In this document: piece after piece, positions 1 through 64,000 of the stretch
Position numbering within the stretch: position 1 is the stretch's first letter
How the letters are laid out: every line of letters begins with the position of its first letter
Source of the DNA: a virus
Length of the DNA stretch: 64,000 nt
Strand: one strand, 5' to 3'
Virus record (IMG/VR): IMGVR_UViG_3300037067_020797
Span: 1 to 64,000 of that record
Position numbers and translations under genes: made by a program
The notes under the pieces: generated by a model
Seen by the model: only the letters and a program-made list of their open reading frames with translations
What the model was told of the DNA's origin: nothing
The model's database searches: none

Positions 1-25
1 TATAGTAAAATTTATCGGTAGCGGT

Positions 26-661
26 ATGAAAAATTATTTGCAACCAACAGGAGATTGGGAACGAATAGATTTTCTGACTGATAGTATTTTAGCTCCTCCG
101 ACACCACCAACGCCGATACCACCCCTCGCTATCGAACTAATCATGGCTGGTAATATATCGGCTAATACCGTTGAAATAATGTGTGTAACTAATAGAGAAA
201 CTAATTTAGTTATAAATTATGGTACGTTAAAAGAAGAATTAACTAATACAGCGGTTGATACTGTTTTTACTCCATATCATGATATAGCATTGTATGGTTT
301 AATTATGGAGCAACTTTACTATTTCCAAGCTGTTGTAACTGATATATATGGTAATGTTGTTTCGAGTAATATAGAAGAATTTTATACTTCTTCACAATAC
401 ACATTATCTCTTAATAACAAACTAACCGCAATTTTTGCATTTGCAAATAAGGTAAAATCATTATATGTATTTACCCCAAGCGGTCTTTATGGCGAATATG
501 AAGAAATACCACCGACTTGTACTGAAACATTTGATACAGGTTATGTAACTTTTTCAGGATTTAGTATAATTACAGAACCATATGAATTTGAAATTGGTCA
601 AACAGGTTATATGTATAATTGGAGTGGTATAATACATAATAATATAGCGGACTGGGCTTAA
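26..661 (+). CDS. hypothetical protein, possibly virion-associated
   Basis: Long ORF with a Pro/Thr-rich N-terminus. No recognisable motif. Tightly followed by the next ORF. Confidence 0.3.
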   Translation: MKNYLQPTGDWERIDFLTDSILAPPTPPTPIPPLAIELIMAGNISANTVEIMCVTNRETNLVINYGTLKEELTNTAVDTVFTPYHDIALYGLIMEQLYYFQAVVTDIYGNVVSSNIEEFYTSSQYTLSLNNKLTAIFAFANKVKSLYVFTPSGLYGEYEEIPPTCTETFDTGYVTFSGFSIITEPYEFEIGQTGYMYNWSGIIHNNIADWA

Positions 662-664
662 AAA

Positions 665-2143
665 ATGGATAAAAATATAAAACAAGAAAATAAAAGTTTT
701 ATCGATGTAAAAAAAGAATTAGTGATAGGCGGTGATGATTTAAACCTTTATGTTGATGCTTATATAGATGGAGAGAAAATTCTTAGTAAAAAATCAGATA
801 GTTTGTTGATAGGATTTTTACATTGTTTATTTTTACAAATGAATGGTTTTAATGATGATAGTATGCCAAATACAGATGTGGCAAGTGATCTAAATAGTGC
901 TAGTTCTAATGTGAATACACCTGTAAATATCACAAGTATTGCTTCTGGAATAAATGCTTGGTGTGTATGTACACTTTCCCCAGCAGTTGCTCCAAATCCT
1001 AGTTATGGAAAAGTAAGTATACAAGGTATACAAGGAACATCGCCTTTTCAAGATGGTTTTTATAATTATATAAAAGGAAGTTCTTCTTCAATAACTGTTT
1101 CCGGAACTTTATATGGTACTGGATACACCGCAAGTTCGGCTTCAGCGCGTATGACTACCACGTATTTGGGCTCTTGGACTATAAGTCCTTCTATAGAAAC
1201 ATTTTCTTCCCCATATCTTGTAATTGGAACTGGAACAGCTCCTGTAAGCTTATTAGATCCGAGCCTTGAAAAAGAAATACAAAGTGCAGCAACCACAGGA
1301 CGTTTAACTTACGGCACTACTGCTGTTTCAGACGAGTCTACTGATAGTATAAGTTCGCAAATAACTTTTACTCGTACTTTTACTAATAATACTTCTAGTG
1401 GTGTTGTAGTAAACGAAGTTGGATTATATGCAGACTATGGACATCATGATACCTCTTATACTCAACTTCAAATTTTATTAGCACGAGATGTCATATCTGG
1501 AGGCATAGAAGTAAGCACCGGTAAAGCTTTAACATTAAATTATCGCATTGTGTCCACTTTAACTACCGGAACAAATCCCGGTGGATTTACACAAATTTTT
1601 ATGCAATTACTACGACGACATTTTAAATCGACTACTCGAAATGCTAAAGATATTTTCAATGCTGATTCCACTTCTTCGTATGCCTCGGTAAGTACTTTTA
1701 AAGTAATCGAAGCTGGCGCGAATACACGGGCTATCACTTTTAATGAGGCTTGCGACGTGCCAGCGTGGAGACAAGGTATAGCGTTAGGAACATCGGCCGT
1801 TGCTGTTTCTGAGGATGATTTTTATCTTAATAGTATAATAGAACATGGTACAAGTACCGGGCAATTATATCATTATGGTACGGTCATTGATAACTGGGTA
1901 GCCTCCAGTGGAGTTTGTAGTTTTGATATAATACGTGTTTTTGAAAACGCATCTGGAGCCGATATAGATAATATTAACGAAATTGGATTAATAGTGGGAG
2001 GAAGTAATTCAACTAGCGATTCTGTTACTTATGAACATCCAAAGCAAAATTATATGATCGCCCGAAATGTGCTTTCGTCACCTGTTGCTGCAACAAATGG
2101 ACAAATGTTAAAAGTAACCTATACATTAAAGGTAATACTATAA
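665..2143 (+). CDS. Ser/Thr/Gly-rich fibre-like structural protein (putative)
   Basis: 492 aa, very S/T/G/N-rich with beta-strand-like repeats, as seen in phage fibre or receptor-binding proteins. No catalytic motif. Confidence 0.3.
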   Translation: MDKNIKQENKSFIDVKKELVIGGDDLNLYVDAYIDGEKILSKKSDSLLIGFLHCLFLQMNGFNDDSMPNTDVASDLNSASSNVNTPVNITSIASGINAWCVCTLSPAVAPNPSYGKVSIQGIQGTSPFQDGFYNYIKGSSSSITVSGTLYGTGYTASSASARMTTTYLGSWTISPSIETFSSPYLVIGTGTAPVSLLDPSLEKEIQSAATTGRLTYGTTAVSDESTDSISSQITFTRTFTNNTSSGVVVNEVGLYADYGHHDTSYTQLQILLARDVISGGIEVSTGKALTLNYRIVSTLTTGTNPGGFTQIFMQLLRRHFKSTTRNAKDIFNADSTSSYASVSTFKVIEAGANTRAITFNEACDVPAWRQGIALGTSAVAVSEDDFYLNSIIEHGTSTGQLYHYGTVIDNWVASSGVCSFDIIRVFENASGADIDNINEIGLIVGGSNSTSDSVTYEHPKQNYMIARNVLSSPVAATNGQMLKVTYTLKVIL

Positions 2144-2177
2144 TTGCTTTTTGTAAATAATTTACGTATAATAAAAT

Positions 2178-2567
2178 ATGAAATTTGCAGAAATACTTAT
2201 AATAAGAGAAGCATTAATGACGCTTGGGCAAGAACGGTTGCCTGTCGCTTATGAAATTGCAAAAAATATACGTATTTGTGATAAAATTATAACTGAGTCA
2301 AAAGAAATAGCAAATGAGGTTTATCTACGTTATGCTGACCGTGAAGAAAATGGCGATGTCAAAATGTACAAAAACGAACTTGGACAAGGTGTTGCAAAGA
2401 TTACTGACTCTATACGAGCCGCAGAATGTCAAGTTGAGTTAAACAAATTAGACTTAGAAGAACACGATGTATCATTTGTTAAATTTAATAAAAATATTTT
2501 AAAGGCCGAAAAATTATCGGCAGACATACTTATACCGTTAATTGATATAATTATTGTAGAAGAATAA
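2178..2567 (+). CDS. hypothetical protein
   Basis: ORF with consistent AT-rich codon usage. No motif. Confidence 0.35.
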   Translation: MKFAEILIIREALMTLGQERLPVAYEIAKNIRICDKIITESKEIANEVYLRYADREENGDVKMYKNELGQGVAKITDSIRAAECQVELNKLDLEEHDVSFVKFNKNILKAEKLSADILIPLIDIIIVEE

Positions 2568-2570
2568 TTT

Positions 2571-3260
2571 ATGAAAAAACGTTTTTACCCATTATGGTTT
2601 CTTATAATTTGTAATATATTGCTAGTTATAGGAACACTTTATATAACAAGACATGCAATAGATGATTTTGAATATACGGTATTTTCACAACGAAACCATT
2701 ACAAAACAAATGCCATAACAAAAATGGCAAATTTTTATTATCATTCTCCTGAATTCAAAAAAGAGAATGGAATTGGTTTAGGAAAATTTCTAACCAGAAC
2801 AGCCACTGATGAAGATGAAGGATACTTTCTATTTAAGTGGGAGCCAAAAAAAGGATTTCCTATTTTGTATATAGGAGGTAATAAAACTTTTCAAAAATAT
2901 TATAATGCAGATAACTTTATTAAGGCTATAGACTTATCAGATAGTTTAAAAATAATAAATAAATCTCAATTTAATGAATTACTTTTTAAGTTATATAGTT
3001 ATCAAACTACTAATGATTTATCTCCAACAATAATTACTCAAAGAAATGGATTAAGATATTTATTAACTTGGGTTATAATACCCGCGCCTAATTCAAAAGA
3101 TGCGGAATTTTTATGTTTAGTTTTCACACCAACAACAACAATAGACGATTTAGTTGCAAGTACGAAGTTAAGGTACATATGGTTATTTAGCGGAGCAACA
3201 GCGTTATCTGGAATCATGTTAGTATTGATACCGTTGGTTCTCAGAAAATTCAGTAAATAA
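2571..3260 (+). CDS. membrane protein (N- and C-terminal hydrophobic helices)
   Basis: Hydrophobic segments at both ends (LWFLIICNILLVIGTLYI, GIMLVLIPLVL). Confidence 0.35.
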   Translation: MKKRFYPLWFLIICNILLVIGTLYITRHAIDDFEYTVFSQRNHYKTNAITKMANFYYHSPEFKKENGIGLGKFLTRTATDEDEGYFLFKWEPKKGFPILYIGGNKTFQKYYNADNFIKAIDLSDSLKIINKSQFNELLFKLYSYQTTNDLSPTIITQRNGLRYLLTWVIIPAPNSKDAEFLCLVFTPTTTIDDLVASTKLRYIWLFSGATALSGIMLVLIPLVLRKFSK

Positions 3261-3655
3261 TGGTAGACACTTTATACACACTACAAATAATGTTAACAAG
3301 TATATTAGGTGGTATTGTAAGATATTTATCAGAGTTCTTAATCAAAACACAAGAACTTGATAAATTATCGTTAGGACTCATGGTTATTCATGCATTAGTT
3401 GGAGTATTCGCAGGATATATGTCGTTTTTAGTAGTAAGCGCGTTTACAACAGCAGAAATAGCTGGAATTCTTGCCGCTGGATTAGGTTCATTTGGGGGCT
3501 ACGGTACATTAATTTGGTTAGTAAAACAAATGAAAAAGAAACTTGTTCTTATGGATAAATCAGAATTTAGTGAATATCAAGAAAAACAAAAAAAGTCTTT
3601 TGATGATGGACAAAAAAGAGCTCTTGATAGACATAATAAGAGGATTAAGAAATGA
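3260..3655 (+). CDS. putative holin
   Basis: 131 aa with 2-3 predicted transmembrane helices followed by a highly charged Lys/Glu-rich C-terminal tail. Lies upstream of an amidase. Start overlaps the previous stop. Confidence 0.4.
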   Translation: MVDTLYTLQIMLTSILGGIVRYLSEFLIKTQELDKLSLGLMVIHALVGVFAGYMSFLVVSAFTTAEIAGILAAGLGSFGGYGTLIWLVKQMKKKLVLMDKSEFSEYQEKQKKSFDDGQKRALDRHNKRIKK

Positions 3656-4269
3656 GTATATTAGATTTTTTAAAGACATATCAGCTTTATATCTTTATTA
3701 CTATTGCTGCAGCACTTTTAGGTTGGCATTTTTTAGCAATCAAATCCGCTGTAGATAAGAATAATGCTGAATGGATAGAACGTATTAATAATGCACCAGT
3801 ACAAACAAAAACAGATACAATATTTGTTTTTGTTCCACAACAAAATACTGGCGGACAAGGGTACGGCACAATTGTTTATGCACAAACTACAAAAATTGAT
3901 TCGCTAATAGCTGCCAGTAATAATAAAGATGATTTGATTAGAACATTGGCAAGTAAAAAAACTTATGACACCACCATGGTGGATTTGGGACATTTATACT
4001 TAGGATATGATCCAATTCCTAATTTATTTTCTTGGTCACTTACAGATAGACCTCCAATAAAAAATGAAGTTATTACAGTAATAAGGGATCATTTAGTTCC
4101 AGTACCATTTTACACTTGGGGAATAGGTTCTAATGTTAATGGTGTGGGTTCTGTGTTTGCTGGTGTGAGAAAACGTTTTGACGATATCATTATAGAAGCC
4201 AATTATCACATAGCTGGACCGTCAGTTGGAAATAATTGGAATGTAGGAATAAGTTGGTATTTTTATTGA
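3652..4269 (+). CDS. membrane-anchored protein, lysis-cassette associated (putative)
   Basis: N-terminal signal-anchor helix, then a soluble domain. Sits between the holin-like and amidase genes. Confidence 0.3.
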   Translation: MSILDFLKTYQLYIFITIAAALLGWHFLAIKSAVDKNNAEWIERINNAPVQTKTDTIFVFVPQQNTGGQGYGTIVYAQTTKIDSLIAASNNKDDLIRTLASKKTYDTTMVDLGHLYLGYDPIPNLFSWSLTDRPPIKNEVITVIRDHLVPVPFYTWGIGSNVNGVGSVFAGVRKRFDDIIIEANYHIAGPSVGNNWNVGISWYFY

Positions 4270-4276
4270 GAGTAGT

Positions 4277-4585
4277 ATGTTAGAATACATTAAAAAAACA
4301 TTTATAAATATTATAGAATTTTTTATTTCTGCTGTAGCAGAAAAAAATGATATGCAAAATGGTTTTGGTTATCGTTATAAATTATCGTTAGGCCGATCTT
4401 CATGGATAGCATGGTTTTATGCTACTATCTATTTTACATTTAACGGTATTATACTGTCTTATTTATGGTATTTAGTGGGGTTATCTTGTTTAGGTTATGT
4501 AATTGGATCCAAATATATTATTACTAATATTGGTGGTGCTTCACGAACCGAGATAGCTACATGGGATAACGAAGAACATGTTTAA
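4277..4585 (+). CDS. small membrane protein
   Basis: Two hydrophobic helices. Start overlaps the next gene. Confidence 0.3.
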   Translation: MLEYIKKTFINIIEFFISAVAEKNDMQNGFGYRYKLSLGRSSWIAWFYATIYFTFNGIILSYLWYLVGLSCLGYVIGSKYIITNIGGASRTEIATWDNEEHV

Positions 4586-5201
4586 ATGGTTTTTTAATTT
4601 ATTTAAAAAGAAGAAAGACGCTACTCTGCCTATTACAACATCAGAGATAGAAATAACAATGCCAAAAGAAGAAAAAAATTTAACAATTACAGATGTAAGT
4701 GATTCTCTTCCTTGGAATACCAATGGGCAAAGATGGAATAAAAGAAAAGAATCACAAATTAAAAGAATTGTTATACATCAAAGTTTAGGCACCAAAACTG
4801 TAAAAGATACTAATACTTATTGTATTAAGAATTCCCCTAATATGTCGTTAGGAAGAGGCATGCCAAAAATTCCATATCATTATTTTATAGAACCAAATGG
4901 TAAAATTTATAAATGTAATAAACATAGTGATCTAACTTCACATGTAAAAAACATGAATACAACATCACTTGCTATTTGTCTTGGAGGTTTTTATAATTAT
5001 ATAGAAAATGGTAAAATTATAAAAGGACGAGATGGGGATCCACCAGAAATACAGATTCAATCATTAGAATGGTTAACCAACTATTTAATAAAACTGTTAA
5101 AATTAACAACAAAAGATGTGTACACACACGACGAATTGCAGGGCAAGACTTGCTGTCCAGGTACAGCAGGTGCCATATTTGTAAAGAACCTTAAGGAATA
5201 A
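4578..5201 (+). CDS. N-acetylmuramoyl-L-alanine amidase, amidase_2/PGRP family (T7 lysozyme-like endolysin)
   Basis: RIVIHQS start motif. Conserved His/Cys zinc ligands. C-terminal ...HDELQGKTCCPG resembles the PGRP K-x-CPG signature. Confidence 0.55.
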   Translation: MFKWFFNLFKKKKDATLPITTSEIEITMPKEEKNLTITDVSDSLPWNTNGQRWNKRKESQIKRIVIHQSLGTKTVKDTNTYCIKNSPNMSLGRGMPKIPYHYFIEPNGKIYKCNKHSDLTSHVKNMNTTSLAICLGGFYNYIENGKIIKGRDGDPPEIQIQSLEWLTNYLIKLLKLTTKDVYTHDELQGKTCCPGTAGAIFVKNLKE

Positions 5202-5202
5202 T

Positions 5203-6375
5203 ATGAAAAAGTTAGCAACACTACAGTATGACGTTACCGACTTAGTTACGGCCGGACAAATCGATTACTTAATAGAGGTAACAAAAGGAAAGGACGAGTT
5301 GGTAAAAAATGCACATATTCCCTCGTTAGAAGAAACCGAAGAAATGCCGGATGAAAAGTTTGCTTTAATATTATATCATCCACACATCGGTAAAATGAAA
5401 AAACTTGCGATGAGTGATAAATACATCACTGAACTCAATATGCGTATTTTTGAAGATCGCATAAATTCGCTTCCAGAAAAGCTGGTAAAAGTGGCAGCCT
5501 ATCATTTAGCTAAAGCTGCTAAATATTACAAATTAACTGTACCAGAAAGTATCAAAAAATATGCTGAAGAAAAACCTGTGAGTAACTGGGTTAACATAGC
5601 CGAATTAAAGGCTACTTCGGTAAAGGTAGCCAGTGAAAATATAAAATATGCGTTGGGTAATAAATATCCAATTCATACTGCTCAGTTGGTAAAGAAAGCT
5701 ATGTCTTATTTTGCGGATCATTGGAAAAGATTCTCACCTCTTAATGCTTTTGAATATGCAGTTAATGTAAAAATTGCTGCAGATAAATTAGGTGTGGACT
5801 ACAAAGGAACCCGCATAGAAAAATATGCACATATATCTCCTGCTAAACTTAGTCCATTATTTAAAGCAGCAGTCGCCGCGCGTAAAGGATATGTAACAGA
5901 AGACAATCGCCAAATATTTGATGACTTAATTAAAGAAGCTTCTACATTAGGAACAGTTAAAACTGCCAAAGCTCTTGAAGCAATAGACCGTGAATTAGGA
6001 TTAAATCGTGAATGGAACAAATCCATAGAAGATCCTGTATTTACAGTTTTTGATACTACTGTAGAAAAAACCGCAAGAGAATCTGGTACTGAGATTAATC
6101 TCGAGTCGCTACGAAAACTGCCAAATGGTTTAGTAGATGATGCCACATTAAAAGATTTAAAGAGCGATGAAGGGTTAGAAGTATTTGCTTCTTTACCAAC
6201 ACCGGTAAGACAAAAACTTGCCAAGGCTATGGAAACAGACGAAAGAGGCAAAGGTGGGGGTATAGTAGACAAAGTAATACCAACACAAAATAGACCAACA
6301 AAGTCGGGTAACCCAACTAAGGACGAACCGACATCTAAAGTACTATCAGCAATAGACAATGGAATGAAACCGTGA
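5203..6375 (+). CDS. hypothetical protein
   Basis: 390 aa, helical, Lys/Glu-rich. No motif. Possibly scaffold-like. Confidence 0.35.
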   Translation: MKKLATLQYDVTDLVTAGQIDYLIEVTKGKDELVKNAHIPSLEETEEMPDEKFALILYHPHIGKMKKLAMSDKYITELNMRIFEDRINSLPEKLVKVAAYHLAKAAKYYKLTVPESIKKYAEEKPVSNWVNIAELKATSVKVASENIKYALGNKYPIHTAQLVKKAMSYFADHWKRFSPLNAFEYAVNVKIAADKLGVDYKGTRIEKYAHISPAKLSPLFKAAVAARKGYVTEDNRQIFDDLIKEASTLGTVKTAKALEAIDRELGLNREWNKSIEDPVFTVFDTTVEKTARESGTEINLESLRKLPNGLVDDATLKDLKSDEGLEVFASLPTPVRQKLAKAMETDERGKGGGIVDKVIPTQNRPTKSGNPTKDEPTSKVLSAIDNGMKP

Positions 6376-6878
6376 TTAGTTTATTATTTGTTTTTATTAA
6401 TCTCGCCATAATATCAATTTATGATATATGGAAAATGTCTAAAAGTGAATTTCTTTATTGGGGTTACGGGGATTTACCTGGTTTTTACAATCCTGAAGCG
6501 TCCGAAGCTGCATCATTAAGCCAATTTGCTTTTTGGTATTTTTATGTTGTTGTCGGTGCATTTTTATTATTTTCTCCGTTAACAGCATTATTAAATATTT
6601 TCGCTATCATATTTCTTCATTGGTGTGGGATAGAAGATTTAGGTTATTTTTTATTCGCACGATGGATTAAATTACCACCAAAATATTTAGCGACTCATCC
6701 ACAAATTAAAATATTGGGATTTGGAATACCTGAAACACTTCCTTGGTTGGCAAAACCAAGAAAAATTGGGCCCCTGATTATACCAAGTATTATAGGCTGG
6801 TTATGTGGAGATCAAGTACCAGCTAAGAAATTTTTAGCATTAACCATAAGTGCGATATTACTTATTATTATATTATGA
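6372..6878 (+). CDS. multi-pass membrane protein
   Basis: Several hydrophobic helices. Confidence 0.35.
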   Translation: MISLLFVFINLAIISIYDIWKMSKSEFLYWGYGDLPGFYNPEASEAASLSQFAFWYFYVVVGAFLLFSPLTALLNIFAIIFLHWCGIEDLGYFLFARWIKLPPKYLATHPQIKILGFGIPETLPWLAKPRKIGPLIIPSIIGWLCGDQVPAKKFLALTISAILLIIIL

Positions 6879-7381
6879 GTCGACAAGACGAGCTTTTAGA
6901 ATTAGTCAAAGAAAATGATGTTCTTGAACCAGACACTATTAGACAACTTTACCCAGATCTATCGGAAGAGGAGTTTAATAAAGTTATGGCTATTAAAGTT
7001 GTCAAACACACGAGACAATTTTGGGAGAATTTTTATGCCTTTGAAGATATTGTATTAGCTCTTAATGATTTAACTCCAGATTTTAGTTTGTTAGAAGGTG
7101 TAACTCCTGAGCAAATTTGGTATGCAATACAACTTGTAGATCAAATTCGCCCTGGAATGGAATATTCAAAGGAAGTACAGTTATATATTAAATGGAATTG
7201 CAATGAAGCAGGGGTTTATATCTACCCCCCATCTGTGGGGCTGGATAACCCATATTACGAGGCAGCGAAAACGCTGTCAGAACAGGGTCCCTTCCCGTTA
7301 GGAGAAGCAACCGCTGTAGAAGTACAAGCAGGAAAATATTTAAATATTTTAGAATATCTAAAGGAAAAAGCAAATGGCTAA
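6875..7381 (+). CDS. hypothetical protein
   Basis: ORF with overlapping start and stop on both sides, consistent with an operon. Confidence 0.35.
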   Translation: MSRQDELLELVKENDVLEPDTIRQLYPDLSEEEFNKVMAIKVVKHTRQFWENFYAFEDIVLALNDLTPDFSLLEGVTPEQIWYAIQLVDQIRPGMEYSKEVQLYIKWNCNEAGVYIYPPSVGLDNPYYEAAKTLSEQGPFPLGEATAVEVQAGKYLNILEYLKEKANG

Positions 7382-9344
7382 TTTACCGTATCCCGATATG
7401 CAGTTGGGTGGCACAGATGCTCAAGCATTAGCTACCACCCGTCTTGTTTATCCGAATCCGTTTCTCGATTTGTCGAGATTTTTTATGCCGCGAACAGTTA
7501 AGTCTTTACTTAAACTTTGCCGCATATTTTTTTATCGTAATGAGTTTGTAAACAATGTTATAACGAAACTCGCAGAATACCCAATTACCGAATTAATGAT
7601 TGAGGGAATTGAAGACGAAAAAGTAAAACATGAATACTGCGAATTAATAGATCATAATATAAATATTAAACGATTACTAATTGAAATCGGTTTAGATTAT
7701 TTTACCTATGGTAATTGCTTTGTATCTATAAATATGAAATTTAAACGTTTTTTAAAATGTCCTACCTGTGGCGAAGAGACGCCAGTTGAGCGCACAAAAT
7801 ATTTATGGAGAGATTATACTTTTGTAGGTGATTGTCCTCGCTGTGGTAGTAAGAGTATAATTTTTAAAGTCGAAGATCGACCGTTAAAAAATGCCAAATA
7901 TTTTAAATTTATTAGATGGTCTCCAGAGAATATAGCTATAGATCATGATGAGCTTACTGGAGAAAACCGTTATTATTATGACATGCAGCCATATACTAAA
8001 AAAGCAATTATTGATGGCAAGCGGGAAGTTCTCGAACGCACTCCAATGTTATTTATCGAAGCTGTAAAACATAATCGTAAAATTGTATTAGATCCAAATA
8101 ATTTATATCATTTCAAACGTGCCACACTTGCAGAAGAAGATCAAGGTTGGGGTAAACCTTTAATACTATCTGCATTACCAATGTTGTGGTATATGCAAAC
8201 TTTACGACGTGGTAATGAGGCTATTGCAGCTGATCATTTAGTACCAATGCGATCAATCTTCCCAAGTTCACAAGGAAACATAGATCCATTTACACAGATG
8301 AATTTAGGTGCATGGCGTTCAGTAGTAGAAGACAATTTAGGTCGCTGGCGAAGAGACCCAAATCATATAGCTATTTTTCCAATACCATTAGGTTATCAAG
8401 GTTTAAGTGGTGATGCAAAAATGCTACAAGTAACACCAGAATTAAAATTCCTTGAAGAGTTAATAATTAACTCATTTGGTGTACCTACTGAATTTATTAA
8501 AGGCGGTGCTACTTGGACAAGTAGTAGTGTTAGTTTACGTATAGTTGAAAATCATTTTTTAACTTATCGAGAAGAAATACATGACTTTCTAAATTATTTT
8601 GCAGGCCCAAAAATTTCAGCATTTTTAGATTTTCCTCCTGTTAAATTTACATTGAAAAAATTTAGAATGAGTGATGATATACAAACTAAAGAAGCGTTAA
8701 TACAGTTAGCGCAACTTGGTAAAATTTCAGATTCTTACTTACAAGTAGAATTTGGACTCGATCCAAATGAACAAAAGAAATATCAGAAGACTGATAATAA
8801 AACCAATATTGATTTATCTATGGATCAATTGCTAGCTCAGGCTGAAGCGCAAGGCAAAACAATGGTAATTCAAGCACGTTATCAAGCTAAAGCTTTAGAA
8901 GCCCAAGCTGAGGAAGCCGCACGAATACGTGAACGTTTATTTGAAATAGAATTAAAACAAGAAATGCAAGCACCGGATCAAGATCCAAGCGATATTTTAC
9001 AAAAATATACAGCGCAAATTGCAGGAATGGATCCAGCTACACAACAACAGACTCTTATGATGTTGCAACAGAAAACTCCTTTAACATTTAGTTTCTTAAT
9101 GCAAAGATTACAAGGACAAATTTCCGCGGTACCTGAACAACAAGCAGAAATGCAGATGAAACAAATGGATCAACAAACTGAACAAATTAGACAGCAAGGG
9201 GAGGTTGCAAAACAACAAGAAGCACAAAAAACTGAGGCTGTGAAACAAAGGCATGAAGAGAAGAAATTAGAATTGGACGAAAAAAGATGGCAACATCAAA
9301 AAGAAGTTCAAAAATCGCAAAAAAGTAAAAAGGCAACAAAATGA
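7374..9344 (+). CDS. large hypothetical protein with an internal zinc ribbon and a Gln/Glu/Lys-rich coiled-coil tail
   Basis: CPTCGEE...CPRCGSK zinc ribbon. The C-terminal 200 aa are low-complexity QEAK-rich. Possibly a virion protein. Confidence 0.35.
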   Translation: MANLPYPDMQLGGTDAQALATTRLVYPNPFLDLSRFFMPRTVKSLLKLCRIFFYRNEFVNNVITKLAEYPITELMIEGIEDEKVKHEYCELIDHNINIKRLLIEIGLDYFTYGNCFVSINMKFKRFLKCPTCGEETPVERTKYLWRDYTFVGDCPRCGSKSIIFKVEDRPLKNAKYFKFIRWSPENIAIDHDELTGENRYYYDMQPYTKKAIIDGKREVLERTPMLFIEAVKHNRKIVLDPNNLYHFKRATLAEEDQGWGKPLILSALPMLWYMQTLRRGNEAIAADHLVPMRSIFPSSQGNIDPFTQMNLGAWRSVVEDNLGRWRRDPNHIAIFPIPLGYQGLSGDAKMLQVTPELKFLEELIINSFGVPTEFIKGGATWTSSSVSLRIVENHFLTYREEIHDFLNYFAGPKISAFLDFPPVKFTLKKFRMSDDIQTKEALIQLAQLGKISDSYLQVEFGLDPNEQKKYQKTDNKTNIDLSMDQLLAQAEAQGKTMVIQARYQAKALEAQAEEAARIRERLFEIELKQEMQAPDQDPSDILQKYTAQIAGMDPATQQQTLMMLQQKTPLTFSFLMQRLQGQISAVPEQQAEMQMKQMDQQTEQIRQQGEVAKQQEAQKTEAVKQRHEEKKLELDEKRWQHQKEVQKSQKSKKATK

Positions 9345-9535
9345 TTAAATACAGTGATATGATAAATATAAAATCAACAATCACCGGAGAAATAAAGACT
9401 ATCCCTGCTACTGATGTAAAAAAATTGTTAATTCCAGATGGAGAGAAAACTGGAGAAAAAATAGAATGGAAGGTTATAGATGAGGAAAGTGGAAGTATTC
9501 GAACTATCGGATCCAAAAGACAAGAAGAGATATGA
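9341..9535 (+). CDS. small hypothetical protein
   Basis: 64 aa ORF overlapping the upstream stop. Confidence 0.3.
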   Translation: MIKYSDMINIKSTITGEIKTIPATDVKKLLIPDGEKTGEKIEWKVIDEESGSIRTIGSKRQEEI

Positions 9536-9630
9536 AGAATTATTAAATGACTCTACTGTTGAGGTGTATGATAAAGAATTTGGTTATATGAAAGATGGAA
9601 CACCAAAAATTGTAATATGGTATGAACAAG

Positions 9631-9659
9631 AGGGCGCCTGATTTAAGCGCCCTTTTTTG
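9631..9659 (+). terminator. intrinsic terminator (hairpin AGGGCGC-ctgatttaa-GCGCCCT followed by TTTTTTGT), possibly bidirectional
   Basis: Perfect 7-bp GC stem followed by a T-run. Sits between convergent genes. Confidence 0.6.
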
Positions 9660-10002
9660 TTAGATCAATACAAGTTGAAAGATAAATTAAAATAGTAGGA
9701 ATGTAATACCCTATAGCAAAAAAACCTAATACACATGCCAACATTCTGGCCCCGCCCATATGAATTATTTGTACTGGATTTATAATACACCCATTTGCAT
9801 ACTGCATTGTGATAAAACCATAAAATGAAATAAAAGAAATTTCTTTCCTGCCTATAACATACCTAAGTAATAAACTAATCATTAAAAGTTCAAATAGGGC
9901 TGCTATAACAAACAAGGTTGGTAATGTATACCCTATTGCAGCTCCAATTAAAAATACAATAACTGTATAAGAAATTCTATATTTCATGTGGTTTTTAACC
10001 AT
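9643..10002 (-). CDS. membrane protein
   Basis: Multiple hydrophobic helices. Confidence 0.35.
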   Translation of the reverse strand: MVKNHMKYRISYTVIVFLIGAAIGYTLPTLFVIAALFELLMISLLLRYVIGRKEISFISFYGFITMQYANGCIINPVQIIHMGGARMLACVLGFFAIGYYIPTILIYLSTCIDLTKKGA

Positions 10003-19320: not shown

Positions 19321-19503
19321 CTATGTGTTCTCGTGTCTTTCTATATTAAATGGCACACGAAGTATTCCATTTTTAACTTTCTCAGTATACAAATAAAAAC
19401 AAAATTCATCATAATGCAACTGAAAATCATTAATAAGACGCATGCGTTCTCCATCTCTGATGAGCTTATGGCATGCATCACATACTCTTTTTCTTCCTAA
19501 CAT
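19321..19503 (-). CDS. small Cys/His-containing protein
   Basis: 60 aa. Last gene of the MoxR-vWA operon. CDACHK...H..C ligand-like residues. Confidence 0.3.
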   Translation of the reverse strand: MLGRKRVCDACHKLIRDGERMRLINDFQLHYDEFCFYLYTEKVKNGILRVPFNIERHENT

Positions 19504-21044
19504 TAAATCTCTCCAAAAATTGAAACTGCCAAATCATCTGCATCTTGTTTCATGTTACTGAGTTTTTCTACTTTATCGGAAAACAATTTTAACACAACTG
19601 GCGAACTTGGACCTGAATCAATTAGTACACTATATATAGCGACCTTATTTTCTTTTTTCCAAGTATTAAAATTTTCTAACCATTGACGTGTTACAGCAGA
19701 TTCACCGTCGGTGACAAAAATAATATCTGCTTTTTTCCATTGTTTTCCTTCACCTATTTTTGTCCTAGCCCAATCGAGCGGAGGTTCAAATTCTGTTCCC
19801 CCACATTCGAAATATTCGGCCATATCTATCATTTGTTCAATATCAAATAGGTTTTCTTTTAAAAACTCATTAGTATGCAGTTGTTCCATTCGAGCACCAG
19901 AAGAAAAATGTATCACATAAAAATCTCTTTTCTGTTCTCTCGCAATTTCAAGTAAAGCTAATGCTACAGATTTTGCCCAAACCTCGGGTAATCCTGACAT
20001 TGATCCTGATTCATCTATACAAGTGATAATTGGTCCTTTAGCTTTTTTTTCTTTGCCACGTATCTCATATACCAATGTCTTACCTTCAATGAAATCAGAT
20101 TTAAACATTTTTTTAGTTAATGGATGTTTTAATCGCATCCATTCGGTTGGAATTAATCGACCAAGATCTTTGCCTTGAGTAATAGAATGTTGTTCATCCA
20201 TTCCTCGTTTAACTTGTTCTCTTTTAGTTTGCAAAGCCAGTCTTCTATATCGCCCGGCTAATCTGGCAATTTGCTGTAGTTTTGCACTTGATCTTAGTTT
20301 ATTTAATAATTCCATCTTTTGATTTACAGGTCGTTTTGAATAGGAACCAGATCGCTCTAAACCCCAGTTACTAATCATTTCAGAGGTTTCTCGAACAGAA
20401 TCTTTTACTTTAGAAGCAATTCTTTCAATGCCTTGTACAAACTTTCGTTCCTCTGTACTAACTTGAAAAGTTTTCATGGCTTCTTCATAATGCTTCATTG
20501 CTTCTTCGAGAGTCATTTTTTTAGAGCTATTAGCTTTTCCTTCTTGATCGGATTCTTCTCCTTCTTCACCACTTTCACCTTTTTGAGCAGAATCTAAATC
20601 ACCGGCGGCTTGAATTAATGCATCCAAAGCTGCCCGTTGTTCTTTTGCTTCTTTTAGCCATTCAAGTAATTGTTGAGACATTAGTTCAGTGCCTAATGCA
20701 CTTGATAGTTCATCTAACTGAGTTATTACCCGCAATTCATTATATCTTGCACTTTCAATTAGTTTTTTTACTATTTCAGAATTTAGTAAATAATCAGGTT
20801 TCATTTTCCATTCTTCGGTCATAACTGGATCATTCTTATACAAAGCATCAAAAGTATCTTGCATAAGTTCTGGAAATTGAGGATATTCTTTTTCTCCTGA
20901 TTCTGAAGTCTCTAACAATTCTTTACTGCGCTCTTTGATAAAATTAAATTTCTCTAAATCGAACATATCATGCCCGATAGCATACTTTTCACCTTTACGA
21001 ATTTTATCGATAAAGTTGCGTTGCTTTTTTGTTAAAGAAATCAT
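19503..21044 (-). CDS. von Willebrand factor A (vWA) domain protein, partner of MoxR ATPase
   Basis: MIDAS motif ITCIDESGSMSG in the C-terminal half. Long helical N-terminal region. Start overlaps the MoxR stop. Confidence 0.65.
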   Translation of the reverse strand: MISLTKKQRNFIDKIRKGEKYAIGHDMFDLEKFNFIKERSKELLETSESGEKEYPQFPELMQDTFDALYKNDPVMTEEWKMKPDYLLNSEIVKKLIESARYNELRVITQLDELSSALGTELMSQQLLEWLKEAKEQRAALDALIQAAGDLDSAQKGESGEEGEESDQEGKANSSKKMTLEEAMKHYEEAMKTFQVSTEERKFVQGIERIASKVKDSVRETSEMISNWGLERSGSYSKRPVNQKMELLNKLRSSAKLQQIARLAGRYRRLALQTKREQVKRGMDEQHSITQGKDLGRLIPTEWMRLKHPLTKKMFKSDFIEGKTLVYEIRGKEKKAKGPIITCIDESGSMSGLPEVWAKSVALALLEIAREQKRDFYVIHFSSGARMEQLHTNEFLKENLFDIEQMIDMAEYFECGGTEFEPPLDWARTKIGEGKQWKKADIIFVTDGESAVTRQWLENFNTWKKENKVAIYSVLIDSGPSSPVVLKLFSDKVEKLSNMKQDADDLAVSIFGEI

Positions 21045-22216
21045 TTTATCAATCCAAGATCTTTACCCATTAACTTACCAACCCCAATTTCTTCAATTAA
21101 GAGTTGCTTTTTATGTGCTTCAATTTCTTTTTCTGCGCTTTCAACATCTTCTAAAGATGCTTTGCGTTGCACCATGATGTTTTTCAAAGTCTCGATTTCC
21201 TTCATAGCATCTTTCATTTTATGAAGTGCTTCTACAGCCTCATCATGTCTTTGTTTACTTTGTTTCTTACTAAATACATTAGTATATACTTCCCTACACA
21301 TCTCTAAAAGCTCCAATACTCGTTTCTTTTCAGGTGCTATTATATCTAATATTAGAGACTGTGCTTTCTTCTTTTGATCTGGAAGAGTCCATACAACATG
21401 TTTTAATACTTCAAAATCGGGAGTATCAATTGTATCTCTACCACTTAACCAGGCCTGCGCTTTTAATAAATCAATAACCATTTTGTAAGTTCTATCGCTT
21501 ACATGAAATGATTCTATAGTAAGAGTTTTTCGCATCTTAACGTAGATTTGTTGCATCTCTATAGGAAATGTTACTTGTTTTACTTCTTCCTGTGCATCCA
21601 AAATATCTTGCTTTGTTATATAAGCAGCAGGTTCAGCATCTAAATCACTTTCTAACATTTTCAGAAAGTTTCCATCTTCTTTAACATATTCGACATGATA
21701 TTTTAATAAGAATCTATCAAAAAATGCATCCAAGTTATCATCAGCATCTGGTACTTCATTTGAGGCGCCAGCAATAGTAAATAAATTTAATTTTGTGGGA
21801 GCGCCGTCGTTATAAAATATACGCTCGTTTAGTATTGTCAACATTGAATTTAAAATACTACTATTTGCTTTAAAAATTTCATCGATAAAAGCTGTAGTCG
21901 TTTTTTCGTCAGATAATTTTCCAGTTGTTACACGACGATATTGATCGTCTTCAATAGCTTTAAATGACGGAGGTCCAAATAATTCTTCTGGAGTAGAAAA
22001 TTTTGTTAATAACCATTCAAAGTACTGTGCATCTTTTATTCGTCGGTTCCATTGTTTTATAAGTGCAGATTTTGCAACACCAGCAGGACCTAACAATAAA
22101 ACATTTGTTTTGGCTAAAGATGCCAATATAATACCACGAATAGGTTCATTTCGTTCAACGAAGACCGTATTCAATTCTTGTTCCACCTCGTGGAACTTTT
22201 CACTTAATTTTTTCAT
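21041..22216 (-). CDS. MoxR-family AAA+ ATPase
   Basis: Walker A LLLGPAGVAKSAL and Walker B-like FIDEIFKA. Size and architecture typical of MoxR/RavA-like ATPases. Confidence 0.65.
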   Translation of the reverse strand: MKKLSEKFHEVEQELNTVFVERNEPIRGIILASLAKTNVLLLGPAGVAKSALIKQWNRRIKDAQYFEWLLTKFSTPEELFGPPSFKAIEDDQYRRVTTGKLSDEKTTTAFIDEIFKANSSILNSMLTILNERIFYNDGAPTKLNLFTIAGASNEVPDADDNLDAFFDRFLLKYHVEYVKEDGNFLKMLESDLDAEPAAYITKQDILDAQEEVKQVTFPIEMQQIYVKMRKTLTIESFHVSDRTYKMVIDLLKAQAWLSGRDTIDTPDFEVLKHVVWTLPDQKKKAQSLILDIIAPEKKRVLELLEMCREVYTNVFSKKQSKQRHDEAVEALHKMKDAMKEIETLKNIMVQRKASLEDVESAEKEIEAHKKQLLIEEIGVGKLMGKDLGLIK

Positions 22217-22755
22217 TGATCTTTCAAAAATTCCATTCCGGTCAACATCTTCATTTGTAAAAGAGTTGCTCCATAATTTGGCCCAAAGGATATAACTGTA
22301 CCTATAACATCAAACTGGGTTTTTAACCATCTTTCTATTTGCTTTTTCATATCGGCAGAAATAGTGCCTCGAGTTGAAAATTGCAAATAAGTATCATCAT
22401 TTTTACCTTTAACTGTTATAATAGTCACAGGCTGTGGTGCTAAAGGATCAATGCCAAATTGTGTCATCATGTGTTTCCTGTCTTCTTCAGAGATGACCAC
22501 AGATTCTTTTTCAGGTTGTTCTGGTGATGTCATTGACAACTTTTTTAATTGTTCAGTTTTCTCTATAGTTTCTAACTCAATCTTCCCGTTGGGATGACCA
22601 AAAGAAGCAGGATCAGGTATTTTATCTGATTCTCCCACCTGCTTTAAAAATGCTGCTAAACAAAACCAACATACTTGTTGGTTTGAAGCCATTTCTTCAT
22701 CTGTTAATTCTCGATGACAACGAGAACACAAACGATTTTTACTTTGAACTGCCAT
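22213..22755 (-). CDS. zinc-ribbon protein, first gene of the MoxR/vWA operon (possible third component)
   Basis: N-terminal CSRCH...CWFC zinc ribbon. Stop overlaps the MoxR start. Confidence 0.35.
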   Translation of the reverse strand: MAVQSKNRLCSRCHRELTDEEMASNQQVCWFCLAAFLKQVGESDKIPDPASFGHPNGKIELETIEKTEQLKKLSMTSPEQPEKESVVISEEDRKHMMTQFGIDPLAPQPVTIITVKGKNDDTYLQFSTRGTISADMKKQIERWLKTQFDVIGTVISFGPNYGATLLQMKMLTGMEFLKDQ

Positions 22756-22998
22756 TGTAAATACTCCAAACTATAAAAATCTTATACCATAAAAAAGATA
22801 GCAGGATATATTCTGCTACCTAAAGATGACCTACTTACGCCATCCACCGCTTAGAATAATGAAGCTATTCATTGCGTGCCTCCTTCGGTACAGCTCGAAA
22901 AAGGTTGTGGAGTCGGCGAGTTAGCCGCTACATCGCTGCTGATAATCTCTTGAGATATTCAGTCAGCTGAACATTAACTTCCCCGTAGGGAAGCGAAA

Positions 22999-23442
22999 TC
23001 ATTTTGAGGTTGATTTCGAAGTACCTTTTACTTTTTTTGTTTTAGATCTATAAGGTCCTGATAATGGTCGCTTTATATTAACAACGTGAGTTGGTTTAGA
23101 AGCATCTAAACTAATGTACCACGCACTGTCAAGTATAATACGTATAATCTTTTCTTTGGTAATAGGTTCTTTTAGTTCCATAAACTTTTTTACATAATGA
23201 TTAAGTTCTACCAAAGCCTTATTACGATCTTGATTTTCAACAGCCCCTTTAAACTCAGAAATACACTCACTTCGTTTTTCCAAAAGATATAATATAAGAT
23301 CCTCGCGTGTGATTTCTTTATAATTTTCAGGAAGATTTATACTCGCAAGAAGCCTAATTGCTAATTGCACCTCCCGTGTGTCCGTGCTCTTAATTAATGG
23401 GTTAAGAATACGAAACACTTTTGAATCGTAGGCTCTTTTCAT
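22999..23442 (-). CDS. hypothetical protein
   Basis: 147 aa ORF divergent from the RNAP gene. Followed by two tandem hairpins at 22978-23018. Confidence 0.35.
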   Translation of the reverse strand: MKRAYDSKVFRILNPLIKSTDTREVQLAIRLLASINLPENYKEITREDLILYLLEKRSECISEFKGAVENQDRNKALVELNHYVKKFMELKEPITKEKIIRIILDSAWYISLDASKPTHVVNIKRPLSGPYRSKTKKVKGTSKSTSK

Positions 23443-23514
23443 GTTGTATTGTTTCCTTCCTGTATCGAGTTATAAGATTAGTTAGATTACCTACTTATTC
23501 TTATACCAAAACTA

Positions 23515-23542
23515 TTGATTTTAATCTTTTATTATAGTATAA
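23515..23542 (+). promoter_or_regulatory. sigma70-like promoter for the RNAP gene (TTGATT - 16 nt - TATAAT) with RBS AGGAG
   Basis: Near-consensus -35 and -10 boxes. AGGAG lies 8 nt before the ATG at 23567. Confidence 0.5.
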
Positions 23543-23566
23543 TAACATATTCTTAGGAGAACCACC

Positions 23567-26500
23567 ATGCCTTCAATTTCATTGCATGCGGAACAAAAGG
23601 CTTTATTAGAAGATAAATTAAATCCAAACGAACAAAACAAATTTATTCAAGAAGCCTTAAAAAATTCCATAAAACAACAATTTCCTGTAATTGGTAATAA
23701 TCACACATTAGAATTAATAGGTAGCCCAAAAATTGATGATAATTTAGATGACTGGGATATGCCTGCACAAAAAGAAATAAAGTTATTAGGCAAGACTTGG
23801 CAAATACCAGTTTATGCTTCATTTCGATTACGAGATAATAAAACAAATATGATCGTAGATGAAGTGAAAGACATGAAAATTGCAAATATACCAAAACTTA
23901 CAGATCGATTCTCCATGATTATAGGTGGCAATGAGTATACAACTATTAATCAATTTAGATTAAAATCAGGTGTATATGCTCGACAAAAAGAAAATGGTGA
24001 AATGGAATCCTTTTTCAACCTTGCTGTTGGATATAATTTTAAGATGGAATTGGATCCAGCTGAAAGCGTATTTTATATTTATGTAGCAAAACAAAGATTT
24101 CACTTATATACACTTCTACATGCTTTAGGAATAACAGATACAGAAATGGCAAAATATTGGGGACAAGAAATTGCCGATAAAAATAAAACTGCTGGACTTA
24201 ACGAAGAAGGCAAAGAAATCCCATTGTTGTGGGAAAAATTACGACGACAAAAGGTTGGATATGAAGAAGCTCTAACAAATGTTCGTCAGTACTTAGATAG
24301 CACCCGCATGGACCCATCTGTAAATAAGATTACATTGGGAAATGAATATGATCGAGTATCACCTGAAGCTCTTTTATCCAGTTCAAGTAAGTTGTTAAAG
24401 GTTATGAGAGGAGAAGAGGCAGAAGATGAACGTGATTCCTTATTATTTAAACAGCTATATACAGTAGATGAGCAATTACAACAATTTTTTGCGAAGAATA
24501 CTCAAAATGCTTTAAGGAATTTAAAATATCGTACAGATAATAAAGAAAGCGTTCGAGAAATTATATCTCCGGATACTTATACAGAACCTATTCGTAAATT
24601 TTTTACAACTGGTGATTTAAGTAATCCTTCTCCTCAAACTAATCCGGTTGAGATGGTTTCCGAATGGAAAAAGACAACTGTAACAGGTACAGGTGGTATA
24701 CAAAGTGAACATGCGGTTACCTTTAAAACTCGCGATGTGCACCCGTCGCATTTTGGATTTTTAGATCCTTTACACACTCCTGAAGGTCATAAAGTTGGGG
24801 TGACTTTAAGTTTAGGATTAGGTGTAAGTAAAATAGGAAAAGATATAAAAACTACTATAATCTATCCTAATGGCAAGGAAGAAAACGTTACTCCTATAGA
24901 ATTCTATAATATGAAAATTGGTTTTCCAGATCAGCATGAAAATGGAAAAGCAAAATATTCTAAAATACGTGTTATGTATAAAGGACAAGTAGATGAAATA
25001 AATAAAACTGAAGTAGATGCATATCTACTTGATCCTACAACTATGTTCGGTTGGACTACCAACTTAATTCCATTTTTAAACACTAATTCTGGTAACCGCG
25101 CTGCTGTAGCAGCTAAAATGGCAAGTCAAGCTGTACCGTTAAAATATGCTGAAAGTCCACTTGTAAAAGTACAAACACCAAGTGGGAATACTTTGGATCA
25201 ACTGCTCGGAGTTATAGCGACAACTCGTGTACGAAATGAAATAGGCAATGGAACAGTAACAGATATAACAGATGATTATGTAGCTATAAAAGGCGATGAT
25301 GGTAAAAAACATAAAGTAGGATTGTATAATAATTTTCCATTAAATCAAGAAAGTTTTTTACATTCTACCCCTATTGTAAAAGTTGGTGATCGTATTAAAC
25401 CATATGAAGTTTTGGCACGAAATAATTTTTCAGATAAAAAAGGTAATTATGCTTATGGAATTAATGCTACAGTCGCATACATGCCTTGGTATGGCTATAA
25501 CTTTGAAGACGGTGTTGTAGTTACCGAATCTTTAGCTAAAAATTTAACGTCCACTGTAATATTAAAGAAAAGTATACAAATAGCTGCAGATGGTTTATTA
25601 GAAAAACAAAAATTTACTTCATATTATCCGGAGAAGTTGTCTGTATCAAATCTAACCAAATTAGACGATTCAGGTGTAATTAAAGAAGGCGAAAAAGTAT
25701 TACCTGGAGAAACACTTGTTGCTTATTTATCTAAAGTCGAACTCACAGATACCGAAAAGATATTGAAGCAAATGAATAAAGTTATTTCACATCCTTATCG
25801 TGATAGATCTATGGTATGGGACGGAGAACATGAGGGTACTGTAAAATACGTCAAGAAAATTGGAAATACAATTAGTGTTTGGGTTTATGAAGAAAGACCG
25901 TTGGTAGTCGGTGATAAACTTGCTGCACGTTATGGAGACAAAGGAATAGTTACAAAAATAATTCCAGATGCCGAAGCACCCTATACTAAAGATGGAACTC
26001 GAATTGATATTATCTTCAACCCACACGGTGTTGTGGGTCGTATGAACTTAGGTCAAATGTTGGAAACAGCTGCTGGCAAATTAGCTATGAAAACCGGTAC
26101 TCCATATATTGTAAAGAATTTCGCGGATAAAGATTATTTGTCTGATATAACAGCGCAATTAAAGAAAAATAAAATTCCAGCCGATGAGATATTATACAAT
26201 AAGGATGGTAAACCAATAACCAAGGCACCAGTATTTTGGGGTGTTAAATACTATTTAAAACTTATGCATGTTGTAGAGCATAAATTTAAGAGCCGTGATA
26301 TACCAGGAACTTATGATGCCAACGAACAACCAGCAAAGGGAGAAGAAGGTGGGCAATCAATAGATCCGTTACAGTCTTATGCATTATTAGCGCATGGTGC
26401 CCGACAAAATTTATATGAATTTGCTGCAATTAAATCACAGAAAAATGATGAATATTGGCGTAATCTACAGCTTGGATTTCCACCCCCGAAACCACAAAAA

Positions 26501-29500
26501 AACTTTGTGTTTGATAAAATGTTGGCTTACTTAAAGGGCGCAGGAATAAATGTTGGTAAAGATGGTTATAAAATGAAATTATTCCCCGCTACAACTAAAG
26601 ACGTTATGTCTTGGAGTGCCGGCGAAATAAAAGACGGCGGACATTTATTAAGAGGAAAAGATTTATCAGAAATAGAAGGCGGTTTGTTTGATCCTAAATT
26701 AACAGGTGGTGGGCTTAAAGGAACTAATTGGAATCATATCCTATTACAAGAACCTATGCCCAATCCAATTTTTGAGCCTGCAATACAATCCTTAACTGGA
26801 CTTAATGGCAGACAATACGATCAAGTAATGAACGAGGAACTTGTAATTGACGGTTTAACTGGTGCGAAATTAATAAAAAAATTACTGCATAATATTGATG
26901 TTGGCAGAGAATTAACTAAGACTAAAAAGGCTTTAATTACAACTGGACCTACACAGGTCAACATGTTAAATAAACGTGTAAGATATTTACAAGTTTTAAA
27001 AGACTTTAAATTAGCCCCAGAAGATGCTTATATGATGAAAGCGGTACCTATCTTGCCGCCGATTTTTAGACCTATATACCCATTACCATCAGGAGATTTG
27101 CAAGAATCGCCTATAAACAAACATTATCGTAATGTATCTTTGATAAATAATCAAATTAAAGAAATTAAAAAATCCGGAGTAAGCGACCAAGAGTTTAATA
27201 AAACTAATCGGGTTTCATTATATAATTCGTTAAAAGCGTTAGAAGGTTTAGCCGATCCTATGACATATACCCGAGAAAAATATGAAGGCTTAATAAAAAC
27301 CTTAGCAGGAGATTCTCCTAAGGAAGGATTCATACAAAACAAAGTATGGGGTAAACGACAGGACTTATCTGCAAGATCAACAGTAACAGTGGAACCTTCT
27401 ATAGGAATGGATCAAATAGGATTGCCTGAACCTATGCTTCGTAGTATTATGAAGCCATTTATTATTCGTGAATTAGTGCGGCAAGGTTATAAACCTATAA
27501 ATGCTGTAAAAGAATATCAAGACTGGACACCTATTGCTGATCAAGCCCTTAATGTGGTTATAAAAGAACGCCCGGTTTTAATGAATAGGGCACCATCATT
27601 ACATAAACATAATGTACAAGCATTTTATCCAAGGCGTTTTGACGGTATGAGTATTCGGGTTAATCCTTTAATTGTAAAAGGATTAAACATGGATTTTGAT
27701 GGAGACACAGCAAGTATACACGTACCTGTGAGTGAAGCAGCAGTTGAAGAAGCAAAAGGAATGTTACCAAGCAAAAATCTACACAAAGCGGGGGATAGCG
27801 AGCAAATGCATCAGCTTAGTCAAGATTATCAACTTGGAGTTTATTTCTTAACTGTTCCAGGTAAAAATACCGGAAAGAAGTTTTCTACTCCTCAAGCCGC
27901 AATGAAGGCGGGTCTTGGTATGCAGGATCAGTTTACAATGGGCGGTAAAAAAGTCACGCTCGGTAAAATTCTCATAAATAGTGTATTACCTAAAGGTCTT
28001 CAAGATTATAGTCAAGAATATAATTCTAAATATGTAAAAAAATTAGCTGAAACTTTATATAGAAATTATCCAAATGACTTTGCTAAAATTATGGATCATT
28101 TTAAAAACGTTGGCAGACAGTATGCAGTAGAACGTGGTTCAACACTTTCTATTACAGATATTAACGTGGATCGTTCTTATCGAAATAAAATATTAGATAA
28201 GTATGAAAAACAAATGACCTCCAAAATGAAACCAGAAGAACGTCTTGAATTGTATATGCAAGCAAAAAATGATATACAGAAAAAACAAGATGAGCTGTTT
28301 GGTAATAACAACAGATTTTATGACATGTTACGAAGTGGTAGTACAAGTAAAGGTGGCCAGATAGCACAAATTTTATCTATGCCTGGAGTTGTTGAAGATG
28401 TGCATGGCAACCCCATTCCCTTTCCTATTAAAAAATCTTGGGCTGAAGGTGTTGATACTTTTGATTATTGGAATCAATCTTATGGTGCACGTAAAGGTGT
28501 TGTAGATAAATCTATAAATACCCAAGAAAGTGGTGGAGTTAATAAAGAATTATTATTCAATACAAAAAATCTTATAATAGTAGAAGAAGATTGTGGAACT
28601 CCTGATTTTATAGAAATTCCAATTGATAGTAAAGAAGTAAGAGATCGTTATCTTGCTAAAAGCATTAGCGGTGTAGGCTCTCGTAATGAACTTATAGATT
28701 CAGATTTGCTTACAAAAGCAAGGAAAAAACATTTAGAAGTATTGCCAGTGCGTTCCCCTCTGCAATGTGAATCAGATGGAGGTGTTTGTGTAAAATGTTA
28801 TGGCTTACTTGCCAATGGACAACCCCCTCGTATAGGAGAGAATGTTGGTGTATTAGACGCTGAAGCCATCACTGAAAGATCAACGCAGTTAACTTTACAA
28901 ACCTTCCATACTGGAGGCGTGGCCGGCGCAAAAACAGGAATCTTGGCTGGATTCCCAAGATTAAAAGAATTATTATATGTTCCTAAAACTGTGATTGACA
29001 AAGCTATATTAGCAGAGGAATCTGGAATTGTTCGTTCAATATTACCTAATCCAGTTGGAGGTTTTGACCTTTATATAGGAGAAAAACGTTATTATATTCC
29101 TATTGGATTAACAATTAAAGTTGATGTGGGACAAACTGTAAAAAGAGGTGACTCATTAACTACTGGAAGTATTAAGCCACAAGAATTGTCGGCATTAAAA
29201 GATCATTTGACAGCACAATTATATACTGCCGATGAAATAAATAAAATATATGATAAGAAGTTCGCTCGTAAATCTATTGAAACAGTGTTAAGAGGTACAA
29301 GTAACTTTGCTGAAGTTACTGAAATACCTGAAGGTACCGAAGTAACTTGGTTACGTGGAGATACTGTGCCTATTACAACGATAAAAAAAATAAATAGGGA
29401 ACTTGAATCTGAAGGAAAACCTACAGTAAAGTATAGTCCCTTCTTTAAGAGTATTGATGTATTACCATTAGAAGGAGAAGACTGGTTAAGCAGATTAACA

Positions 29501-29644
29501 ACAAATAGACTCAAGCAAACAATACAAGACGCTGCAGCGATGGGTTATGAATCAAATATAAAAGGTACCGATCCGATGCCTGCATATCTACATGCAACGG
29601 ATTTTGGTCAGGATTTAGATCCTGATAAGAAAAAATTCTTCTAA
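23567..29644 (+). CDS. DNA-directed RNA polymerase, single-polypeptide fusion of beta-like and beta-prime-like modules
   Basis: Beta signatures GDKLAARYGDKGIVTKI...NPHGVVGRMNLGQMLE and GGQSIDPLQSYALLAHGA. These are followed in the same chain by beta-prime signatures NMDFDGDTASIHVPVSEAAVEEA (NADFDGD catalytic loop) and the conserved N-terminal beta-prime segment, which has no cysteines. Total 2025 aa. Confidence 0.85.
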   Translation: MPSISLHAEQKALLEDKLNPNEQNKFIQEALKNSIKQQFPVIGNNHTLELIGSPKIDDNLDDWDMPAQKEIKLLGKTWQIPVYASFRLRDNKTNMIVDEVKDMKIANIPKLTDRFSMIIGGNEYTTINQFRLKSGVYARQKENGEMESFFNLAVGYNFKMELDPAESVFYIYVAKQRFHLYTLLHALGITDTEMAKYWGQEIADKNKTAGLNEEGKEIPLLWEKLRRQKVGYEEALTNVRQYLDSTRMDPSVNKITLGNEYDRVSPEALLSSSSKLLKVMRGEEAEDERDSLLFKQLYTVDEQLQQFFAKNTQNALRNLKYRTDNKESVREIISPDTYTEPIRKFFTTGDLSNPSPQTNPVEMVSEWKKTTVTGTGGIQSEHAVTFKTRDVHPSHFGFLDPLHTPEGHKVGVTLSLGLGVSKIGKDIKTTIIYPNGKEENVTPIEFYNMKIGFPDQHENGKAKYSKIRVMYKGQVDEINKTEVDAYLLDPTTMFGWTTNLIPFLNTNSGNRAAVAAKMASQAVPLKYAESPLVKVQTPSGNTLDQLLGVIATTRVRNEIGNGTVTDITDDYVAIKGDDGKKHKVGLYNNFPLNQESFLHSTPIVKVGDRIKPYEVLARNNFSDKKGNYAYGINATVAYMPWYGYNFEDGVVVTESLAKNLTSTVILKKSIQIAADGLLEKQKFTSYYPEKLSVSNLTKLDDSGVIKEGEKVLPGETLVAYLSKVELTDTEKILKQMNKVISHPYRDRSMVWDGEHEGTVKYVKKIGNTISVWVYEERPLVVGDKLAARYGDKGIVTKIIPDAEAPYTKDGTRIDIIFNPHGVVGRMNLGQMLETAAGKLAMKTGTPYIVKNFADKDYLSDITAQLKKNKIPADEILYNKDGKPITKAPVFWGVKYYLKLMHVVEHKFKSRDIPGTYDANEQPAKGEEGGQSIDPLQSYALLAHGARQNLYEFAAIKSQKNDEYWRNLQLGFPPPKPQKNFVFDKMLAYLKGAGINVGKDGYKMKLFPATTKDVMSWSAGEIKDGGHLLRGKDLSEIEGGLFDPKLTGGGLKGTNWNHILLQEPMPNPIFEPAIQSLTGLNGRQYDQVMNEELVIDGLTGAKLIKKLLHNIDVGRELTKTKKALITTGPTQVNMLNKRVRYLQVLKDFKLAPEDAYMMKAVPILPPIFRPIYPLPSGDLQESPINKHYRNVSLINNQIKEIKKSGVSDQEFNKTNRVSLYNSLKALEGLADPMTYTREKYEGLIKTLAGDSPKEGFIQNKVWGKRQDLSARSTVTVEPSIGMDQIGLPEPMLRSIMKPFIIRELVRQGYKPINAVKEYQDWTPIADQALNVVIKERPVLMNRAPSLHKHNVQAFYPRRFDGMSIRVNPLIVKGLNMDFDGDTASIHVPVSEAAVEEAKGMLPSKNLHKAGDSEQMHQLSQDYQLGVYFLTVPGKNTGKKFSTPQAAMKAGLGMQDQFTMGGKKVTLGKILINSVLPKGLQDYSQEYNSKYVKKLAETLYRNYPNDFAKIMDHFKNVGRQYAVERGSTLSITDINVDRSYRNKILDKYEKQMTSKMKPEERLELYMQAKNDIQKKQDELFGNNNRFYDMLRSGSTSKGGQIAQILSMPGVVEDVHGNPIPFPIKKSWAEGVDTFDYWNQSYGARKGVVDKSINTQESGGVNKELLFNTKNLIIVEEDCGTPDFIEIPIDSKEVRDRYLAKSISGVGSRNELIDSDLLTKARKKHLEVLPVRSPLQCESDGGVCVKCYGLLANGQPPRIGENVGVLDAEAITERSTQLTLQTFHTGGVAGAKTGILAGFPRLKELLYVPKTVIDKAILAEESGIVRSILPNPVGGFDLYIGEKRYYIPIGLTIKVDVGQTVKRGDSLTTGSIKPQELSALKDHLTAQLYTADEINKIYDKKFARKSIETVLRGTSNFAEVTEIPEGTEVTWLRGDTVPITTIKKINRELESEGKPTVKYSPFFKSIDVLPLEGEDWLSRLTTNRLKQTIQDAAAMGYESNIKGTDPMPAYLHATDFGQDLDPDKKKFF

Positions 29645-29649
29645 AAAGT

Positions 29650-29677
29650 AGGCGCCTGATTAAGGCGCCTTTTTATT
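29650..29677 (+). terminator. intrinsic terminator (AGGCGCC-tgattaa-GGCGCCT + TTTTATT)
   Basis: Perfect 7-bp GC stem and T-run immediately after the RNAP stop. Same loop family as the terminator at 9631. Confidence 0.65.
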
Positions 29678-30074
29678 AATAATCATCAGTTGGGGATCCC
29701 AATCTGAATGTTTTAGTTAAAATAGATTCAACTCCCATAATATTAGCTATCTTAAAATATTTATCTGCTTTTACTAACTTTCCAACTATTTCATATTTTT
29801 CAGCCAGTAAGAAAAAATGTCTTATATTCTTTATAGAATCTATAGATATCTTTCCAGCATTTACATCTTCTATGTTAAATTCGGTTGGAAATAAACTTAG
29901 CTCATCATCTTCATAAACCGTCCTTGCAAGATAACCAAGATCTGGCTCGGTAGTTAATATTTGTGCCCTTGTTAATTCGGTTGCAAAGGATTCTGGCATG
30001 TCTGCTTTCACTATATCAAACATGCCAGGGCTTCCCCATGGTAAATTTAAGAGGTAATACATGTGTGCTTCCAC
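29676..30074 (-). CDS. hypothetical protein
   Basis: 132 aa ORF. Confidence 0.35.
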   Translation of the reverse strand: MEAHMYYLLNLPWGSPGMFDIVKADMPESFATELTRAQILTTEPDLGYLARTVYEDDELSLFPTEFNIEDVNAGKISIDSIKNIRHFFLLAEKYEIVGKLVKADKYFKIANIMGVESILTKTFRLGSPTDDY

Positions 30075-31021
30075 ACAATTTCAAGTGCTAAGGAGGTTCC
30101 TTTTCGAGGGCCTAATGCAGTGACTTTAAGATTTTTCCATTCAGGATCACCGCCAGCTTTTTTCTCTTCTATATTAAGCTCTTTGGTATTTGCGTAATTA
30201 AATACAGATAAGTCCGGAGTGTATATTCTCGAATTGTAAATTGTAATGTGATGCTTCGTAGTGCCTTTAACTTTGCGCGCCGCGATAACTCGTACGACCC
30301 CAGGGCGGTATTCGAATAAGTTTTGAGCAATGAGCTCGTCCGCCCCGTAACGCTCCGACTTAATTTTGACGAGTAGAGATTTTTCATTTTCATGCAGTAT
30401 ATCAAATTTAAGATCTTCTGGATATTCACGAATTACTGGTTCTATATTATCAAAATCTTTCATAATAGCTTCTGTAAGATCCAATAACGACATCTCACAT
30501 AATTCTATACGAGATTTTCCCGGATAATCATAAAAAGGATATTGTTGAATTTTTAGTAAATAATTAAGTAATCGAGGAATAGGTATTTTTACAAAATTAT
30601 ATTTATTTGCAACCCATTCATTTAATTCAGACAGTAGCGCCATTAACTTGGTGCCGGATAATAATAACTTTTGTCGATGTTGTTTGTTCATCAGTGCAAG
30701 TGCTATAGCATCATCTATACTAACATCAAATACAGGACGATACACATAATTTGGATACCAATCTGGATTTTGTACGATAAAATTATATACTTGAGATGCA
30801 ACAGACATCATTGAATTTCGTTGGTCTTGCTTCAAAAGTCTTGGAATACCAAAGGTCACTATATTTTTAGAAGAAATAATATGGTGTTCTGGAATTCCTG
30901 GTTCTGTGGATATGGTCTGATTGTCTTCTTTTAGATGAATACCAATTCCGGCATCACCTGGTTGTAATATATATTGCGAACCAGACATAAGTTCGCGTAC
31001 ATCGAATAAAAACAGTTTCAT
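30047..31021 (-). CDS. hypothetical protein (operonic with the ClpA/C-like gene)
   Basis: 324 aa. Its start overlaps the stop of the unfoldase gene. Confidence 0.35.
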   Translation of the reverse strand: MKLFLFDVRELMSGSQYILQPGDAGIGIHLKEDNQTISTEPGIPEHHIISSKNIVTFGIPRLLKQDQRNSMMSVASQVYNFIVQNPDWYPNYVYRPVFDVSIDDAIALALMNKQHRQKLLLSGTKLMALLSELNEWVANKYNFVKIPIPRLLNYLLKIQQYPFYDYPGKSRIELCEMSLLDLTEAIMKDFDNIEPVIREYPEDLKFDILHENEKSLLVKIKSERYGADELIAQNLFEYRPGVVRVIAARKVKGTTKHHITIYNSRIYTPDLSVFNYANTKELNIEEKKAGGDPEWKNLKVTALGPRKGTSLALEIVWKHTCITS

Positions 31022-33204
31022 TTATTCTCCTGCTCTTTTACTACCACTTGTGGCGCTACTATAATTTTGTCCTCTGCCGTTATTACATCAAACGCTTCTA
31101 TAGCGGGATCTTCTATCAAGAAGTCAGCTATGGCAGATTCAATCTTATCTTGCACGAGACGTCTTAAAGGACGTGCACCAAATTCCTTTGAATATCCGTT
31201 CTTTATAAAATATTCTTCAGCTTCTGGGCTTAGTATTACTCGTACGCTCATTTGTTTTAAATATATCTTTAAAATACCTCGAACAGCTTCTGTTGTTAAA
31301 TCATTATAATGAACAGTTTCATCTATTCGATTTAGAAATTCAGGACGAAACTGTGCTTTTAATGCAGCACTTCGTTTTAGATCTTTCGTTGCTTTCTCAT
31401 TTATATCGGAAAACCCTAATGTGCCTTTGGAAGCTTCTATCGTTCCAATATTAGAAGTCATTAATATAATAGTATTTTTAAAATCAACTGTTTTTCCTCG
31501 CCCATCAGTTAAAACACCATCATCAAATACTTGAAGAAATACATTAAATATAGCTGGATGTGCTTTTTCAATCTCGTCAAGTAATATAATTGAATATGGT
31601 TTCTGACGTACTCGTTCTGTTAATTGACCACCTTCGTCATAACCAATGTAACCAGGAGGAGCTCCAATAATCTTTGCAATAGAGTGTTGCTCAGAAAGCT
31701 CACTCATATCCACTCGTATTAAAGCATCCTCTGTATCAAATAAACATTTAGCCAGCTGTTTTGCAGTTTCTGTTTTACCGACGCCTGTGGGCCCAAGCAA
31801 TAGAGCTGTAAATGGTTTTCTAATATTTTTCACACCTGTACGTGCTCTCTTGACAGCTTTTACCAATGTAGTTAATGCTTCTTCCTGCCCAATAACAACT
31901 TTATTAAGATCGGCTTCTAATAATTTTAAACGATCACGTTCAGACTGACCAATAGACGTCATCGGTATACCAGTCATAGTAGATACAACTTTACGTACGG
32001 TTTCTTCAGTAACTTTATCAGAAGATGCTAAATGTGCAACACTTCCGGCCTCATCAAAAATATCAATTGCTTTATCCGGCAAATATCTATCAGTTATGAA
32101 GCGATCACTTAAATCCGCAATCATTTTAGTTAGACCTGTATCATACTTAACTTTATGATAATCTTCATATAAACCTGAAATTTTATCCAGGATATCAATC
32201 GTCTCTTTTATTGTTGGAGGTTCTACATGTATACGCTGAAAACGTCTTTCCAGTGCAGGATCCCTTTCAATGTGTTTACGATAGTCATCAAATGTTGTTG
32301 CACCAATGCATTGAATATCACCGCGAGCTAATGCTGGTTTTAAAATATTAGCGGCATCTCCTGTACCCTCAGGACCACCAGATCCAACTAATGTATGAAC
32401 TTCATCAATAAATACGATTACGTCATGATTTTTTACAAGTTCATCGATAATAGCCTTTAAACGTTCTTCGAACTGGCCTCGCAATTTTGTACCTGCTACA
32501 ACCGAAGCCATGTTCAAGGATACTATTCTTTTGCCCATTAATGACTCTACAACCTCGCCCTTAGCGATTTTAATCGCTAACCCCTCTACTATAGCGCTTT
32601 TACCAACTCCAGGCTCTCCGACGAGTATAGGGTTGTTTTTCTTACGTCGACCTAAAATCTCGGTTATACGATTAATTTCTTTTAACCTGTTAACTACAGG
32701 ATCAAGTTTTCCTTCTGACGCTAGTTTTGTTAAATCTATGGAAAACGCATCCAATGCCGGTGTTCCACCTTCTGTTTCAGCGTGTTTTGGGGTTTGTACT
32801 TCTGGTGCTGTTGCAGTACCAAGAGGATTAAATCCAAATCGTTCTAATAAAATACTTGCAGTACTTTCACGTTGGGCTGCTAATGCCAGTAATAAATCCT
32901 TACTATCTGCCTGATCTATTTGCCGTATTTGTAAAAGAGCTTGAGCCACCGGTTTTGATAACGGTATACTTCCTTCTACAGCTACTGATGCGGAATTATG
33001 TGTAATTACTTTTCTTAAAGCTATTGATAATGAAGCTATAGACAAATGCTTTGTTAATAAATTATAGCCAGCTGTCTTTAACTGAATAATTGCAATCAGT
33101 ATATGCTCACTTTCAATAGAAGGATTTCCGGCATCTATGGCAACCCGACGTGCAAGATGTAAAACATTGGTTATATCTTCTGAATATGGATTCGATTGAT
33201 CCAT
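31018..33204 (-). CDS. ClpA/ClpC-type AAA+ unfoldase (two nucleotide-binding domains, Clp_N repeats, ClpP-docking loop)
   Basis: Clp N-domain-like repeats at the N-terminus. D1 Walker A GEPGVGKSAIVEGLA. D2 Walker A LLLGPTGVGKTETAKQLA. D2 segment SKGTLGFSD...FRPEFLNRIDE aligns with the ClpA IGL-loop region RKSIGLIHQD...FTPEFRNRLD. Confidence 0.75.
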   Translation of the reverse strand: MDQSNPYSEDITNVLHLARRVAIDAGNPSIESEHILIAIIQLKTAGYNLLTKHLSIASLSIALRKVITHNSASVAVEGSIPLSKPVAQALLQIRQIDQADSKDLLLALAAQRESTASILLERFGFNPLGTATAPEVQTPKHAETEGGTPALDAFSIDLTKLASEGKLDPVVNRLKEINRITEILGRRKKNNPILVGEPGVGKSAIVEGLAIKIAKGEVVESLMGKRIVSLNMASVVAGTKLRGQFEERLKAIIDELVKNHDVIVFIDEVHTLVGSGGPEGTGDAANILKPALARGDIQCIGATTFDDYRKHIERDPALERRFQRIHVEPPTIKETIDILDKISGLYEDYHKVKYDTGLTKMIADLSDRFITDRYLPDKAIDIFDEAGSVAHLASSDKVTEETVRKVVSTMTGIPMTSIGQSERDRLKLLEADLNKVVIGQEEALTTLVKAVKRARTGVKNIRKPFTALLLGPTGVGKTETAKQLAKCLFDTEDALIRVDMSELSEQHSIAKIIGAPPGYIGYDEGGQLTERVRQKPYSIILLDEIEKAHPAIFNVFLQVFDDGVLTDGRGKTVDFKNTIILMTSNIGTIEASKGTLGFSDINEKATKDLKRSAALKAQFRPEFLNRIDETVHYNDLTTEAVRGILKIYLKQMSVRVILSPEAEEYFIKNGYSKEFGARPLRRLVQDKIESAIADFLIEDPAIEAFDVITAEDKIIVAPQVVVKEQENK

Positions 33205-33207
33205 CTT

Positions 33208-35328
33208 TTATTTGGTTCCTTTTATAGTTCTTAGTCTACTCATGCCTAAAGGATCTACTTCCCATGCGTCTAAACCATTCTTATTTAATAATGCTGTTTT
33301 TAGAAAACCATGGGTTTGCATTTTTTCTTTAAAACTTTTTACATTTGAATTTCTTACTTTACAAGCATCTATCAATTCTTGTAGATCTCTAGTATTAACT
33401 ATATCGAATGGTCCTATTGTTTCCATAAGCATACCATTTCGATCTTTCTTCTGAACTCCATTTATACAAGCTAAAAATACTTGATCACATTCGTAATCTA
33501 AGGATGTTTTAGCGTTTTCAAATTGTTCTTTTAATAATGAAGTTATAGGAACTGGTATTCCATAACGACAATCTTTGCTAATATCGGTAGCAACTAAATT
33601 TTCAAATCTTGTTCGTAACTCTGTTCGTATATAATGACCTGCTCGAGCACTTAACTCTTGTCCGATTCGTGAATTCAAAGGCTTACCATTACGATCTAAG
33701 TGATACATAAACCATTGGTTATCTTTTGGATCAGTTGGACATTCTGTATTTACTAAATACATAGGAGTAAGTTCGTTGGTAAGTAATATAACACAAACAT
33801 TATTTGCTACTTGATATTCAGCTTTATGTTTCTTATTAACTTTTAAATCTTTCCTACCTGTTATTGCCTTGAATCTGGTATATTGTTCCTTTTTATTAAT
33901 AATAGCTTCATCTACGATTAATAATCGTTTTTCAAAATAACTGTTAAATTGATCATCTGCTCCGTCCCAATCTGAGTGACAGTCATAAAAGAAAGAAGAC
34001 ATAAATTCTGCTATTGTTGTTTTTCCAGACTTTCGAGGCCCAGTAAAAATTAAAATTGGCATTTTTTCATGGTTATAATAACAAAATAATGCTAAATAAT
34101 TTTTAAAAAATTCAGCATGATCAGGAAGCATTTCCTCGATCCATCGATTTATGTAATCATTGTCTTTTATATCAACCGGTATTGGGGGTATTCGAATTTC
34201 TAATGTAGTTTTGTCGTCTAAAAATTTCCAAGACAACTCTTCTGCATAGCCATCTACAATTTTCTGTAATTTAAAATCTTCTGACGTAAGCCATCTATGT
34301 CTTGCTACCCAATTTAATAATCGTTTTTGTTCATCTTGCGGCAATGTGTTTAAATAAGCCATTGGAACTTTTCCAATACTTATAGTTTTAGGGTTTACCC
34401 TAACACAATAGAGTTTATCATCTATATAAAAAAGATTATTATGTTTTTCATTTAATGGTAGGTAATATTTACCTTCATTACCTTCACCAACACTTTTACA
34501 ATGATCGCATACTAATATTGGGTAACCATCGCTGTTAAAAGTTATCCAAGCAGATGTACCATCAGAATTTATATCATCACAAAATGGACAAAATACACTT
34601 TGAGTTACTTCTTTAAAATCTTTAATTTTAACTTTAGTCACTTTATCTTTTAACACAACTTCCGTATCCCAATAGATATGTTTTTTATTGCCATCAGCAA
34701 TATCATCGGGAGAACCTACAAATTTTCTTGTTTTCTTAGCAGACGTTAATGCTAATACCATATCTGCAAATTCACCGCTATCTACTTTATAATAAACTCC
34801 TGTATCGTTAATATATAGTTCAAATAATTGTGGATAGGATGAATTTAAAAAAGGAAAGTACTTTCTTGCTGGTTCTGCACAAGATGGATCTACAAATGGG
34901 AACTTCTTGATAATAATTGCATATATCGCTTGTGCCGCTTCAGTAGTAGGGTATTTGTTATATAAAGAGGGGTCAAAAGGTAGTATAATTCGAAATCTAT
35001 CTTTAATCCCGCCTTTAGTAGGTAAGTCAGCTTTATGGCTGGTACTGGTATGAATTATATAGTTATACTCTTTAAAAAGTTCTTTTGCTTCATCAACGGT
35101 AATTCCATTATCTACATCAACGGTCATTCCGTACATGCCTATATAATTCTTCTTACTACATTTGCCTTTATTCCAATAATTGGTGCTGTATAAAAATGAA
35201 GTGAATAAATCTTTTAAATCAAAACTGGGGGTAACATCGAATTCTTTAGTAACAAAATCAGTAATTAATTTGCCTTCAGATTTTGTTTTAATTTGGATCC
35301 GTGAAACTGATAAGGTAAGTTTAAACAT
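33208..35328 (-). CDS. primase-helicase-like protein (D5/SF3-type NTPase with zinc ribbon)
   Basis: Walker A IFTGPRKSGKTT and Walker B LLIVDEA in the C-terminal half. CPFCDD...CDHC zinc ribbon. Size typical of phage primase-helicases. Confidence 0.5.
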   Translation of the reverse strand: MFKLTLSVSRIQIKTKSEGKLITDFVTKEFDVTPSFDLKDLFTSFLYSTNYWNKGKCSKKNYIGMYGMTVDVDNGITVDEAKELFKEYNYIIHTSTSHKADLPTKGGIKDRFRIILPFDPSLYNKYPTTEAAQAIYAIIIKKFPFVDPSCAEPARKYFPFLNSSYPQLFELYINDTGVYYKVDSGEFADMVLALTSAKKTRKFVGSPDDIADGNKKHIYWDTEVVLKDKVTKVKIKDFKEVTQSVFCPFCDDINSDGTSAWITFNSDGYPILVCDHCKSVGEGNEGKYYLPLNEKHNNLFYIDDKLYCVRVNPKTISIGKVPMAYLNTLPQDEQKRLLNWVARHRWLTSEDFKLQKIVDGYAEELSWKFLDDKTTLEIRIPPIPVDIKDNDYINRWIEEMLPDHAEFFKNYLALFCYYNHEKMPILIFTGPRKSGKTTIAEFMSSFFYDCHSDWDGADDQFNSYFEKRLLIVDEAIINKKEQYTRFKAITGRKDLKVNKKHKAEYQVANNVCVILLTNELTPMYLVNTECPTDPKDNQWFMYHLDRNGKPLNSRIGQELSARAGHYIRTELRTRFENLVATDISKDCRYGIPVPITSLLKEQFENAKTSLDYECDQVFLACINGVQKKDRNGMLMETIGPFDIVNTRDLQELIDACKVRNSNVKSFKEKMQTHGFLKTALLNKNGLDAWEVDPLGMSRLRTIKGTK

Positions 35329-35388
35329 TTTTTCGTGTCCTTTAAAATTAGGTTTGAGGACATAATATACAAAATTTTAAAGTTAGAG

Positions 35389-35850
35389 TCAACAAGTTTT
35401 TAATTGTACAGTTTGATATGTACTTGAACTTGAGTTATAATCTTCAATATATTGAGTAAAAATAGTGTTTTCGAGTAAATTAATAATTTCATTTTCTGGT
35501 AAAGATTTTATTAAAAAACACTCATGTGTGTCCCATTCGCTATTAGGGTCCAATAAATTTATTACTTCTGAATAATCTTTCCATACTTGTTTAACTGTAA
35601 ATTCAAATGATTTCGACGGTATCGGCTTAATGATTTTAATCTCTCTAATAATATCATCATCATTACGAAATGCATTGTCATCTGAAATACACTTAACTAT
35701 AAACCGATCACTTCGGGTTTTAATTCTTTTGTATGTTAATTGAGGCCCACTAAAAATTGACCAATAATCGCTGTTTAATATTATATTTTTGTGGCCTGTC
35801 ATCTTTAAACTTTGTTGTTTAAAGCTTTGTTGAGCTTCTTCTATTGTCAT
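35389..35850 (-). CDS. hypothetical protein
   Basis: 153 aa ORF. Confidence 0.35.
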   Translation of the reverse strand: MTIEEAQQSFKQQSLKMTGHKNIILNSDYWSIFSGPQLTYKRIKTRSDRFIVKCISDDNAFRNDDDIIREIKIIKPIPSKSFEFTVKQVWKDYSEVINLLDPNSEWDTHECFLIKSLPENEIINLLENTIFTQYIEDYNSSSSTYQTVQLKTC

Positions 35851-35878
35851 AAAGTATCTGTGTGTTCTTATACCAAAT

Positions 35879-35907
35879 TTGATTTTGGCTGAAATTTTTC
35901 GTATATT
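35879..35907 (+). promoter_or_regulatory. candidate sigma70-like promoter (TTGATT - 17 nt - TATATT) giving a near-leaderless mRNA for the ORF at 35913
   Basis: The -10 element ends 6 nt before the ATG. Confidence 0.3.
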
Positions 35908-35912
35908 ATACC

Positions 35913-36536
35913 ATGGACGTAAATATAATCATAACATGTTATAATACAGAAGAACATTTGTCTTATTTAATGAAAATAATAAGCGAATTTAAATCAATTA
36001 AACCTACAGTCTGTATTGTATATTCTGGAGAGCATAAAGGTGAAGTGCCTTGTAATGTTTATATAGAAAAAACTGAAAATACCTCGAGAGAGTTAGCAAT
36101 GATTTTGCAGGGCATAGAATGGTTTAGGAAAAAACAAACGGGTTGTACTCGATATTTAAAATTAACAGCAAATGTATGGCCTGCAGATGAAAATAAAATT
36201 ATAAAAATATTTGAGGAAATGGATAAAATCCGAAGACCTTATGCCGGCAATATTTGGCATCACAACCTTGAAGGAAGTTTATCAGCTGATTTCTTTTTGC
36301 TTAATACAGAATATGGAGAAATATTCAAAAATATTAATAGAATGATAAACGATACCGAAGTAACAATTTATCATTTATTAAAAGAAAAACGTAAAAATCC
36401 TTATATTATACCAGAAAGGGAACCTGTATTTTGGAATAATTTTTTTGAATGTAAAAAATTAGGGCTGGCAATGCAGAAAAAAGTTGTTGACAATATACCG
36501 CTATTTGAGGAGCTAAAAAAAGCGGTCATGAATTAA
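35913..36536 (+). CDS. GT2-like glycosyltransferase fragment or small nucleotide-sugar transferase (putative)
   Basis: N-terminal NIIITCYNTEEHL resembles the GT-A family start motif. Only 207 aa. Confidence 0.3.
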   Translation: MDVNIIITCYNTEEHLSYLMKIISEFKSIKPTVCIVYSGEHKGEVPCNVYIEKTENTSRELAMILQGIEWFRKKQTGCTRYLKLTANVWPADENKIIKIFEEMDKIRRPYAGNIWHHNLEGSLSADFFLLNTEYGEIFKNINRMINDTEVTIYHLLKEKRKNPYIIPEREPVFWNNFFECKKLGLAMQKKVVDNIPLFEELKKAVMN

Positions 36537-36724
36537 TGGCCGCTTTCTACTACTGCAATAATCTTAAAAGATAAAATAGCAGCCGTCGCTCCTAAAGAAT
36601 TTACTAACACTACTTCATCTTTAGAATGTATTTCCTTCAAAATTTCGTCTGCTTTTATATTATCATCATTATGCTGCATTGGGATAATATGACCACCTTC
36701 TAAATATACATCAAAATACTTCAT
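36533..36724 (-). CDS. small hypothetical protein
   Basis: 63 aa. Its ATG overlaps the stop of an upstream 57-aa ORF in an ATGA arrangement. Confidence 0.3.
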   Translation of the reverse strand: MKYFDVYLEGGHIIPMQHNDDNIKADEILKEIHSKDEVVLVNSLGATAAILSFKIIAVVESGH

Positions 36725-36894
36725 ATCAATTCTTCTATTTCTTTATTTGAAAACCAAATAATTCCTGTTCCTGCTTTAGGAGATTTAACACCCCACATTT
36801 GCTTATCCCCTATGTACTTAACTTTACTGACGAAAACAATATCGCCTTTTATAAAACCGTTTTTTATATCATTTATTAGTATTTTTATCTTCAT
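36721..36894 (-). CDS. small ORF (57 aa) not in the supplied track
   Basis: ATG at 36894. Reads MKIKILINDIKNGFIKGDIVFVSKVKYIGDKQMWGVKSPKAGTGIIWFSNKEIEELI. Stop overlaps the start of the next gene. Confidence 0.25.
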   Translation of the reverse strand: MKIKILINDIKNGFIKGDIVFVSKVKYIGDKQMWGVKSPKAGTGIIWFSNKEIEELI

Positions 36895-36904
36895 AGATTA
36901 AAAA

Positions 36905-36935
36905 ATAAAAAGGCGGTTTTTAAGCCGCCTTAAAA
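36905..36935 (-). terminator. intrinsic terminator after the Ro60 gene (AGGCGG-loop-CCGCCT, T-run on the minus strand)
   Basis: 6-bp GC stem. On the minus strand it is followed by TTTTTATTTTTT. Confidence 0.55.
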
Positions 36936-36936
36936 A

Positions 36937-38595
36937 TTAACCTCTTATGAAATCACTTATAATCTTTGGTGCAGAGGCATCAAAACCTGCAACATTCATC
37001 GTATATGGACTTTCTCCGGCAATAGATCCTTCAGTAGCAGATGTAGCTATGCTAATAAGTTTTGCTGGTATACCCATGCTACGCTGATAAGATTGTAATG
37101 CCTGTATAGGATGTGTTCTACCGGCCCATGTTTCATTATCAGTATAAACAAGAAATGCATCAACTGGTAATCTGTGCTGTTCTGCATAGATCATTGGAAG
37201 AGAACAATCGGTGCCACCATAATTCTGATTAGCAACACGTCGCATAACCTCACTAAGGCTTTGCTTTGCCGAGATTCCAAGGTCGATGAAATTAGTTGAG
37301 AACCCTTTTATAACCCAATCTTGTTCAGTACGCATAACTAACATTGACATGGCTGCAGTAACCTCACATGCTCTTAATTGTTCAGATCCAATAACACTAC
37401 ATGAACTCATGGATCCAGATATATCCAATCCAATTAAGATTCTTTTACCAGTGGGTTGTACAGTTCCAAATGATAAGTAAAATGCATCATCCAAAGCATC
37501 GACCAATTTTTGTATTGGTTGCCATGTAGAACTACCACGAAAACTATGACCTGATTTGTAGGTAGCATAGGCCAATAAAACTTGTATCGGATGTACTCGG
37601 CCTTTTTTAAGCAAATCCATATCATGTAACTTTTCAGCCACAAGTTTGGTATTTTCACTTCCGAGTTCGCCTAATACTCCAGCATTTGTTAATGTTGGTA
37701 ATTGACGAATAAGTGCAGTAATACCTAAATTCGGTATAATCGCGTCATAAAGATCTTTTGTTCGCTTTTCAGTCGGAACAAGTTCCATTGGTAAATTGTA
37801 TTTCTCTACCAAGCGAATAACTTCTTTTTGGTTATCCGTTGCCTTGATTTCCTCGTAGGCCCAGATTATGGGTAATTGTGCCTTGTAGGATTCGAGATCC
37901 TTTTGATATTGTTCAAGATTATAATTCTTGGAACCCTTATCTTTCTGTTGATGGAATTTTTCAACAGCCCATTTAAACGCTAATAACTGCGTATCGGTAT
38001 TTGGTGTTGGATGTGCCAATCGTAATATATCACGATGACTCCAACCATCACGAGATTGATACTTGGTTAATTGCAATGCTAACTGTTCGTCATTACGATC
38101 GATATACCATGCAGATATCGCATTACGTAACGATCTTGACCAACCACGCATCTTGTCAACATAATCAACAAAATGAAATAAATGAGTTCCGATTCGTGCA
38201 ACCTTTGCTAAGTTTTGTAGCGCGTATTTGCGTGTTTCAGCATTTTCAGCCGATGCGCACATAGCAAGTACAAATAAAGCTGGATCGTTCTTTGCAGCGC
38301 GACCAGCATCAGAAATTTCTATAACGATATCTACAACTCGTTTACCATCCGATTGTATGCACTTAGCAACATTCTTTGCATTATCGGCAGTCATTTGTTG
38401 TTTGCCAACATAATAGTTACCAGATTCTGATCCTAAGATCAAGAATCTTTCTAATCTTGCCCACTCATCAATCTCAAAAACATAACCACCTGCGGCATTC
38501 TTAATCATCTTTTTGCCGGGAATTGGTTGTGATTGTGGGGTAGGACCTTTTGGATTCATAGCTTGTGCAGCTTGAGATAATACTGTTTTCTTCAT
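36937..38595 (-). CDS. rsr: Ro60 (TROVE domain + vWA) orthologue, Rsr-like
   Basis: GGYVFEIDEWARLERFLILGSESGNYYVGKQQ aligns with Ro60 [31 protein letters not shown]. C-terminal vWA MIDAS ILIGLDISGSMS. Start placed at the ATG at 38595, preceded by AAGGAG. The track ORF extends to an upstream GTG at 38784 that lacks an RBS. Confidence 0.75.
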   Translation of the reverse strand: MKKTVLSQAAQAMNPKGPTPQSQPIPGKKMIKNAAGGYVFEIDEWARLERFLILGSESGNYYVGKQQMTADNAKNVAKCIQSDGKRVVDIVIEISDAGRAAKNDPALFVLAMCASAENAETRKYALQNLAKVARIGTHLFHFVDYVDKMRGWSRSLRNAISAWYIDRNDEQLALQLTKYQSRDGWSHRDILRLAHPTPNTDTQLLAFKWAVEKFHQQKDKGSKNYNLEQYQKDLESYKAQLPIIWAYEEIKATDNQKEVIRLVEKYNLPMELVPTEKRTKDLYDAIIPNLGITALIRQLPTLTNAGVLGELGSENTKLVAEKLHDMDLLKKGRVHPIQVLLAYATYKSGHSFRGSSTWQPIQKLVDALDDAFYLSFGTVQPTGKRILIGLDISGSMSSCSVIGSEQLRACEVTAAMSMLVMRTEQDWVIKGFSTNFIDLGISAKQSLSEVMRRVANQNYGGTDCSLPMIYAEQHRLPVDAFLVYTDNETWAGRTHPIQALQSYQRSMGIPAKLISIATSATEGSIAGESPYTMNVAGFDASAPKIISDFIRG

Positions 38596-38862
38596 TTCGA
38601 CTCCTTTTAGGATGTAAAAAATAAGATGAGCAATGTTTAAAAGTCGGATGCTTTTGACAAGCAGCGGATCTGGATTATAGCTCCAGCACCTTGGCATATT
38701 CTTTTTATCGCGCAAACAGCGGCATCCTGAACCCAGGTGCAGGTCGTTATTAATATGGGATTCATTCGGTTTCACAGAAACCACTCGACTTTATTAATTG
38801 TAGCCGAGCAGCTTCTCCGCCGAATGGAATATTAATAACTTATTCGATTGTATAATTGGTAA

Positions 38863-39226
38863 CCAACTTTAGTTCGGCTCATCACCATATGTAACAAGTG
38901 CCGTTTTATTTTTGGCGAAACGACTTACGCATACTACTGTAATTATTCCCAGTAGTTAAGAATGGGTGCTTTCGCACCTCCACCATGTGATCATGGATCA
39001 CAGTCTTCCTCGGTAAATGAATCTTCAGTTGTTCATCCGGTTAAGGGCCCCAACATGACGTTCTCATTTCACAACGAGGAATAATGACAATGGCAATCGA
39101 TTTTCGCCGGATGCAAGCATCCCGCTTAGCCATTGCATAAAACAAATTTCGGCAAAATATTGAGCTCGGAGACTGCCTTTTACATTTCCTAGGCTGGTTG
39201 TGGACTTTCACCACGTTTCTTTTTTA
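38863..39226 (+). ncRNA. candidate small RNA divergent from the Ro60 gene (Y-RNA-like partner hypothesis)
   Basis: Extended -10 element TGTATAAT at 38849-38856. No ORF follows. Hairpin-dense (ACTACTG/CAGTAGT, GGTGC-TTTC-GCACC, GTGATC-ATG-GATCAC, GGATGC/GCATCC). Ends with hairpin tgtggactttcaccacg plus TTTCTTTTTT at 39199-39226. Confidence 0.3.
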
Positions 39227-39271
39227 CGATTTATAGAATTGATAACCAAGCTACGTCCGGCCGAAAAACTT

Positions 39272-39463
39272 TTATTTCTCCTTTTTGGGAGGAGGCAGCA
39301 CAGTAAAATGTGTTTTTACTTCAATACCTGGTAACACTTCAGTAGTAAATACAGATGCATCCGTTAGAGGGTGCATTGTAACAAAATCTAAATTTTCTTC
39401 TGCACACTTAAGTGCTCGACTCTGTATTTGTTGAGTGTTAAGTATTTCATAATCTTTAGACAT
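39272..39463 (-). CDS. small hypothetical protein
   Basis: 63 aa ORF. Confidence 0.3.
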   Translation of the reverse strand: MSKDYEILNTQQIQSRALKCAEENLDFVTMHPLTDASVFTTEVLPGIEVKTHFTVLPPPKKEK

Positions 39464-39472
39464 GACGACTCC

Positions 39473-40117
39473 TTAAAATTCCGTTATAACCCCATTTACT
39501 CGTTGCCACTTTAATCTAAAGTAGCGCTTATCTTGTAATAGATTTGTCCATTGAATCGGTTGAAAAGTATCTGGATATTGATTACATATTTTAGTTCGTA
39601 TATCAACCCATTGTGTTGGATGTAATTCTGTATACTTATATATATGGTACCAACAATGTTCAGTACAAAAAGTGCCTTTTGTAAACCAATTATTTTCACT
39701 TAATACATCATGTTGAAGAAATTTTAAATGTAAGAATCTTCCGATTGGATTTAAAATTTTTATCCATAAGCCCGCCCAACCAAACCATAACCATGAAGCA
39801 TAACCATATACGTCACCGAGAAAAGTTCTTTCACCATAATCTAATGCGTGATAATTTTCTTCTTGTGTTCCGCCGATTATTTCATATACCCAGAAATTAT
39901 ATTTTGGATCTTTTATGAAATTATCCCATGTTTCGTGAACGACACCATTATATTCTGCTGAAAGTAATAAGGGTATATCTTGCTTTGATCCTGTGGGGTA
40001 AGTAACTACACAGCCATGTGTAGCGCCTTTACCATTTACCCAATGTTGTAAAGCGGCTGTAAACCCATGGCCATCCCCGACTATTAGATCTCCTGGTTTT
40101 AGATTTAAAGTGTTCAT
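39473..40117 (-). CDS. hypothetical protein with conserved Cys/His (possible papain-like hydrolase)
   Basis: 214 aa. HGCVV and CTEHCW motifs. Assignment is weak. Confidence 0.3.
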   Translation of the reverse strand: MNTLNLKPGDLIVGDGHGFTAALQHWVNGKGATHGCVVTYPTGSKQDIPLLLSAEYNGVVHETWDNFIKDPKYNFWVYEIIGGTQEENYHALDYGERTFLGDVYGYASWLWFGWAGLWIKILNPIGRFLHLKFLQHDVLSENNWFTKGTFCTEHCWYHIYKYTELHPTQWVDIRTKICNQYPDTFQPIQWTNLLQDKRYFRLKWQRVNGVITEF

Positions 40118-40315
40118 ATTGATGTTTTACTTTTTTACGGATCTTCCAACTGTAATGTTTTTTAAACTCGGTCCAATTTTCACCGGCATGATAGGAGCAA
40201 CAGGAACATTTACGAGTTTTCTTGCATATATACTGTTTATATGCTTTATTAAATACGGAGGAGTTAGTAGTGTGTTTTACTATTTCGTGATACATAAACT
40301 TTGTACTGCCCGACC

Positions 40316-40350
40316 GCAGTAAAAATAAAAGGGCAAATTATAGTCACCGA
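40316..40350 (-). promoter_or_regulatory. promoter-like repeat copy 1 (minus-strand TATAAT + conserved TTGCCCTTTTATTTTT leader)
   Basis: Minus-strand reading: cggtgacTATAATttgcccttttatttttactg. A second copy at 40676-40710 directly precedes the tRNA-Ala. Confidence 0.35.
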
Positions 40351-40512
40351 TATTTTTTCCAGTGATAACGATGACAGACGGCCCTAAAAATTAAAGCTGA
40401 ATAATAGTTTGAGACGGAGATTTGTCCGCCCACTGCTTACGCAGTGAGGTAGCCATCGGACGCTGCTACCTTTTCCATTGTGATAACCATCTCGATTCGA
40501 CTCAGCTTATAG

Positions 40513-40592
40513 TAGGGATTGATGGATTCGAACCACCGACTTCCTGTCCGTGAACAAGTCCTCTGGCCATTATTCTTCTGAGGTAAATCCCT
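40513..40592 (-). ncRNA. tRNA-like element (perfect acceptor-like stem and T-arm, oversized D- and anticodon-like loops)
   Basis: Minus strand: AGGGATT-TA-CCTC[16-nt loop]GAGG-ACTT[13-nt loop]AAGT-C-GGTGG-TTCGAAT-CCATC-AATCCCT-A. 7-bp acceptor-like stem and canonical TTCGAAT T-loop. The middle arms do not fit a canonical cloverleaf. Confidence 0.3.
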
Positions 40593-40599
40593 GTGTTAC

Positions 40600-40676
40600 T
40601 GGTGGACCCGAAGGGAGTCGAACCCTCCACAGATTGCTTGCAAGGCAGCCTCGCCCCCAACGGAACATGCGAGCCC
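40600..40676 (-). tRNA. tRNA-Ala (anticodon UGC), CCA encoded
   Basis: Minus strand: GGGCTCG...CTTGCAA anticodon loop (U33, TGC, A37)...GAGGG-TTCGACT-CCCTT-CGGGTCC-A-CCA. Acceptor stem with the G3:U70 wobble. T-arm canonical. D-arm irregular, with one C-A mismatch in the anticodon stem. Confidence 0.6.
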
Positions 40677-40710
40677 AAAAATAAAAAGGGCAAATAATTA
40701 TAGACCGCGT
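40676..40710 (-). promoter_or_regulatory. promoter-like repeat copy 2 directly upstream of tRNA-Ala
   Basis: Minus-strand reading: cgcggtcTATAATtatttgccctttttatttttg, followed by the tRNA 5' end. The TATAAT lies about 21 nt before the mature 5' end. Confidence 0.4.
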
Positions 40711-40912
40711 TTTTTTGTCTTTAAGTAAGATAAGATAACGATCTAAATCCGGCCCTACATTAATATATGATTTTTTTACTTTAAAGTCAAGTAAATTCTT
40801 GGCGCGTGTCCGGCAATCTTTACTTGTTAAGGGGATGTAAAGATGTTTGGAGGAGTCGGTCCTAGCCAATTCTGACACGCGTTAGTGCTGTAAACAGCAC
40901 ATAGTGAATATC

Positions 40913-41521
40913 TTATACCAGATTTTTTAGCACTATATCTGTAAATTCTTCCAGCCTCTTAACTCTGATAAGTCCATAATCCTCATCTTTTAAATTTCGA
41001 TTATATGGTCGATCCATTACAAATACCTTAGCATCAGAGTAAGTTGCAACTTCTGCACAGTTTTCTGGACGATCGTCTAAGAAGTATTTAAGATCCAACG
41101 CCTCAGCCAAGGGTGCCTTGTTAAACGATACTATAACCTGAGGACTGGTCCATCCTATCTTTTCCAGACTCTTGATAGTTTGTCTTATTAACGTATTTCC
41201 TTTAGTACTTACACGGGCAGTAATAAAGTATACAGCGATCTCAGGATTCTTATCAAAATGTTCACACATGTAATGTACTTGTCCTGGATTAAGTACCTCT
41301 ATTTCTTCCCAAAAATTATCTCGTTGAGTCATTACTTCCCATGCACGATCAAGCAATACCCTGTCTGCAGGATACCATTCTTCCCATCTCCAGGATTTAA
41401 ATCTGGGATCATCTTCATTTATAATAGGTAGATGATCACCGCCGAGCTCACGAATAATCTTAGAATATTCTTTAGCCCAATTAAATTGTACACCATCACA
41501 ATCTATTCCTACGTTTATCAT
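40913..41521 (-). CDS. HAD-superfamily 5'(3')-deoxyribonucleotidase-like protein (putative)
   Basis: N-terminal IDCDGV resembles HAD motif I (DxDx[TV]) of NT5C-type nucleotidases. Confidence 0.4.
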   Translation of the reverse strand: MINVGIDCDGVQFNWAKEYSKIIRELGGDHLPIINEDDPRFKSWRWEEWYPADRVLLDRAWEVMTQRDNFWEEIEVLNPGQVHYMCEHFDKNPEIAVYFITARVSTKGNTLIRQTIKSLEKIGWTSPQVIVSFNKAPLAEALDLKYFLDDRPENCAEVATYSDAKVFVMDRPYNRNLKDEDYGLIRVKRLEEFTDIVLKNLV

Positions 41522-41937
41522 TGATACTTCTCGTCTTGTATTATTCCAAACTTATGAAAATATCTTAACGGCCTCCATTTATGACCGTTAACATAAAACC
41601 CCCATTTATGATATGGCCTACCACATAGTAATAAAGTCCATGCGCCTTCTTTCGGTATATCTAAATAATGTCGACCTAATGCATTACCTTTCCAAATTGA
41701 CCCCGCGTGTACAATTTTTTGTCCGTTAGGAGTCACATTTTTATATGTTCCTCGTAATATAATAGAGATAAAATTACATGCATGATCATGAAAATACCGT
41801 CGATCGTCTGATTTTAACCAGTGGTGAATACGCAACGAATACCCAAAAAATAAAAATGTCCAACGATATAAATAAGGACAATCTTTCCGTCCTAAAGCTT
41901 CACGCCATCGAATTTGAAATAACTTAAATGGTTTCAT
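41518..41937 (-). CDS. hypothetical protein
   Basis: 139 aa. Overlapping start and stop with neighbours. Confidence 0.35.
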   Translation of the reverse strand: MKPFKLFQIRWREALGRKDCPYLYRWTFLFFGYSLRIHHWLKSDDRRYFHDHACNFISIILRGTYKNVTPNGQKIVHAGSIWKGNALGRHYLDIPKEGAWTLLLCGRPYHKWGFYVNGHKWRPLRYFHKFGIIQDEKYQ

Positions 41938-42176
41938 TTCATAGCTTTCTTTACCATTTTTAATAAGAATTTAATTTCTTCATCCCATCCACCAAATGCG
42001 GAAGAATGAACACCTTTTACTTCTTGAATTATAGCTCTGATCTGAGCTTTTTCTTTGTCTGTGTATATTGCTTTCATAATAGTCAGGGGAGGAGGACTCA
42101 AACCATCCAGTCTTCTGCAAGTACTTACAGCTATTTTATCGATTAAACTATCCCCCGAATGGTTATTGAACGCCAT
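41934..42176 (-). CDS. small hypothetical protein
   Basis: 80 aa. Confidence 0.3.
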   Translation of the reverse strand: MAFNNHSGDSLIDKIAVSTCRRLDGLSPPPLTIMKAIYTDKEKAQIRAIIQEVKGVHSSAFGGWDEEIKFLLKMVKKAMK

Positions 42177-42462
42177 TTATTAGTGGTGCCGTTCTTATAT
42201 TTAAACGTTGTAAATAAGCATCTTGAATGCTATCAACACGGCATTGCTCAGAATAATTTTCTTTTTGAGTATGCTCTAAAATCTCAATTCGTTTTTTTAA
42301 ACTATCCGACACTTGACACATGATAACTAAACTGTCAGATTTTTCTTGATTACTTTTTTCAATATCTTCAATAGCTATTGCATTTGCAGCATGTCCCAAG
42401 CCTAAACTAAAAAGTAATATAAATATGAATACAACAAATATTATATTAAAATATTCATTCAT
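42163..42462 (-). CDS. small secreted or membrane protein
   Basis: N-terminal hydrophobic signal-like segment. Confidence 0.3.
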   Translation of the reverse strand: MNEYFNIIFVVFIFILLFSLGLGHAANAIAIEDIEKSNQEKSDSLVIMCQVSDSLKKRIEILEHTQKENYSEQCRVDSIQDAYLQRLNIRTAPLINGVQ

Positions 42463-42926
42463 AGCTGTTCCAATAATTGTGGATAAAAATTTGTTTTTGC
42501 TCTAAATCCGTGCTGAGTAATAATCCATTGATCATATGCTTCTGCTGCTTCTTGTTCTAAAACAAACGGACCTTTAGCCTTATCATAAGCCATATAATAA
42601 TAACCATCCTCTCGTTTAAATACTCCTATGAACATAGAAGGTTTTTTCCATGATTTCTTTTCAAGAAACATGGTATTACGGGCACAATTTAACTCATCTC
42701 CAAAAAGATGATGTATCTTAACATTAGTATATGGCGTTAGACAATAAACAAATCGTTCTAATGTGATTTGATATGGAATGGCATTTAGTTCTGGGTGGCC
42801 AACTGGTTTTAAATAAACGCAAGCGCGAGGTTTACCTTTTCGAAGATGCCAAGTATAATGAGAAACACGGTCAAAATCTTCATCATTAACCTTCGCTTCC
42901 TGTCCGTCTATCTGTATTATTTTCAT
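42459..42926 (-). CDS. hypothetical protein
   Basis: 155 aa. Confidence 0.35.
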   Translation of the reverse strand: MKIIQIDGQEAKVNDEDFDRVSHYTWHLRKGKPRACVYLKPVGHPELNAIPYQITLERFVYCLTPYTNVKIHHLFGDELNCARNTMFLEKKSWKKPSMFIGVFKREDGYYYMAYDKAKGPFVLEQEAAEAYDQWIITQHGFRAKTNFYPQLLEQL

Positions 42927-43152
42927 TTAAAATATCCCTTATTAAACCTTCTCTATAAGCGGCAGTTTTTGTTTTATAAAATTGTTTCGGGTCCTCTTGT
43001 TCTATAATATATCGAACACCTTGTTTTAACATATATGCTTTAAGCACAAGACCCCGTTTTAGAGCTGCAGATTTTATTTTACCGTAAGTCAGGGGCGGAG
43101 GTATCCCACAGGACTTACAAATAAAATCATCTAATTCAGGGTCGTATATCAT
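42886..43152 (-). CDS. small zinc-ribbon-like protein
   Basis: CKSCG motif. 88 aa. Confidence 0.3.
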   Translation of the reverse strand: MIYDPELDDFICKSCGIPPPLTYGKIKSAALKRGLVLKAYMLKQGVRYIIEQEDPKQFYKTKTAAYREGLIRDILNENNTDRRTGSEG

Positions 43153-43159
43153 GCTTTAC

Positions 43160-44035
43160 TTAAAAGTTGCCGTCGGCTACCTGAAAAACAACGATATTAA
43201 GATCATTCCTATACATTCGTATCATCTGATCTCTATCATCCAAAGCAAATAAAACCGAAAATTTTCCAGCTATATTGGCATCATATAACTCACGTTTCAC
43301 TATACAATCCTTTCGAAAATCCTTAGTCGTACGCATATATAATGCATCGTAAGTTATGTTATATTTCTTAAGCCAACGTTCAGTATGAGGTCTAAATTGT
43401 TCTTCTCTTCCTGACATTAGTATTATACGAAGATCTTTGCCATTTTTCAAGTACATTGATTTCATAGCTTCTAATGTTTGAGCTACCGGAATAGATACTG
43501 CATCATCCTCACATTTAACCGTTTCAAATGGGCCTCGATTTGTAAATAATGCCAGTGTACCATCAAGATCACAAATAATGGCGAAAGGCAGAGTGGAATC
43601 TGTAGCTATTATAGGCTGTCGCTTTACACCTGGAAGAAATCTCACAAAGCTCCGAACAACCTTTTCACCAACGTGCCCTTCGCCAACTTTACGCTGTGAA
43701 TCCCGATATACACATTCCTCTACTGAGACATCTGTGAAATCTTGAACTATGTATTCAGCATCACAATCTTTCGCAAATTGAACTAAAGCATCAAATGTCT
43801 TTGGAATGAGATTAGTATCATCACTAATTACATCTATTCCGGACTGTAATAAACTTGTGATATTCTCATCCCTTAATTTACGTATAAAGTCTTCGCTTTT
43901 CCCTGGATAAGTTTTCCGTAAAGCATCACGATTTACAATACATGTACCAGGATGACTTGTAACATATTCTTTTGCCCACGTGGATTTACCTGAACCAGGT
44001 AATCCACGACAAATAATAAATTTAGATTTCGCCAT
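43160..44035 (-). CDS. pnk: polynucleotide 5'-kinase / 3'-phosphatase (T4 Pnkp-like)
   Basis: N-terminal P-loop kinase IICRGLPGSGKSTWAKEY. C-terminal HAD phosphatase motif ICDLDGTLALF (DxDGT). About 291 aa, like T4 Pnkp. Confidence 0.7.
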   Translation of the reverse strand: MAKSKFIICRGLPGSGKSTWAKEYVTSHPGTCIVNRDALRKTYPGKSEDFIRKLRDENITSLLQSGIDVISDDTNLIPKTFDALVQFAKDCDAEYIVQDFTDVSVEECVYRDSQRKVGEGHVGEKVVRSFVRFLPGVKRQPIIATDSTLPFAIICDLDGTLALFTNRGPFETVKCEDDAVSIPVAQTLEAMKSMYLKNGKDLRIILMSGREEQFRPHTERWLKKYNITYDALYMRTTKDFRKDCIVKRELYDANIAGKFSVLFALDDRDQMIRMYRNDLNIVVFQVADGNF

Positions 44036-44285
44036 ATTTTTTATCCTTATTTATTTTATAATACCATAAATATGCCCCGCTTAATGCTCCAGCTAAAATA
44101 GTTAACACAATTATAACCCAATTATATATTCCTGCAACCTTTAAAATAGCATTTAAAGTTGCCCATGGTAATGCGCCTAACATAATTGTGATATAAAACA
44201 AAAAAGTATTTTTTAGTTTTTGCCAAAACATACTATCATCTATATAATATATCTGACACGTATTTGACCTCTTCATCCCACGCAC
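44022..44285 (-). CDS. small membrane protein
   Basis: Two hydrophobic helices. Confidence 0.3.
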   Translation of the reverse strand: MRGMKRSNTCQIYYIDDSMFWQKLKNTFLFYITIMLGALPWATLNAILKVAGIYNWVIIVLTILAGALSGAYLWYYKINKDKKYGEI

Positions 44286-44922
44286 CGATTAAGTGCCACC
44301 AATTGCCTACAGGTGATTTTCCAAGAACGATTGGATCCTTCTTTCTTTCGACTTCTCTTGCTACGCTTTCTTTTACGATTAATATAATTTCAGCTTCATC
44401 AGAGTCAACCCATAACTTACCCCAGGCAGTCCTAAACTTACTTATTTCTTCAAGACCTTCGGTTGGTATTGTTGAAATGTAACTATTTATCGGAACTCGA
44501 CAAAGTTTATATTTAGCCAAAAGATCATTAATGGCAGCTTCTGTTACGACAGGCCAGGGAGAAAGAATTTCTGGACATTTGCGAAATCTTTTTCTTGCTT
44601 TAAGATAAAGTAGTGCTAATTTTTCCTCGTCAAAATCTAATTTATTCTTCTTTATTATCTTTATTCTGGCATTTACTACACTGATAGCTTTATCCAAATT
44701 TTCCAAATATAATAAAGGAATATTTGGCTGTATTAATTGTTTTACAACATCTACAGGGTTACTATCAATACGTTTATCCATTTGATCCTCGAATGCGGGG
44801 TTAACAGCAAAGGTAGAGCCAAAAGTACCCCATCTTGATCCCATAATAAAAGAATTCCTTCGCCTGGATAATTTTTTAATACCAGTAATAAATTTTTTAG
44901 TAAATCTGACTAAATTATTCAT
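44236..44922 (-). CDS. hypothetical protein
   Basis: 228 aa. Confidence 0.35.
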   Translation of the reverse strand: MNNLVRFTKKFITGIKKLSRRRNSFIMGSRWGTFGSTFAVNPAFEDQMDKRIDSNPVDVVKQLIQPNIPLLYLENLDKAISVVNARIKIIKKNKLDFDEEKLALLYLKARKRFRKCPEILSPWPVVTEAAINDLLAKYKLCRVPINSYISTIPTEGLEEISKFRTAWGKLWVDSDEAEIILIVKESVAREVERKKDPIVLGKSPVGNWWHLIGAWDEEVKYVSDILYR

Positions 44923-44931
44923 AGATTTCTC

Positions 44932-45171
44932 CTAACTTGTTTTAGATTTTCCTTTATTTACTATTGTTCCTAAGGGAAAAGGTTGCGTGTATTCTATAAA
45001 TTTATAACAATCGGGGCATATGCCTACAGAATAAGTTTCACCGCCGACGGTGATCATAATATCTTTGTCATGGGGGCATAATAATTGAGCTAACCAGTTA
45101 GGCCAGAAATTTATTAATATCCCATGTGATCGTCTCCACCAGTGAGTAGGACGAATATAAGTTTCAAACAT
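44932..45171 (-). CDS. small Cys-containing protein
   Basis: 79 aa. C..HD...CPDC pattern. Confidence 0.3.
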   Translation of the reverse strand: MFETYIRPTHWWRRSHGILINFWPNWLAQLLCPHDKDIMITVGGETYSVGICPDCYKFIEYTQPFPLGTIVNKGKSKTS

Positions 45172-45305
45172 TTTATCCTTTCAAATAATTGAGGGGTCTT
45201 GCGACCCCCCGATAGTATAATATTACACGTCATGTTACCAGCGTGCCGGCCTACAGTACAATCGAGAAAACAGCCGGTCGTGAAAGGATGTTTAGTTCGA
45301 TTGTT

Positions 45306-46091
45306 TCACAGTAAGTTATTTTTATGTAATATTTGTTTTTGAATTTGTACTAACTGATTATCCAGCCAGTCATAATCAAACTTTTCCGGCAATATGCTAT
45401 CTCTGTTAGCTTCATCCAGATCTTGTTCATAGCATTTAAATAGGTACTGAAATTCCTCTAAGGTTATTTGTCCTAATTTTACTTCCATACATATTTTTTG
45501 TTGTACTTCTGGAAGTCTTACAGGAAAATATCCTTCGAGCAATGCTTCTTTACCGGCATACATTAAACGTATACAATGTGATGCATTGCGAGGAGAGTAA
45601 TTTAAACGTTCGAGCTCTTCCTTTCGTCGGGCTCCTAAATCACGAGAAGATTCACCAAGTGCTTTGCGATATTCTGCGTAAGAGTACCCATGTATAACGT
45701 TATATATCTGTTTGGTAATAAAGGCTTCTTTATGTAAAAGAATATAATACTTAAATTGTTCGTTGCCGTCAAATAAGACGCAGTCTTCTGGGCTGAACAA
45801 CATTTCTAACATCTGTGTATTACCAGCTGCAGCTAAATGACAAAATTTACGAACATGCCAATAAACTTTATCTTCTGGTTCTGGAAATACTTTTTGTTCA
45901 AAGATTTTCATACCAAAATAATACCTTAAATCATCTGGCATCACTACACCACGTATGTCAAGATCCGATTCGGGGGTAGCTAATCCATAGGCATGAGAGC
46001 CAATTTTGCATTCATATAATTTAATTAAATTCATATTAATAAAACCACGTATGTGTCCATTGACCAATAATCTTAATATGTGATAATACAA
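45306..46091 (-). CDS. minimal nucleotidyltransferase (Pol-beta superfamily)
   Basis: GSHAYGLATPESDLDIRGV fits the GS-x9-DxD nucleotidyltransferase signature. Sits in the RNA-repair neighbourhood. Confidence 0.5.
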   Translation of the reverse strand: MYYHILRLLVNGHIRGFINMNLIKLYECKIGSHAYGLATPESDLDIRGVVMPDDLRYYFGMKIFEQKVFPEPEDKVYWHVRKFCHLAAAGNTQMLEMLFSPEDCVLFDGNEQFKYYILLHKEAFITKQIYNVIHGYSYAEYRKALGESSRDLGARRKEELERLNYSPRNASHCIRLMYAGKEALLEGYFPVRLPEVQQKICMEVKLGQITLEEFQYLFKCYEQDLDEANRDSILPEKFDYDWLDNQLVQIQKQILHKNNLL

Positions 46092-46195
46092 TTAATATAA
46101 AAACATACCAAGATACTACTTCAGTAATACACATTATAAGTCCAACTACGATAAAAATAATTGAAAACAAATTTATTTCGGTTATTCTCCAACAT

Positions 46196-46624
46196 TTATT
46201 CATCTAATACTCCTGCCTGAATTAGTGTCCTTCTAAGATTAGTAGAGACATATTCATGTGCATTTTCTTTAGTTACATATTTGAAAGCATCTGCTTCTGG
46301 AAATGGTTTTCGATTAGGAAGCTTTACCATTTCCGTGCATTTAAGTGTATCGATATTTGGAAGTTTATCTAACGTAATTTTAAAGAGATAGAGATCCTTT
46401 GCAGGTAGATACGTAAACTGCCCAAGATCTTGAATTACAGCTATATCTGTAGGTATAGTAAAACCAGTTTCCTCTTTAACCTCGCGAAGGCATGCATCTA
46501 AAAAATCTTCCGCTACTTCAACTCCACCTTTGGGTATATCCCAAATCTTTTGTCCTGTCGCATGACAGACTAAAAAACTGGTGCCATCTGTTAAAATGGC
46601 ACCCGCTGATATCTTACGAGGCAT
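46196..46624 (-). CDS. Nudix hydrolase
   Basis: Nudix box GGVEVAEDFLDACLREVKEETGF. Confidence 0.65.
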   Translation of the reverse strand: MPRKISAGAILTDGTSFLVCHATGQKIWDIPKGGVEVAEDFLDACLREVKEETGFTIPTDIAVIQDLGQFTYLPAKDLYLFKITLDKLPNIDTLKCTEMVKLPNRKPFPEADAFKYVTKENAHEYVSTNLRRTLIQAGVLDE

Positions 46625-46696
46625 TTAGTTTTCCTTTCTCTGCTAAACGCCGTAATCGTCTTTTTTGTTTCCTTAATTTGCGAGCCTGAATAGCAC

Positions 46697-47449
46697 GTGT
46701 ATGTATTTTATTTGCCTCAGCTCTTAGAATTTGACCTTTTAAGAAGTTCATGGATTCATGTCCTTATGCATTTAGGTGTTTTTATGATTTGCATTTTTGC
46801 AGATATTTTTGTATATTATAAAATGACTAAAATAATAGAACATAAAATTAAAGAAGCTTATAATAACGGACATTCCTATAAAAGCATAATGCATGAGTTT
46901 AACGTTAGTTATGGCACGATTTGTGGTATTATTGGAAAATTTAAACTTGCCGGTCGAAAACTTAAAATAAAACTAATAGGAAAAAATAAAGCAAAATGTA
47001 GCAGATGTCATAAAATTCGACCATTAAGTAGATTTAGTGTAGGGCATTCTACTAAAAAGTATTATTATAGCTTTTGTAATACCTGCCATCAGGGGAAAAG
47101 AACAATTTATTATAATACTAATATAGAAAGTCGTTTAAAATTAATATATACTCACCTTAAGAGCAAAGCTAAAAAACTAAATCTTAAATTCTTTATTTCA
47201 TTTGAGGAATTTAAAAATATTTATAATAAACAAAATAATAAATGTTATTATACTGGATTTACAATGACAACGAAATTAGGAAATGGAGCTTCAAAATTTG
47301 CAATTTCAGTTGATCAAATTATACCCGGCAAAGGTTATACAAAAGATAATATTGTATTTTGTACGCGTTTTGCAAATTCCATAAAAAGTAATTTATCCAA
47401 ACAAGAATTAAGGAAATGGATAAAAGCTATTTATCAACATATTAATTAA
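46697..47449 (+). CDS. zinc-finger / HNH-like endonuclease domain protein (possible homing endonuclease)
   Basis: Two CxxC/CxxH pairs (CSRCHK, CNTCHQ). C-terminal VDQIIPGKGYTKDNIVFCTRFANSIKS resembles a degenerate HNH core. Confidence 0.35.
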   Translation: MYVFYLPQLLEFDLLRSSWIHVLMHLGVFMICIFADIFVYYKMTKIIEHKIKEAYNNGHSYKSIMHEFNVSYGTICGIIGKFKLAGRKLKIKLIGKNKAKCSRCHKIRPLSRFSVGHSTKKYYYSFCNTCHQGKRTIYYNTNIESRLKLIYTHLKSKAKKLNLKFFISFEEFKNIYNKQNNKCYYTGFTMTTKLGNGASKFAISVDQIIPGKGYTKDNIVFCTRFANSIKSNLSKQELRKWIKAIYQHIN

Positions 47450-48525
47450 GCAGGAAGAACCTGGTGCAGTAGTTTTTTATAAGCATCGTTATCTAATTCT
47501 CGATTATCGAGCATCGTAAATACAAATCCCGATCGACTCGTTTTACCGTAAGCAGATATGATCTTAGCTGCTGCTTCCTTTCTTGGAAGTGTTCGCACTT
47601 CGTCAGCAAAAAATTTCATATGGTCAAGGATCTTATTAACTTCTTTATTCGCATCGGCTAATTTACTTATATCTCCACGTGCAATAACTGCACATTCGTA
47701 ATCGTAGGTATTGGCTACATAATCGTAAAATTCTTGATAAGACGGCCGACCACATAACACGTACGCTTCAAGTAAATTATTGATACTTAAGTCACTTTTG
47801 AATGCATGTATCGCCAGATATTTTTGGCCTTTAACTTTTTTGATGTGTTGATCTTTATCATAGTATAAACAAACGCCCTCCTTACCATCAAATGCTCTAA
47901 CTTGGGATAATAAATCTTCAACGTCCTCAAACCTAAGCGTCGGTGGGCGCGGAATGCCCAGGTTATCTGCCATGACATCAAGTGTATTTTGAGAGAGCAG
48001 ACTATAATCATCATGAACAATGGCACCGACAAGGAAAAGTTCCGGATCCGGTCCCAGGTCGAGAACGATTCGATTTTTGGGGCTGTACCATTCGAAGATT
48101 CTTGTGAAGTTGTCATTAGGTATTTCGAAAGCTCTCCGATATTTCTTTTTAAGCAGTTCAATCTCGTCTGCATTATCAAATATACTAACATCAAATGTAC
48201 CTCGGGTACGTATGATTAATTTATCCTTAAATGGTGAAACTATAAGAGTACTTCCATCTATTTTTTCAACTGCCGTTGTTCCTATTAAACTATCAGGAGC
48301 CGGTATAATATTATCCTTTTCATCCCAGTTAAAAAACTTAGGAAAACTTGGGCTTACAAGATAACCATCTTCAGTCCATATTGATGATCTGAAGATTAAA
48401 TTTTCTTTAGTCCAAGTGCATCCCATGTGCTGCGGATGCACAAGAACTAAAGGTTCTCCATACTGGGTAGAGGTCTTCCGCAAGAACTCTTCAGAAAGCG
48501 ATTCTAATGGGTAAGATAGTTTCAT
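47446..48525 (-). CDS. ATP-dependent RNA ligase, T4 Rnl1-like (putative)
   Basis: Nucleotidyltransferase motif I VEKIDGSTLIV (KxDG). Size 359 aa. Same region as Pnkp. Confidence 0.5.
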   Translation of the reverse strand: MKLSYPLESLSEEFLRKTSTQYGEPLVLVHPQHMGCTWTKENLIFRSSIWTEDGYLVSPSFPKFFNWDEKDNIIPAPDSLIGTTAVEKIDGSTLIVSPFKDKLIIRTRGTFDVSIFDNADEIELLKKKYRRAFEIPNDNFTRIFEWYSPKNRIVLDLGPDPELFLVGAIVHDDYSLLSQNTLDVMADNLGIPRPPTLRFEDVEDLLSQVRAFDGKEGVCLYYDKDQHIKKVKGQKYLAIHAFKSDLSINNLLEAYVLCGRPSYQEFYDYVANTYDYECAVIARGDISKLADANKEVNKILDHMKFFADEVRTLPRKEAAAKIISAYGKTSRSGFVFTMLDNRELDNDAYKKLLHQVLPA

Positions 48526-48528
48526 TTT

Positions 48529-48780
48529 TTATTCGGTCAGTGAGGTAGTTGAAATAATCTCATTATTTATATGTGCTTTAATGGTTATTGTGCGCCGACC
48601 TGTAGAATTATCAATAGTGCAAACCATTCCAGGAACATTTTCAAATTGATGAAGTATTTCCTCTGTTGACATTTTATGCATTATTCTTGAAAATTTAAAA
48701 GCCGCCCATGTAATATAAGGATGTTTTATCCAAGATATTAATTTTTTAGGATTAATTAATGTAATTTTATGCTGATTCAC
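48529..48780 (-). CDS. small hypothetical protein
   Basis: 83 aa. Confidence 0.3.
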   Translation of the reverse strand: MNQHKITLINPKKLISWIKHPYITWAAFKFSRIMHKMSTEEILHQFENVPGMVCTIDNSTGRRTITIKAHINNEIISTTSLTE

Positions 48781-48911
48781 ATTTACTCCTTTGATTTTAA
48801 TAATTCGGCTGACTTACGCCAGCCGTTTATACCATATGAAACACAAATCGATGCAGGTTATTTAGTCGGAATTATGTAACCGAACTATAGCAGGGTACTC
48901 TGCATTTATCC

Positions 48912-50609
48912 CTAACCAGCTTCGTATACCGATGCTTGATTTATTACAATTATTTTCTTGCCTTTAAATTTCAATGTTGCACCCTCTTCTACTTCGTCAC
49001 ATTGAAAATCTTTATAGGTATTTTTAACCCAGTTAAATCCACGAATAGAGCATTCATGTGCGGAATAAATGGTGTTATTATTAAAAGCAAGGGAATCTAA
49101 AGGCACTGCATACTTATTATTTGTATCGTGATAAAGAGTTTGTGTGCCCTCAAATATATAAGTTACAAATTGTCCAGATGATCTTTCATATATAAATAAC
49201 CATCGTTTAGAAACATTATCATAATGTAAACCATAATTAACCGGTTTCATTATTTCAGTAAGTTCTATAAATTGTCCATTAATTTCAACGACAGTTTTGT
49301 GATCATACATATTTATAACTATATAGCCGCCTAACGAATCAACTTCAAATAAGTTATTAATAGCAACATGAGTATCAGTGTAAAAAGCACTGCCCTTTTG
49401 ACTATATACACATGAGGAAAAACCTAATCCCGGAGTAATGTAATAAAATGTATTATTACCCATAATAACTATACGACTATTATGTAACTTAGGTATCGTG
49501 GCTGCACCTATATGAATATTATCTGCAGTCACATAAAGTAACGTACCATCACTTAAATAGTAAGTTTTCTTGTTAAAATAAATACCGGTCTCTTGACCAG
49601 TAGGAATATGCACGATAGTGTTATTTTCACTTATATATAGCTCTTCAGATAACATTTCTTTACATTCGGTACTTGAAAATAACCTGACTATTTTTATCTC
49701 GCCGGCCGTTACTTTAACTGGTTTGATTGGCTTTAAAGATGCAGTATAACATACTGGGCATTTATCATACTGTCCATAATAATCGTTTTTATGTTTACTA
49801 CACCAATTGAGATTTGATGTAAATTCTGTAAGACTATTAGTTAACACGGTTCTTATACCAGTATCATATATACGATGTAGGTCCTCTAAAAATCCTGGAT
49901 GCATATATTCCCACGGATCTATGATCTTAGGAATAATGGCTTTAACTTTTGGATTTAATACTGATAGACCTCTCTTCATCCTTTCGATAAGATCTAAATC
50001 AGGTTTAATATTTCCACCAAATGGATGAAGCCTGGTTAGACTTTTAAATGCAAGTATAGCAAACGCGTACGCGTCTGTACCTGCATTAAAATTACATCCT
50101 TTTAATTTAGGGTCTTTAAATGCGTCCATTGCAACAGTACATGGATATGAACCGACGCTCCAGCTGTCTGTATCTAATATATAAGGGTGAAAATTTTCAG
50201 TAAACACAACATTAGAATCATTTAGATCACCGATAAAAATATTTTGCGAATGAAGTTCTAATAGCGCATTACGTAAATCTATTAGCATTTGTAATATATT
50301 GTGAATTTTAATTCCATAAGTTGCAAGAGTTTTACGATTGGTTAAAGCGCGAAACTCTTCAATCTCATTTAATTTTTCCATAGTATAGCCTATGAAATTT
50401 CCGGCAGCATCATGCAGTATATCTTTAGGACCTATAGCTATACCAGGCAACATTGTTTGAAGAAGGATTTCAATTTTTTTGTACTTTGAATCTAAATCTA
50501 CTACTGGTTTAAATATTTTCATTATTTTGCCAGTACCTTTGTGAATATAGATCTGGCCCTCCCCACCTTCTGCGATAGGGGTACCTAAAGTTCTTTTATC
50601 GAGTTTCAT
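48912..50609 (-). CDS. eukaryotic-like Ser/Thr protein kinase domain protein with a C-terminal beta-rich domain
   Basis: Gly-rich loop GGEGQIY. Lys in KIMKIF. Catalytic-loop-like HSQNIFIGDLNDSNVVF. DTD in the DFG position. Confidence 0.5.
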   Translation of the reverse strand: MKLDKRTLGTPIAEGGEGQIYIHKGTGKIMKIFKPVVDLDSKYKKIEILLQTMLPGIAIGPKDILHDAAGNFIGYTMEKLNEIEEFRALTNRKTLATYGIKIHNILQMLIDLRNALLELHSQNIFIGDLNDSNVVFTENFHPYILDTDSWSVGSYPCTVAMDAFKDPKLKGCNFNAGTDAYAFAILAFKSLTRLHPFGGNIKPDLDLIERMKRGLSVLNPKVKAIIPKIIDPWEYMHPGFLEDLHRIYDTGIRTVLTNSLTEFTSNLNWCSKHKNDYYGQYDKCPVCYTASLKPIKPVKVTAGEIKIVRLFSSTECKEMLSEELYISENNTIVHIPTGQETGIYFNKKTYYLSDGTLLYVTADNIHIGAATIPKLHNSRIVIMGNNTFYYITPGLGFSSCVYSQKGSAFYTDTHVAINNLFEVDSLGGYIVINMYDHKTVVEINGQFIELTEIMKPVNYGLHYDNVSKRWLFIYERSSGQFVTYIFEGTQTLYHDTNNKYAVPLDSLAFNNNTIYSAHECSIRGFNWVKNTYKDFQCDEVEEGATLKFKGKKIIVINQASVYEAG

Positions 50610-50644
50610 TTGCTTTTTTAATTAAATTTTAGTATATTTATATA

Positions 50645-51346
50645 ATGCCACATTTTAAAAATCTTCTAAATAAACAATTTGGACGACTTACAGTTATTGA
50701 AATAACCGATAAACGTACTCCTACTGGCAAAGTAATATGGAAATGTAAATGTTCTTGTAATAAAATTCATGAAGTTAATTCTAATAGTTTATTGTGTGGA
50801 TCCACTAAATCTTGTGGATGCCTACAAAAAGAATGGGCCGTTATTAATGGAAAAACTCGTTTACATGATGTAACTGGTCAAACTATTAACGGTATTAAAA
50901 TTATTCGCATGTCTGACAAACGATCAGGTAGAAATGCATATTGTTTTGCTTTATGCCCAGTTTGTGGTAATGAATGGGAAGTACAAGCAAGTCTTTTAAG
51001 AACGAGGCATTCCACACAATGCAAAACTTGTAGTTTCCGAGCCATGTCATCAAAAACAGCTGAAAGGCTATTCAACAAATTAGAAGACAAATTGGATCTT
51101 AAAATTATTCGCGAATATCGAATTAACAATCGATTTTTTGATGGCTACATACCAGAATTAAAATTATTAATAGAGTCTGATGGTAGTTACTGGCATTCTA
51201 AACCCGAAAGTGTAGAAATCGATGCCGAAAAAGATAAGTTAGCCAAAGAAGCGGGTCTACAATTAATTCGAGTAACTAATAATAATGAAAAAGATCATCC
51301 CGCTGCAATAGAAAAAATTTACAATGCAATTGTTATATCATCTTGA
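50645..51346 (+). CDS. zinc-ribbon repeat protein with a C-terminal DUF559/Vsr-like PD-(D/E)xK endonuclease domain
   Basis: Three Cys clusters at the N-terminus. C-terminal YIPELKLLIESDGSYWHS...LIRVTN resembles the DUF559 endonuclease core. Confidence 0.4.
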   Translation: MPHFKNLLNKQFGRLTVIEITDKRTPTGKVIWKCKCSCNKIHEVNSNSLLCGSTKSCGCLQKEWAVINGKTRLHDVTGQTINGIKIIRMSDKRSGRNAYCFALCPVCGNEWEVQASLLRTRHSTQCKTCSFRAMSSKTAERLFNKLEDKLDLKIIREYRINNRFFDGYIPELKLLIESDGSYWHSKPESVEIDAEKDKLAKEAGLQLIRVTNNNEKDHPAAIEKIYNAIVISS

Positions 51347-52002
51347 AAATAATTGTAATTACGATTTATGAAAAGTTTAACCGGCACTTCTTTACCCTTA
51401 AGCAGCAATTGTGCAAACTCTTCTTGACGTTCCTTTGGCATATTAAATAAAAAGCGAAGTCCATCAGTTGCTATGCCTATGTTTTTATATTCAGATTTTG
51501 GATACGTTAACGTGGTCACAGTTATCTTATCTTTATAGACGCTAAACGCTACATGTGGGATATAATTATAACCATAGAACTCTACAAATCTTATGCCCAC
51601 ACCAAGTTCTTTATAAGTAATAGTATTATCTTGATGTACTTCGATAATGAACCCATCACCTACATAATCTACCTTAAAATGGTCGTCTCTTTCCTTAACT
51701 ATTAATGTGGTAAATAAAAGATAATCACGAATAATTTCTATACCCATCCTATCTAATTCTTCGGGATAACGGTCTAAATCAAATGAATTAAAAACATCCT
51801 GGCTTACATCAGGTATATCAATTGGCATTCCAGATTGTACGCGGGTTCGAAACATAAGTTCAGCCAATTGTGCTCCAACTTCCGCATGTGGACTTGATCC
51901 ACATCCGTCAGCTACAAACTTATAATGTTCATCGATATAGCCAGCATCTTGTTTATTAAGGCCCGAATCTAAGTGTGATTTTCCGATTTTGCATATCAGC
52001 AT
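51319..52002 (-). CDS. PP2C-like protein phosphatase (tentative)
   Basis: FVADGCGSSPHAE resembles PP2C motif 1 (DGHGG). Later VGDGFII resembles the DG motif. 227 aa. Lies near the kinase. Confidence 0.3.
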   Translation of the reverse strand: MLICKIGKSHLDSGLNKQDAGYIDEHYKFVADGCGSSPHAEVGAQLAELMFRTRVQSGMPIDIPDVSQDVFNSFDLDRYPEELDRMGIEIIRDYLLFTTLIVKERDDHFKVDYVGDGFIIEVHQDNTITYKELGVGIRFVEFYGYNYIPHVAFSVYKDKITVTTLTYPKSEYKNIGIATDGLRFLFNMPKERQEEFAQLLLKGKEVPVKLFINRNYNYFQDDITIAL

Positions 52003-52089
52003 TATCCAACTCCTCTAATTCTTGTTCTGTATAAAACATCGTGCCTTCTTTACATTTACTACAGCGACCCTGTGATTCACAAAGTTCAC

Positions 52090-52356
52090 CTAACGGTGGT
52101 GCTGTACAGCAGATTGAATATCTTTTTGGTTCCATCGTTTTTCAAATTTAAGTGTTAATATAATTATTACGTTTGTTAAATTATGTTGTGGTGTTCCGGG
52201 ACTACATGCTATATGAGGCCCTGGATGGCCTTTTTCTCTGGTACAATACCAATATCCTGCGGGAGAAGCTTTACAATACATTATTGCAGCGCATTGTCTA
52301 GGATCTGCAGGAGGATTCCATTCCTGACAATAAGGGCAATTATCTGTTGTAGACAT
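52090..52356 (-). CDS. small Cys-rich protein
   Basis: 88 aa with CPYC...C..C...C...C. Confidence 0.3.
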   Translation of the reverse strand: MSTTDNCPYCQEWNPPADPRQCAAIMYCKASPAGYWYCTREKGHPGPHIACSPGTPQHNLTNVIIILTLKFEKRWNQKDIQSAVQHHR

Positions 52357-52376
52357 ATACTACCTTTATAAGTAAT

Positions 52377-52509
52377 AACCGCTGCAGATGTCTTTCGGTA
52401 TATTTATACCTTACTCATTTCTATTGTGTAAATATACACATTTTCGGTTTTGAGGGCGCAAGAACCCGTGACATCCTACCGACAAATAGATTTCTCTACA
52501 CAGCGGTTA
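52377..52509. repeat. 10-bp inverted repeat ATAACCGCTG / CAGCGGTTAT flanking a 113-bp AT-rich hairpin-containing segment
   Basis: Perfect terminal inverted repeats in a non-coding gap between two minus-strand genes. Confidence 0.35.
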
Positions 52510-52518
52510 TTTTGTTAA

Positions 52519-53178
52519 TTATACAAAAAATGCATCTTGATCCACCACTACAGATTTAGAGCTGGCAATCACTGATTTCGAAAGGCAGTCAAAACCTATT
52601 CTCAAATCATGTGCTGAACTCTTTACCGTTAGCAGATTTTTGAATCCAAGTTCCTTAGCAATATCATCCGCAAGAGAACCGAATGATATAAACGCAGTTG
52701 TAATCTCACGCTTATTTAATTCTCCAATAGCGGTTTTAGCCTTTGCTGCTGAGTTTTTAGATACAGTATCCTCTCCGTCAGAAAATATTGCAAATACCGC
52801 TTTTACTCGCATGCCTTGCGCCTTTAAGTGATCTACATATTGAACAAGTTTATCGACACCTTCACAAATGACATCGTACAAAGCTGTTCCACCGTAAGCA
52901 GAATAAGTTGTATCAAAATCCGAAACTTTCTTATATCCACCGACTGTTATTTGATCATTAAAGGTAGCCCTAGCTATTAATATTTTAGATTCCTCTTTAG
53001 ATGCAATCATTGCATCTTTGAAATCTTTTAAGCACTCTGCCATGTCTTTTTGATATTGATCCATAGAACCCGATGCATCAATACCTATAAACTGAAGATG
53101 TACGTCTTCACTATCGATTTCTTCGATAGAAGTATTTTCGATCTCGATTTGATCAAGACCATAGATTTCATCGCTCAT
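52519..53178 (-). CDS. vWA domain protein
   Basis: MIDAS motif FIGIDASGSMD near the N-terminus. Confidence 0.55.
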   Translation of the reverse strand: MSDEIYGLDQIEIENTSIEEIDSEDVHLQFIGIDASGSMDQYQKDMAECLKDFKDAMIASKEESKILIARATFNDQITVGGYKKVSDFDTTYSAYGGTALYDVICEGVDKLVQYVDHLKAQGMRVKAVFAIFSDGEDTVSKNSAAKAKTAIGELNKREITTAFISFGSLADDIAKELGFKNLLTVKSSAHDLRIGFDCLSKSVIASSKSVVVDQDAFFV

Positions 53179-54056
53179 AAAGAAAAGTTCTCCGTTGTTA
53201 CCAAGTTAACCTGATACTTTGATTTGAACTCTTTAAATGCTGCTTCGGTCGCTGCTTCGAACCCTGGAATGTTGCTCATACAGTCTTCCAAGATAAATAC
53301 GCGTTTGGTAATTTCCGGCTTTGCTTTATAATAATCTAGCATTTGGGAAATCGATTCCAAAACGCAATGAGACTTTGCTTCGCCGGCGATTACTACGCGA
53401 TCAAATGATTCCAGTTTATTAAGAAAACTCATGTTAATATAATTCTTGGGATCCCATTCAGGTTTAATTATACCATACATTTCGGTATCAGGATCGAGCC
53501 CTTTTACCAAACGTATCGACAGAGCCTTTCGAGCAACGCTGTGATAATAAACCATGTTGCTGACTTGTGGATCTAAAGCGCAACCTTGAGTTCCTTGCAG
53601 ACAATGATATGGCCAAATTACAAGAACTTTTTTATTGGATTTGCTCAAAGCTTCCACATAATCCCGAGAATGTTGCGGCCGAATTACCGGCCGATACTTA
53701 CCCGAATCAAGATCTGCTAAAGAAATGGCTGTGAATGGAGCTGGATTTTGACCGTTTTCATCTTCCCACCAACATGGGTGAAAAATTTGAAATGGGTTAT
53801 GAGTATCGATTGATACTGCAATCTGTGTAATCTTACCCATATTATCATAAATCCATTTGGTTACTCGTTTTACATCCTCATCGGCCCCTGGTACACCTAA
53901 TGCACCCGTCGGCATAAAATCTTGCTGTTCATCAATAAGTATAACTAATACGCTCTGCAGATCTTTTGCTGCAGATGTTAGTTGCTCGTTATTGGCAAGA
54001 ACAAGTAATTCATGTTGTTTCTTGCCGCTGACGATCTCATTATAGGATGTTTTCAT
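53175..54056 (-). CDS. isochorismatase-family hydrolase (nicotinamidase-like)
   Basis: VLVILIDEQQDFMP matches the isochorismatase/PncA D-x-Q-x-DF start motif. Candidate catalytic Cys in AGEAKSHCV. Confidence 0.5.
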   Translation of the reverse strand: MKTSYNEIVSGKKQHELLVLANNEQLTSAAKDLQSVLVILIDEQQDFMPTGALGVPGADEDVKRVTKWIYDNMGKITQIAVSIDTHNPFQIFHPCWWEDENGQNPAPFTAISLADLDSGKYRPVIRPQHSRDYVEALSKSNKKVLVIWPYHCLQGTQGCALDPQVSNMVYYHSVARKALSIRLVKGLDPDTEMYGIIKPEWDPKNYINMSFLNKLESFDRVVIAGEAKSHCVLESISQMLDYYKAKPEITKRVFILEDCMSNIPGFEAATEAAFKEFKSKYQVNLVTTENFSL

Positions 54057-54058
54057 CC

Positions 54059-54301
54059 TTATCCTTTCGGTAAAATTGTAACAATTATATTTGGTACATT
54101 TGTAGCTAATTTCTTAATGCCCATAAATGAATAACTAACATTTTTAACCTCGAATACTCCTGAAATATCTATATCACTTTGGGTTATAATAATTTGCTCA
54201 CCGATTCTTGGTACAGCTGGAACGTCGGCTTCAAAAGTTTTAACTTCTAATTCATATAAAGCATCGGTCTTACAGGGCCGATAAACAAAATTTACTGTCA
54301 C
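54059..54301 (-). CDS. small hypothetical protein
   Basis: 80 aa. Confidence 0.3.
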   Translation of the reverse strand: MTVNFVYRPCKTDALYELEVKTFEADVPAVPRIGEQIIITQSDIDISGVFEVKNVSYSFMGIKKLATNVPNIIVTILPKG

Positions 54302-54305
54302 TGTT

Positions 54306-54566
54306 TTATATCCAGTATTTCTTAGTCGCTATGCCGCAAATAATCCAAATAAATTCCAAAATCAACAGATGCACACCAATTAAAAATATGGCCACCGTTC
54401 CAAAGAACCATGCCGCTACTTTATACAGCGGTACATCAGCTGTTTTAAACAAACAGAAATATACTACAAACGCTACTATAGCAGTTTCCCAGATAGTCGT
54501 AATTGTTGCTAATATTACAAATACTATCAATAAAGCGATAACGATTAACACTTTGCTTGAAGTCAT
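54306..54566 (-). CDS. small membrane protein
   Basis: Three hydrophobic helices. An antisense ORF at 54331..54570 is an alternative, less likely reading. Confidence 0.3.
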   Translation of the reverse strand: MTSSKVLIVIALLIVFVILATITTIWETAIVAFVVYFCLFKTADVPLYKVAAWFFGTVAIFLIGVHLLILEFIWIICGIATKKYWI

Positions 54567-54708
54567 TTAGAACCTCCATTTGATATGTAGCCGAGAAGAA
54601 AACCAATAACAATGAAAAGCACACCAACAACAATAAATGGTAATATAAAACGAAGTACCATTATAATTATTACAATAACAAAGATACAAATTAAAGCTAT
54701 TAAAAGTT

Positions 54709-55014
54709 TCATATAAAATACCTTTCTATGTCGGCCCAATTTGTAAATCGTATAGCACGTGAACTAATATATGCCTGAGATTTTGGTGGGCTATTAGTTA
54801 CTATTACAGATTTAACTGTAATATAATTAAGCATTGGATGATGAGTTTCTATTAACCAATCTTCAATTTCTTTTTGTTTAGTTGGATCAGAAATATAAAT
54901 TGCTATCCTCTTATATTGGTAGTTAACCATCCTATCGATGAAATCAAATACTAATTCAGAAGATAGCACATCTTCACAATCAATTGTTATAAATGTATCT
55001 TCACTCATTGACAA
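54709..55014 (-). CDS. hypothetical protein
   Basis: 101 aa. Confidence 0.3.
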   Translation of the reverse strand: MSMSEDTFITIDCEDVLSSELVFDFIDRMVNYQYKRIAIYISDPTKQKEIEDWLIETHHPMLNYITVKSVIVTNSPPKSQAYISSRAIRFTNWADIERYFI

Positions 55015-55231
55015 TCTTTGCTTCTTGCAGTTCCATTACTTTGGAAAGCATTTGTTGATTGGTATTCTGTACAGCTAAAATCCAAACAGCTATGTCTTGA
55101 GTTTTATGTGACTTTATAAATTCTTCTAATTCTTTTTGAACTTCGGTTACCATGGCTTGCTGTTGAAAATGTGCTACAGTATTAAATGCGCGTTGAATTG
55201 CCACGTTATAGATATTTTCAACGTATTTCAT
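55001..55231 (-). CDS. hypothetical protein
   Basis: 76 aa. Its start lies inside the 3' end of the ClpP-like C-terminal reading frame. Confidence 0.3.
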   Translation of the reverse strand: MKYVENIYNVAIQRAFNTVAHFQQQAMVTEVQKELEEFIKSHKTQDIAVWILAVQNTNQQMLSKVMELQEAKIVNE

Positions 55232-55833
55232 CTACCAGCCCGTAATCTAAACAAGTCTTAGCATCAAACCAAAGATCATGATCAAGTATCTCATCTATTT
55301 TTTCTGCTGGGATTTTGGTATATTTAGTATAAATCGACTTAATCGTTTCCATCAATTTATCACTATTTATCATATCATCTTTTAACTCACGATATTTGCC
55401 AGCTCGCTGAAAACAATTGATGTATTAACATGAAAGCATTTGCACGGATAATACGTTTTTTGCCTACAACAGTAAGAAATGTAGCGGCGCTGGCACAACA
55501 ACCATCAACTACAGTTACAACCGGTACTTTTGATCCTATAATTTCATCCATTGCTGATAGTCCTGCAAAAATGCTGCCACCATAACTATTTACATGAAGA
55601 AAAATGCAGGCAGGATCGCGTTCTTGAATAGAGGCCTGTACAAGTAAATCATTATTTAATTCACGTAAACGTCGATTTAATTGTAAGATCTCAGAACGGT
55701 AAATTTCTGAATAGAAAAATATACGATTAGACACCATCTCTACAAATGATGGCTCTTTAAATATTTCCCCTGCACGTTTTTTTTCAACTTCTTCACGAGG
55801 GGCCTCTTCACCCCAAAAATCTTTTTTATTCAT
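55218..55833 (-). pseudogene. ClpP-like serine peptidase, interrupted by a +1 frameshift (N-terminal 148 aa in frame A, C-terminal about 57 aa in frame B)
   Basis: Frame A (55387..55833): VNSYGGSIFAGLSAMDEI and GCCASAATF match the ClpP catalytic-Ser region, and LIHQL carries the His. Frame A ends in TGA at 55387-89. The +1 frame across this point reads QRAGKYRELKDDMINSDKLMETIKSIYTKYTKIPAEKIDEILDHDLWFDAKTCLDYGLVDEIR, a ClpP C-terminus. Confidence 0.5.
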
Positions 55834-56938
55834 ATTTTAATAAGAACTCCGGATTAATATATTTAAATTTGAGTCTTCCTAATGTTCCTATCCGAGTAGG
55901 TTTCATTGCTACATAAACTACACCTTCGGCAGGAGTATCGTTATCATACTTTAATTCACTAACATATGTAAATTTTTCTTCCACATGTTTACGAATCGGC
56001 CCAAAATAAATTTCTTTTACCATTGGAATTTGATAAGTGAAGCAATAAGCTTGAAACCGAGAAGGAGACAAGAATTCTGATATATCGCCATTATACATAT
56101 CGAACGCAAAGAAGGTTATTTCTGTAAGTCCCATTTTATTTTTCTGAATACCGGGTCCACAGATTTCTCCTTGAATTGCAAATCGCTTAATATTATAAGT
56201 TGTTGCTATCTCTTTGACTTTATTAAGCAAATTATATTTATATGCAATTTGCCAATAAATATTTGTATTCTTAGGTTTTTCTCCTTCAACCCATTTATTT
56301 GCGCCTTCGTCGGATTCTTTAACTTCCCAATTACGACTACATACACCAACATGATCGGTTTCCGCATCATAAAATACCGTAATACTCATACCATCCATTT
56401 TTACACTGACGGTAAAATAATCGTCTAAATAAGGCTCGATGCTGCGGTTGTAATTTTGATATCGTTCAGCATCAGATTTTTCACACCAACCAGGGTAATT
56501 ACCGGCTGATAAAGGTGGAATACTTTCTGCAGGAGGTTCATATTTTATGATTTCAAAATATTCTGCAACATCATAATTTATAACATTGATTTTTTCTACA
56601 GGACCTTTTTTTAATTCATTTTCTGTTATCCATTGAAGAAGTTCAGTAGTAACATTTAAAAGAATACCTTGTGATACTTCACCACGGAGTCTAATAGTTC
56701 TGATACGAGATGTGCCATCAGCCTTAGCTCGAGGTTTAAGAAATTCGAATTCTGGTCTTGATATTTTCACCTTTGAATCAATAGGCACATATACCACAAA
56801 ATCACCAGGTTTACGAGCATGTATTTTATCAACACATCGCCAGCCTATTTCTTCGAATTCTATTAAATCTAATGCATCTGCATTTGGATGTTTAGTAACT
56901 GATTTAACAGTTACTATTGGAACTGAAAAAGTACTCAT
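55826..56938 (-). CDS. ATP-dependent polynucleotide ligase (KxDG nucleotidyltransferase, RNA-ligase-like)
   Basis: Motif I FTVSVKMDGMSITVFYD. 370 aa. Second ligase in the window. Confidence 0.45.
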   Translation of the reverse strand: MSTFSVPIVTVKSVTKHPNADALDLIEFEEIGWRCVDKIHARKPGDFVVYVPIDSKVKISRPEFEFLKPRAKADGTSRIRTIRLRGEVSQGILLNVTTELLQWITENELKKGPVEKINVINYDVAEYFEIIKYEPPAESIPPLSAGNYPGWCEKSDAERYQNYNRSIEPYLDDYFTVSVKMDGMSITVFYDAETDHVGVCSRNWEVKESDEGANKWVEGEKPKNTNIYWQIAYKYNLLNKVKEIATTYNIKRFAIQGEICGPGIQKNKMGLTEITFFAFDMYNGDISEFLSPSRFQAYCFTYQIPMVKEIYFGPIRKHVEEKFTYVSELKYDNDTPAEGVVYVAMKPTRIGTLGRLKFKYINPEFLLKYE

Positions 56939-57258
56939 GTAAATTTACTAAAATTTATTTCGTTTGAACCTTCGTTTACAGATTTAGCTATTGCTATAAC
57001 TACCGAGTATAATACTTGTGTTGTTTTTCCCTTTGTAGGATCGGAAATAAGCACAGCTTGTTCTTTAGTATCATCTTTTTTAAATTTTAAATAAGCACAA
57101 CCAGTATCTGCAATTAATTTATCGTCTGCACAAAATTCAGCAGAAGGAAAAAAATATGTTATAATATTAAATAAATCATCTGCAGATAAATCCATTGGAT
57201 CTATTTTAAATTTATCACATATCCAAGCATCAAGTTCTTTATCTGCCATCCAATTCAC
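56935..57258 (-). CDS. hypothetical protein
   Basis: 107 aa. Confidence 0.3.
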   Translation of the reverse strand: MNWMADKELDAWICDKFKIDPMDLSADDLFNIITYFFPSAEFCADDKLIADTGCAYLKFKKDDTKEQAVLISDPTKGKTTQVLYSVVIAIAKSVNEGSNEINFSKFT

Positions 57259-57664
57259 CTAATTTACTATATAAATAATCAAAGAACCGGCCAGTCCCAT
57301 TTACAAAAGCTCCGTGAATCGCTGCTGCTCCAGTGCCAAGACCGTACGCGCTGATCTTAATAGGCCGTCCATCCTTCTTCGCCTTTTCAATCGCTTCATC
57401 AACGACTTTTTTGAATAACTCGAAGTCTTTATCGGTATCTTGAAAGTAAGCATCTCTACCGGTTCCACGAGTTTTCTTAGTAGGGATGCCGATGGCATTG
57501 GATAAACCACGGCAGACCGCTTGGGTCGACGTGGGTATAAAGAATTTACCTTTTTCGTCGGGGCTGGCATCTTGAATATTTTCGCCGAATAAGTAAATGT
57601 GCTTCGTGTCGCTCTTGACTTCATCACGTGTCCAATAATGATTAACTGATTTTAACATATACAT
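57239..57664 (-). CDS. hypothetical protein (possibly NAD/ADP-ribose-pathway related)
   Basis: 141 aa. Weak resemblance of GRDAYFQD to the YbiA/NADAR-type DAYWG motif. Not reliable. Confidence 0.3.
   Translation of the reverse strand: MYMLKSVNHYWTRDEVKSDTKHIYLFGENIQDASPDEKGKFFIPTSTQAVCRGLSNAIGIPTKKTRGTGRDAYFQDTDKDFELFKKVVDEAIEKAKKDGRPIKISAYGLGTGAAAIHGAFVNGTGRFFDYLYSKLGELDGR

Positions 57665-64000: not shown

What the first reader, a model, noticed from the sequence alone, without database searches (positions are those of the whole stretch)
36937..39271. Ro60/Rsr orthologue next to a 676-bp hairpin-dense non-coding region: candidate Y-RNA-like partner
The TROVE region GGYVFEIDEWARLERFLILGSESGNYYVGKQQ is very close to Ro60, and a vWA domain with an intact MIDAS follows. 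Ro60 proteins work with small Y RNAs that are usually encoded adjacent to them. The gene is flanked by 38596-39271, which is ORF-free and relatively GC-rich. It holds an extended -10 element (TGTATAAT at 38849) on the opposite strand. Many perfect short hairpins follow, including the overlapping alternatives CCATG-TGAT-CATGG and GTGATC-ATG-GATCAC. A hairpin plus T-run lies near 39199-39226. A TATAAT plus SD-containing leader for the Ro60 gene lies on the minus strand at 38596-38680.
Basis: partly seen in the sequence, partly recalled or inferred. Interest (0 to 1): 0.75.

Follow-up and report, generated by a model that had tools for sequence, protein, structure and literature searches.

The report
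Phage Ro60 gene with Y-RNA array
An uncultivated ~215-kb phage carries a Ro60 RNA-binding protein gene preceded, on the same strand, by five small structured RNAs of the Y-RNA type (Ro60's usual partners), two of them in the flagged 676-bp gap; this extends a known pairing and is not a new kind of system.

Summary
The Ro60 gene is real: minus strand 38595-36937, 552 aa, TROVE + Ro60-vWA domains, E=4e-114 to solved Ro60 structures. Two modules lie there on the Ro60 strand: X (39266-39147) and Z (38883-38625, ending 30 nt before the Ro60 start codon). Three more (a, d, e) lie at 40758-40328, interleaved with an atypical tRNA-Ala and a tRNA-like element. All five share one architecture: terminal stem P1, 5' CG(A), second stem P2, UUAYC, variable core, 3' loop ending in AUU/UUU, U-tail. 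Known actinophage Y RNAs flanking Ro60, including YrlA, have the same architecture. Stems covary in relatives (Z: 13 of 24 pairs compensatory, 0/500 shuffles). A covariance model trained only on relatives ranks the five modules as the window's top five hits and ranks known actinophage Y RNAs top in their own loci. No module is a canonical YrlA: Rfam gives no hit and none has a tRNA-like T/AS/D domain. Verdict: a new variant of a known kind; Ro60 binding is inferred, not shown.

The parts
36937..38595 (-). Ro60/Rsr orthologue, 552 aa (TROVE ring + vWA with MIDAS-type residues)
   Evidence: Pfam TROVE 2.8e-41 and vWA_Ro60 6.4e-54. PDB 2NVO at 4e-114 and 1YVP at 9e-109. Identical 552-aa protein P0001.
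36910..36931 (-). Intrinsic-terminator-like hairpin plus U-run directly after the Ro60 stop; probable end of the transcription unit
   Evidence: AAGGCGG-CTTAAAAA-CCGCCTT followed by TTTATTTTTT.
38596..38624 (-). U-rich tail of module Z (UUAUUUUUU) followed by the Ro60 ribosome-binding site (AAGGAG 38606-38601)
   Evidence: Sequence read directly. The 30-36 nt spacing between Z and the start codon recurs in L002, L006 and L014.
38625..38883 (-). Y-RNA-type module Z (~260 nt). P1 GAUGAGC/GCUCAUC; 5' loop CGAACU.; P2 AAGUUGG/CCGACUU; UUACC; large structured core; 3' loop UUUAAACAUU.
   Evidence: MFE -84.8 kcal/mol, z=-4.85, 0/200 shuffles as good, and P1/P2 appear in the MFE fold. Orthologues in 6 relatives: 87% of cells paired, 13/24 pairs with compensatory change, 0/500 shuffles on all five measures. 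Descriptor hit. CM R2 17.2 bits, E=0.14, ranked 5th in the window.
38900..38985 (-). Element W: conserved hairpins of unknown role between X and Z (GGUGC-GAAA-GCACC; CUACUG/CAGUAG; GUCGUUU-CGCCAAAAAUA-AAACGGC)
   Evidence: In alignment A4 with L002, L005 and L006 the stems covary (CUACUG/CAGUAG vs CCUCAG/CUGAGG vs CCUCUG/CAGAGG) and the 11-nt loop is conserved. No Rfam hit.
38986..39146 (-). No homologue was found.
   Evidence: MFE of 38886-39136 has z=-2.34. No BLAST match in relatives. No Y-type descriptor hit even with relaxed rules.
39147..39266 (-). Y-RNA-type module X (120 nt). P1 UUUCGGC/GCCGAAA; 5' loop CGGACGU; P2 AGCUUGG/CCGAGCU; UUAUC; A-rich linker; hairpin GUGG-UGAAAGU-CCAC in the T-arm position; hairpin GCCU..AGGC; 3' loop CAAUAUUUU.
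   Evidence: Orthologues in L002, L005 and L006 at 72-83% identity. 92% of cells paired, 7 pairs with compensatory change, 0/500 shuffles reach the covariation score, slid controls at 28-51% paired. CM R2 35.8 bits, E=8e-6. The single-sequence MFE is not exceptional (z=-0.37).
39272..39463 (-). 63-aa ORF between the two RNA regions; conserved small protein
   Evidence: 38% identical to the 61-aa gene L005:4567-4752. 71% DNA identity to L004:4620-4799. No Pfam family.
39473..40117 (-). 214-aa ORF of unknown function; shared only with L004, so probably an insertion into the RNA array
   Evidence: No Pfam family. BLASTN match to L004:3693-4474 only.
40328..40387 (-). Y-RNA-type module e (short, ~60 nt)
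   Evidence: CM R2 44.9 bits, E=7e-8. In the orthologue L005:3774-3834, P1 covaries (AGGGC/GCCCU vs ACGGGU/AUCCGU).
40396..40506 (-). Y-RNA-type module d (111 nt). P1 GCUGAGU/AUUCAGC; GUCGAAUCG motif; P2 AGAUGG/CCGUCU; core of three hairpins.
   Evidence: CM R2 37.7 bits, E=3e-6. Descriptor 7/7 + 6/6. In the orthologues in L006 and L007, P1 is ACCGAGU/AUUCGGU, with two compensatory changes.
40513..40592 (-). tRNA-like element 2: 7-bp acceptor stem, U8A9, 4-bp D stem with a 16-nt loop, 5-bp stem with a 6-nt loop, T arm GGUGG-UUCGAAU-CCAUC, no CCA
   Evidence: Sequence read directly. Rfam tRNA model only 14.8 bits. ARAGORN calls nothing. Conserved in L004.
40600..40676 (-). Atypical tRNA-Ala(UGC) gene: G3:U70, anticodon loop CUUGCAA, encoded CCA, aberrant D arm, C-A mismatch in the anticodon stem
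   Evidence: Positional homologue of the tRNA-Ala(UGC) found in every relative. Matches the tmRNA tRNA-like-domain model at E=2e-6. 87% identical to LR756511.1. Not called by ARAGORN or Rfam in the window.
40685..40758 (-). Y-RNA-type module a (74 nt), the first RNA of the array
   Evidence: CM R2 56.7 bits, E=1.4e-10. Descriptor hit.
40762..40790 (-). Sigma-70-type promoter-like site TTGACT-17-TATATT. It would place the transcription start at the first G of module a.
   Evidence: 10/12 match. The same TTGACA-17-TATATT arrangement precedes a module in L005, L006 and L007 (sequences).
43160..48525 (-). Upstream RNA-repair gene cluster on the same strand: PNKP 43160-44035, RlaP 45306-46091, NUDIX 46196-46624, Rnl1-type RNA ligase 47446-48525
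   Evidence: Pfam HAD_PNKP 1.4e-40 with AAA_33; RlaP 4.9e-16; NUDIX 7e-13; RNA_lig_T4_1 3.6e-8. Same neighbourhood in L005, L006, L007 and L012.

Best explanation
The window comes from an uncultivated phage of about 215 kb. It carries a minus-strand operon running from the promoter-like site at 40790 to the terminator-like site at 36910. The operon ends with a Ro60 gene and begins with an array of five Y-RNA-type non-coding RNAs. Two of them (X at 39266-39147 and Z at 38883-38625) fill much of the flagged 676-bp gap. Three more (a, d, e) sit at 40758-40328, alternating with an atypical tRNA-Ala and a tRNA-like element.

Each module closes its 5' and 3' ends into a stem (P1). This is followed by an internal loop that starts with CG(A) on the 5' strand, a second stem (P2), the motif UUAYC, a variable core, and a U-rich tail. 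This is the stem-bulge-stem platform that Ro60 recognises in characterised Y RNAs.

Inferred mechanism, by analogy with Deinococcus, Salmonella, Mycobacterium and Thermus phage phiLo: the array is transcribed as one precursor and cut into individual RNAs, probably with help from tRNA-processing enzymes at the interleaved tRNA-like genes. The phage Ro60 then binds the P1/loop/P2 platform of each RNA. The different cores would tether or gate Ro60 towards different partners, such as a host exoribonuclease like PNPase or the phage's own Pnkp/Rnl1/RlaP repair enzymes, for RNA quality control or repair during infection.

Shown here: gene identity, RNA architecture, strand, conservation, covariation and family resemblance. 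Inferred: transcription, processing, Ro60 binding and function.
For: Ro60 identity.

A recurring module lies on the Ro60 strand only. A 5' motif regex gives 6 hits in the window against 0.51 expected, and 5 of them fall within the 2.2 kb upstream of Ro60. A structural descriptor gives 6 hits against 0.81 expected. Across relatives, 30 of 31 descriptor hits are on the Ro60 strand.

Covariation: module Z has 13/24 pairs with compensatory change and 0/500 shuffles reaching any measure, with a single-sequence z-score of -4.85. Module X has 7 compensatory pairs, and 0/500 shuffles reach its covariation score. G-U pairs in P1 and P2 fit only the minus strand.

Same architecture in known phage Y RNAs next to Ro60: mycobacteriophage Catera (three RNAs, one of them YrlA by Rfam at E=3e-6), FuzzBuster, BearBQ and Forza.

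Cross-recognition: CM R2, trained on 11 modules from relatives and none from the window, ranks a, e, d, X and Z as the window's top 5 hits (E from 1e-10 to 0.14; the next hit is at E=2.1). The same model ranks known actinophage Y RNAs as its top 9 hits in 60.8 kb of their loci, all on the Ro60 strand.

Literature: Y RNAs lie within 4 kb of Ro60 on the same strand and carry GNCGAA and YUAY motifs (PMC4201824). Phage phiLo Ro60 binds two upstream Y-like RNAs found through a CGAA motif in a stem-bulge-stem (PMC12135203). TROVE proteins occur in a subset of jumbo phages with RNA-repair genes (PMC7824862).
Against: There are no expression or binding data, so Ro60 binding is an inference from resemblance.

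Rfam YrlA and Y_RNA give no hit, even at E<=10.

A CM built from four known actinophage short Y RNAs (R1) found none of the window modules at E<=10. A 26-nt sequence profile of known 5' halves was not significant either (Z E=3.6, X E=16).

R2's hits on known Y RNAs are individually modest (E 0.004-0.3). Z itself scores only E=0.14.

I tuned the descriptor after seeing both sets, so it is not fully independent.

X rests on only 4 sequences, and its MFE is unremarkable (z=-0.37).

X's 5' motif is GCCGGA, one mismatch from GNCGAA. A more distant relative, L003, has CCCAG in place of CGA, so that motif is not universal.
Confidence: 0.8

Rival explanations
1. Module Z is mainly a cis-acting 5' leader or attenuator of the Ro60 mRNA rather than a free-standing Y RNA. 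Its closing stem plus U-run, 30 nt before the start codon, would terminate or permit read-through. Ro60 binding to the Y-type platform could autoregulate its own synthesis. This can coexist with the main explanation.
For: Z ends with P1' GCUCAUC followed by UUAUUUUUU. The SD begins about 19 nt downstream of P1' and the AUG follows at 30 nt. The 30-36 nt spacing recurs in L002, L006 and L014. Z is the one module found directly before Ro60 in all 8 related loci. No promoter-like site is called between Z and the Ro60 start.
Against: All other modules also end in a U-rich tail without a downstream gene, so the tail is a family trait. In L004 and L012 the gap between Z and the start codon is 69-121 nt. 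A long-range stem closing a 260-nt RNA is not a typical intrinsic terminator. Nothing here tests regulation.
Confidence: 0.3
2. The modules are RNA-processing or termination punctuation of a phage tRNA operon (leader, trailer and spacer elements cut by RNase P, Z or E). They have no specific relation to Ro60.
For: Modules abut tRNA or tRNA-like genes with 3-10 nt spacers in the window and in relatives. In L013 some lie inside tRNA arrays 6 kb from Ro60. In relatives one module type is the 5' leader of tRNA-Ala.
Against: The same platform flanks the YrlA tRNA-like domain and its short neighbours beside Ro60 in actinophages, whose Ro60 is about 40% identical and whose genomes are much more GC-rich. 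The tRNA array of the 595-kb phage (L001), with no Ro60 in the fetched stretch, gives no regex match and only one weak stray descriptor hit (6/7 P1, overlapping a tRNA-Val gene). X and Z are not next to any tRNA in the window.
Confidence: 0.08
3. One reading: a plus-strand small RNA starts at the extended -10 TGTATAAT (38849) and ends at the hairpin plus T-run at 39199-39226.
For: Both strings exist. The + strand hairpin with T-run is picked up by the terminator scan.
Against: No -35/-10 pair is called on the + strand there. Both strings fall inside minus-strand RNAs whose stems contain G-U pairs, which would be A-C mismatches on the + strand. All related modules in all loci are on the Ro60 strand. 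The intervening palindromic hairpins are not conserved.
Confidence: 0.03
4. The region is decayed remnants of tRNA genes and repeats with no function of its own.
For: The window's tRNA-Ala and tRNA-like element are non-canonical. X carries a hairpin in the T-arm position that lacks the T-loop sequence.
Against: Compensatory changes preserve the stems of X, Z, W, d and e across loci whose Ro60 proteins are only 56-79% identical. The atypical tRNA-Ala keeps G3:U70 and is 87% identical to a copy in an unrelated 595-kb phage.
Confidence: 0.04

Closest known systems
Actinobacteriophage and mycobacterial Y RNAs next to Ro60: YrlA plus short YrlB-like RNAs (Chen et al. 2014, PMC4201824)
   Same: They lie upstream of Ro60 on the same strand, several per locus. 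The platform is the same: P1 ending in GG(C/U), then CG(A), 17-19 nt to (G)GUUAYC, P2, a 3' loop ending in ACAU/CCAC (AUU or UUU in the window modules), and P1'. They are cross-recognised by CM R2. In M. smegmatis, YrlA and YrlB are cut from one precursor upstream of rsr.
   Different: No window module has the YrlA tRNA-like domain (T arm, closed acceptor-like stem, UA, D arm), and Rfam RF02553 gives nothing. There are five modules rather than two or three. The cores are new: a 260-nt Z, a three-hairpin d, and X with a 7-nt UGAAAGU loop. The sequences are AU-rich with U-tails. The modules are interleaved with tRNA-like genes and two protein genes.
Thermus phage phiLo Ro60 with Yrl1/Yrl2 (PMC12135203)
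   Same: A phage-encoded Ro60 with Y-like RNAs in the upstream non-coding region, recognised by a CGAA motif inside a stem-bulge-stem. For phiLo, binding and a cryo-EM complex were shown experimentally.
   Different: phiLo has two RNAs rather than five. I did not fetch the phiLo sequences, so any sequence relationship is untested. phiLo is not a jumbo phage carrying a Pnkp/Rnl1 cluster.
Salmonella rsr-yrlBA-rtcBA RNA-repair operon (PMC7790460)
   Same: Ro60 and Y RNAs are encoded together with RNA-repair enzymes in one gene neighbourhood.
   Different: The repair chemistry here is T4-type (Pnkp + Rnl1 + RlaP + NUDIX), not RtcB/RtcA. The Y RNAs precede Ro60 rather than follow it. No RtcR-type regulator was seen. 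The promoter-like site is sigma-70-type rather than sigma-54.
Deinococcus radiodurans Yrn1 / metazoan Y RNAs
   Same: A terminal stem carries the Ro60 site on the 5' strand (GGUCCGA in vertebrates, against GG(U/C)CGA here), joined to a variable effector module. In D. radiodurans, Yrn1 tethers Rsr to PNPase.
   Different: There is no Rfam Y_RNA hit and no exact bulged-C helix. The 3' strand is not conserved in sequence. Transcription would be bacterial-type.

Membership tests
Ro60 / TROVE protein | TROVE HEAT-repeat ring followed by a Ro60-type vWA domain | tested here: met
   Pfam TROVE 2.8e-41 (residues 32-343) and vWA_Ro60 6.4e-54 (385-550, profile 1-165/165). PDB 2NVO 4e-114, 9NEN 4e-114, 1YVP 9e-109.
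Ro60 / TROVE protein | MIDAS residues in the vWA domain (DxSxS ... T ... D) | tested here: met
   Read from the translation: LDISGSM, GGTDCS, YTDNETW. This is a motif reading against general knowledge of vWA MIDAS, with no structural check.
Bacterial/phage Y RNA (Ro60-binding stem module) | Encoded within ~4 kb of Ro60 on the same strand (Chen 2014) | tested here: met
   Z ends 30 nt before the Ro60 AUG and X ends 552 nt before it; a, d and e lie 1.7-2.2 kb upstream. All are on the minus strand.
Bacterial/phage Y RNA (Ro60-binding stem module) | Long stem formed by pairing of the 5' and 3' ends, interrupted by an internal loop (stem-bulge-stem) | tested here: met
   P1 and P2 are supported by compensatory changes. 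Z: helix 1 has 6/7 pairs changed on both sides and helix 2 is 93% paired. X: helix 1 has 5/8 pairs changed on both sides and helix 2 is 96% paired.
Bacterial/phage Y RNA (Ro60-binding stem module) | 5'-strand motif GNCGAA(N0-1)G, or CGAA in the bulge | tested here: inconclusive
   Z has GCCGAAC and d has GUCGAAUCG; both contain GNCGAA but lack the trailing G at the stated spacing. X has GCCGGAC (one mismatch). Modules a and e have GCCGGA and GCCGUC. Relatives include exact matches (L013 GUCGAAUG, L007 GUCGAAGG).
Bacterial/phage Y RNA (Ro60-binding stem module) | Conserved YUAY at the top of the stem | tested here: met
   UUAUC in a, d, e and X; UUACC in Z. It lies at the same 17-19 nt distance from the CG as in the Catera, FuzzBuster, BearBQ and Forza Y RNAs.
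Bacterial/phage Y RNA (Ro60-binding stem module) | Recognised by one statistical model together with accepted Y RNAs | tested here: met
   CM R2 (relatives only) gives the window's top 5 hits as a, e, d, X and Z. Its top 9 hits in actinophage Ro60 loci are the Y RNAs there, three YrlA among them (E 0.004-0.3). The reverse test failed: CM R1, built from 4 known RNAs, found no window module, and a 5' sequence profile was not significant.
Bacterial/phage Y RNA (Ro60-binding stem module) | Physically bound by Ro60 in vivo or in vitro | not testable with these tools
   Needs RIP, EMSA or structure determination.
YrlA (Rfam RF02553) | Match to the Rfam covariance model | tested here: not met
   No hit at gathering score in the window, and none at E<=10 in 38400-39500 or 40050-41000. 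Control: Catera YrlA scores 36 bits, E=3e-6, below the gathering score of 69. The relative L005 also gives no hit.
YrlA (Rfam RF02553) | tRNA-like domain in the order T arm (UUCRANY loop), closed acceptor-like hairpin, UA, D arm | tested here: not met
   X has a 4-bp stem with loop UGAAAGU and then a single hairpin. Z, a, d and e have no T or D arm.
Metazoan Y RNA (Rfam RF00019) | Rfam model match; GGUCCGA helix with a bulged C | tested here: not met
   No Rfam hit. The 5' strand reads GG(C/U)CG(A/G), one C shorter.
Canonical tRNA (for the two tRNA-like elements in the array) | Cloverleaf accepted by ARAGORN or Rfam tRNA | tested here: not met
   ARAGORN finds 0 genes in the window. Rfam tRNA scores 14.8 bits for 40513-40563, and the tmRNA tRNA-like-domain model gives E=2e-6 for 40600-40676. 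The latter keeps G3:U70, the UGC anticodon and CCA, and has canonical homologues in relatives.

The most novel reading that the evidence does not exclude
The locus is a tRNA-punctuated multi-Y-RNA operon in which a phage Ro60 is loaded onto five different Y RNAs. Their distinct cores would direct it to different partners, including the phage's own Pnkp/Rnl1/RlaP tRNA-repair enzymes. The result would be a modular RNP platform that counters host tRNA- or rRNA-cleaving defences. The last and largest Y RNA (Z) would double as an autoregulatory leader through which Ro60 controls its own translation or read-through.
Probability: 0.15. Interest if true: 0.7.

Novelty: new variant of a known kind. Interest (0 to 1): 0.45.

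Why it matters
Y RNAs are Ro60's defining partners, but outside a few bacteria and actinophages they are hard to find because only the short Ro60-binding platform is conserved.

This locus shows that a whole clade of uncultivated ~215-kb phages carries 5-8 Y-type RNAs per genome. Rfam misses them, and gene callers partly swallow them: the JGI call for this Ro60 is 615 aa and runs across Z.

The work here yields a simple platform descriptor and a covariance model that also recover known actinophage Y RNAs, so they could be used to annotate more of them.

The alternation with tRNA-like genes and the link to T4-type RNA-repair genes parallel the Salmonella rsr-yrl-rtcBA operon, although the repair enzymes differ. 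That strengthens the idea that Ro60-Y RNPs belong to RNA-damage responses, and it gives a testable phage model for what the variable Y-RNA cores do.

Tried and rejected
1. Rfam at gathering score over the whole window, and at E<=10 over both non-coding regions. Only chance-level hits appeared (a Cobalamin 14-bit hit over X, snoRNAs and similar), with no YrlA or Y_RNA. The weak Cobalamin hit recurs on the X orthologue in L005. I regard it as a reflection of the GGUGAAAGUCC-like string, not a riboswitch.

2. ARAGORN on the window found 0 tRNAs.

3. BLASTN against GenBank phages matched only the 76-nt tRNA-Ala-like element.

4. Pattern scan of viral contigs for module X, and Ro60-based locus searches in viral and metagenome collections, returned only the same few relatives. 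One protein (P0012) had no DNA on file.

5. An nhmmer profile of X finds only its orthologues, plus weak full-length similarity to the T-arm-bearing 'type 3' modules of L004 and L005 (E 0.03-0.09). That type is absent from the window.

6. A 26-nt profile of the 5' halves of known Y RNAs was not significant.

7. CM R1, built from four known actinophage short Y RNAs, gave no window module at E<=10. It is underpowered and tuned to high GC. MAFFT also misaligned a fifth sequence.

8. A relaxed descriptor scan of 38560-40950 for further modules in the 39146-38886 gap found none.

9. Stray motif hits are judged to be chance. The one at 59446 is a hairpin just after the stop of a 395-aa ORF. Those at 6332-6201 and 30300 lie outside the Ro60-upstream array; 6332-6201 falls inside a 390-aa ORF.

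10. The supplementary alignments of Chen 2014 and the Sim 2020 review are not held.

11. My first idea was that the two tRNA-like elements were the T and D parts of a YrlA. I rejected it: they are separate cloverleaf-like units, the dimeric-tRNA false positive that Chen 2014 warn about.

Full report
**1. The observation**

The minus-strand ORF ending at 36937 encodes a genuine Ro60.
- The quoted TROVE peptide is present.
- Pfam gives TROVE (2.8e-41) and the Ro60-specific vWA domain (6.4e-54, full profile length).
- The protein matches solved Ro60/Rsr structures at E about 1e-109 to 1e-114.
- DxSxS...T...D MIDAS-type residues can be read in the sequence.

The mechanical ORF starts at a GTG (38784, 615 aa). 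The true start is ATG 38595, preceded by AAGGAG. An identical 552-aa protein is on record, from a 215-kb contig. The 615-aa form is a JGI gene call that runs across RNA Z.

The stretch 38596-39271 holds only mechanical 40-57-aa ORFs. Its GC is 0.40-0.44, against 0.25-0.34 in the flanking small genes.

**2. Context**

Relatives of this Ro60 were fetched: L002, L004-L007, L009, L012 and L014 at 56-79% identity, and more distantly L013 and L003. They come from viral or metagenomic contigs of up to 215 kb and share synteny.
- Upstream on the same strand lie an Rnl1-type RNA ligase, NUDIX, RlaP and PNKP. Then come 1.5-3 kb of mostly non-coding DNA, then Ro60.
- Downstream lie a DUF5906 primase-helicase and a ClpB-like ATPase.
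- The window has the same repair genes at 43160-48525.

Ro60 is common in cultured phages: 360 GenBank records, mostly actinophages. None is more than 42% identical to this one.

**3. What the non-coding DNA contains**

Comparing the upstream regions revealed one recurring module, always on the Ro60 strand. From 5' to 3' it reads:
- P1 5' strand, ending G-R-G-Y
- CG(A) plus a few bases
- P2 5' strand, ending in G
- UUAYC
- a variable core
- P2 3' strand
- a loop, often (C)AAACAUU in relatives; in the window it ends AUU or UUU
- P1 3' strand
- a U-rich tail

The window has five copies.
- **a**, 40758-40685. It starts at the predicted +1 of a TTGACT-17-TATATT promoter-like site. The same arrangement is conserved in L005, L006 and L007.
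- **d**, 40506-40396.
- **e**, 40387-40328.
- **X**, 39266-39147.
- **Z**, 38883-38625.

Between a and d sit two tRNA-like genes.
- An atypical tRNA-Ala(UGC) at 40676-40600. It has G3:U70, an encoded CCA and an odd D arm. It is canonical in the relatives.
- A tRNA-like element at 40592-40513, with a 6-nt 'anticodon' loop.

Between e and X lie a small Cys-rich ORF, a 214-aa ORF shared only with L004, and a conserved 63-aa ORF.

Between X and Z lie a hairpin cluster specific to this window and a conserved element W.

A terminator-like hairpin follows the Ro60 stop. The whole stretch 40790-36910 therefore reads as one transcription unit. This is an inference.

**4. Is it more than chance?**

- The 5' motif regex occurs 6 times in the window against 0.51 +/- 0.69 in Markov shuffles. 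Five hits fall in the 2.2 kb upstream of Ro60 on its strand.
- A full structural descriptor (P1 at least 6/7, P2 6/6, fixed spacings) gives 6 hits against 0.81 expected, with the same five clustered. Across relatives, 30 of 31 descriptor hits are on the Ro60 strand.
- Module Z folds to -84.8 kcal/mol, z=-4.85, with P1 and P2 in the MFE fold.
- Across seven loci, Z's consensus structure is 87% paired and 13 of 24 pairs carry compensatory changes. No shuffle out of 500 reaches any of the five measures. Slid controls drop to 26-53% paired.
- Module X has only four sequences. It is 92% paired with 7 compensatory pairs, including GUGG/CCAC versus GCGG/CCGC in the hairpin at the T-arm position. 0/500 shuffles reach the paired fraction or the covariation score, and 28/500 reach the pair count. 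Its single-sequence energy is unremarkable (z=-0.37).
- G-U pairs in the conserved stems are compatible only with the minus strand.

**5. What it is**

The intergenic DNA upstream of Ro60 in mycobacteriophage Catera holds three RNAs with exactly this platform. The middle one is YrlA, whose tRNA-like domain matches Rfam RF02553 at E=3e-6. FuzzBuster, BearBQ and Forza show the same arrangement: one YrlA plus one or two short RNAs.

In both groups the distance from the CG to the end of GUUAYC is 17-19 nt. The motifs correspond to the GNCGAA and YUAY elements that Chen et al. 2014 describe for bacterial Y RNAs, and to the 'CGAA in a stem-bulge-stem' criterion used to find the experimentally bound Yrl1/Yrl2 of Thermus phage phiLo (PMC4201824, PMC12135203).

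A covariance model trained on 11 short modules from relatives, none from the window (R2), was searched without filters.
- In the window its top five hits are a, e, d, X and Z: 56.7, 44.9, 37.7, 35.8 and 17.2 bits, with E from 1e-10 to 0.14. The next hit is 12.1 bits, E=2.1.
- In 60.8 kb of actinophage Ro60 loci its top nine hits are all on the Ro60 strand at Y-RNA positions. They include three YrlA and the short Y RNAs, at E 0.004-0.3.

The reverse tests were negative. A model built from four known short Y RNAs found no window module, and a 26-nt sequence profile was not significant. Both are small and tuned to high GC.

I conclude that the modules are Y-RNA-type Ro60 ligands, with confidence about 0.8. 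Binding itself is untested.

**6. What it is not**

None of the window modules is a YrlA. Rfam gives no hit even at E<=10, and there is no T arm / closed acceptor stem / UA / D arm series.
- X carries a 4-bp hairpin with a 7-nt loop UGAAAGU where its T-arm-bearing paralogues in L004, L005 and L007 have a true UUCRAUN T arm. That 'type 3' paralogue is missing from the window.
- The palindromic hairpins are not conserved.

**7. How it most likely works**

All of this is inferred, by analogy with M. smegmatis (YrlA and YrlB cut from one precursor), D. radiodurans (Y RNA tethers Rsr to PNPase and gates the Ro60 cavity), Salmonella (rsr-yrlBA-rtcBA) and phage phiLo.

The array is transcribed from the sigma-70-type promoter. 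It is cut into individual RNAs, with the interleaved tRNA-like genes providing RNase P and 3'-processing sites. Each RNA is then bound by the phage Ro60 through the P1/loop/P2 platform. The different cores would recruit different partners.

The neighbourhood with Pnkp, Rnl1, RlaP and NUDIX suggests a role in RNA damage control during infection.

Z ends 30 nt before the Ro60 start codon, which raises the separate possibility of autoregulation.

**8. Novelty**

Y RNAs next to phage Ro60 genes have been known since 2014, and binding was shown for one phage in 2025. TROVE proteins in jumbo phages with RNA-repair genes have also been noted (PMC7824862). I did not find the following described in the papers searched here:
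- the size of the array (five modules here, up to eight in relatives);
- the new cores (Z, d, X);
- the absence of a YrlA-type tRNA mimic;
- the regular alternation with tRNA(-like) genes;
- the pairing with T4-type repair enzymes rather than RtcB-type.

I rate it a new variant of a known kind, of moderate interest.

Noticed in passing
window 40600-40676 (-): Atypical tRNA-Ala(UGC) that ARAGORN and Rfam tRNA both miss. It keeps G3:U70, the anticodon loop CUUGCAA and an encoded CCA, but has an aberrant D arm and a C-A mismatch in the anticodon stem. It is 87% identical to an uncalled element inside the tRNA array of the 595-kb phage LR756511.1, and it resembles a tRNA-Ala that ARAGORN does call in L012.
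   Followed up: partly
window 40513-40592 (-): tRNA-like element with acceptor stem, U8A9, D stem with a 16-nt loop, a 5-bp stem with a 6-nt loop, and a perfect T arm, but no CCA. It is conserved in L004 (3453-3530) and sits 6 nt before Y module d.
   Followed up: partly
window 38900-38985 (-): Element W: three hairpins with covarying stems and a conserved 11-nt loop CGCCAAAAAUA, shared with L002, L005 and L006. No Rfam match; role unknown.
   Followed up: partly
window 38986-39146 (-): Hairpin cluster with no homologue in any fetched locus. The fold z-score for 38886-39136 is -2.3.
   Followed up: partly
window 40029-40295 (-): Small Cys-rich ORF (..CSCCSYHAGEN..SWKIRKKVKHQYE..) homologous to 62-64-aa genes in L007 (4002-4190) and L012 (3795-3989). 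In the window it runs on and overlaps the start of the 214-aa ORF. So 40118-40295 is probably coding, not part of the RNA array.
   Followed up: partly
window 43160-48525 (-): T4-type RNA-repair gene set (PNKP, RlaP, NUDIX, Rnl1-type ligase) on the Ro60 strand, conserved in the relatives.
   Followed up: partly
window 38596-38784 (-): Gene callers over-extend Ro60. The 615-aa JGI product (P0121) starts at the GTG at 38784 and reads through RNA Z. The 596-aa product for the L002-type contig (P0004) looks like the same artefact.
   Followed up: partly
L013 4585-4675, 5662-5752, 12161-12224, 13354-13590: In a more distant relative (Ro60 51% identical, 30 tRNA genes in 13.7 kb), Y-type modules sit inside the tRNA arrays, 2-4 nt from neighbouring tRNAs. 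Some lie about 4.5-6 kb downstream of the Ro60 gene.
   Followed up: no
L002 4466, L004 3219, L005 3882, L006 4542, L007 3181: In relatives, a short Y-type module (GGGUCGCUGAUACAGGGUUAUCC...) forms the 5' leader immediately before tRNA-Ala. The window has module a in that position instead.
   Followed up: partly
L003 5583-6000: A 43%-identical Ro60 preceded by 27 tRNA genes has a canonical-looking YrlA (T arm, closed stem, UA, D arm) and a short Y RNA. Their 5' loop reads CCCAG instead of CGA, so that motif is not universal.
   Followed up: no
L019 (Gordonia phage Forza) 4980-5047: An annotated 68-nt 'tRNA-Gln' overlaps a Y-type module (4983-5107 by my scan). It may be a mis-annotated Y RNA.
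   Followed up: no
window 59415-59447 (-): A stray match to the 5' motif (AGCCGGGCGUGGUGACAUUUGUUACCACGC) forms a hairpin just after the stop of a 395-aa ORF. It is probably a terminator, not a Y module.
   Followed up: partly

What the first reader, a model, noticed from the sequence alone, without database searches (positions are those of the whole stretch)
40316..40710. tRNA-Ala with a G3:U70 identity pair, flanked by a duplicated promoter-like 30-nt motif, next to a non-canonical tRNA-like element
On the minus strand, 40600..40676 folds as a tRNA with acceptor GGGCTCG/CGGGTCC (G3:U70), anticodon loop CTTGCAA (UGC), a canonical T-arm and an encoded CCA. Its D-arm is irregular. Eight nucleotides away, 40513..40592 has a perfect 7-bp acceptor-like stem (AGGGATT/AATCCCT) and a canonical TTCGAAT T-arm, but 16-nt and 13-nt loops where the D and anticodon arms should be. 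That is a tRNA mimic rather than a decoder. Y RNAs of bacteria contain tRNA-like modules, and the Ro60 gene is 1.9 kb away. Both elements sit between two copies of cgNggNNcTATAATt(a)tttgccctttttatttttg (40316-40350 and 40676-40710).
Basis: seen in the sequence. Interest (0 to 1): 0.55.

Follow-up and report, generated by a model that had tools for sequence, protein, structure and literature searches.

The report
Phage Y-RNA and tRNA-like gene cluster
The flagged stretch is part of a noncoding-RNA cluster upstream of a jumbo-phage Ro60 gene, where Y-RNA-like stem-loops sit head-to-tail with a divergent tRNA-Ala and an anticodon-less tRNA mimic, and the "promoter-like repeat" is the 3' half of two of those stem-loops.

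Summary
The sequence features are real, but one interpretation is wrong. Element A (40676..40600, minus strand) is a divergent tRNA-Ala(UGC) with G3:U70 and an encoded CCA. ARAGORN calls it only at a relaxed threshold, and it falls below Rfam's tRNA cut-off. Relatives carry a tRNA-Ala gene in the same cluster. Element B (40592..40513) is a tRNA-shaped RNA whose anticodon arm is a 6-bp stem capped by a tetraloop. Its closest relative keeps all 22 base pairs, with 7 double compensatory changes, so it is a maintained mimic and not a decaying gene. The duplicated "promoter-like" 30-mer is not a promoter. It is the 3' half of two paralogous stem-loops, M1 and M2. These have a closing stem, a bulged C followed by G, a second helix with a U·G pair in the M1/M2- and M3-class alignments, and then UUAUC. 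A covariance model built only from relatives hits M1, M2, M3 and M4, and also hits a YrlA-type RNA (sub-threshold Rfam YrlA match) in an actinophage. A fifth module abuts the Ro60 start codon. The likely promoter lies upstream, at 40790-40762. I read this as a Y-RNA/tRNA polycistron inside an RNA-repair island. The tRNA-shaped elements probably set the RNA ends. It is a new variant of a known kind.

The parts
40762..40790 (-). Sigma-70-type promoter TTGACT-17 nt-TATATT. The predicted start site falls on the first bases of M1.
   Evidence: This is the only strong consensus match in the cluster. The same TTGACT-17-TATAYT lies 5-11 nt before the first module in L001 and L002, and before the first tRNA-Ala-like element in L012. 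Activity is inferred.
40687..40756 (-). Y-RNA-like module M1. It has closing stem AGGGC/GCCCU, a bulged C plus GGAUU, helix UAGAUCG/CGGUCUA, and UUAUC. A U-rich tail runs to 40677.
   Evidence: R1 model 58.7 bits, E 2.5e-10. RNAalifold on 9 modules gave 12 pairs, 8 with compensatory changes. MFE fold z = -2.5.
40600..40676 (-). Element A: a divergent tRNA-Ala(UGC) with G3:U70, C8, a weak D arm, a C·A mismatch in the anticodon stem, and an encoded CCA.
   Evidence: ARAGORN -ps calls tRNA-Ala(tgc). It is not called at default. The tmRNA tRNA-like-domain hit is 21 bits. Relatives have tRNA-Ala(UGC) in the same cluster.
40513..40592 (-). Element B: a tRNA-shaped RNA without an anticodon loop. It has a 7-bp acceptor, a 4-bp D stem with a 16-nt loop, a 6-bp stem with a CACG tetraloop, a 5-nt variable loop, a canonical T arm, discriminator A, and then CUA.
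   Evidence: All 22 pairs are kept in the window and in L002. Seven pairs changed on both sides; slid controls gave 0-1. The element was found only in this lineage. The tRNA tertiary-contact nucleotides were read directly from the sequence.
40394..40508 (-). Y-RNA-like module M3. It has closing stem AAGCUGAGU/AUUCAGCUU, a bulged C plus GAAUC, helix GAGAUGG/CCGUCUC, UUAUC, and a three-hairpin apical domain.
   Evidence: MFE z = -4.0. RNAalifold on 7 orthologues gave 16 pairs, 4 of them compensatory. R1 scored 35.2 bits, E 1.2e-6, with filters off.
40330..40385 (-). Y-RNA-like module M2, a paralogue of M1. A U-rich tail runs to about 40321.
   Evidence: R1 50.4 bits, E 1.5e-8. Included in the RNAalifold set. 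MFE z = -2.2.
40305..40320 (-). Small hairpin ACUGC-GGUCGG-GCAGU between M2 and the first downstream ORF.
   Evidence: The fold of 40296-40330 gave z = -3.7. Its role is unknown.
39147..39266 (-). Y-RNA-like module M4. It has closing stem UUUCGGC/GCCGAAA, helix AGCUUGG/CCGAGCU, and UUAUC.
   Evidence: R1 32.7 bits, E 1e-4 over the whole window. Orthologues occur in L001, L004 and L005.
38626..38882 (-). Y-RNA-like module M5, the UUACC variant with a long apical domain. It ends about 20 nt before the Ro60 ribosome-binding site.
   Evidence: RNAalifold on 6 orthologues gave S1 of 6 pairs and H2 of 8 pairs, with covariation. Sequence read. R1 does not detect it.
36937..38595 (-). Ro60 orthologue of 552 aa, with TROVE and vWA domains.
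   Evidence: Pfam TROVE 4.6e-41 and vWA_Ro60 9.2e-54. The 552-aa form P0001 is 100% identical.

Best explanation
The interval is the 5' part of a noncoding-RNA cluster that belongs to a phage Ro60 gene. A sigma-70-type promoter at 40790-40762 probably starts a precursor that reads M1, tRNA-Ala-like A, tRNA-like B, M3 and M2. Two further modules, M4 and M5, lie before the Ro60 start codon.

M1 to M5 are Y-RNA-like stem-loops. Each has a closing stem, a bulged C followed by G (the GNCG/CGAA region), a second helix with a conserved U·G pair, the YUAY-type sequence UUAUC, a variable apical domain, an A/U-rich 3' strand and a U-rich tail. I infer that they are the ligands of the phage Ro60.

A and B are tRNA-shaped. 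I infer that host RNase P cuts at their 5' ends and that tRNA 3'-end processing cuts at their 3' ends. This would release the neighbouring Y RNAs with defined ends. The 3' end of M1 would be the U-rich leader of A. The 5' end of M3 would lie 2-5 nt after the discriminator of B.

A keeps the AlaRS identity pair, a UGC anticodon loop and CCA, so it can probably still be charged. B has lost its anticodon loop but keeps the acceptor/T-arm/elbow shape. That shape is what RNase P, RNase Z and the CCA-adding enzyme recognise.

The duplicated 'promoter-like' motif is the 3' half of M1 and M2.

Shown here: the structures, their covariation, their recurrence, strand bias and packing, and the cross-hit to YrlA. 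Inferred: transcription as one unit, cleavage by RNase P and RNase Z, and binding to Ro60.
For: - Relatives. Seven related uncultivated phage loci share the synteny PNKP, small genes, ncRNA gap, Ro60, DUF5906 primase, ClpB.
- Module structure. RNAalifold recovers both helices of the module in three independent sets: 12 pairs with 8 compensatory, 16 pairs with 4 compensatory, and 11 pairs with 10 compensatory in 20 non-window modules.
- Covariance model. Model R1 was built from those 20 modules. It hits M1, M2 and M4 in the window and M3 with filters off. It gives 34 hits at E<=0.01 in the loci, all on the Ro60 strand.
- Rule-based scan. My own scan found 43 modules on the Ro60 strand, 4 on the opposite strand, and 1.5 expected from shuffles.
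- Link to YrlA. R1 also hits the RNA upstream of the Ro-like gene of Microbacterium phage FuzzBuster, at 20 bits and E 0.008. The apical part of that RNA matches Rfam YrlA at 33 bits, below its 69-bit gathering score. That RNA has the same GGGUCG..N..GGUUAUC signature.
- Published features. Chen et al. 2014 (PMC4201824) describe GNCGAA plus YUAY motifs, location within 4 kb on the Ro60 strand, a Yrn2-tRNA(Asp)-Yrn1 polycistron in Deinococcus, and RNase P cleavage with CCA addition of M. smegmatis YrlA.
- Packing. Modules and tRNAs or tRNA-like elements are separated by 0-14 nt. In L008, modules sit between tRNAs with 3-5 nt gaps. Every M3-class module examined follows a tRNA-shaped element: tRNA-Ala in L001, L004, L005 and L012, tRNA-Met in L006, and B in the window and L002.
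- Element B. All 22 pairs are kept, with 7 double compensatory changes.
- Promoter. The promoter consensus is conserved upstream.
- Context. The surroundings form an RNA-repair island with an Rnl1-type ligase, NUDIX, RlaP and PNKP.
Against: - There are no expression data, so RNA ends and co-transcription are untested.
- No Rfam Y-RNA family matches any window module.
- The published GNCGAAN0-1G motif is met in full by none of the five modules. GNCG is present in all five and GNCGAA in two.
- None of the modules carries the embedded tRNA-like domain that defines YrlA.
- The covariation for B rests on two distinct sequences only.
- R1's hit to the actinophage YrlA is weak (20 bits).
- The U-rich tails could instead make some modules terminators.
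- If punctuation were B's only role, the strict maintenance of its 6-bp anticodon-position stem and 16-nt D loop would not be explained.
Confidence: 0.7

Rival explanations
1. B is not mere punctuation. It is the functional tRNA-like domain of the Ro60 particle. It would either stay joined to M3, forming a bipartite equivalent of YrlA with the tRNA domain appended 5' instead of embedded, or act in trans after release. Either way it would recruit a tRNA-binding partner such as PNPase, the CCA-adding enzyme, or the island's RlaP, PNKP or ligase. This overlaps with the best explanation rather than excluding it.
For: - None of the five window modules has an embedded tRNA-like domain, and Chen et al. 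found one such Y RNA in every species they characterised.
- B keeps the tRNA tertiary-contact nucleotides (U8, A14, G15:C48, G18G19, the T-loop) and a fully compensated anticodon-position stem. That is more than cleavage signals need.
- Only 4 nt separate B from M3.
- L002's copy of B encodes A-CCA.
Against: - In L001, L004, L005, L006 and L012 the same position is filled by tRNA genes or a tRNA-Ala-like element, which suggests any tRNA shape will do.
- B exists in one lineage only.
- There are no binding data.
Confidence: 0.25
2. The two motif copies are sigma-70 promoters with perfect TATAAT -10 boxes. One would drive A and B and the other the downstream genes.
For: A perfect TATAAT is present in both copies, 20 nt before A and 41 nt before the ATG of the 88-aa ORF.
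Against: - There is no acceptable -35 box at a 16-18 nt spacing, and the scan does not call either site.
- The orthologous M1 in L002 has TATACC.
- The corresponding strand in other modules is A/U-rich but differs in sequence.
- The bases 5' of TATAAT covary with an upstream strand.
- A structure model built from other phages explains the whole unit at E 1e-8 to 1e-10.
- A conserved full promoter lies upstream.
Confidence: 0.07
3. B is a decaying pseudo-tRNA, the remnant of a gene that lost its anticodon loop, and has no function.
For: L006 has a tRNA-Met that passes Rfam's tRNA cut-off at the equivalent position. ARAGORN can only force B into implausible tRNA models at 70-80% thresholds.
Against: Fifteen stem substitutions separate the window's copy from L002's copy. 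None breaks a pair, and 7 pairs changed on both sides. The non-canonical architecture (16-nt D loop, 6-bp stem plus tetraloop) is itself conserved.
Confidence: 0.06
4. A is simply a phage decoding tRNA-Ala that supplements host translation of GCN codons. Its position beside Ro60 and the Y modules reflects only the habit of phages to cluster tRNA genes.
For: Ro60 genes of more distant phages sit inside arrays of 25-27 tRNAs (L003, L008). A keeps a 7-nt loop with U33 and UGC, G3:U70 and CCA.
Against: - A tRNA-Ala(UGC) is the only tRNA that default ARAGORN finds in four of the related loci, and the window has none at default.
- A and its type-1 relatives fall below the Rfam tRNA cut-off, with degenerate D arms.
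- The tight packing with Y modules is conserved.
Confidence: 0.3

Closest known systems
YrlA/YrlB Y RNAs of bacteria and actinophages (Chen et al. 2014, PMC4201824; Rfam RF02553)
   Same: - They are encoded just upstream of Ro60 on the same strand, with several per locus.
- The 5' and 3' ends pair around an internal loop that carries a GNCG(AA) motif, followed by a YUAY sequence.
- My model of the window-type modules hits the FuzzBuster YrlA across its Ro-binding stem.
- Hairpin-only Y RNAs (YrlB type) are known.
   Different: - No window module has the embedded, permuted tRNA-like domain of YrlA, and none reaches any Rfam score.
- The full GNCGAAN0-1G motif is not met.
- There are five modules here and up to nine in relatives, against two or three in described loci.
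- The tRNA-like element is free-standing, in normal tRNA topology, with its anticodon stem capped by a tetraloop.
Deinococcus radiodurans Yrn2-tRNA(Asp)-Yrn1 polycistronic precursor (Chen et al. 2014)
   Same: Y RNAs and a tRNA are made from one precursor upstream of rsr.
   Different: In Deinococcus this was shown by Northern blot; here it is inferred. In the phages the packing is tighter and systematic (0-14 nt), with tRNA-Ala preferred and a tRNA mimic used in one lineage.
M. smegmatis YrlA, processed by RNase P and given CCA (Chen et al. 2014)
   Same: A tRNA-shaped Y-RNA domain with a 7-bp acceptor stem is treated as a tRNA by processing enzymes.
   Different: There the acceptor is closed by a loop inside the Y RNA and cleavage splits the RNA into two bound halves. 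Here the acceptor has free ends and the Ro-binding stem is a separate neighbouring hairpin.
Thermus phage phiLo Yrl1/Yrl2 (PMC12135203)
   Same: These are phage-encoded hairpin RNAs upstream of a phage Ro60. They were identified by a stem-bulge-stem shape and a CGAA motif, and were shown to bind that phage's Ro60.
   Different: The phage lineage and sequences differ. No tRNA or tRNA-like elements are described next to them in the passages I read.
tRNA-like domain of tmRNA
   Same: A's best Rfam match: a G3:U70 acceptor, a T arm, ACCA and a degenerate D region.
   Different: Only 34 nt lie between the two halves. They form a tRNA-Ala anticodon arm, with no mRNA-like region and no pseudoknots. 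ARAGORN finds no tmRNA.
tRNA-like punctuation elements such as mascRNA of MALAT1 and the tRNA-miRNA units of murine gammaherpesvirus 68 (from my own knowledge, not tested here)
   Same: These are non-decoding tRNA-shaped structures whose recognition by RNase P or RNase Z sets the ends of neighbouring noncoding RNAs.
   Different: They are eukaryotic or viral nuclear systems with no sequence relation to this cluster.

Membership tests
canonical tRNA (element A) | Scores above the curated tRNA thresholds (Rfam RF00005 at 29 bits or more; ARAGORN default) | tested here: not met
   No Rfam hit at gathering. The best clan hit is tmRNA at 21 bits. ARAGORN at default gives 0 genes. It is called only at -ps.
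canonical tRNA (element A) | 7-bp acceptor, 7-nt anticodon loop with U33, T loop UUCRA, and a 3' CCA or discriminator | tested here: met
   Read from the sequence and drawn by ARAGORN -ps. However, position 8 is C rather than U, the D stem has 3 pairs, and there is one C·A mismatch in the anticodon stem.
tRNA-Ala identity (element A) | G3:U70 pair and an Ala anticodon | tested here: met
   G3:U70 and UGC are present. Relatives carry tRNA-Ala(UGC) in the same cluster. Charging by AlaRS was not testable.
tmRNA (element A) | mRNA-like tag reading frame and pseudoknots between the two halves of the tRNA-like domain | tested here: not met
   Only 34 nt lie between the halves (alignment). ARAGORN reports no tmRNA.
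tRNA (element B) | Anticodon arm with a 5-bp stem and a 7-nt loop | tested here: not met
   B has a 6-bp stem with a 4-nt loop in both the window and L002. No scanner calls it above 80% thresholds.
tRNA-like structure (element B) | Acceptor stem, T arm and D/T elbow nucleotides maintained by selection | tested here: met
   22 of 22 pairs are kept, with 7 double compensatory changes. U8, A14, G15, GG, A21, C48 and UUCGAAU are identical in both copies. Only two distinct sequences are available.
bacterial/phage Y RNA | Encoded within about 4 kb of a Ro60 orthologue on the same strand | tested here: met
   M1-M5 lie 30 nt to 2.2 kb upstream of Ro60 on its strand. All 34 hits in relatives are on the Ro60 strand.
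bacterial/phage Y RNA | Stem formed by the 5' and 3' ends, flanking an internal loop, followed by a second stem | tested here: met
   RNAalifold shows covariation in both helices.
bacterial/phage Y RNA | GNCGAAN0-1G motif near the 5' end (Chen 2014), or the CGAA motif (phiLo paper) | tested here: inconclusive
   GNCG is present in 5 of 5 window modules. GNCGAA is present in M3 and M5 only. The trailing N0-1G is present in none.
bacterial/phage Y RNA | YUAY after the Ro-binding strand | tested here: met
   UUAUC occurs in M1-M4 and UUACC in M5. FuzzBuster's Y RNAs show the same UUAUC/UUACC alternation.
YrlA (Rfam RF02553) | Embedded tRNA-like domain (T arm, acceptor-like stem-loop, D arm) and a match to the curated model | tested here: not met
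   There is no YrlA hit at E<=10 anywhere in 38500-41200. The same search does give a partial hit (33 bits, below the 69-bit gathering score) in FuzzBuster.
bacterial/phage Y RNA | Bound by Ro60 | not testable with these tools
   This needs a gel shift or an immunoprecipitation.
sigma-70 promoter (the repeated motif) | -35 and -10 hexamers at 16-18 nt spacing, kept in orthologues | tested here: not met
   The scan does not call either site. By my reading, the best -35 candidate is CTTAAA (3 of 6) for M1 and TCACTG (1 of 6) for M2. The -10 is TATACC in L002.

The most novel reading that the evidence does not exclude
The phage has taken apart the YrlA design. The Ro-binding stem-loops (M1-M5) and the tRNA-shaped domain (B, and perhaps the D-arm-poor, AlaRS-chargeable element A) would be separate RNAs that work together. 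B or A would serve as a trans-acting tRNA-shaped cofactor or decoy. It could link the phage Ro60 particle to tRNA-handling enzymes of the adjacent repair island (Rnl1-type ligase, PNKP, RlaP nucleotidyltransferase), or it could soak up a host tRNA-targeting defence nuclease. That would make this a new kind of anti-defence RNA rather than a processing signal.
Probability: 0.15. Interest if true: 0.75.

Novelty: new variant of a known kind. Interest (0 to 1): 0.5.

Why it matters
Y RNAs and Ro60 are conserved from bacteria to humans, yet their bacterial and phage roles remain poorly understood. This lineage of uncultivated jumbo phages carries five to nine Y-RNA-like modules per genome, and current Rfam models miss them. 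The modules have a clear shared architecture: a bulged C and a YUAY sequence, with a U·G pair conserved in the M1/M2- and M3-class alignments. These features make directly testable Ro60-binding determinants. The systematic head-to-tail packing with tRNA-Ala genes, and in one lineage with an anticodon-less tRNA mimic, suggests a general rule for how phage Y RNAs get their ends. The cluster sits inside an RNA-ligase/PNKP/RlaP repair island, which links Ro60 particles to the phage-host conflict over tRNA damage. For annotation, the result warns that TATAAT-containing repeats here are RNA stems. It also shows that the 615-aa Ro60 gene call runs over a noncoding RNA.

Tried and rejected
- **Standard scanners.** ARAGORN at default and Rfam at gathering scores found nothing in the window. 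Permissive Rfam searches gave only a tmRNA tRNA-like-domain hit for A plus chance matches.
- **Isolated phages.** Megablast of the region against isolated phages found no match. tblastn of the primase against phages also found no match, so there is no cultured relative.
- **Motif count.** A window-wide search for the 26-nt motif with 3 mismatches found only one copy, because the two copies differ by indels. A looser regex found exactly two.
- **More copies of B.** A pattern from B's D arm in viral contigs returned only L002's own contig. In metagenome contigs it returned the same phage again (L013) plus one chance match (L014). B therefore has two distinct sequences only.
- **Cellular genomes.** The Ro60 scan of representative genomes found no relative, so this is not a known prophage.
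- **Missing or short relatives.** Two close Ro60 relatives (P0009, P0012) had no DNA on file. L011 has too little upstream sequence.
- **tmRNA reading of A.** Rejected because there is no tag region.
- **Intron-containing tRNA reading of B.** This comes only from ARAGORN at a 70% threshold. I rejected it as forced and as inconsistent with L002's copy.
- **R1 and M5.** R1 does not find M5, because the apical insert is about 215 nt. M5 rests on orthologue alignment instead.
- **First module-finding script.** It picked some wrong closing stems. I replaced it with a two-helix scan.
Full report
**What is in the sequence.**
On the minus strand, 40676..40600 reads GGGCUCG-CAUG-UUCC..GGCG-A-GGCUGC-CUUGCAA-GCAAUC-..-GAGGG-UUCGACU-CCCUU-CGGGUCC-A-CCA. 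This gives a G3:U70 acceptor, a UGC anticodon loop, a normal T arm and an encoded CCA. The D region is poor: C8, four linker bases and three D-stem pairs. The anticodon stem has a C·A mismatch. ARAGORN at default finds no tRNA in the whole window, and Rfam finds nothing at gathering scores. At a 95% threshold ARAGORN calls it tRNA-Ala(tgc), 77 nt. Its best Rfam match is the tRNA-like domain of tmRNA, at 21 bits.

The middle is not two open loops, however. It is a 4-bp D stem with a 16-nt loop, followed by a 6-bp stem with a tetraloop.

**Genomic context.**
- The window is 34% G+C.
- It carries a Ro60 orthologue with TROVE and vWA domains, and a T4-type PNKP.
- It also carries an Rnl1-type RNA ligase, a NUDIX protein, an RlaP nucleotidyltransferase and a ClpB-like ATPase.
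- Together these form a phage RNA-repair island of the kind reviewed for jumbo phages (PMC7824862).
- The exact Ro60 protein is 552 aa and sits on a 215-kb contig.
- Its start codon is at 38595. The 615-aa ORF is an over-extension.
- There is no cultured relative and no relative in representative cellular genomes.

**Relatives.**
Ro60 proteins of 51-79% identity led to loci L001, L002, L004-L009 and L012. They share the synteny PNKP, small genes, a 1.5-3 kb gene-poor gap, Ro60, primase, ClpB.
- ARAGORN finds a tRNA-Ala(UGC) in that gap in every locus with enough upstream sequence. In four loci it is the only tRNA.
- Element A aligns best with a divergent subgroup that shares its odd D region: L007 2415-2486 and L012 1361-1433.
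- This subgroup also falls below the Rfam tRNA threshold. L012's copy needs relaxed ARAGORN settings.
- A is therefore a conserved, non-canonical tRNA-Ala type and not a recent wreck.

**Element B.**
B occurs only in the window and in the closest relative, L002. L010 and L013 are the same phage as L002. The two copies align without gaps at 85% mean column identity (56 of 80 columns identical). All 22 proposed pairs form in both. Seven pairs changed on both sides and one changed on one side. Sliding the partners by 1-3 columns gives 0-1 such pairs. The unpaired tRNA landmarks are identical in both copies: U8, A14, G15, GG in the D loop, A21, C48 and UUCGAAU. L002's copy ends in A-CCA and the window's ends in A-CUA. 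This pattern rules out neutral decay.

**The repeated motif.**
The two copies extend well beyond 30 nt. Each is the 3' half of a unit that begins AGGGC-C-G.
- M1 (40756-40687) is AGGGC|CGGAUU|UAGAUCG|UUAUC|26 nt|CGGUCUA|UAAUUAUUU|GCCCU, plus a U-rich tail.
- M2 (40385-40330) is AGGGC|CGUCU|GUCAUCG|UUAUC|14 nt|CGGUGAC|UAUAAUUU|GCCCU, plus a U-rich tail.
That strand differs between M1 and M2 by three double compensatory changes.
- MFE folding alone recovers both helices, with z = -2.5 and -2.2.
- The orthologous M1 in L002 has TATACC in place of TATAAT.
- Neither copy has a usable -35 box, and the promoter scan does not call either one.

**A recurrent module.**
The same architecture recurs many times. 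It consists of closing stem S1, a bulged C then G, helix H2, UUAUC, a variable apical domain of 14-170 nt, an A/U-rich 3' strand, the S1 3' strand and a U-rich tail. In the M1/M2- and M3-class alignments the pair three positions from the top of H2 is a U·G wobble in every sequence; across all 20 modules that pair is U·G in 8 and G-C in 7.
- A rule-based scan found 43 instances with S1+H2 >= 11 pairs on the Ro60 strand of the window and loci. It found 4 on the other strand, and 1.5 were expected from shuffles.
- RNAalifold on MAFFT alignments recovered both helices with compensatory changes in four module classes. MAFFT does not use structure.
- Covariance model R1 was built only from 20 modules of other phages. 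Over the whole window it hits M1 at 58.7 bits, M2 at 50.4 bits and M4 (39266-39147) at 32.7 bits.
- With filters off, R1 also hits M3 (40508-40394) at 35.2 bits.
- R1 gives 34 hits in the loci, all on the Ro60 strand.
- A fifth module, M5 (38882-38626), has UUACC and ends about 20 nt before the Ro60 ribosome-binding site. It is supported by orthologue alignment.

**Link to known Y RNAs.**
Chen et al. 2014 define bacterial and phage Y RNAs by four features: location within 4 kb of Ro60 on the same strand, a GNCGAAN0-1G motif near the 5' end, a following YUAY, and, for YrlA, an embedded tRNA-like domain. The phiLo study uses a stem-bulge-stem shape with CGAA.
- The window modules have GNCG in all five cases, GNCGAA in two, and UUAUC or UUACC as the YUAY.
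- Rfam's YrlA model does not hit them.
- R1 does hit the RNA upstream of the Ro-like gene of Microbacterium phage FuzzBuster over its whole length, at 20 bits and E 0.008.
- Rfam's YrlA model partly matches the apical tRNA-like domain of that same RNA, at 33 bits against a 69-bit gathering score.
- That RNA reads GGGUCGAUCGCCUUCGGUUAUC, and two further hairpins there read GGGUCG..CGGUUACC.
- The window modules therefore share the Ro-binding stem of the YrlA/YrlB family. They lack its embedded tRNA domain.

**Packing with tRNAs.**
Modules and tRNAs or tRNA-like elements follow one another with gaps of 0-14 nt.
- In the window the gaps are M1-10-A-7-B-4-M3-8-M2.
- Every M3-class module examined is preceded by a tRNA-shaped element: tRNA-Ala in L001, L004, L005 and L012, tRNA-Met in L006, and B in the window and L002. 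Two to five bases lie between the discriminator and the closing stem.
- In the more distant L008, modules sit between tRNAs with 3-5 nt gaps.
- Deinococcus makes Yrn2, tRNA-Asp and Yrn1 from one precursor. M. smegmatis YrlA is cut by RNase P and receives CCA.
- The simplest reading is that tRNA-processing enzymes set the ends of these Y RNAs, and that B is retained for its shape.
- I cannot exclude that B is the tRNA-like working part of the particle. The strict upkeep of its anticodon-position stem hints at more than a cleavage signal.

**Transcription.**
The only good sigma-70 match in the cluster is TTGACT-17-TATATT at 40790-40762. It places the start site on the first bases of M1. The same consensus sits before the first module in L001 and L002, and before the tRNA-Ala-like element in L012. 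Downstream of M2 lies a small Cys-rich protein gene that is conserved with L002 (57% identity over 56 residues). The cluster is therefore interrupted by coding genes before M4 and M5. Co-transcription and all cleavage steps are inferred.

**Verdict.**
The system is a new variant of a known kind. It is a multi-copy, Rfam-invisible Y-RNA family in uncultivated jumbo phages, interleaved with tRNA-Ala genes and, in this lineage, with a free-standing anticodon-less tRNA mimic.

Noticed in passing
window 40849-40865 (minus strand); L001 4405, L004 2701, L005 3473, L006 1990, L007 2165: The motif CTAGG-N(1-5)-CGACTCCYCC occurs exactly once per locus, 60-110 nt upstream of the first Y-like module (L002 has a one-base variant). 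In L004-L007 no TTGACT-type promoter was found between it and the modules. It may be a phage-specific promoter, an operator, or an RNA with an anti-Shine-Dalgarno-like CUCCUCC.
   Followed up: partly
window about 38900-39140 (minus strand), core GGTGGAGGTGC at 38984; L001 5730, L002 5481, L004 4571, L005 4399, L007 4432, L009 556: Another conserved noncoding element lies between modules M4 and M5. It occurs once per locus and contains a GGUGC-GAAA-GCACC hairpin and CUACUGGGAAUA..CAGUAGUAUGCG. It has no Rfam match. It may be a further structured RNA of the cluster.
   Followed up: partly
window 39147-39266 (M4), apical hairpin GUGG-UGAAAGU-CCAC near 39205: The apical hairpin of M4-class modules has a 7-nt loop with U at position 1 and A at position 5, like a T-loop. 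It is conserved in L001, L004 and L005. Rfam gives a weak, sub-threshold cobalamin-riboswitch hit here (14 bits, E 0.7), probably because of this motif.
   Followed up: no
window about 40448-40470 (inside M3); L002 about 3590-3610; L006 about 2775-2795: The M3-class apical hairpin has a conserved loop, ACGUCCGAUG, on a covarying stem. GUCCGAUGG resembles the vertebrate Y-RNA Ro-binding sequence GGUCCGA quoted by Chen et al. 2014. It could be a second protein-binding site.
   Followed up: no
window 38596-38784 (minus strand): The longest ORF for Ro60 (615 aa, GTG at 38784) and the JGI gene call P0121 (615 aa) run across module M5. The 552-aa form starts at ATG 38595 behind a good ribosome-binding site and is the one shared with relatives.
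   Followed up: yes
window 43160-48525 (minus strand): An RNA-repair gene set lies upstream of the cluster: PNKP 43160-44035, RlaP 45306-46091, NUDIX 46196-46624 and an Rnl1-type RNA ligase 47446-48525. A PP2C phosphatase sits at 51319-52002.
   Followed up: partly
L001 5370-5440; L004 3923 and 4197; L005 4009; L006 3895; L007 3734: Other relatives carry different non-canonical T-arm elements. L001 has a 70-nt mini tRNA-like element, with a 7-bp acceptor, one central hairpin, a T arm and no D arm, directly 5' of an M4-class module. Most of these elements end in G-CUA.
   Followed up: partly
L008 and L003 (more distant Ro60 phages): The Ro60 genes of these phages sit inside arrays of 25-27 tRNA genes. 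In L008, Y-like modules are wedged between tRNAs: Gln-Y-Thr and Glu-Y-Gly. R1 finds no module in L003.
   Followed up: partly
all loci: It is unexplained why tRNA-Ala(UGC) in particular is the tRNA kept in the Y-RNA cluster of every relative. In four of them it is the only tRNA found.
   Followed up: no
window 40029-40295 (minus strand): A small Cys-rich protein of 88 aa (C-x4-C-x-CC) lies immediately after M2. It is conserved in L002 (57% identity over 56 residues) and has no Pfam match.
   Followed up: partly

What the first reader, a model, noticed from the sequence alone, without database searches (positions are those of the whole stretch)
43160..48525. RNA-repair toolkit clustered with a tRNA: Pnkp, Rnl1-like ligase, minimal nucleotidyltransferase, Nudix, plus a second ligase nearby
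The cluster contains a T4-type Pnkp (kinase P-loop plus DxDGT phosphatase), a KxDG ligase (EKIDGS), a GS-x9-DxD minimal nucleotidyltransferase that could repair tRNA 3' ends, and a Nudix enzyme. A second KxDG ligase lies at 55826..56938, and a tRNA-Ala lies 2.5 kb away. This is the classic counter-defence against host anticodon nucleases. Two separate ligases and a separate NTase suggest a broader repair capacity than the T4 Pnkp/Rnl1 pair.
Basis: partly seen in the sequence, partly recalled or inferred. Interest (0 to 1): 0.55.

Follow-up and report, generated by a model that had tools for sequence, protein, structure and literature searches.

The report
Jumbo-phage RNA repair gene cluster

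Summary
On the minus strand lie a T4-type Pnkp (43160-44035), an RlaP-family nucleotidyltransferase (45306-46034), a Nudix hydrolase (46196-46624), an Rnl1-family RNA ligase (47446-48525) and, 7 kb away, an Rnl5 (DraRnl/NgrRnl) RNA ligase (55826-56938). All catalytic motifs are intact. The order Rnl1-Nudix-RlaP-Pnkp is colinear in seven related genomes from large-phage contigs. The "tRNA-Ala" (40600-40676) falls just below default detection thresholds, but its counterparts in relatives are clear tRNA-Ala(UGC) genes. The most likely function is healing and sealing of RNAs, chiefly tRNAs, broken by host ribonucleases. This combination is already described for jumbo phages. T4 itself has two RNA ligases and an RlaP, so the claimed "broader than T4" capacity is overstated. 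The cluster is a new member of a known kind. Directly upstream of it is a conserved, covarying RNA of 205-270 nt (38616-38883). Its terminal helix, G(G)C[C]GA/UUGC(C), copies the Ro-binding helix of Y RNAs. It matches no Rfam family and lacks the tRNA-like core of bacterial YrlA, so it is a candidate new Y-RNA variant.

The parts
47446..48525 (-). Rnl1-family ATP-dependent RNA ligase (359 aa). Motif I K88-I-D-G-S, motif III E145, motif IV E216-G217, motif V K230/K232. All-helical C-terminal domain at aa 234-356.
   Evidence: PF09511 34 bits against a cutoff of 28.3. phrog_562 6e-32 over the full length. T4 Rnl1 9e-4 by sequence. Invariant motif residues in 22 homologues. AF2 model pLDDT 91.7; the best PDB fold match is T4 Rnl1 at E 1e-15 over about 375-382 columns.
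46697..47449 (+). HTH plus EndoVII/HNH-type homing-endonuclease-like gene inserted between Rnl1 and Nudix on the opposite strand. Not part of the repair system.
   Evidence: phrog_1035/3322/3118. Absent at this position in L037, L113, L114, L115 and L117.
46196..46624 (-). Nudix hydrolase (142 aa) with an intact Nudix box at aa 33-55. Substrate unknown.
   Evidence: PF00293 7e-13. phrog_1185 1e-27. The closest solved relatives are Dcp2 decapping Nudix domains (9e-6) and Ap4A hydrolases. It always lies between Rnl1 and RlaP in the clade.
45306..46034 (-). RlaP-family (RNA-ligase-associating Pol-beta) nucleotidyltransferase, 242 aa. G12-S13-H14 motif and catalytic D24, D26, D55.
   Evidence: PF10127 59.6 bits against a cutoff of 23. 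phrog_388 2e-40. 78 of the 79 homologues carry PF10127. Invariant GSH and three Asp residues. AF2 model pLDDT 93.9 shows an NTase domain plus a helical domain.
44022..45171 (-). Three accessory ORFs of unknown function (79 aa, 228 aa, 53-87 aa with a membrane-like segment) between RlaP and Pnkp. They are preceded by a GC-rich hairpin at 45191-45210.
   Evidence: No Pfam, PHROG or PADLOC hit. Absent in L037, where RlaP and Pnkp overlap. The ORFs at this position vary across relatives. Hairpin.
43160..44035 (-). T4-type bifunctional polynucleotide 5'-kinase/3'-phosphatase (291 aa). P-loop G11-LPGSGKS, kinase D37/R40, phosphatase D156-L-D-G-T, S208-G-R-E, K242, D266-D267.
   Evidence: PF25109 1.4e-40 plus PF13671. 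phrog_505 8e-76. 4xrp Pnkp1 1e-43 and T4 Pnk 1ltq 1e-31 over the full length, with the catalytic residues aligned.
55826..56938 (-). Rnl5-family (DraRnl/NgrRnl) RNA ligase, 370 aa. N-terminal OB domain plus a C-terminal NTase with K180-M-D-G, E258, E338, K357/K359.
   Evidence: TIGR02306 155.6 bits against a cutoff of 151.15. PF21189 plus PF09414. Naegleria RNA ligase 5cot 3.5e-30. Present in the same island in L113, L115, L117 and the P0008 contig.
40600..40676 (-). Probable tRNA-Ala(UGC), 77 nt with an encoded CCA. G3:U70, a normal T arm and anticodon loop CUUGCAA, but a weak D arm.
   Evidence: Not called at default thresholds. Called at ARAGORN -ps95. Orthologues in L037, L038, L113, L114 and L117 are called at default settings. 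The acceptor stem covaries and G3:U70 is invariant.
40512..40592 (-). tRNA-like element B. 7-bp acceptor stem, canonical T arm (GGUUCGAAUCC), a 16-nt D loop and a 6- or 8-nt 'anticodon' loop. Function unknown.
   Evidence: Rfam tRNA 14.8 bits, sub-threshold. ARAGORN calls it only at -ps85. Conserved only in L038, with compensatory changes in the anticodon-like stem.
38616..38883 (-). Candidate Y-like RNA directly upstream of Ro60. Terminal helix P1 GAUGAGC[C]GA / UUGCUCAUC with a bulged C, P2 AAGUUGG/CCGACUU, hairpins H1 and H2, and a 3' U-tract.
   Evidence: Conserved in L037, L038, L113, L114 and L117. 96% of cells paired, 14 of 25 pairs with changes on both sides, 0 of 500 shuffles as high. 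The MFE fold recovers P1, P2, H1 and H2 with z = -4.69. No Rfam hit.
36937..38595 (-). Ro60/Rsr orthologue (552 aa; TROVE ring plus vWA domain).
   Evidence: PF05731 5e-41 plus PF25045 9e-54. D. radiodurans Rsr 2nvo 4e-114, RO60 9nen 4.3e-114 and 60-kDa Ro 1yvp 9e-109 over the full length. The 552-aa start is from gene calls.

Best explanation
This is a phage-encoded RNA end-healing and sealing operon. It belongs to a conserved island of roughly 20 kb in a clade of uncultivated large (jumbo-size) phages.

Inferred pathway:
1. A host ribonuclease, typically an anticodon nuclease, cuts a tRNA and leaves 2',3'-cyclic-phosphate and 5'-OH ends.
2. The Pnkp phosphatase domain removes the 3' phosphate, and its kinase domain phosphorylates the 5'-OH.
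3. [quoted passage not shown]
4. The Rnl1-type ligase reseals breaks in tRNA loops.
5. The Rnl5 ligase seals 3'-OH/5'-P nicks in duplex RNA.

The role of the Nudix enzyme is uncertain. It may trim 5' or cap-like ends of RNA, or hydrolyse a dinucleotide or ADP-ribose-type by-product.

The enzyme families, intact active-site residues and conserved gene order are shown here. The substrates, the order of steps and the counter-defence role are inferred from characterised homologues (T4 Pnkp and Rnl1, Naegleria and Deinococcus Rnl5, Pseudomonas RlaP).
For: - Family assignments with intact catalytic motifs for all five enzymes.
- The Rnl1-like model matches T4 Rnl1 best and over its full length.
- The RlaP model has the two-domain architecture reported for PfRlaP (PMC12776372).
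- The genes are tightly spaced on the same strand.
- The order Rnl1-Nudix-RlaP-Pnkp is colinear in seven distinct related genomes despite variable inserts.
- Distant phage Pnkp loci repeatedly pair Pnkp with Rnl1, Rnl5, RlaP or Nudix.
- The literature describes exactly this enzyme set as the jumbo-phage answer to tRNA-cleaving defences, and shows that RlaP adds 1-2 NMP to the RNA 3'-OH at tRNA breaks (PMC7824862, PMC12776372).
- The neighbouring tRNA-Ala and Ro60 genes indicate an RNA-centred island.
Against: - No activity, substrate or host nuclease is known for this phage, and the host is unidentified.
- The Rnl1-like protein is far from T4 Rnl1 in sequence (about 15-17% identity in the fold alignment; TIGR02308 43 bits against an equivalog cutoff of 242). 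tRNA-loop specificity is therefore assumed.
- The Nudix subfamily is unresolved.
- RlaP has no close solved structure in the library searched. Its nearest folds are HalB and ANT(4') at TM of about 0.4.
- Rnl5 is 7 kb away and is missing from the 10-kb flank of L114, so its link to the operon is looser.
Confidence: 0.8

Rival explanations
1. The island is an RNA housekeeping and quality-control unit rather than a counter-defence device. Pnkp, the ligases and RlaP would process or salvage the phage's own tRNA-Ala, tRNA-like RNA and Y-like RNA, or damaged rRNA and tRNA during infection stress. They would work with a Ro60-Y RNA particle, as the rsr-yrlBA-rtcBA operon does in Salmonella.
For: - Ro60, a covarying Y-like RNA, tRNA-Ala and a tRNA-like RNA sit in the same conserved island downstream of Pnkp.
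- Bacterial Ro60 and Y RNA genes are linked to RNA repair operons (PMC4201824, PMC7790460 abstract).
- No nuclease target is identifiable here.
Against: - The two roles are not exclusive.
- The same enzymes in T4 are classically tied to the PrrC anticodon nuclease (established knowledge; PMC7824862).
- Ro60 and the operon are separated by several unrelated genes and by a promoter-like site.
Confidence: 0.3
2. The Nudix gene, and possibly other neighbours (NAD synthase 57652-58503, isochorismatase-like 53175-54056), serve NAD+ or ADP-ribose metabolism against NAD-depleting host defences. Their placement beside the RNA repair genes would then be co-location of separate counter-defence modules, not one pathway.
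For: - NadE scores PF02540 5e-67.
- Weak Nudix hits to the Nudix half of NMN adenylyltransferase/Nudix fusions.
- NadE lies next to Pnkp in the distant loci L008 and L059.
- PARP-like and NadE genes occur in relatives' islands.
- Nudix is discussed as an ADP-ribose processor in jumbo phages (PMC7824862).
Against: - Nudix lies between Rnl1 and RlaP in all seven clade genomes, in some with overlapping reading frames (L117).
- It is adjacent to Pnkp in the unrelated loci L057 and L060.
- Its best solved relatives are RNA-decapping and Ap4A hydrolases, not ADP-ribose pyrophosphatases.
Confidence: 0.3
3. The Rnl1-like protein acts mainly as a virion assembly factor, like T4 gp63 which catalyses tail-fibre attachment. 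Pnkp would serve DNA-end or nucleotide metabolism, so the cluster would not be a dedicated RNA repair pathway.
For: - PHROG 562 is annotated 'RNA ligase and tail fiber protein attachment catalyst'.
- T4 Pnkp also acts on DNA ends (established knowledge).
- An NT5C-like nucleotidase lies nearby.
Against: - All ligase catalytic residues are invariant across 22 homologues.
- The gene is embedded among RNA-specific partners (RlaP, Rnl5, tRNA, Ro60), not structural genes.
- RlaP is reported to be inactive on DNA (PMC12776372).
Confidence: 0.07

Closest known systems
Phage T4 RNA repair set (Pnkp/PseT, Rnl1/gp63, Rnl2, RlaP NrdC.11)
   Same: Bifunctional kinase-phosphatase with the same domain order and catalytic residues. 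An Rnl1-type ligase with a helical C-terminal domain. An RlaP NTase (PMC12776372). A second ligase is present in both.
   Different: The second ligase here is Rnl5 (N-terminal OB domain), not Rnl2. A Nudix gene is built into the operon. Sequences are very distant (Pnkp phmmer E 1e-31 to T4 Pnk; Rnl1 about 15-17% identity in the fold alignment). A Ro60 gene and a Y-like RNA are in the island; I know of no T4 counterpart to these (my own knowledge, not checked here).
Jumbo-phage RNA repair systems as catalogued by Iyer et al. 2021 (PMC7824862), citing Burroughs and Aravind 2016
   Same: Multiple RNA ligase families per genome, a polynucleotide kinase/phosphatase, RlaP tracking the ligases, tRNA genes, occasional ROT/TROVE (Ro60) with a tRNA-like partner, Nudix and NAD-salvage genes nearby.
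   Different: This particular phage clade has no close match in the phage record collection. Its fixed order Rnl1-Nudix-RlaP-Pnkp and its Ro60-associated RNA are not, to my knowledge, described individually.
Bacterial Pnkp1-Rnl-Hen1 and RtcB-RtcA(-RlaP) repair operons
   Same: The best solved match of the Pnkp is the bacterial Pnkp1 (4xrp, 1e-43). RlaP sits inside repair operons next to a ligase (PMC12776372).
   Different: No Hen1 methyltransferase and no RtcB/RtcA were found in the window. The ligases here are ATP-dependent 5'-phosphate ligases, which are compatible with the 3'-OH product of RlaP.
Ro60-Y RNA particles (vertebrate Y RNAs; bacterial Yrn1 and YrlA, Rfam RF02553)
   Same: The RNA gene lies directly upstream of Ro60 on the same strand. 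The 5' and 3' ends form a long stem. The 5' motif G(G)CCGA with a bulged C next to G.U and A-U pairs resembles GGUCCGA/UUGAC and bacterial GNCGAA (PMC4201824). A 3' U-tract follows.
   Different: It is 205-270 nt against 80-130 nt. It has no recognisable T or D arms and no YrlA model hit, whereas the more distant phage locus L039 does hit YrlA. Binding to Ro60 is untested.

Membership tests
T4-type Pnkp (bifunctional 5'-kinase/3'-phosphatase) | N-terminal P-loop kinase with Walker A GxxGxGK[ST] and the catalytic Asp/Arg (T4 D35/R38) | tested here: met
   G11-LPGSGKS; N35-R-D37-A-L-R40 aligns with T4 NRDDYR.
T4-type Pnkp (bifunctional 5'-kinase/3'-phosphatase) | C-terminal HAD-type phosphatase with DxDGT and downstream SGRE, K and DD motifs, placed after the kinase | tested here: met
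   D156-L-D-G-T, S208-G-R-E, R-K242-D, D266-D267; PF25109 covers aa 150-291 end to end.
T4-type Pnkp (bifunctional 5'-kinase/3'-phosphatase) | Kinase and 2',3'-cyclic/3'-phosphatase activity on RNA ends | not testable with these tools
   Needs a biochemical assay.
Rnl1 RNA ligase | Covalent nucleotidyltransferase motifs I (KxDG), III, IV and V | tested here: met
   K88/D90/G91, E145, E216-G217 and K230/K232 are invariant in 22 homologues and align with the T4 Rnl1 motifs.
Rnl1 RNA ligase | All-helical C-terminal domain in place of an OB domain | tested here: met
   The AF2 model has aa 234-356 all-helical. The top Foldseek hits are T4 Rnl1 2c5u/5tt6/9do4 at E 1e-15 over 374-382 columns. This is a prediction, not an experimental structure.
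Rnl1 RNA ligase | Curated profile cutoffs | tested here: inconclusive
   Passes Pfam PF09511 (34 bits against 28.3). Far below the NCBIfam equivalog cutoff TIGR02308 (43 bits against 242). It is a divergent branch with more than 1000 metagenomic relatives.
Rnl1 RNA ligase | Preference for breaks in tRNA anticodon loops | not testable with these tools
   Needs a biochemical assay.
Rnl5 (DraRnl/NgrRnl) RNA ligase | N-terminal OB domain fused to a C-terminal ligase NTase domain | tested here: met
   PF21189 covers aa 8-95 and PF09414 covers aa 174-360. The alignment to NgrRnl 5cot covers both domains, 3.5e-30.
Rnl5 (DraRnl/NgrRnl) RNA ligase | Curated equivalog score and motif I lysine | tested here: met
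   TIGR02306 155.6 bits against a cutoff of 151.15. K180-M-D-G aligns with NgrRnl KLDG.
RlaP nucleotidyltransferase (PF10127) | Profile match above cutoff, and better than generic or MNT-type NTase models | tested here: met
   PF10127 59.6 bits against a cutoff of 23. PF01909 18.4 bits, below its cutoff of 21. 78 of the 79 listed homologues carry PF10127.
RlaP nucleotidyltransferase (PF10127) | GS motif and three strictly conserved catalytic aspartates | tested here: met
   G12-S13-H14, D24, D26 and D55 are invariant in 17 diverse members. The three-Asp requirement is from PMC12776372.
RlaP nucleotidyltransferase (PF10127) | N-terminal NTase domain plus a C-terminal helical domain forming a cleft | tested here: met
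   AF2 model pLDDT 93.9, with strands and helices at aa 3-105 followed by helices at aa 110-238. No RlaP structure was found in the PDB copy; the nearest folds are HalB and ANT(4') at TM of about 0.4.
RlaP nucleotidyltransferase (PF10127) | Genomic association with RNA ligase and repair genes | tested here: met
   Flanked by Rnl1/Nudix and Pnkp in seven genomes. Also seen as Rnl5-RlaP-Pnkp (L042) and RlaP-Pnkp (L069).
Nudix hydrolase | Nudix box GX5EX7REUXEEXGU | tested here: met
   G33-GVEVAEDFLDACLREVKEETGF.
Nudix hydrolase | Assignable substrate class (RNA 5'-end/decapping, Ap4A or ADP-ribose) | tested here: inconclusive
   The best hits are Dcp2 (9e-6) and Ap4A hydrolases, driven mostly by the Nudix box. 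RppH and NadM-Nudix models score far below their cutoffs.
tRNA-Ala | Cloverleaf detected at default thresholds | tested here: not met
   ARAGORN at default settings finds 0 genes. Rfam tRNA is below the gathering score. The D arm is weak.
tRNA-Ala | G3:U70 identity pair, UGC anticodon in a 7-nt loop, T arm, and orthology to clear tRNA-Ala genes | tested here: met
   Orthologues are called at default settings in L037, L038, L113, L114 and L117.
Ro60/Rsr | TROVE ring domain plus C-terminal vWA domain, with full-length similarity to Ro60 | tested here: met
   PF05731 and PF25045. 2nvo 4e-114, 9nen 4.3e-114 and 1yvp 9e-109 covering the protein.
Y RNA | Encoded next to Ro60; ends pair into a long stem carrying a GGUCCGA-like or GNCGAA-like 5' motif | tested here: met
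   The RNA at 38616-38883 ends 21 nt before the Ro60 start codon. P1 and P2 covary. G(G)CCGA with a bulged C is present in 4 of 6 genomes and GCCGC in the other 2. The reference motifs are from PMC4201824.
Y RNA | Size of 80-130 nt and, for YrlA, tRNA-like T and D arms or a match to RF02553 | tested here: not met
   Length is 205-270 nt. No YrlA hit at E<=5. No T or D arms seen. L039 hits YrlA at 37 bits and serves as a control.
Y RNA | Binding to Ro60 | not testable with these tools
   Needs co-immunoprecipitation or a gel-shift assay.

The most novel reading that the evidence does not exclude
The conserved RNA of 205-270 nt immediately upstream of the phage Ro60 gene is a genuine Ro60-bound Y RNA of a new, long subclass that does not mimic tRNA. 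Together with tRNA-Ala, the tRNA-like RNA and the Rnl1-Nudix-RlaP-Pnkp operon, it would form one phage-encoded RNA damage-response unit. In that unit a Ro60 particle recognises or presents broken or misfolded RNAs to the repair enzymes.
Probability: 0.3. Interest if true: 0.55.

Novelty: new member of a known kind. Interest (0 to 1): 0.33.

Why it matters
The cluster adds a well-conserved example, from an uncultivated phage clade, to the known phage strategy of repairing tRNAs cut by host defence nucleases. It also gives a clean natural context in which RlaP sits between a 5'-phosphate ligase and Pnkp. In that arrangement the 3'-OH product of RlaP is compatible with the ligase, which is the compatibility problem raised for RtcB operons in PMC12776372.

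The fixed position of a Nudix gene inside the operon points to a step in end-healing that has not been explained and can be tested.

The more useful lead is the Ro60 gene with a covarying RNA carrying a Y-RNA-like Ro-binding helix in a repair island. Phage Ro60 biology is almost unstudied, and this gives a defined RNA and protein pair to test.

Tried and rejected
- **Close relatives in annotated phages.** A megablast of the cluster found nothing. Protein-level hits are at most 32% identical.
- **Close relatives of Pnkp in public contig sets.** IMG/VR and the metagenome contigs gave only relatives at or below 41% identity and no conserved block. The clade was instead reached through Ro60 and through RlaP homologues.
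- **The segment after tRNA-like element B as a Y RNA.** I first suspected 40385-40512 because it contains GUCCGAUGG. I rejected this. The motif is missing in L037 and L113. The segment is one of three copies of a repeated hairpin-plus-U-tract spacer that flanks the tRNA genes.
- **Fold search for RlaP.** It could not discriminate function. No RlaP structure turned up in the library. The nearest folds were Hailong HalB and ANT(4') at low TM, and there were no CCA-adding or OAS/cGAS hits among the 50 matches listed.
- **RNAalifold on the MAFFT alignment of the Ro60 leader.** It recovered only part of H2, because the hairpins are out of register in that alignment. I therefore registered the helices by hand.
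- **PADLOC.** It gave nothing for the unknown neighbours.
- **Burroughs and Aravind 2016.** The paper is not held in the library.
- **T4 gene arrangement.** The T4 region I fetched (143-153 kb) does not contain pseT or rnlA, so I make no claim about how T4 arranges these genes.

Full report
**1. What is at the coordinates**

The interval 43160-48525 is a run of tightly spaced minus-strand genes, interrupted by one plus-strand gene.

- **Pnkp (43160-44035).** Pfam gives HAD_PNKP (1.4e-40) plus a P-loop kinase domain. The protein aligns end to end with bacterial Pnkp1 (4xrp, 1e-43) and T4 polynucleotide kinase (1ltq, 1e-31). The Walker A motif, the kinase Asp/Arg, DxDGT, SGRE, the Lys and the DD motifs are all conserved.
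- **NTase.** It is a member of PF10127 RlaP (59.6 bits against a cutoff of 23). The generic NTP_transf_2 model scores below its threshold. Gene callers and all close homologues use an internal ATG, so the gene is 45306-46034 and encodes 242 aa. A 17-sequence alignment shows invariant GSH, D24, D26 and D55. These are the three aspartates that Carruthers et al. report as strictly conserved and required for catalysis (PMC12776372).
- **Nudix (46196-46624).** It has a complete Nudix box.
- **First ligase (47446-48525).** It matches PF09511, and it matches PHROG 562 over its full length at 6e-32.
- **Plus-strand gene (46697-47449).** It is an HTH plus EndoVII/HNH homing-endonuclease-like gene. It is absent at this position in the relatives, so it is an insertion.

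**2. Classifying the two ligases**

The first ligase is a divergent Rnl1.
- Motifs I, III, IV and V are invariant across 22 homologues.
- An AlphaFold model (pLDDT 91.7) has an all-helical C-terminal domain.
- The best matches among solved structures are the three T4 Rnl1 entries (E about 1e-15, 374-382 aligned columns). They score ahead of the fungal Trl1 ligase domains, Rnl3, Rnl5 and Rnl2.
- It passes the Pfam cutoff but not the NCBIfam equivalog cutoff.
- It has more than 1000 metagenomic relatives.

The second ligase (55826-56938) is an Rnl5.
- It passes the curated TIGR02306 (DRB0094) cutoff.
- It has the N-terminal OB domain PF21189 typical of this family.
- It aligns with the Naegleria nick-sealing RNA ligase at 3.5e-30.

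In this family the OB domain is the hallmark of an RNA ligase.

**3. The NTase by fold**

The RlaP model is confident (pLDDT 93.9). It has an N-terminal NTase domain and a C-terminal helical domain, as described for the PfRlaP crystal structure (PMC12776372). That structure did not turn up in the PDB copy searched. The nearest solved folds are Hailong HalB and kanamycin nucleotidyltransferase, at TM of about 0.4 and 11-16% identity. No CCA-adding or OAS-type enzyme appears among the 50 matches listed. The fold search is thus uninformative. Family membership rests on the profile, the catalytic residues and the gene context. [quoted passage not shown]

**4. Conservation in relatives**

No near-identical DNA exists in the phage record collection. 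The same phage appears in several SRA assemblies, the longest in the 0.2-1 Mb class. Two routes led to a clade of related large-phage contigs: L037 (from a 215 kb contig), L038, L113, L114, L115, L117 and one contig without stored DNA. The first route went through Ro60. The second went through RlaP homologues at 48-62% identity.

The order Rnl1-Nudix-RlaP-Pnkp is kept in all seven distinct genomes that cover it. The small ORFs between the genes vary. In L037 RlaP and Pnkp overlap, so the window's orf79 and orf228 are accessory.

The wider conserved order is: Rnl5, then (RNase H), isochorismatase-like, vWA, PP2C, kinase-like, Rnl1, Nudix, RlaP, Pnkp, two small ORFs, an NT5C-like gene, tRNA-Ala, a non-coding stretch and finally Ro60.

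L117 lacks the vWA-PP2C-kinase triad, so that triad is a separable module. Among 37 distant full-length Pnkp loci, tblastn found Pnkp within the fetched flank (up to 10 kb) of Rnl1 (5 loci), Rnl5 (2), RlaP (3), Nudix (3) or NadE (2). These counts are lower bounds. The linkage is recurrent but modular.

**5. The tRNA**

ARAGORN at default settings and Rfam at gathering threshold find no tRNA in the window. At 40676-40600 on the minus strand there is a 77-nt element with these features:
- a 7-bp acceptor stem that includes G3:U70;
- anticodon loop CUUGCAA;
- a normal T arm;
- an encoded CCA;
- a poorly paired D arm.

ARAGORN calls it tRNA-Ala(UGC) when its thresholds are lowered by 5%. The syntenic genes in L037, L038, L113, L114 (two copies plus a tRNA-Met) and L117 are called tRNA-Ala(UGC) at default settings. 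Four of these tRNA-Ala copies, and the tRNA-Met, also pass the Rfam gathering score. In the alignment G3:U70 is invariant and acceptor positions 5-7/66-68 covary. The window's copy is atypical and its function is unproven.

A second tRNA-like element (40512-40592) has a 16-nt D loop and a 6- or 8-nt anticodon-like loop. It is shared only with L038. The tRNA genes are flanked by three copies of a hairpin-plus-U-tract spacer whose stems covary between genomes.

**6.

The gene at 36937-38595 is a full-length Ro60/Rsr orthologue with TROVE and Ro60 vWA domains. It matches Deinococcus Rsr and the RO60 entry 9nen at about 4e-114, and the 60-kDa Ro entry 1yvp at 9e-109.

The roughly 680-nt non-coding stretch upstream is conserved across the clade. 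Its proximal part (38616-38883) can form these elements:
- terminal helix P1, GAUGAGC[C]GA paired with UUGCUCAUC;
- a second helix P2, AAGUUGG paired with CCGACUU;
- two hairpins, H1 and H2;
- a U-tract after P1.

On a hand-registered six-genome alignment of the helix columns, 96% of cells pair and 14 of 25 pairs carry changes on both sides. No shuffle out of 500 reaches the observed values on four of the five measures. Sliding the partners drops pairing to 49% or less. The alignment was fitted to the structure, and some of the P1 changes reflect a one-base length difference, so these numbers lean towards the model. As an independent check, the minimum-free-energy fold of the window RNA recovers P1, P2, H1 and H2 with z = -4.69, and L117 recovers P1, P2 and H1 with z = -2.28.

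The invariant core is a C-G pair, a bulged C, a G.U pair and then A-U, within 5' G(G)CCGA. This has the same form as the vertebrate Ro-binding helix GGUCCGA/UUGAC and resembles the bacterial GNCGAA motif (PMC4201824). The vertebrate pairing details are from my own knowledge of the hY1 and hY3 sequences.

The RNA is longer than known Y RNAs and has no visible T or D arms. It does not match Rfam YrlA. As a control, the more distant Ro60 phage locus L039 has a YrlA-type T-arm, acceptor-hairpin, D-arm module at the same position, enclosed by similar helices, and it matches RF02553 at 37 bits.

I rate this RNA a good candidate for a variant Y RNA. A structured leader or terminator of the Ro60 mRNA remains possible.

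**7. Mechanism and rivals**

The best-supported explanation is the classical heal-and-seal pathway:
1. the Pnkp phosphatase and kinase domains convert 2',3'-cyclic-phosphate/5'-OH ends to 3'-OH/5'-phosphate;
2. RlaP restores a lost nucleotide where one was removed;
3. Rnl1 seals loop breaks;
4. Rnl5 seals nicks in duplex RNA.

What is shown here: family membership, intact catalytic residues, operon-like spacing and conserved order. What is inferred: the substrates, the order of steps and the counter-defence purpose.

The rivals are a housekeeping or quality-control role with Ro60, a separate NAD or ADP-ribose role for Nudix and its neighbours, and a T4 gp63-like assembly role for the ligase. 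The first two are compatible with the main explanation.

**8. Comparison with what is known, and novelty**

Iyer et al. describe exactly this repertoire in jumbo phages: several RNA ligase families per genome, polynucleotide kinases and phosphoesterases, RlaP tracking the ligases, tRNAs, and occasional ROT/TROVE proteins with a tRNA-like partner (PMC7824862). T4 itself encodes an RlaP (NrdC.11) besides Pnkp, Rnl1 and Rnl2 (PMC12776372).

The cluster is a new member of a known kind from a clade with no cultured or annotated representative. The parts that are not routine are the fixed Nudix position inside the operon and the Ro60-associated RNA. Overall interest is modest.

Noticed in passing
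window 23567-29644 (+): A single 2025-aa ORF carries both RNA polymerase beta (Rpb2 domains, aa ~356-925) and beta-prime (Rpb1 domains, aa ~1124-1811) modules. This is a fused beta-beta' multisubunit-type RNA polymerase in a phage.
   Followed up: no
window 48912-53178 (-): A protein-kinase-like 565-aa protein, a PP2C phosphatase (PF13672) and a 219-aa protein lie just upstream of Rnl1. The 219-aa protein is syntenic with ~220-aa genes in relatives; I take it to be vWA-like from its sequence, but it had no Pfam or PADLOC hit. The three are conserved in L037 (partly), L113, L114 and L115 but absent in L117. They resemble a vWA-PP2C-kinase signalling triad.
   Followed up: partly
window 57652-58503, 57239-57664, 53175-54056 (-): NAD synthase (PF02540 5e-67) lies next to a DUF7831 gene, and an isochorismatase-like protein is nearby. 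Relatives add a PARP-like gene and a glutamine-dependent NadE. This is possibly an NAD+ replenishing counter-defence module beside the RNA repair genes.
   Followed up: partly
window 55218-55833 (-): The ClpP-like protease appears split into a 148-aa ORF (PF00574) and a following 51-aa ORF that looks like the ClpP C-terminus. This could be a frameshift, a pseudogene or a sequencing error.
   Followed up: no
window 50645-51346 (+) and 46697-47449 (+): Two plus-strand genes interrupt the minus-strand operons: one with CapR plus DUF559/Vsr-like domains, the other with HTH plus EndoVII/HNH. They are likely homing endonucleases. A relative carries an HNH gene next to its Rnl5 instead.
   Followed up: partly
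window ~40320-40385, ~40385-40512, ~40680-40755 (-): Three copies of a structured spacer element flank the tRNA genes. Each has an outer stem (GGGC/GCCC or AGCUGA/UCAGCU), an inner stem (AGAUCG/CGGUCU-like), a loop that begins UUAUC, and a U-rich tail. The stems covary across genomes. They could be terminators or processing signals.
   Followed up: partly
window 40762-40790 (-): A sigma-70-like promoter, TTGACT-17-TATATT, lies upstream of the tRNA block and is conserved in L037 and L038. A conserved structured segment (about 40800-40880) lies just upstream of it.
   Followed up: no
window ~38900-39270 (-): The distal half of the non-coding stretch before Ro60 is also conserved. Examples are AACGUGGUGAAAGUCCACAACCAGCCUAGGAAAUGUAAAAGGCAG, GGUGGAGGUG, and the hairpin CUACUG...CAGUAG, which becomes CCUCAG...CUGAGG in L113. 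It starts with the same ..UUGGUUAUC motif as the candidate Y RNA, so it may be a second Ro60-associated RNA. It has no Rfam match.
   Followed up: partly
L116 11706-15449: In a more distant phage, the Rnl5 homologue is split by an intein (PF14890), and an IS605 OrfB/TnpB gene sits next to it. RlaP and Nudix are nearby, but no Pnkp lies within 10 kb.
   Followed up: no
L039 3387-7940: A phage with a 43%-identical Ro60 carries 27 tRNA genes followed by a YrlA-like RNA (RF02553, 37 bits) directly upstream of Ro60. The motif GGUUAUC recurs three times in that leader.
   Followed up: partly
window 42459-42926 (-): The conserved 155-aa ORF downstream of Pnkp looks, by eye, like a degenerate HNH motif (HHLFGDELNCARN) followed by an AP2-like DNA-binding segment. 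PHROGs gave no hit.
   Followed up: no

Follow-up and report, generated by a model that had tools for sequence, protein, structure and literature searches.

Introduction

The proteolytic subunit of the ATP-dependent Clp proteases is ClpP, which belongs to MEROPS family S14. ClpA, ClpC and ClpX are docked onto ClpP by a tripeptide loop, and this loop is absent from ClpB. For +1 frameshifting, the bacterial release factor gene prfB (RF2) provides a well-defined reference: it involves a slippery CUU-U at the stop codon and an upstream Shine-Dalgarno stimulator, and the arrangement is conserved across bacteria. Stand-alone ClpP and ClpA/ClpX genes have been reported in large phage genomes, where an action on host proteins or a role in assembly was proposed, and jumbo phages have been reported to encode ClpP, ClpA, ClpX and ClpS (PMC7824862, PMC6102473).

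Here, we analyzed a clpP-like gene that is split over two reading frames in a stretch of viral DNA of 64,000 nucleotides (IMG/VR record IMGVR_UViG_3300037067_020797, positions 1 to 64,000), which is called the window throughout this paper. An earlier note, which was prepared from the sequence alone, had recognized a ClpP homologue at this locus and had suggested a pseudogene, a sequencing error or programmed frameshifting as possible reasons for the split. Our comparisons indicate that we are very probably dealing with a private, non-programmed lesion of an otherwise normal clpP gene.

Results

The two reading frames of the clpP-like gene

The clpP-like gene is located on the minus strand (55833 to 55218) and its coding sequence is distributed over two frames (Table 1). 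Translation of the locus confirmed the reading of the earlier note that an N-terminal frame with Ser and His signatures ends in TGA and that the C-terminus is encoded in the +1 frame. The N-terminal frame carries VNSYGGSIFAGL, GCCASAATF and LIHQ. It encodes the catalytic Ser115 (AGC, 55491-55489) and His138 (CAT, 55422-55420), and its product consists of 148 amino acids, which include three out-of-frame residues (QIS) at the end. The C-terminal frame ends with ...ILDHDLWFDAKTCLDYGLVDEIR and encodes the catalytic Asp187 (GAT, 55277-55275). Homology picks up again in this frame at GGC 55400-55398 (Gly146), and the two frames share an overlap of about 36 nt (55424-55387). In the window as written, Asp187 is located in another frame than Ser115 and His138. 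Since the open reading frame stops at 148 amino acids, there is no continuous ClpP polypeptide of about 200 residues from which the heptameric ring could be built, whereas the copy on an independently assembled contig (L005, described below) is continuous.

Table 1. Position of the clpP-like gene, of its lesion and of the putative partner gene in the window
Feature	Position	Strand	Details	Basis
N-terminal frame, ClpP-like gene	55387..55833	-	ATG 55833, TGA 55389-55387	ORF list and translation
Lesion site	55398..55401	-	TGGC (vs TGGGGC, Trp145-Gly146)	DNA alignment to close relatives
C-terminal frame	55218..55424	-	+1 frame, open from 55424, stop 55220-55218	Translation
Putative ClpC/ClpA-type double-ring AAA+ unfoldase	31018..33204	-	728 aa	Pfam, PHROG, solved-structure match, motif scan

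The assignment of the gene as a ClpP homologue was borne out by comparison with the Pfam family CLP_protease (PF00574), for which the gathering cut-off is 20.2 bits. The N-terminal piece matched profile positions 10-113 (49.8 bits, E 5e-13) and the C-terminal piece positions 121-178 (37 bits, E 4e-9). When the two pieces were joined, the match extended over positions 10-178 of the 182 profile positions (93.1 bits, E 2.6e-26), so that the joined sequence and each of the fragments alone score above the cut-off. To find adjoining halves of one CLP_protease domain in two frames is far beyond chance.

We also considered an alternative genetic code, in which TGA is read as a sense codon, but this option was rejected. 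The N-terminal frame would still meet a TAG nine codons past the TGA and, in addition, the other genes of the window form long open reading frames under the standard bacterial code.

Two bases are missing relative to all relatives and to the same strain

The closest homologue of the ClpP-like protein (P0001, 203 aa, 91% identity) reads ...HQLFSASWGKYRELKDD... unbroken over the junction. It was found on four contigs (L001-L004), one of which is a 215-kb NCBI contig, and all four copies are intact. From the DNA alignment it can be seen that these four contigs carry TGGGGC where the window has TGGC, so that two G's of a four-G run are gone. As a consequence of this 2-bp loss, the codons downstream of the lesion fall in the +1 frame. 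The earlier note had proposed to inspect the reads over 55380-55395 and had named a single-base indel as the alternative to a true split. The actual lesion lies a few bases outside this interval and turned out to be a 2-base deletion (GG from TGGGGC) relative to every relative.

Exact look-ups of the two neighbour proteins (the RNA ligase encoded at 55826-56938 and the product of a 76-aa open reading frame at 55001-55231) both led to one Logan contig, SRR18595300_866274 (L005, 5313 bp), which encodes an intact ClpP of 205 amino acids. When this contig was aligned with positions 59512-54202 of the window, we observed 0 mismatches and one 2-bp gap, which is located at 55400 in the G run. Putting GG back into the window gene yielded the L005 gene, nucleotide for nucleotide. 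Two additional contigs from the same sequencing run (L008, L009) cover positions 30101-38405 at 100% identity and positions 45742-54214 with 9 substitutions. All 9 substitutions lie within ~170 bp of the end of one contig and represent a strain branch. Taken together, the three SRR18595300 contigs cover 22.1 kb of the window and the clpP deletion is the only indel there.

For the related contigs L001 (96% identical over 18 kb) and L007 (99.4% identical over 22 kb), all other indels were in-frame or intergenic, and the source assembly is therefore not indel-noisy. The 148-aa product (P0122) is represented by one record among ~15 billion proteins. This record originates from a JGI/IMG contig of 64,631 bp, which is evidently the window's own; the contig index gave nothing when it was queried for exact copies of the product. 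Scanning for both alleles with the pattern CAGCGAGCTGGN{0,2}CAAATATCGTGAG gave 0 matches each in IMG/VR, the JGI metagenome contigs and the GTDB genomes. Evidently, the IMG/VR, JGI metagenome and GTDB sets that were scanned do not include the source contig, and the strain is otherwise absent from them.

Across positions 44900-64000 (e.g. 57500-61000, 51750-53000, 55200-55458), the window shows a mosaic identity to L001, in which zero-mismatch blocks alternate with stretches of 5-25% divergence. The clpP gene itself contains one of the mosaic boundaries, at a distance of 58 nt upstream from the deletion. The same mosaic is present in L005 and, because this contig is independent, the pattern is explained by recombination between phage lineages and not by an assembly chimera; a chimera at the boundary upstream of the lesion was ruled out on the same grounds. 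Moreover, a 660-bp segment (41526-42184) with two small open reading frames (139 aa, 80 aa) is present in the window and is missing from the 99.4%-identical L007. This segment is a small insertion/deletion polymorphism between strains.

The junction is conserved in the gene family

When ~5.8 billion clustered proteins were searched with the ClpP-like protein, 1512 homologues were recovered. Lengths were taken from the best 120 of these 1512 sequences, most of which comprise 196-222 amino acids; two have 172-175 residues. In IMG/VR loci recovered with the family profile, the junction is crossed in one frame in 80 of the 80 loci examined, and the Trp-Gly codons read TGGGGN in the 75 of them that have the standard W-G-K junction. 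A family alignment of 41 sequences indicated that S115, H138, W145, G146 and D187 are invariant. Comparison of the window with the L001 lineage yielded a dS of 0.46 and a dN of 0.014 for clpP (180 codons), which corresponds to a dN/dS of 0.031. The clpP-like gene is normally under strong purifying selection between lineages.

A second interrupted family member was observed on another contig (L028, positions 1501-2079, IMGVR_UViG_3300008517_000034). Here, the clpP homologue stops early at a TGA just past the catalytic-Asp motif (…HDLWFSG*), and another frame can be read into a GLVGEII-like C-terminus. This lesion is independent and concerns a different site within the same gene family.

A recent null allele or an error of the source contig

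Because an independent assembly of the same strain is identical but for two bases, the lesion is either extremely young or not biological at all. This narrows down the explanations listed in the earlier note. A recent null mutation and a sequencing or assembly error both remain, but an old, decaying pseudogene is excluded since the gene with restored GG is nucleotide-identical to the intact copy.

On balance, we lean towards a real, newly arisen null allele that originated from slippage in the G run and that at least some of the phage population carries. The otherwise clean assembly argues for this reading, and so does the fact that null alleles of accessory genes are frequent in phage populations. 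In either case, an ordinary and conserved gene for a ClpP-type serine peptidase, located in a jumbo-phage-like genome that is uncultivated, lacks GG from TGGGGC in this one contig. The deletion shifts the last 60 codons into the +1 frame and, as written, translation stops after 148 residues. Judged from its sequence, the truncated product, which keeps Ser115 and His138 and is devoid of Asp187 and of the C-terminal third of the fold, should be inactive.

The competing explanation is an assembly or sequencing artefact. The phage DNA would then read TGGGGC and clpP would be intact, the loss of the two G's being confined to the consensus sequence of the source contig. We consider this a possibility to be taken seriously, although we tend to doubt it. 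In its favour, a change in homopolymer length is all that separates the window from the independent assembly within 5.3 kb, and there is no other indel within 22 kb; with zero substitutions few real mutations are to be expected. The exact neighbour proteins are on record on a single contig of SRR18595300, so that this run may stem from the sample of the window itself or from a sister of it, with the intact allele dominating there. The strong constraint under which the gene otherwise stands points in the same direction. On the other hand, no other frame-breaking indel was detected in ~40 kb of comparisons despite the presence of 105 G/C runs of at least 4 bases in the window. These data point to an assembly of high accuracy, where consensus deletions of 2 bp are rare events, and a noisy long-read assembly with many homopolymer errors was ruled out on this basis. 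One argument weighs against slippage and sequencing error alike: the loss of 2 bp in a four-G run is not the commonest outcome of either process.

Programmed recoding at the junction is highly improbable

Programmed frameshifting, the third explanation put forward in the earlier note, was rejected. For full-length ClpP to result, either the ribosome would have to shift by +1 or -2 at the junction or transcription would have to slip there. The frame overlap, the UGA that closes the 0-frame three codons after the junction and modest local RNA structure downstream are compatible with this idea. However, the split is not conserved, since no break at the junction was seen in the same strain (L005) or in any of the 80 relatives examined. 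The downstream structure is an AU-rich hairpin pair (-15.6 kcal/mol, z -2.4, 5 of 200 shuffles as good). The intact alleles hold the identical sequence and the hairpin pair is therefore no frameshift-specific signal.

The search for a slippery sequence, which had been suggested in the earlier note, did not reveal a suitable site at the junction. The junction reads AGC UGG CAA, and tRNA-Trp cannot re-pair at +1 (GGC) or at -2 (GCU), although only the -2 shift from UGG onto GCU restores both Trp145 and Gly146. Neither UGG-C nor the UCG-U that precedes the UGA is slippery for +1. The only slippery motif, UUU-U, is located four codons upstream, and a shift at this motif would replace the conserved FSASW with FQRA. 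In a motif scan we did not find a Shine-Dalgarno-like element upstream of the junction, and a run of two G's is too short for the polymerase to slip. With this evidence at hand, we attribute to programmed recoding next to no probability.

An active split enzyme, in which the 148-aa N-fragment would assemble non-covalently with a 51-aa C-fragment that has its own start codon, is similarly implausible: an ATG-initiated open reading frame at 55373-55218 does cover the C-terminal helix-strand region with Asp187, but a motif scan detected nothing Shine-Dalgarno-like before its internal ATG (55373), residues 146-153 with the invariant G146, E150 and D153 would be missing, no such organization was seen among the relatives examined, and the fused gene in the identical strain leaves no time for selection of a split form.

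A further reading is that the TGGC allele is real and nevertheless yields a functional peptidase in the phage. For this, one would have to invoke either unconventional -2/+1 recoding at the residual GG, possibly with help from slipping of the phage's own fused beta/beta-prime RNA polymerase, or non-covalent assembly of the two fragments. We regard this as highly improbable.

The intact protein and its putative partner unfoldase

The repaired protein, which is identical with the 205-aa protein of L005, aligns end to end with solved bacterial ClpP chains. In this alignment S115 (GCCASAATF), H138 (LIHQ) and D187 (DHD) correspond to the Ser of GxxASMG, the His of IHQP and the Asp of DRD, respectively. 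For more narrowly defined classes, the scores stayed below the cut-offs. With TIGR00493, the equivalog model of cellular ClpP, we obtained 60.7 bits (cut-off 308.6), and the score with NF045542 (ClpP-related head maturation protease) was 99 bits (E 3e-28), which is below the cut-off of 120 for this family. The best PHROG match was phrog_94 (E 4e-39). The neighbours of clpP are genes for an RNA ligase, an NAD synthase, a DUF7831 protein, a PP2C phosphatase, a NUDIX protein, a second RNA ligase and a WGR-PARP protein. This is no head-module setting, and the only portal-like match in the window is weak and 46 kb away (7374-9344).

Megablast of positions 54000-58000 against GenBank phages gave no match. 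When the ClpP-like and ClpC-like proteins were used as queries for tblastn, the only relatives shared less than 60% identity, many of them were unannotated fragments, and they provided no taxonomic anchor.

The 728-aa protein listed in Table 1 contains a Walker A motif at residue 196 and a second one at residue 471, and it shows Pfam matches to AAA, AAA_lid_9, AAA_2, ClpB_D2-small and, weakly, Clp_N. It matched PHROG 4871 ('ATP-dependent protease') with an E of 1e-226, and its best solved match was Staphylococcus aureus ClpC (6em8, E 3e-179). The M-domain is lacking, as residues 407-466 of the 6em8 chain were unmatched in the alignment. For the ClpP-docking loop we searched for the tripeptide (I/L/V/A)G(F/L), and found LGF (residues 596-598) at the corresponding position. 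This LGF aligns to the AGF of ClpC and is located just after TSNIG (TSNVG in ClpC). From these sequence features, the 728-aa protein is likely the ATPase partner of the ClpP-like peptidase. We infer that the intact system would be an ATP-dependent protease of the ClpC-ClpP type encoded by the phage, and the presence of both genes suggests a complete phage-encoded Clp protease.

Other features of the window

Several additional genes were observed. An open reading frame of 2025 amino acids (23567-29644, plus strand) combines domains of two RNA polymerase subunits, namely domains 3 and 6 of Rpb2 (beta) and domains 1, 2 and 5 of Rpb1 (beta-prime). It represents a fused, compact RNA polymerase of the multisubunit type and is conserved on the related contig L007. 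On the minus strand, an 817-aa open reading frame (11991-14444) gave matches to the shoulder domain of the Major Vault Protein (E 2e-24) and to a vault repeat domain; such a module is eukaryote-type and unusual for a phage-like genome. Also on the minus strand, a MoxR-type AAA+ ATPase (bpMoxR, E 1e-47) is encoded directly upstream of a vWA-domain protein (19503-22216), which is the pairing of MoxR-vWA systems.

An RNA-repair-like gene set is distributed over four minus-strand loci (36937-38784, 43160-44035, 47446-48525, 55826-56938) and comprises Ro60/TROVE with vWA, a polynucleotide kinase-phosphatase, a T4 Rnl1-type RNA ligase and a second RNA ligase (PHA02142/RNA_ligase). A search of the window for tRNA genes was negative. 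The genes of a WGR-PARP protein and of an NAD synthase are found close together and near a 293-aa open reading frame without a Pfam match (61690-62898, 57652-58503 and 53175-54056, all on the minus strand). The WGR-PARP protein and the NAD synthase may form an NAD-consuming and NAD-regenerating pair.

Discussion

Private frameshift lesions are commonplace in metagenomic contigs, and there is nothing new in the split of clpP itself. Our analysis removes a candidate for programmed frameshifting and places the gene as an ordinary member of a large and well-conserved family of phage ClpP-like peptidases. If the deletion is real, the window would represent a jumbo phage variant in which clpP is naturally null and which has its own gene for a ClpC-like unfoldase. 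In that case the peptidase could be lost at least transiently, and the variant would be a natural knockout for the function of a phage-encoded Clp protease. For annotation, caution is advised because the 148-aa 'ClpP protease subunit' in IMG is a truncated product.

When the locus is compared with prfB (RF2), the likeness is one of geometry only, in that the 0-frame ends in UGA and the continuation is found in the +1 frame. None of the hallmarks of prfB (slippery CUU-U, Shine-Dalgarno stimulator, conservation) was found in the phage clpP.

With the Clp sets of jumbo phages such as Agrobacterium phage Atu_ph07 and the Rak2-like phages, the window shares the presence of Clp genes in a large phage-like genome; its own are ClpP-like and ClpC-like, and related contigs reach 215-219 kb. 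It differs from them in that there is no close isolated phage and in that the ClpP-like and ClpC-like proteins show less than 60% identity in tblastn.

The relation to cellular ClpP is evident from the PF00574 match, from the triad at the catalytic positions and from the ClpC-like unfoldase in the same genome. However, the phage protein scores far below the NCBIfam equivalog cut-offs and carries an N-terminal extension of ~35 residues with variable sequence. Moreover, its gene is phage-encoded and is interrupted in the window contig.

The best profile matches of the phage ClpP-like protein are those to the prohead proteases (NF045542, PHROG 94). In contrast to these enzymes, it stays below the NF045542 cut-off, and its gene is found among auxiliary genes and not beside portal or capsid genes. 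Prohead proteases need no AAA+ partner, whereas the phage genome described here encodes what appears to be a dedicated one.
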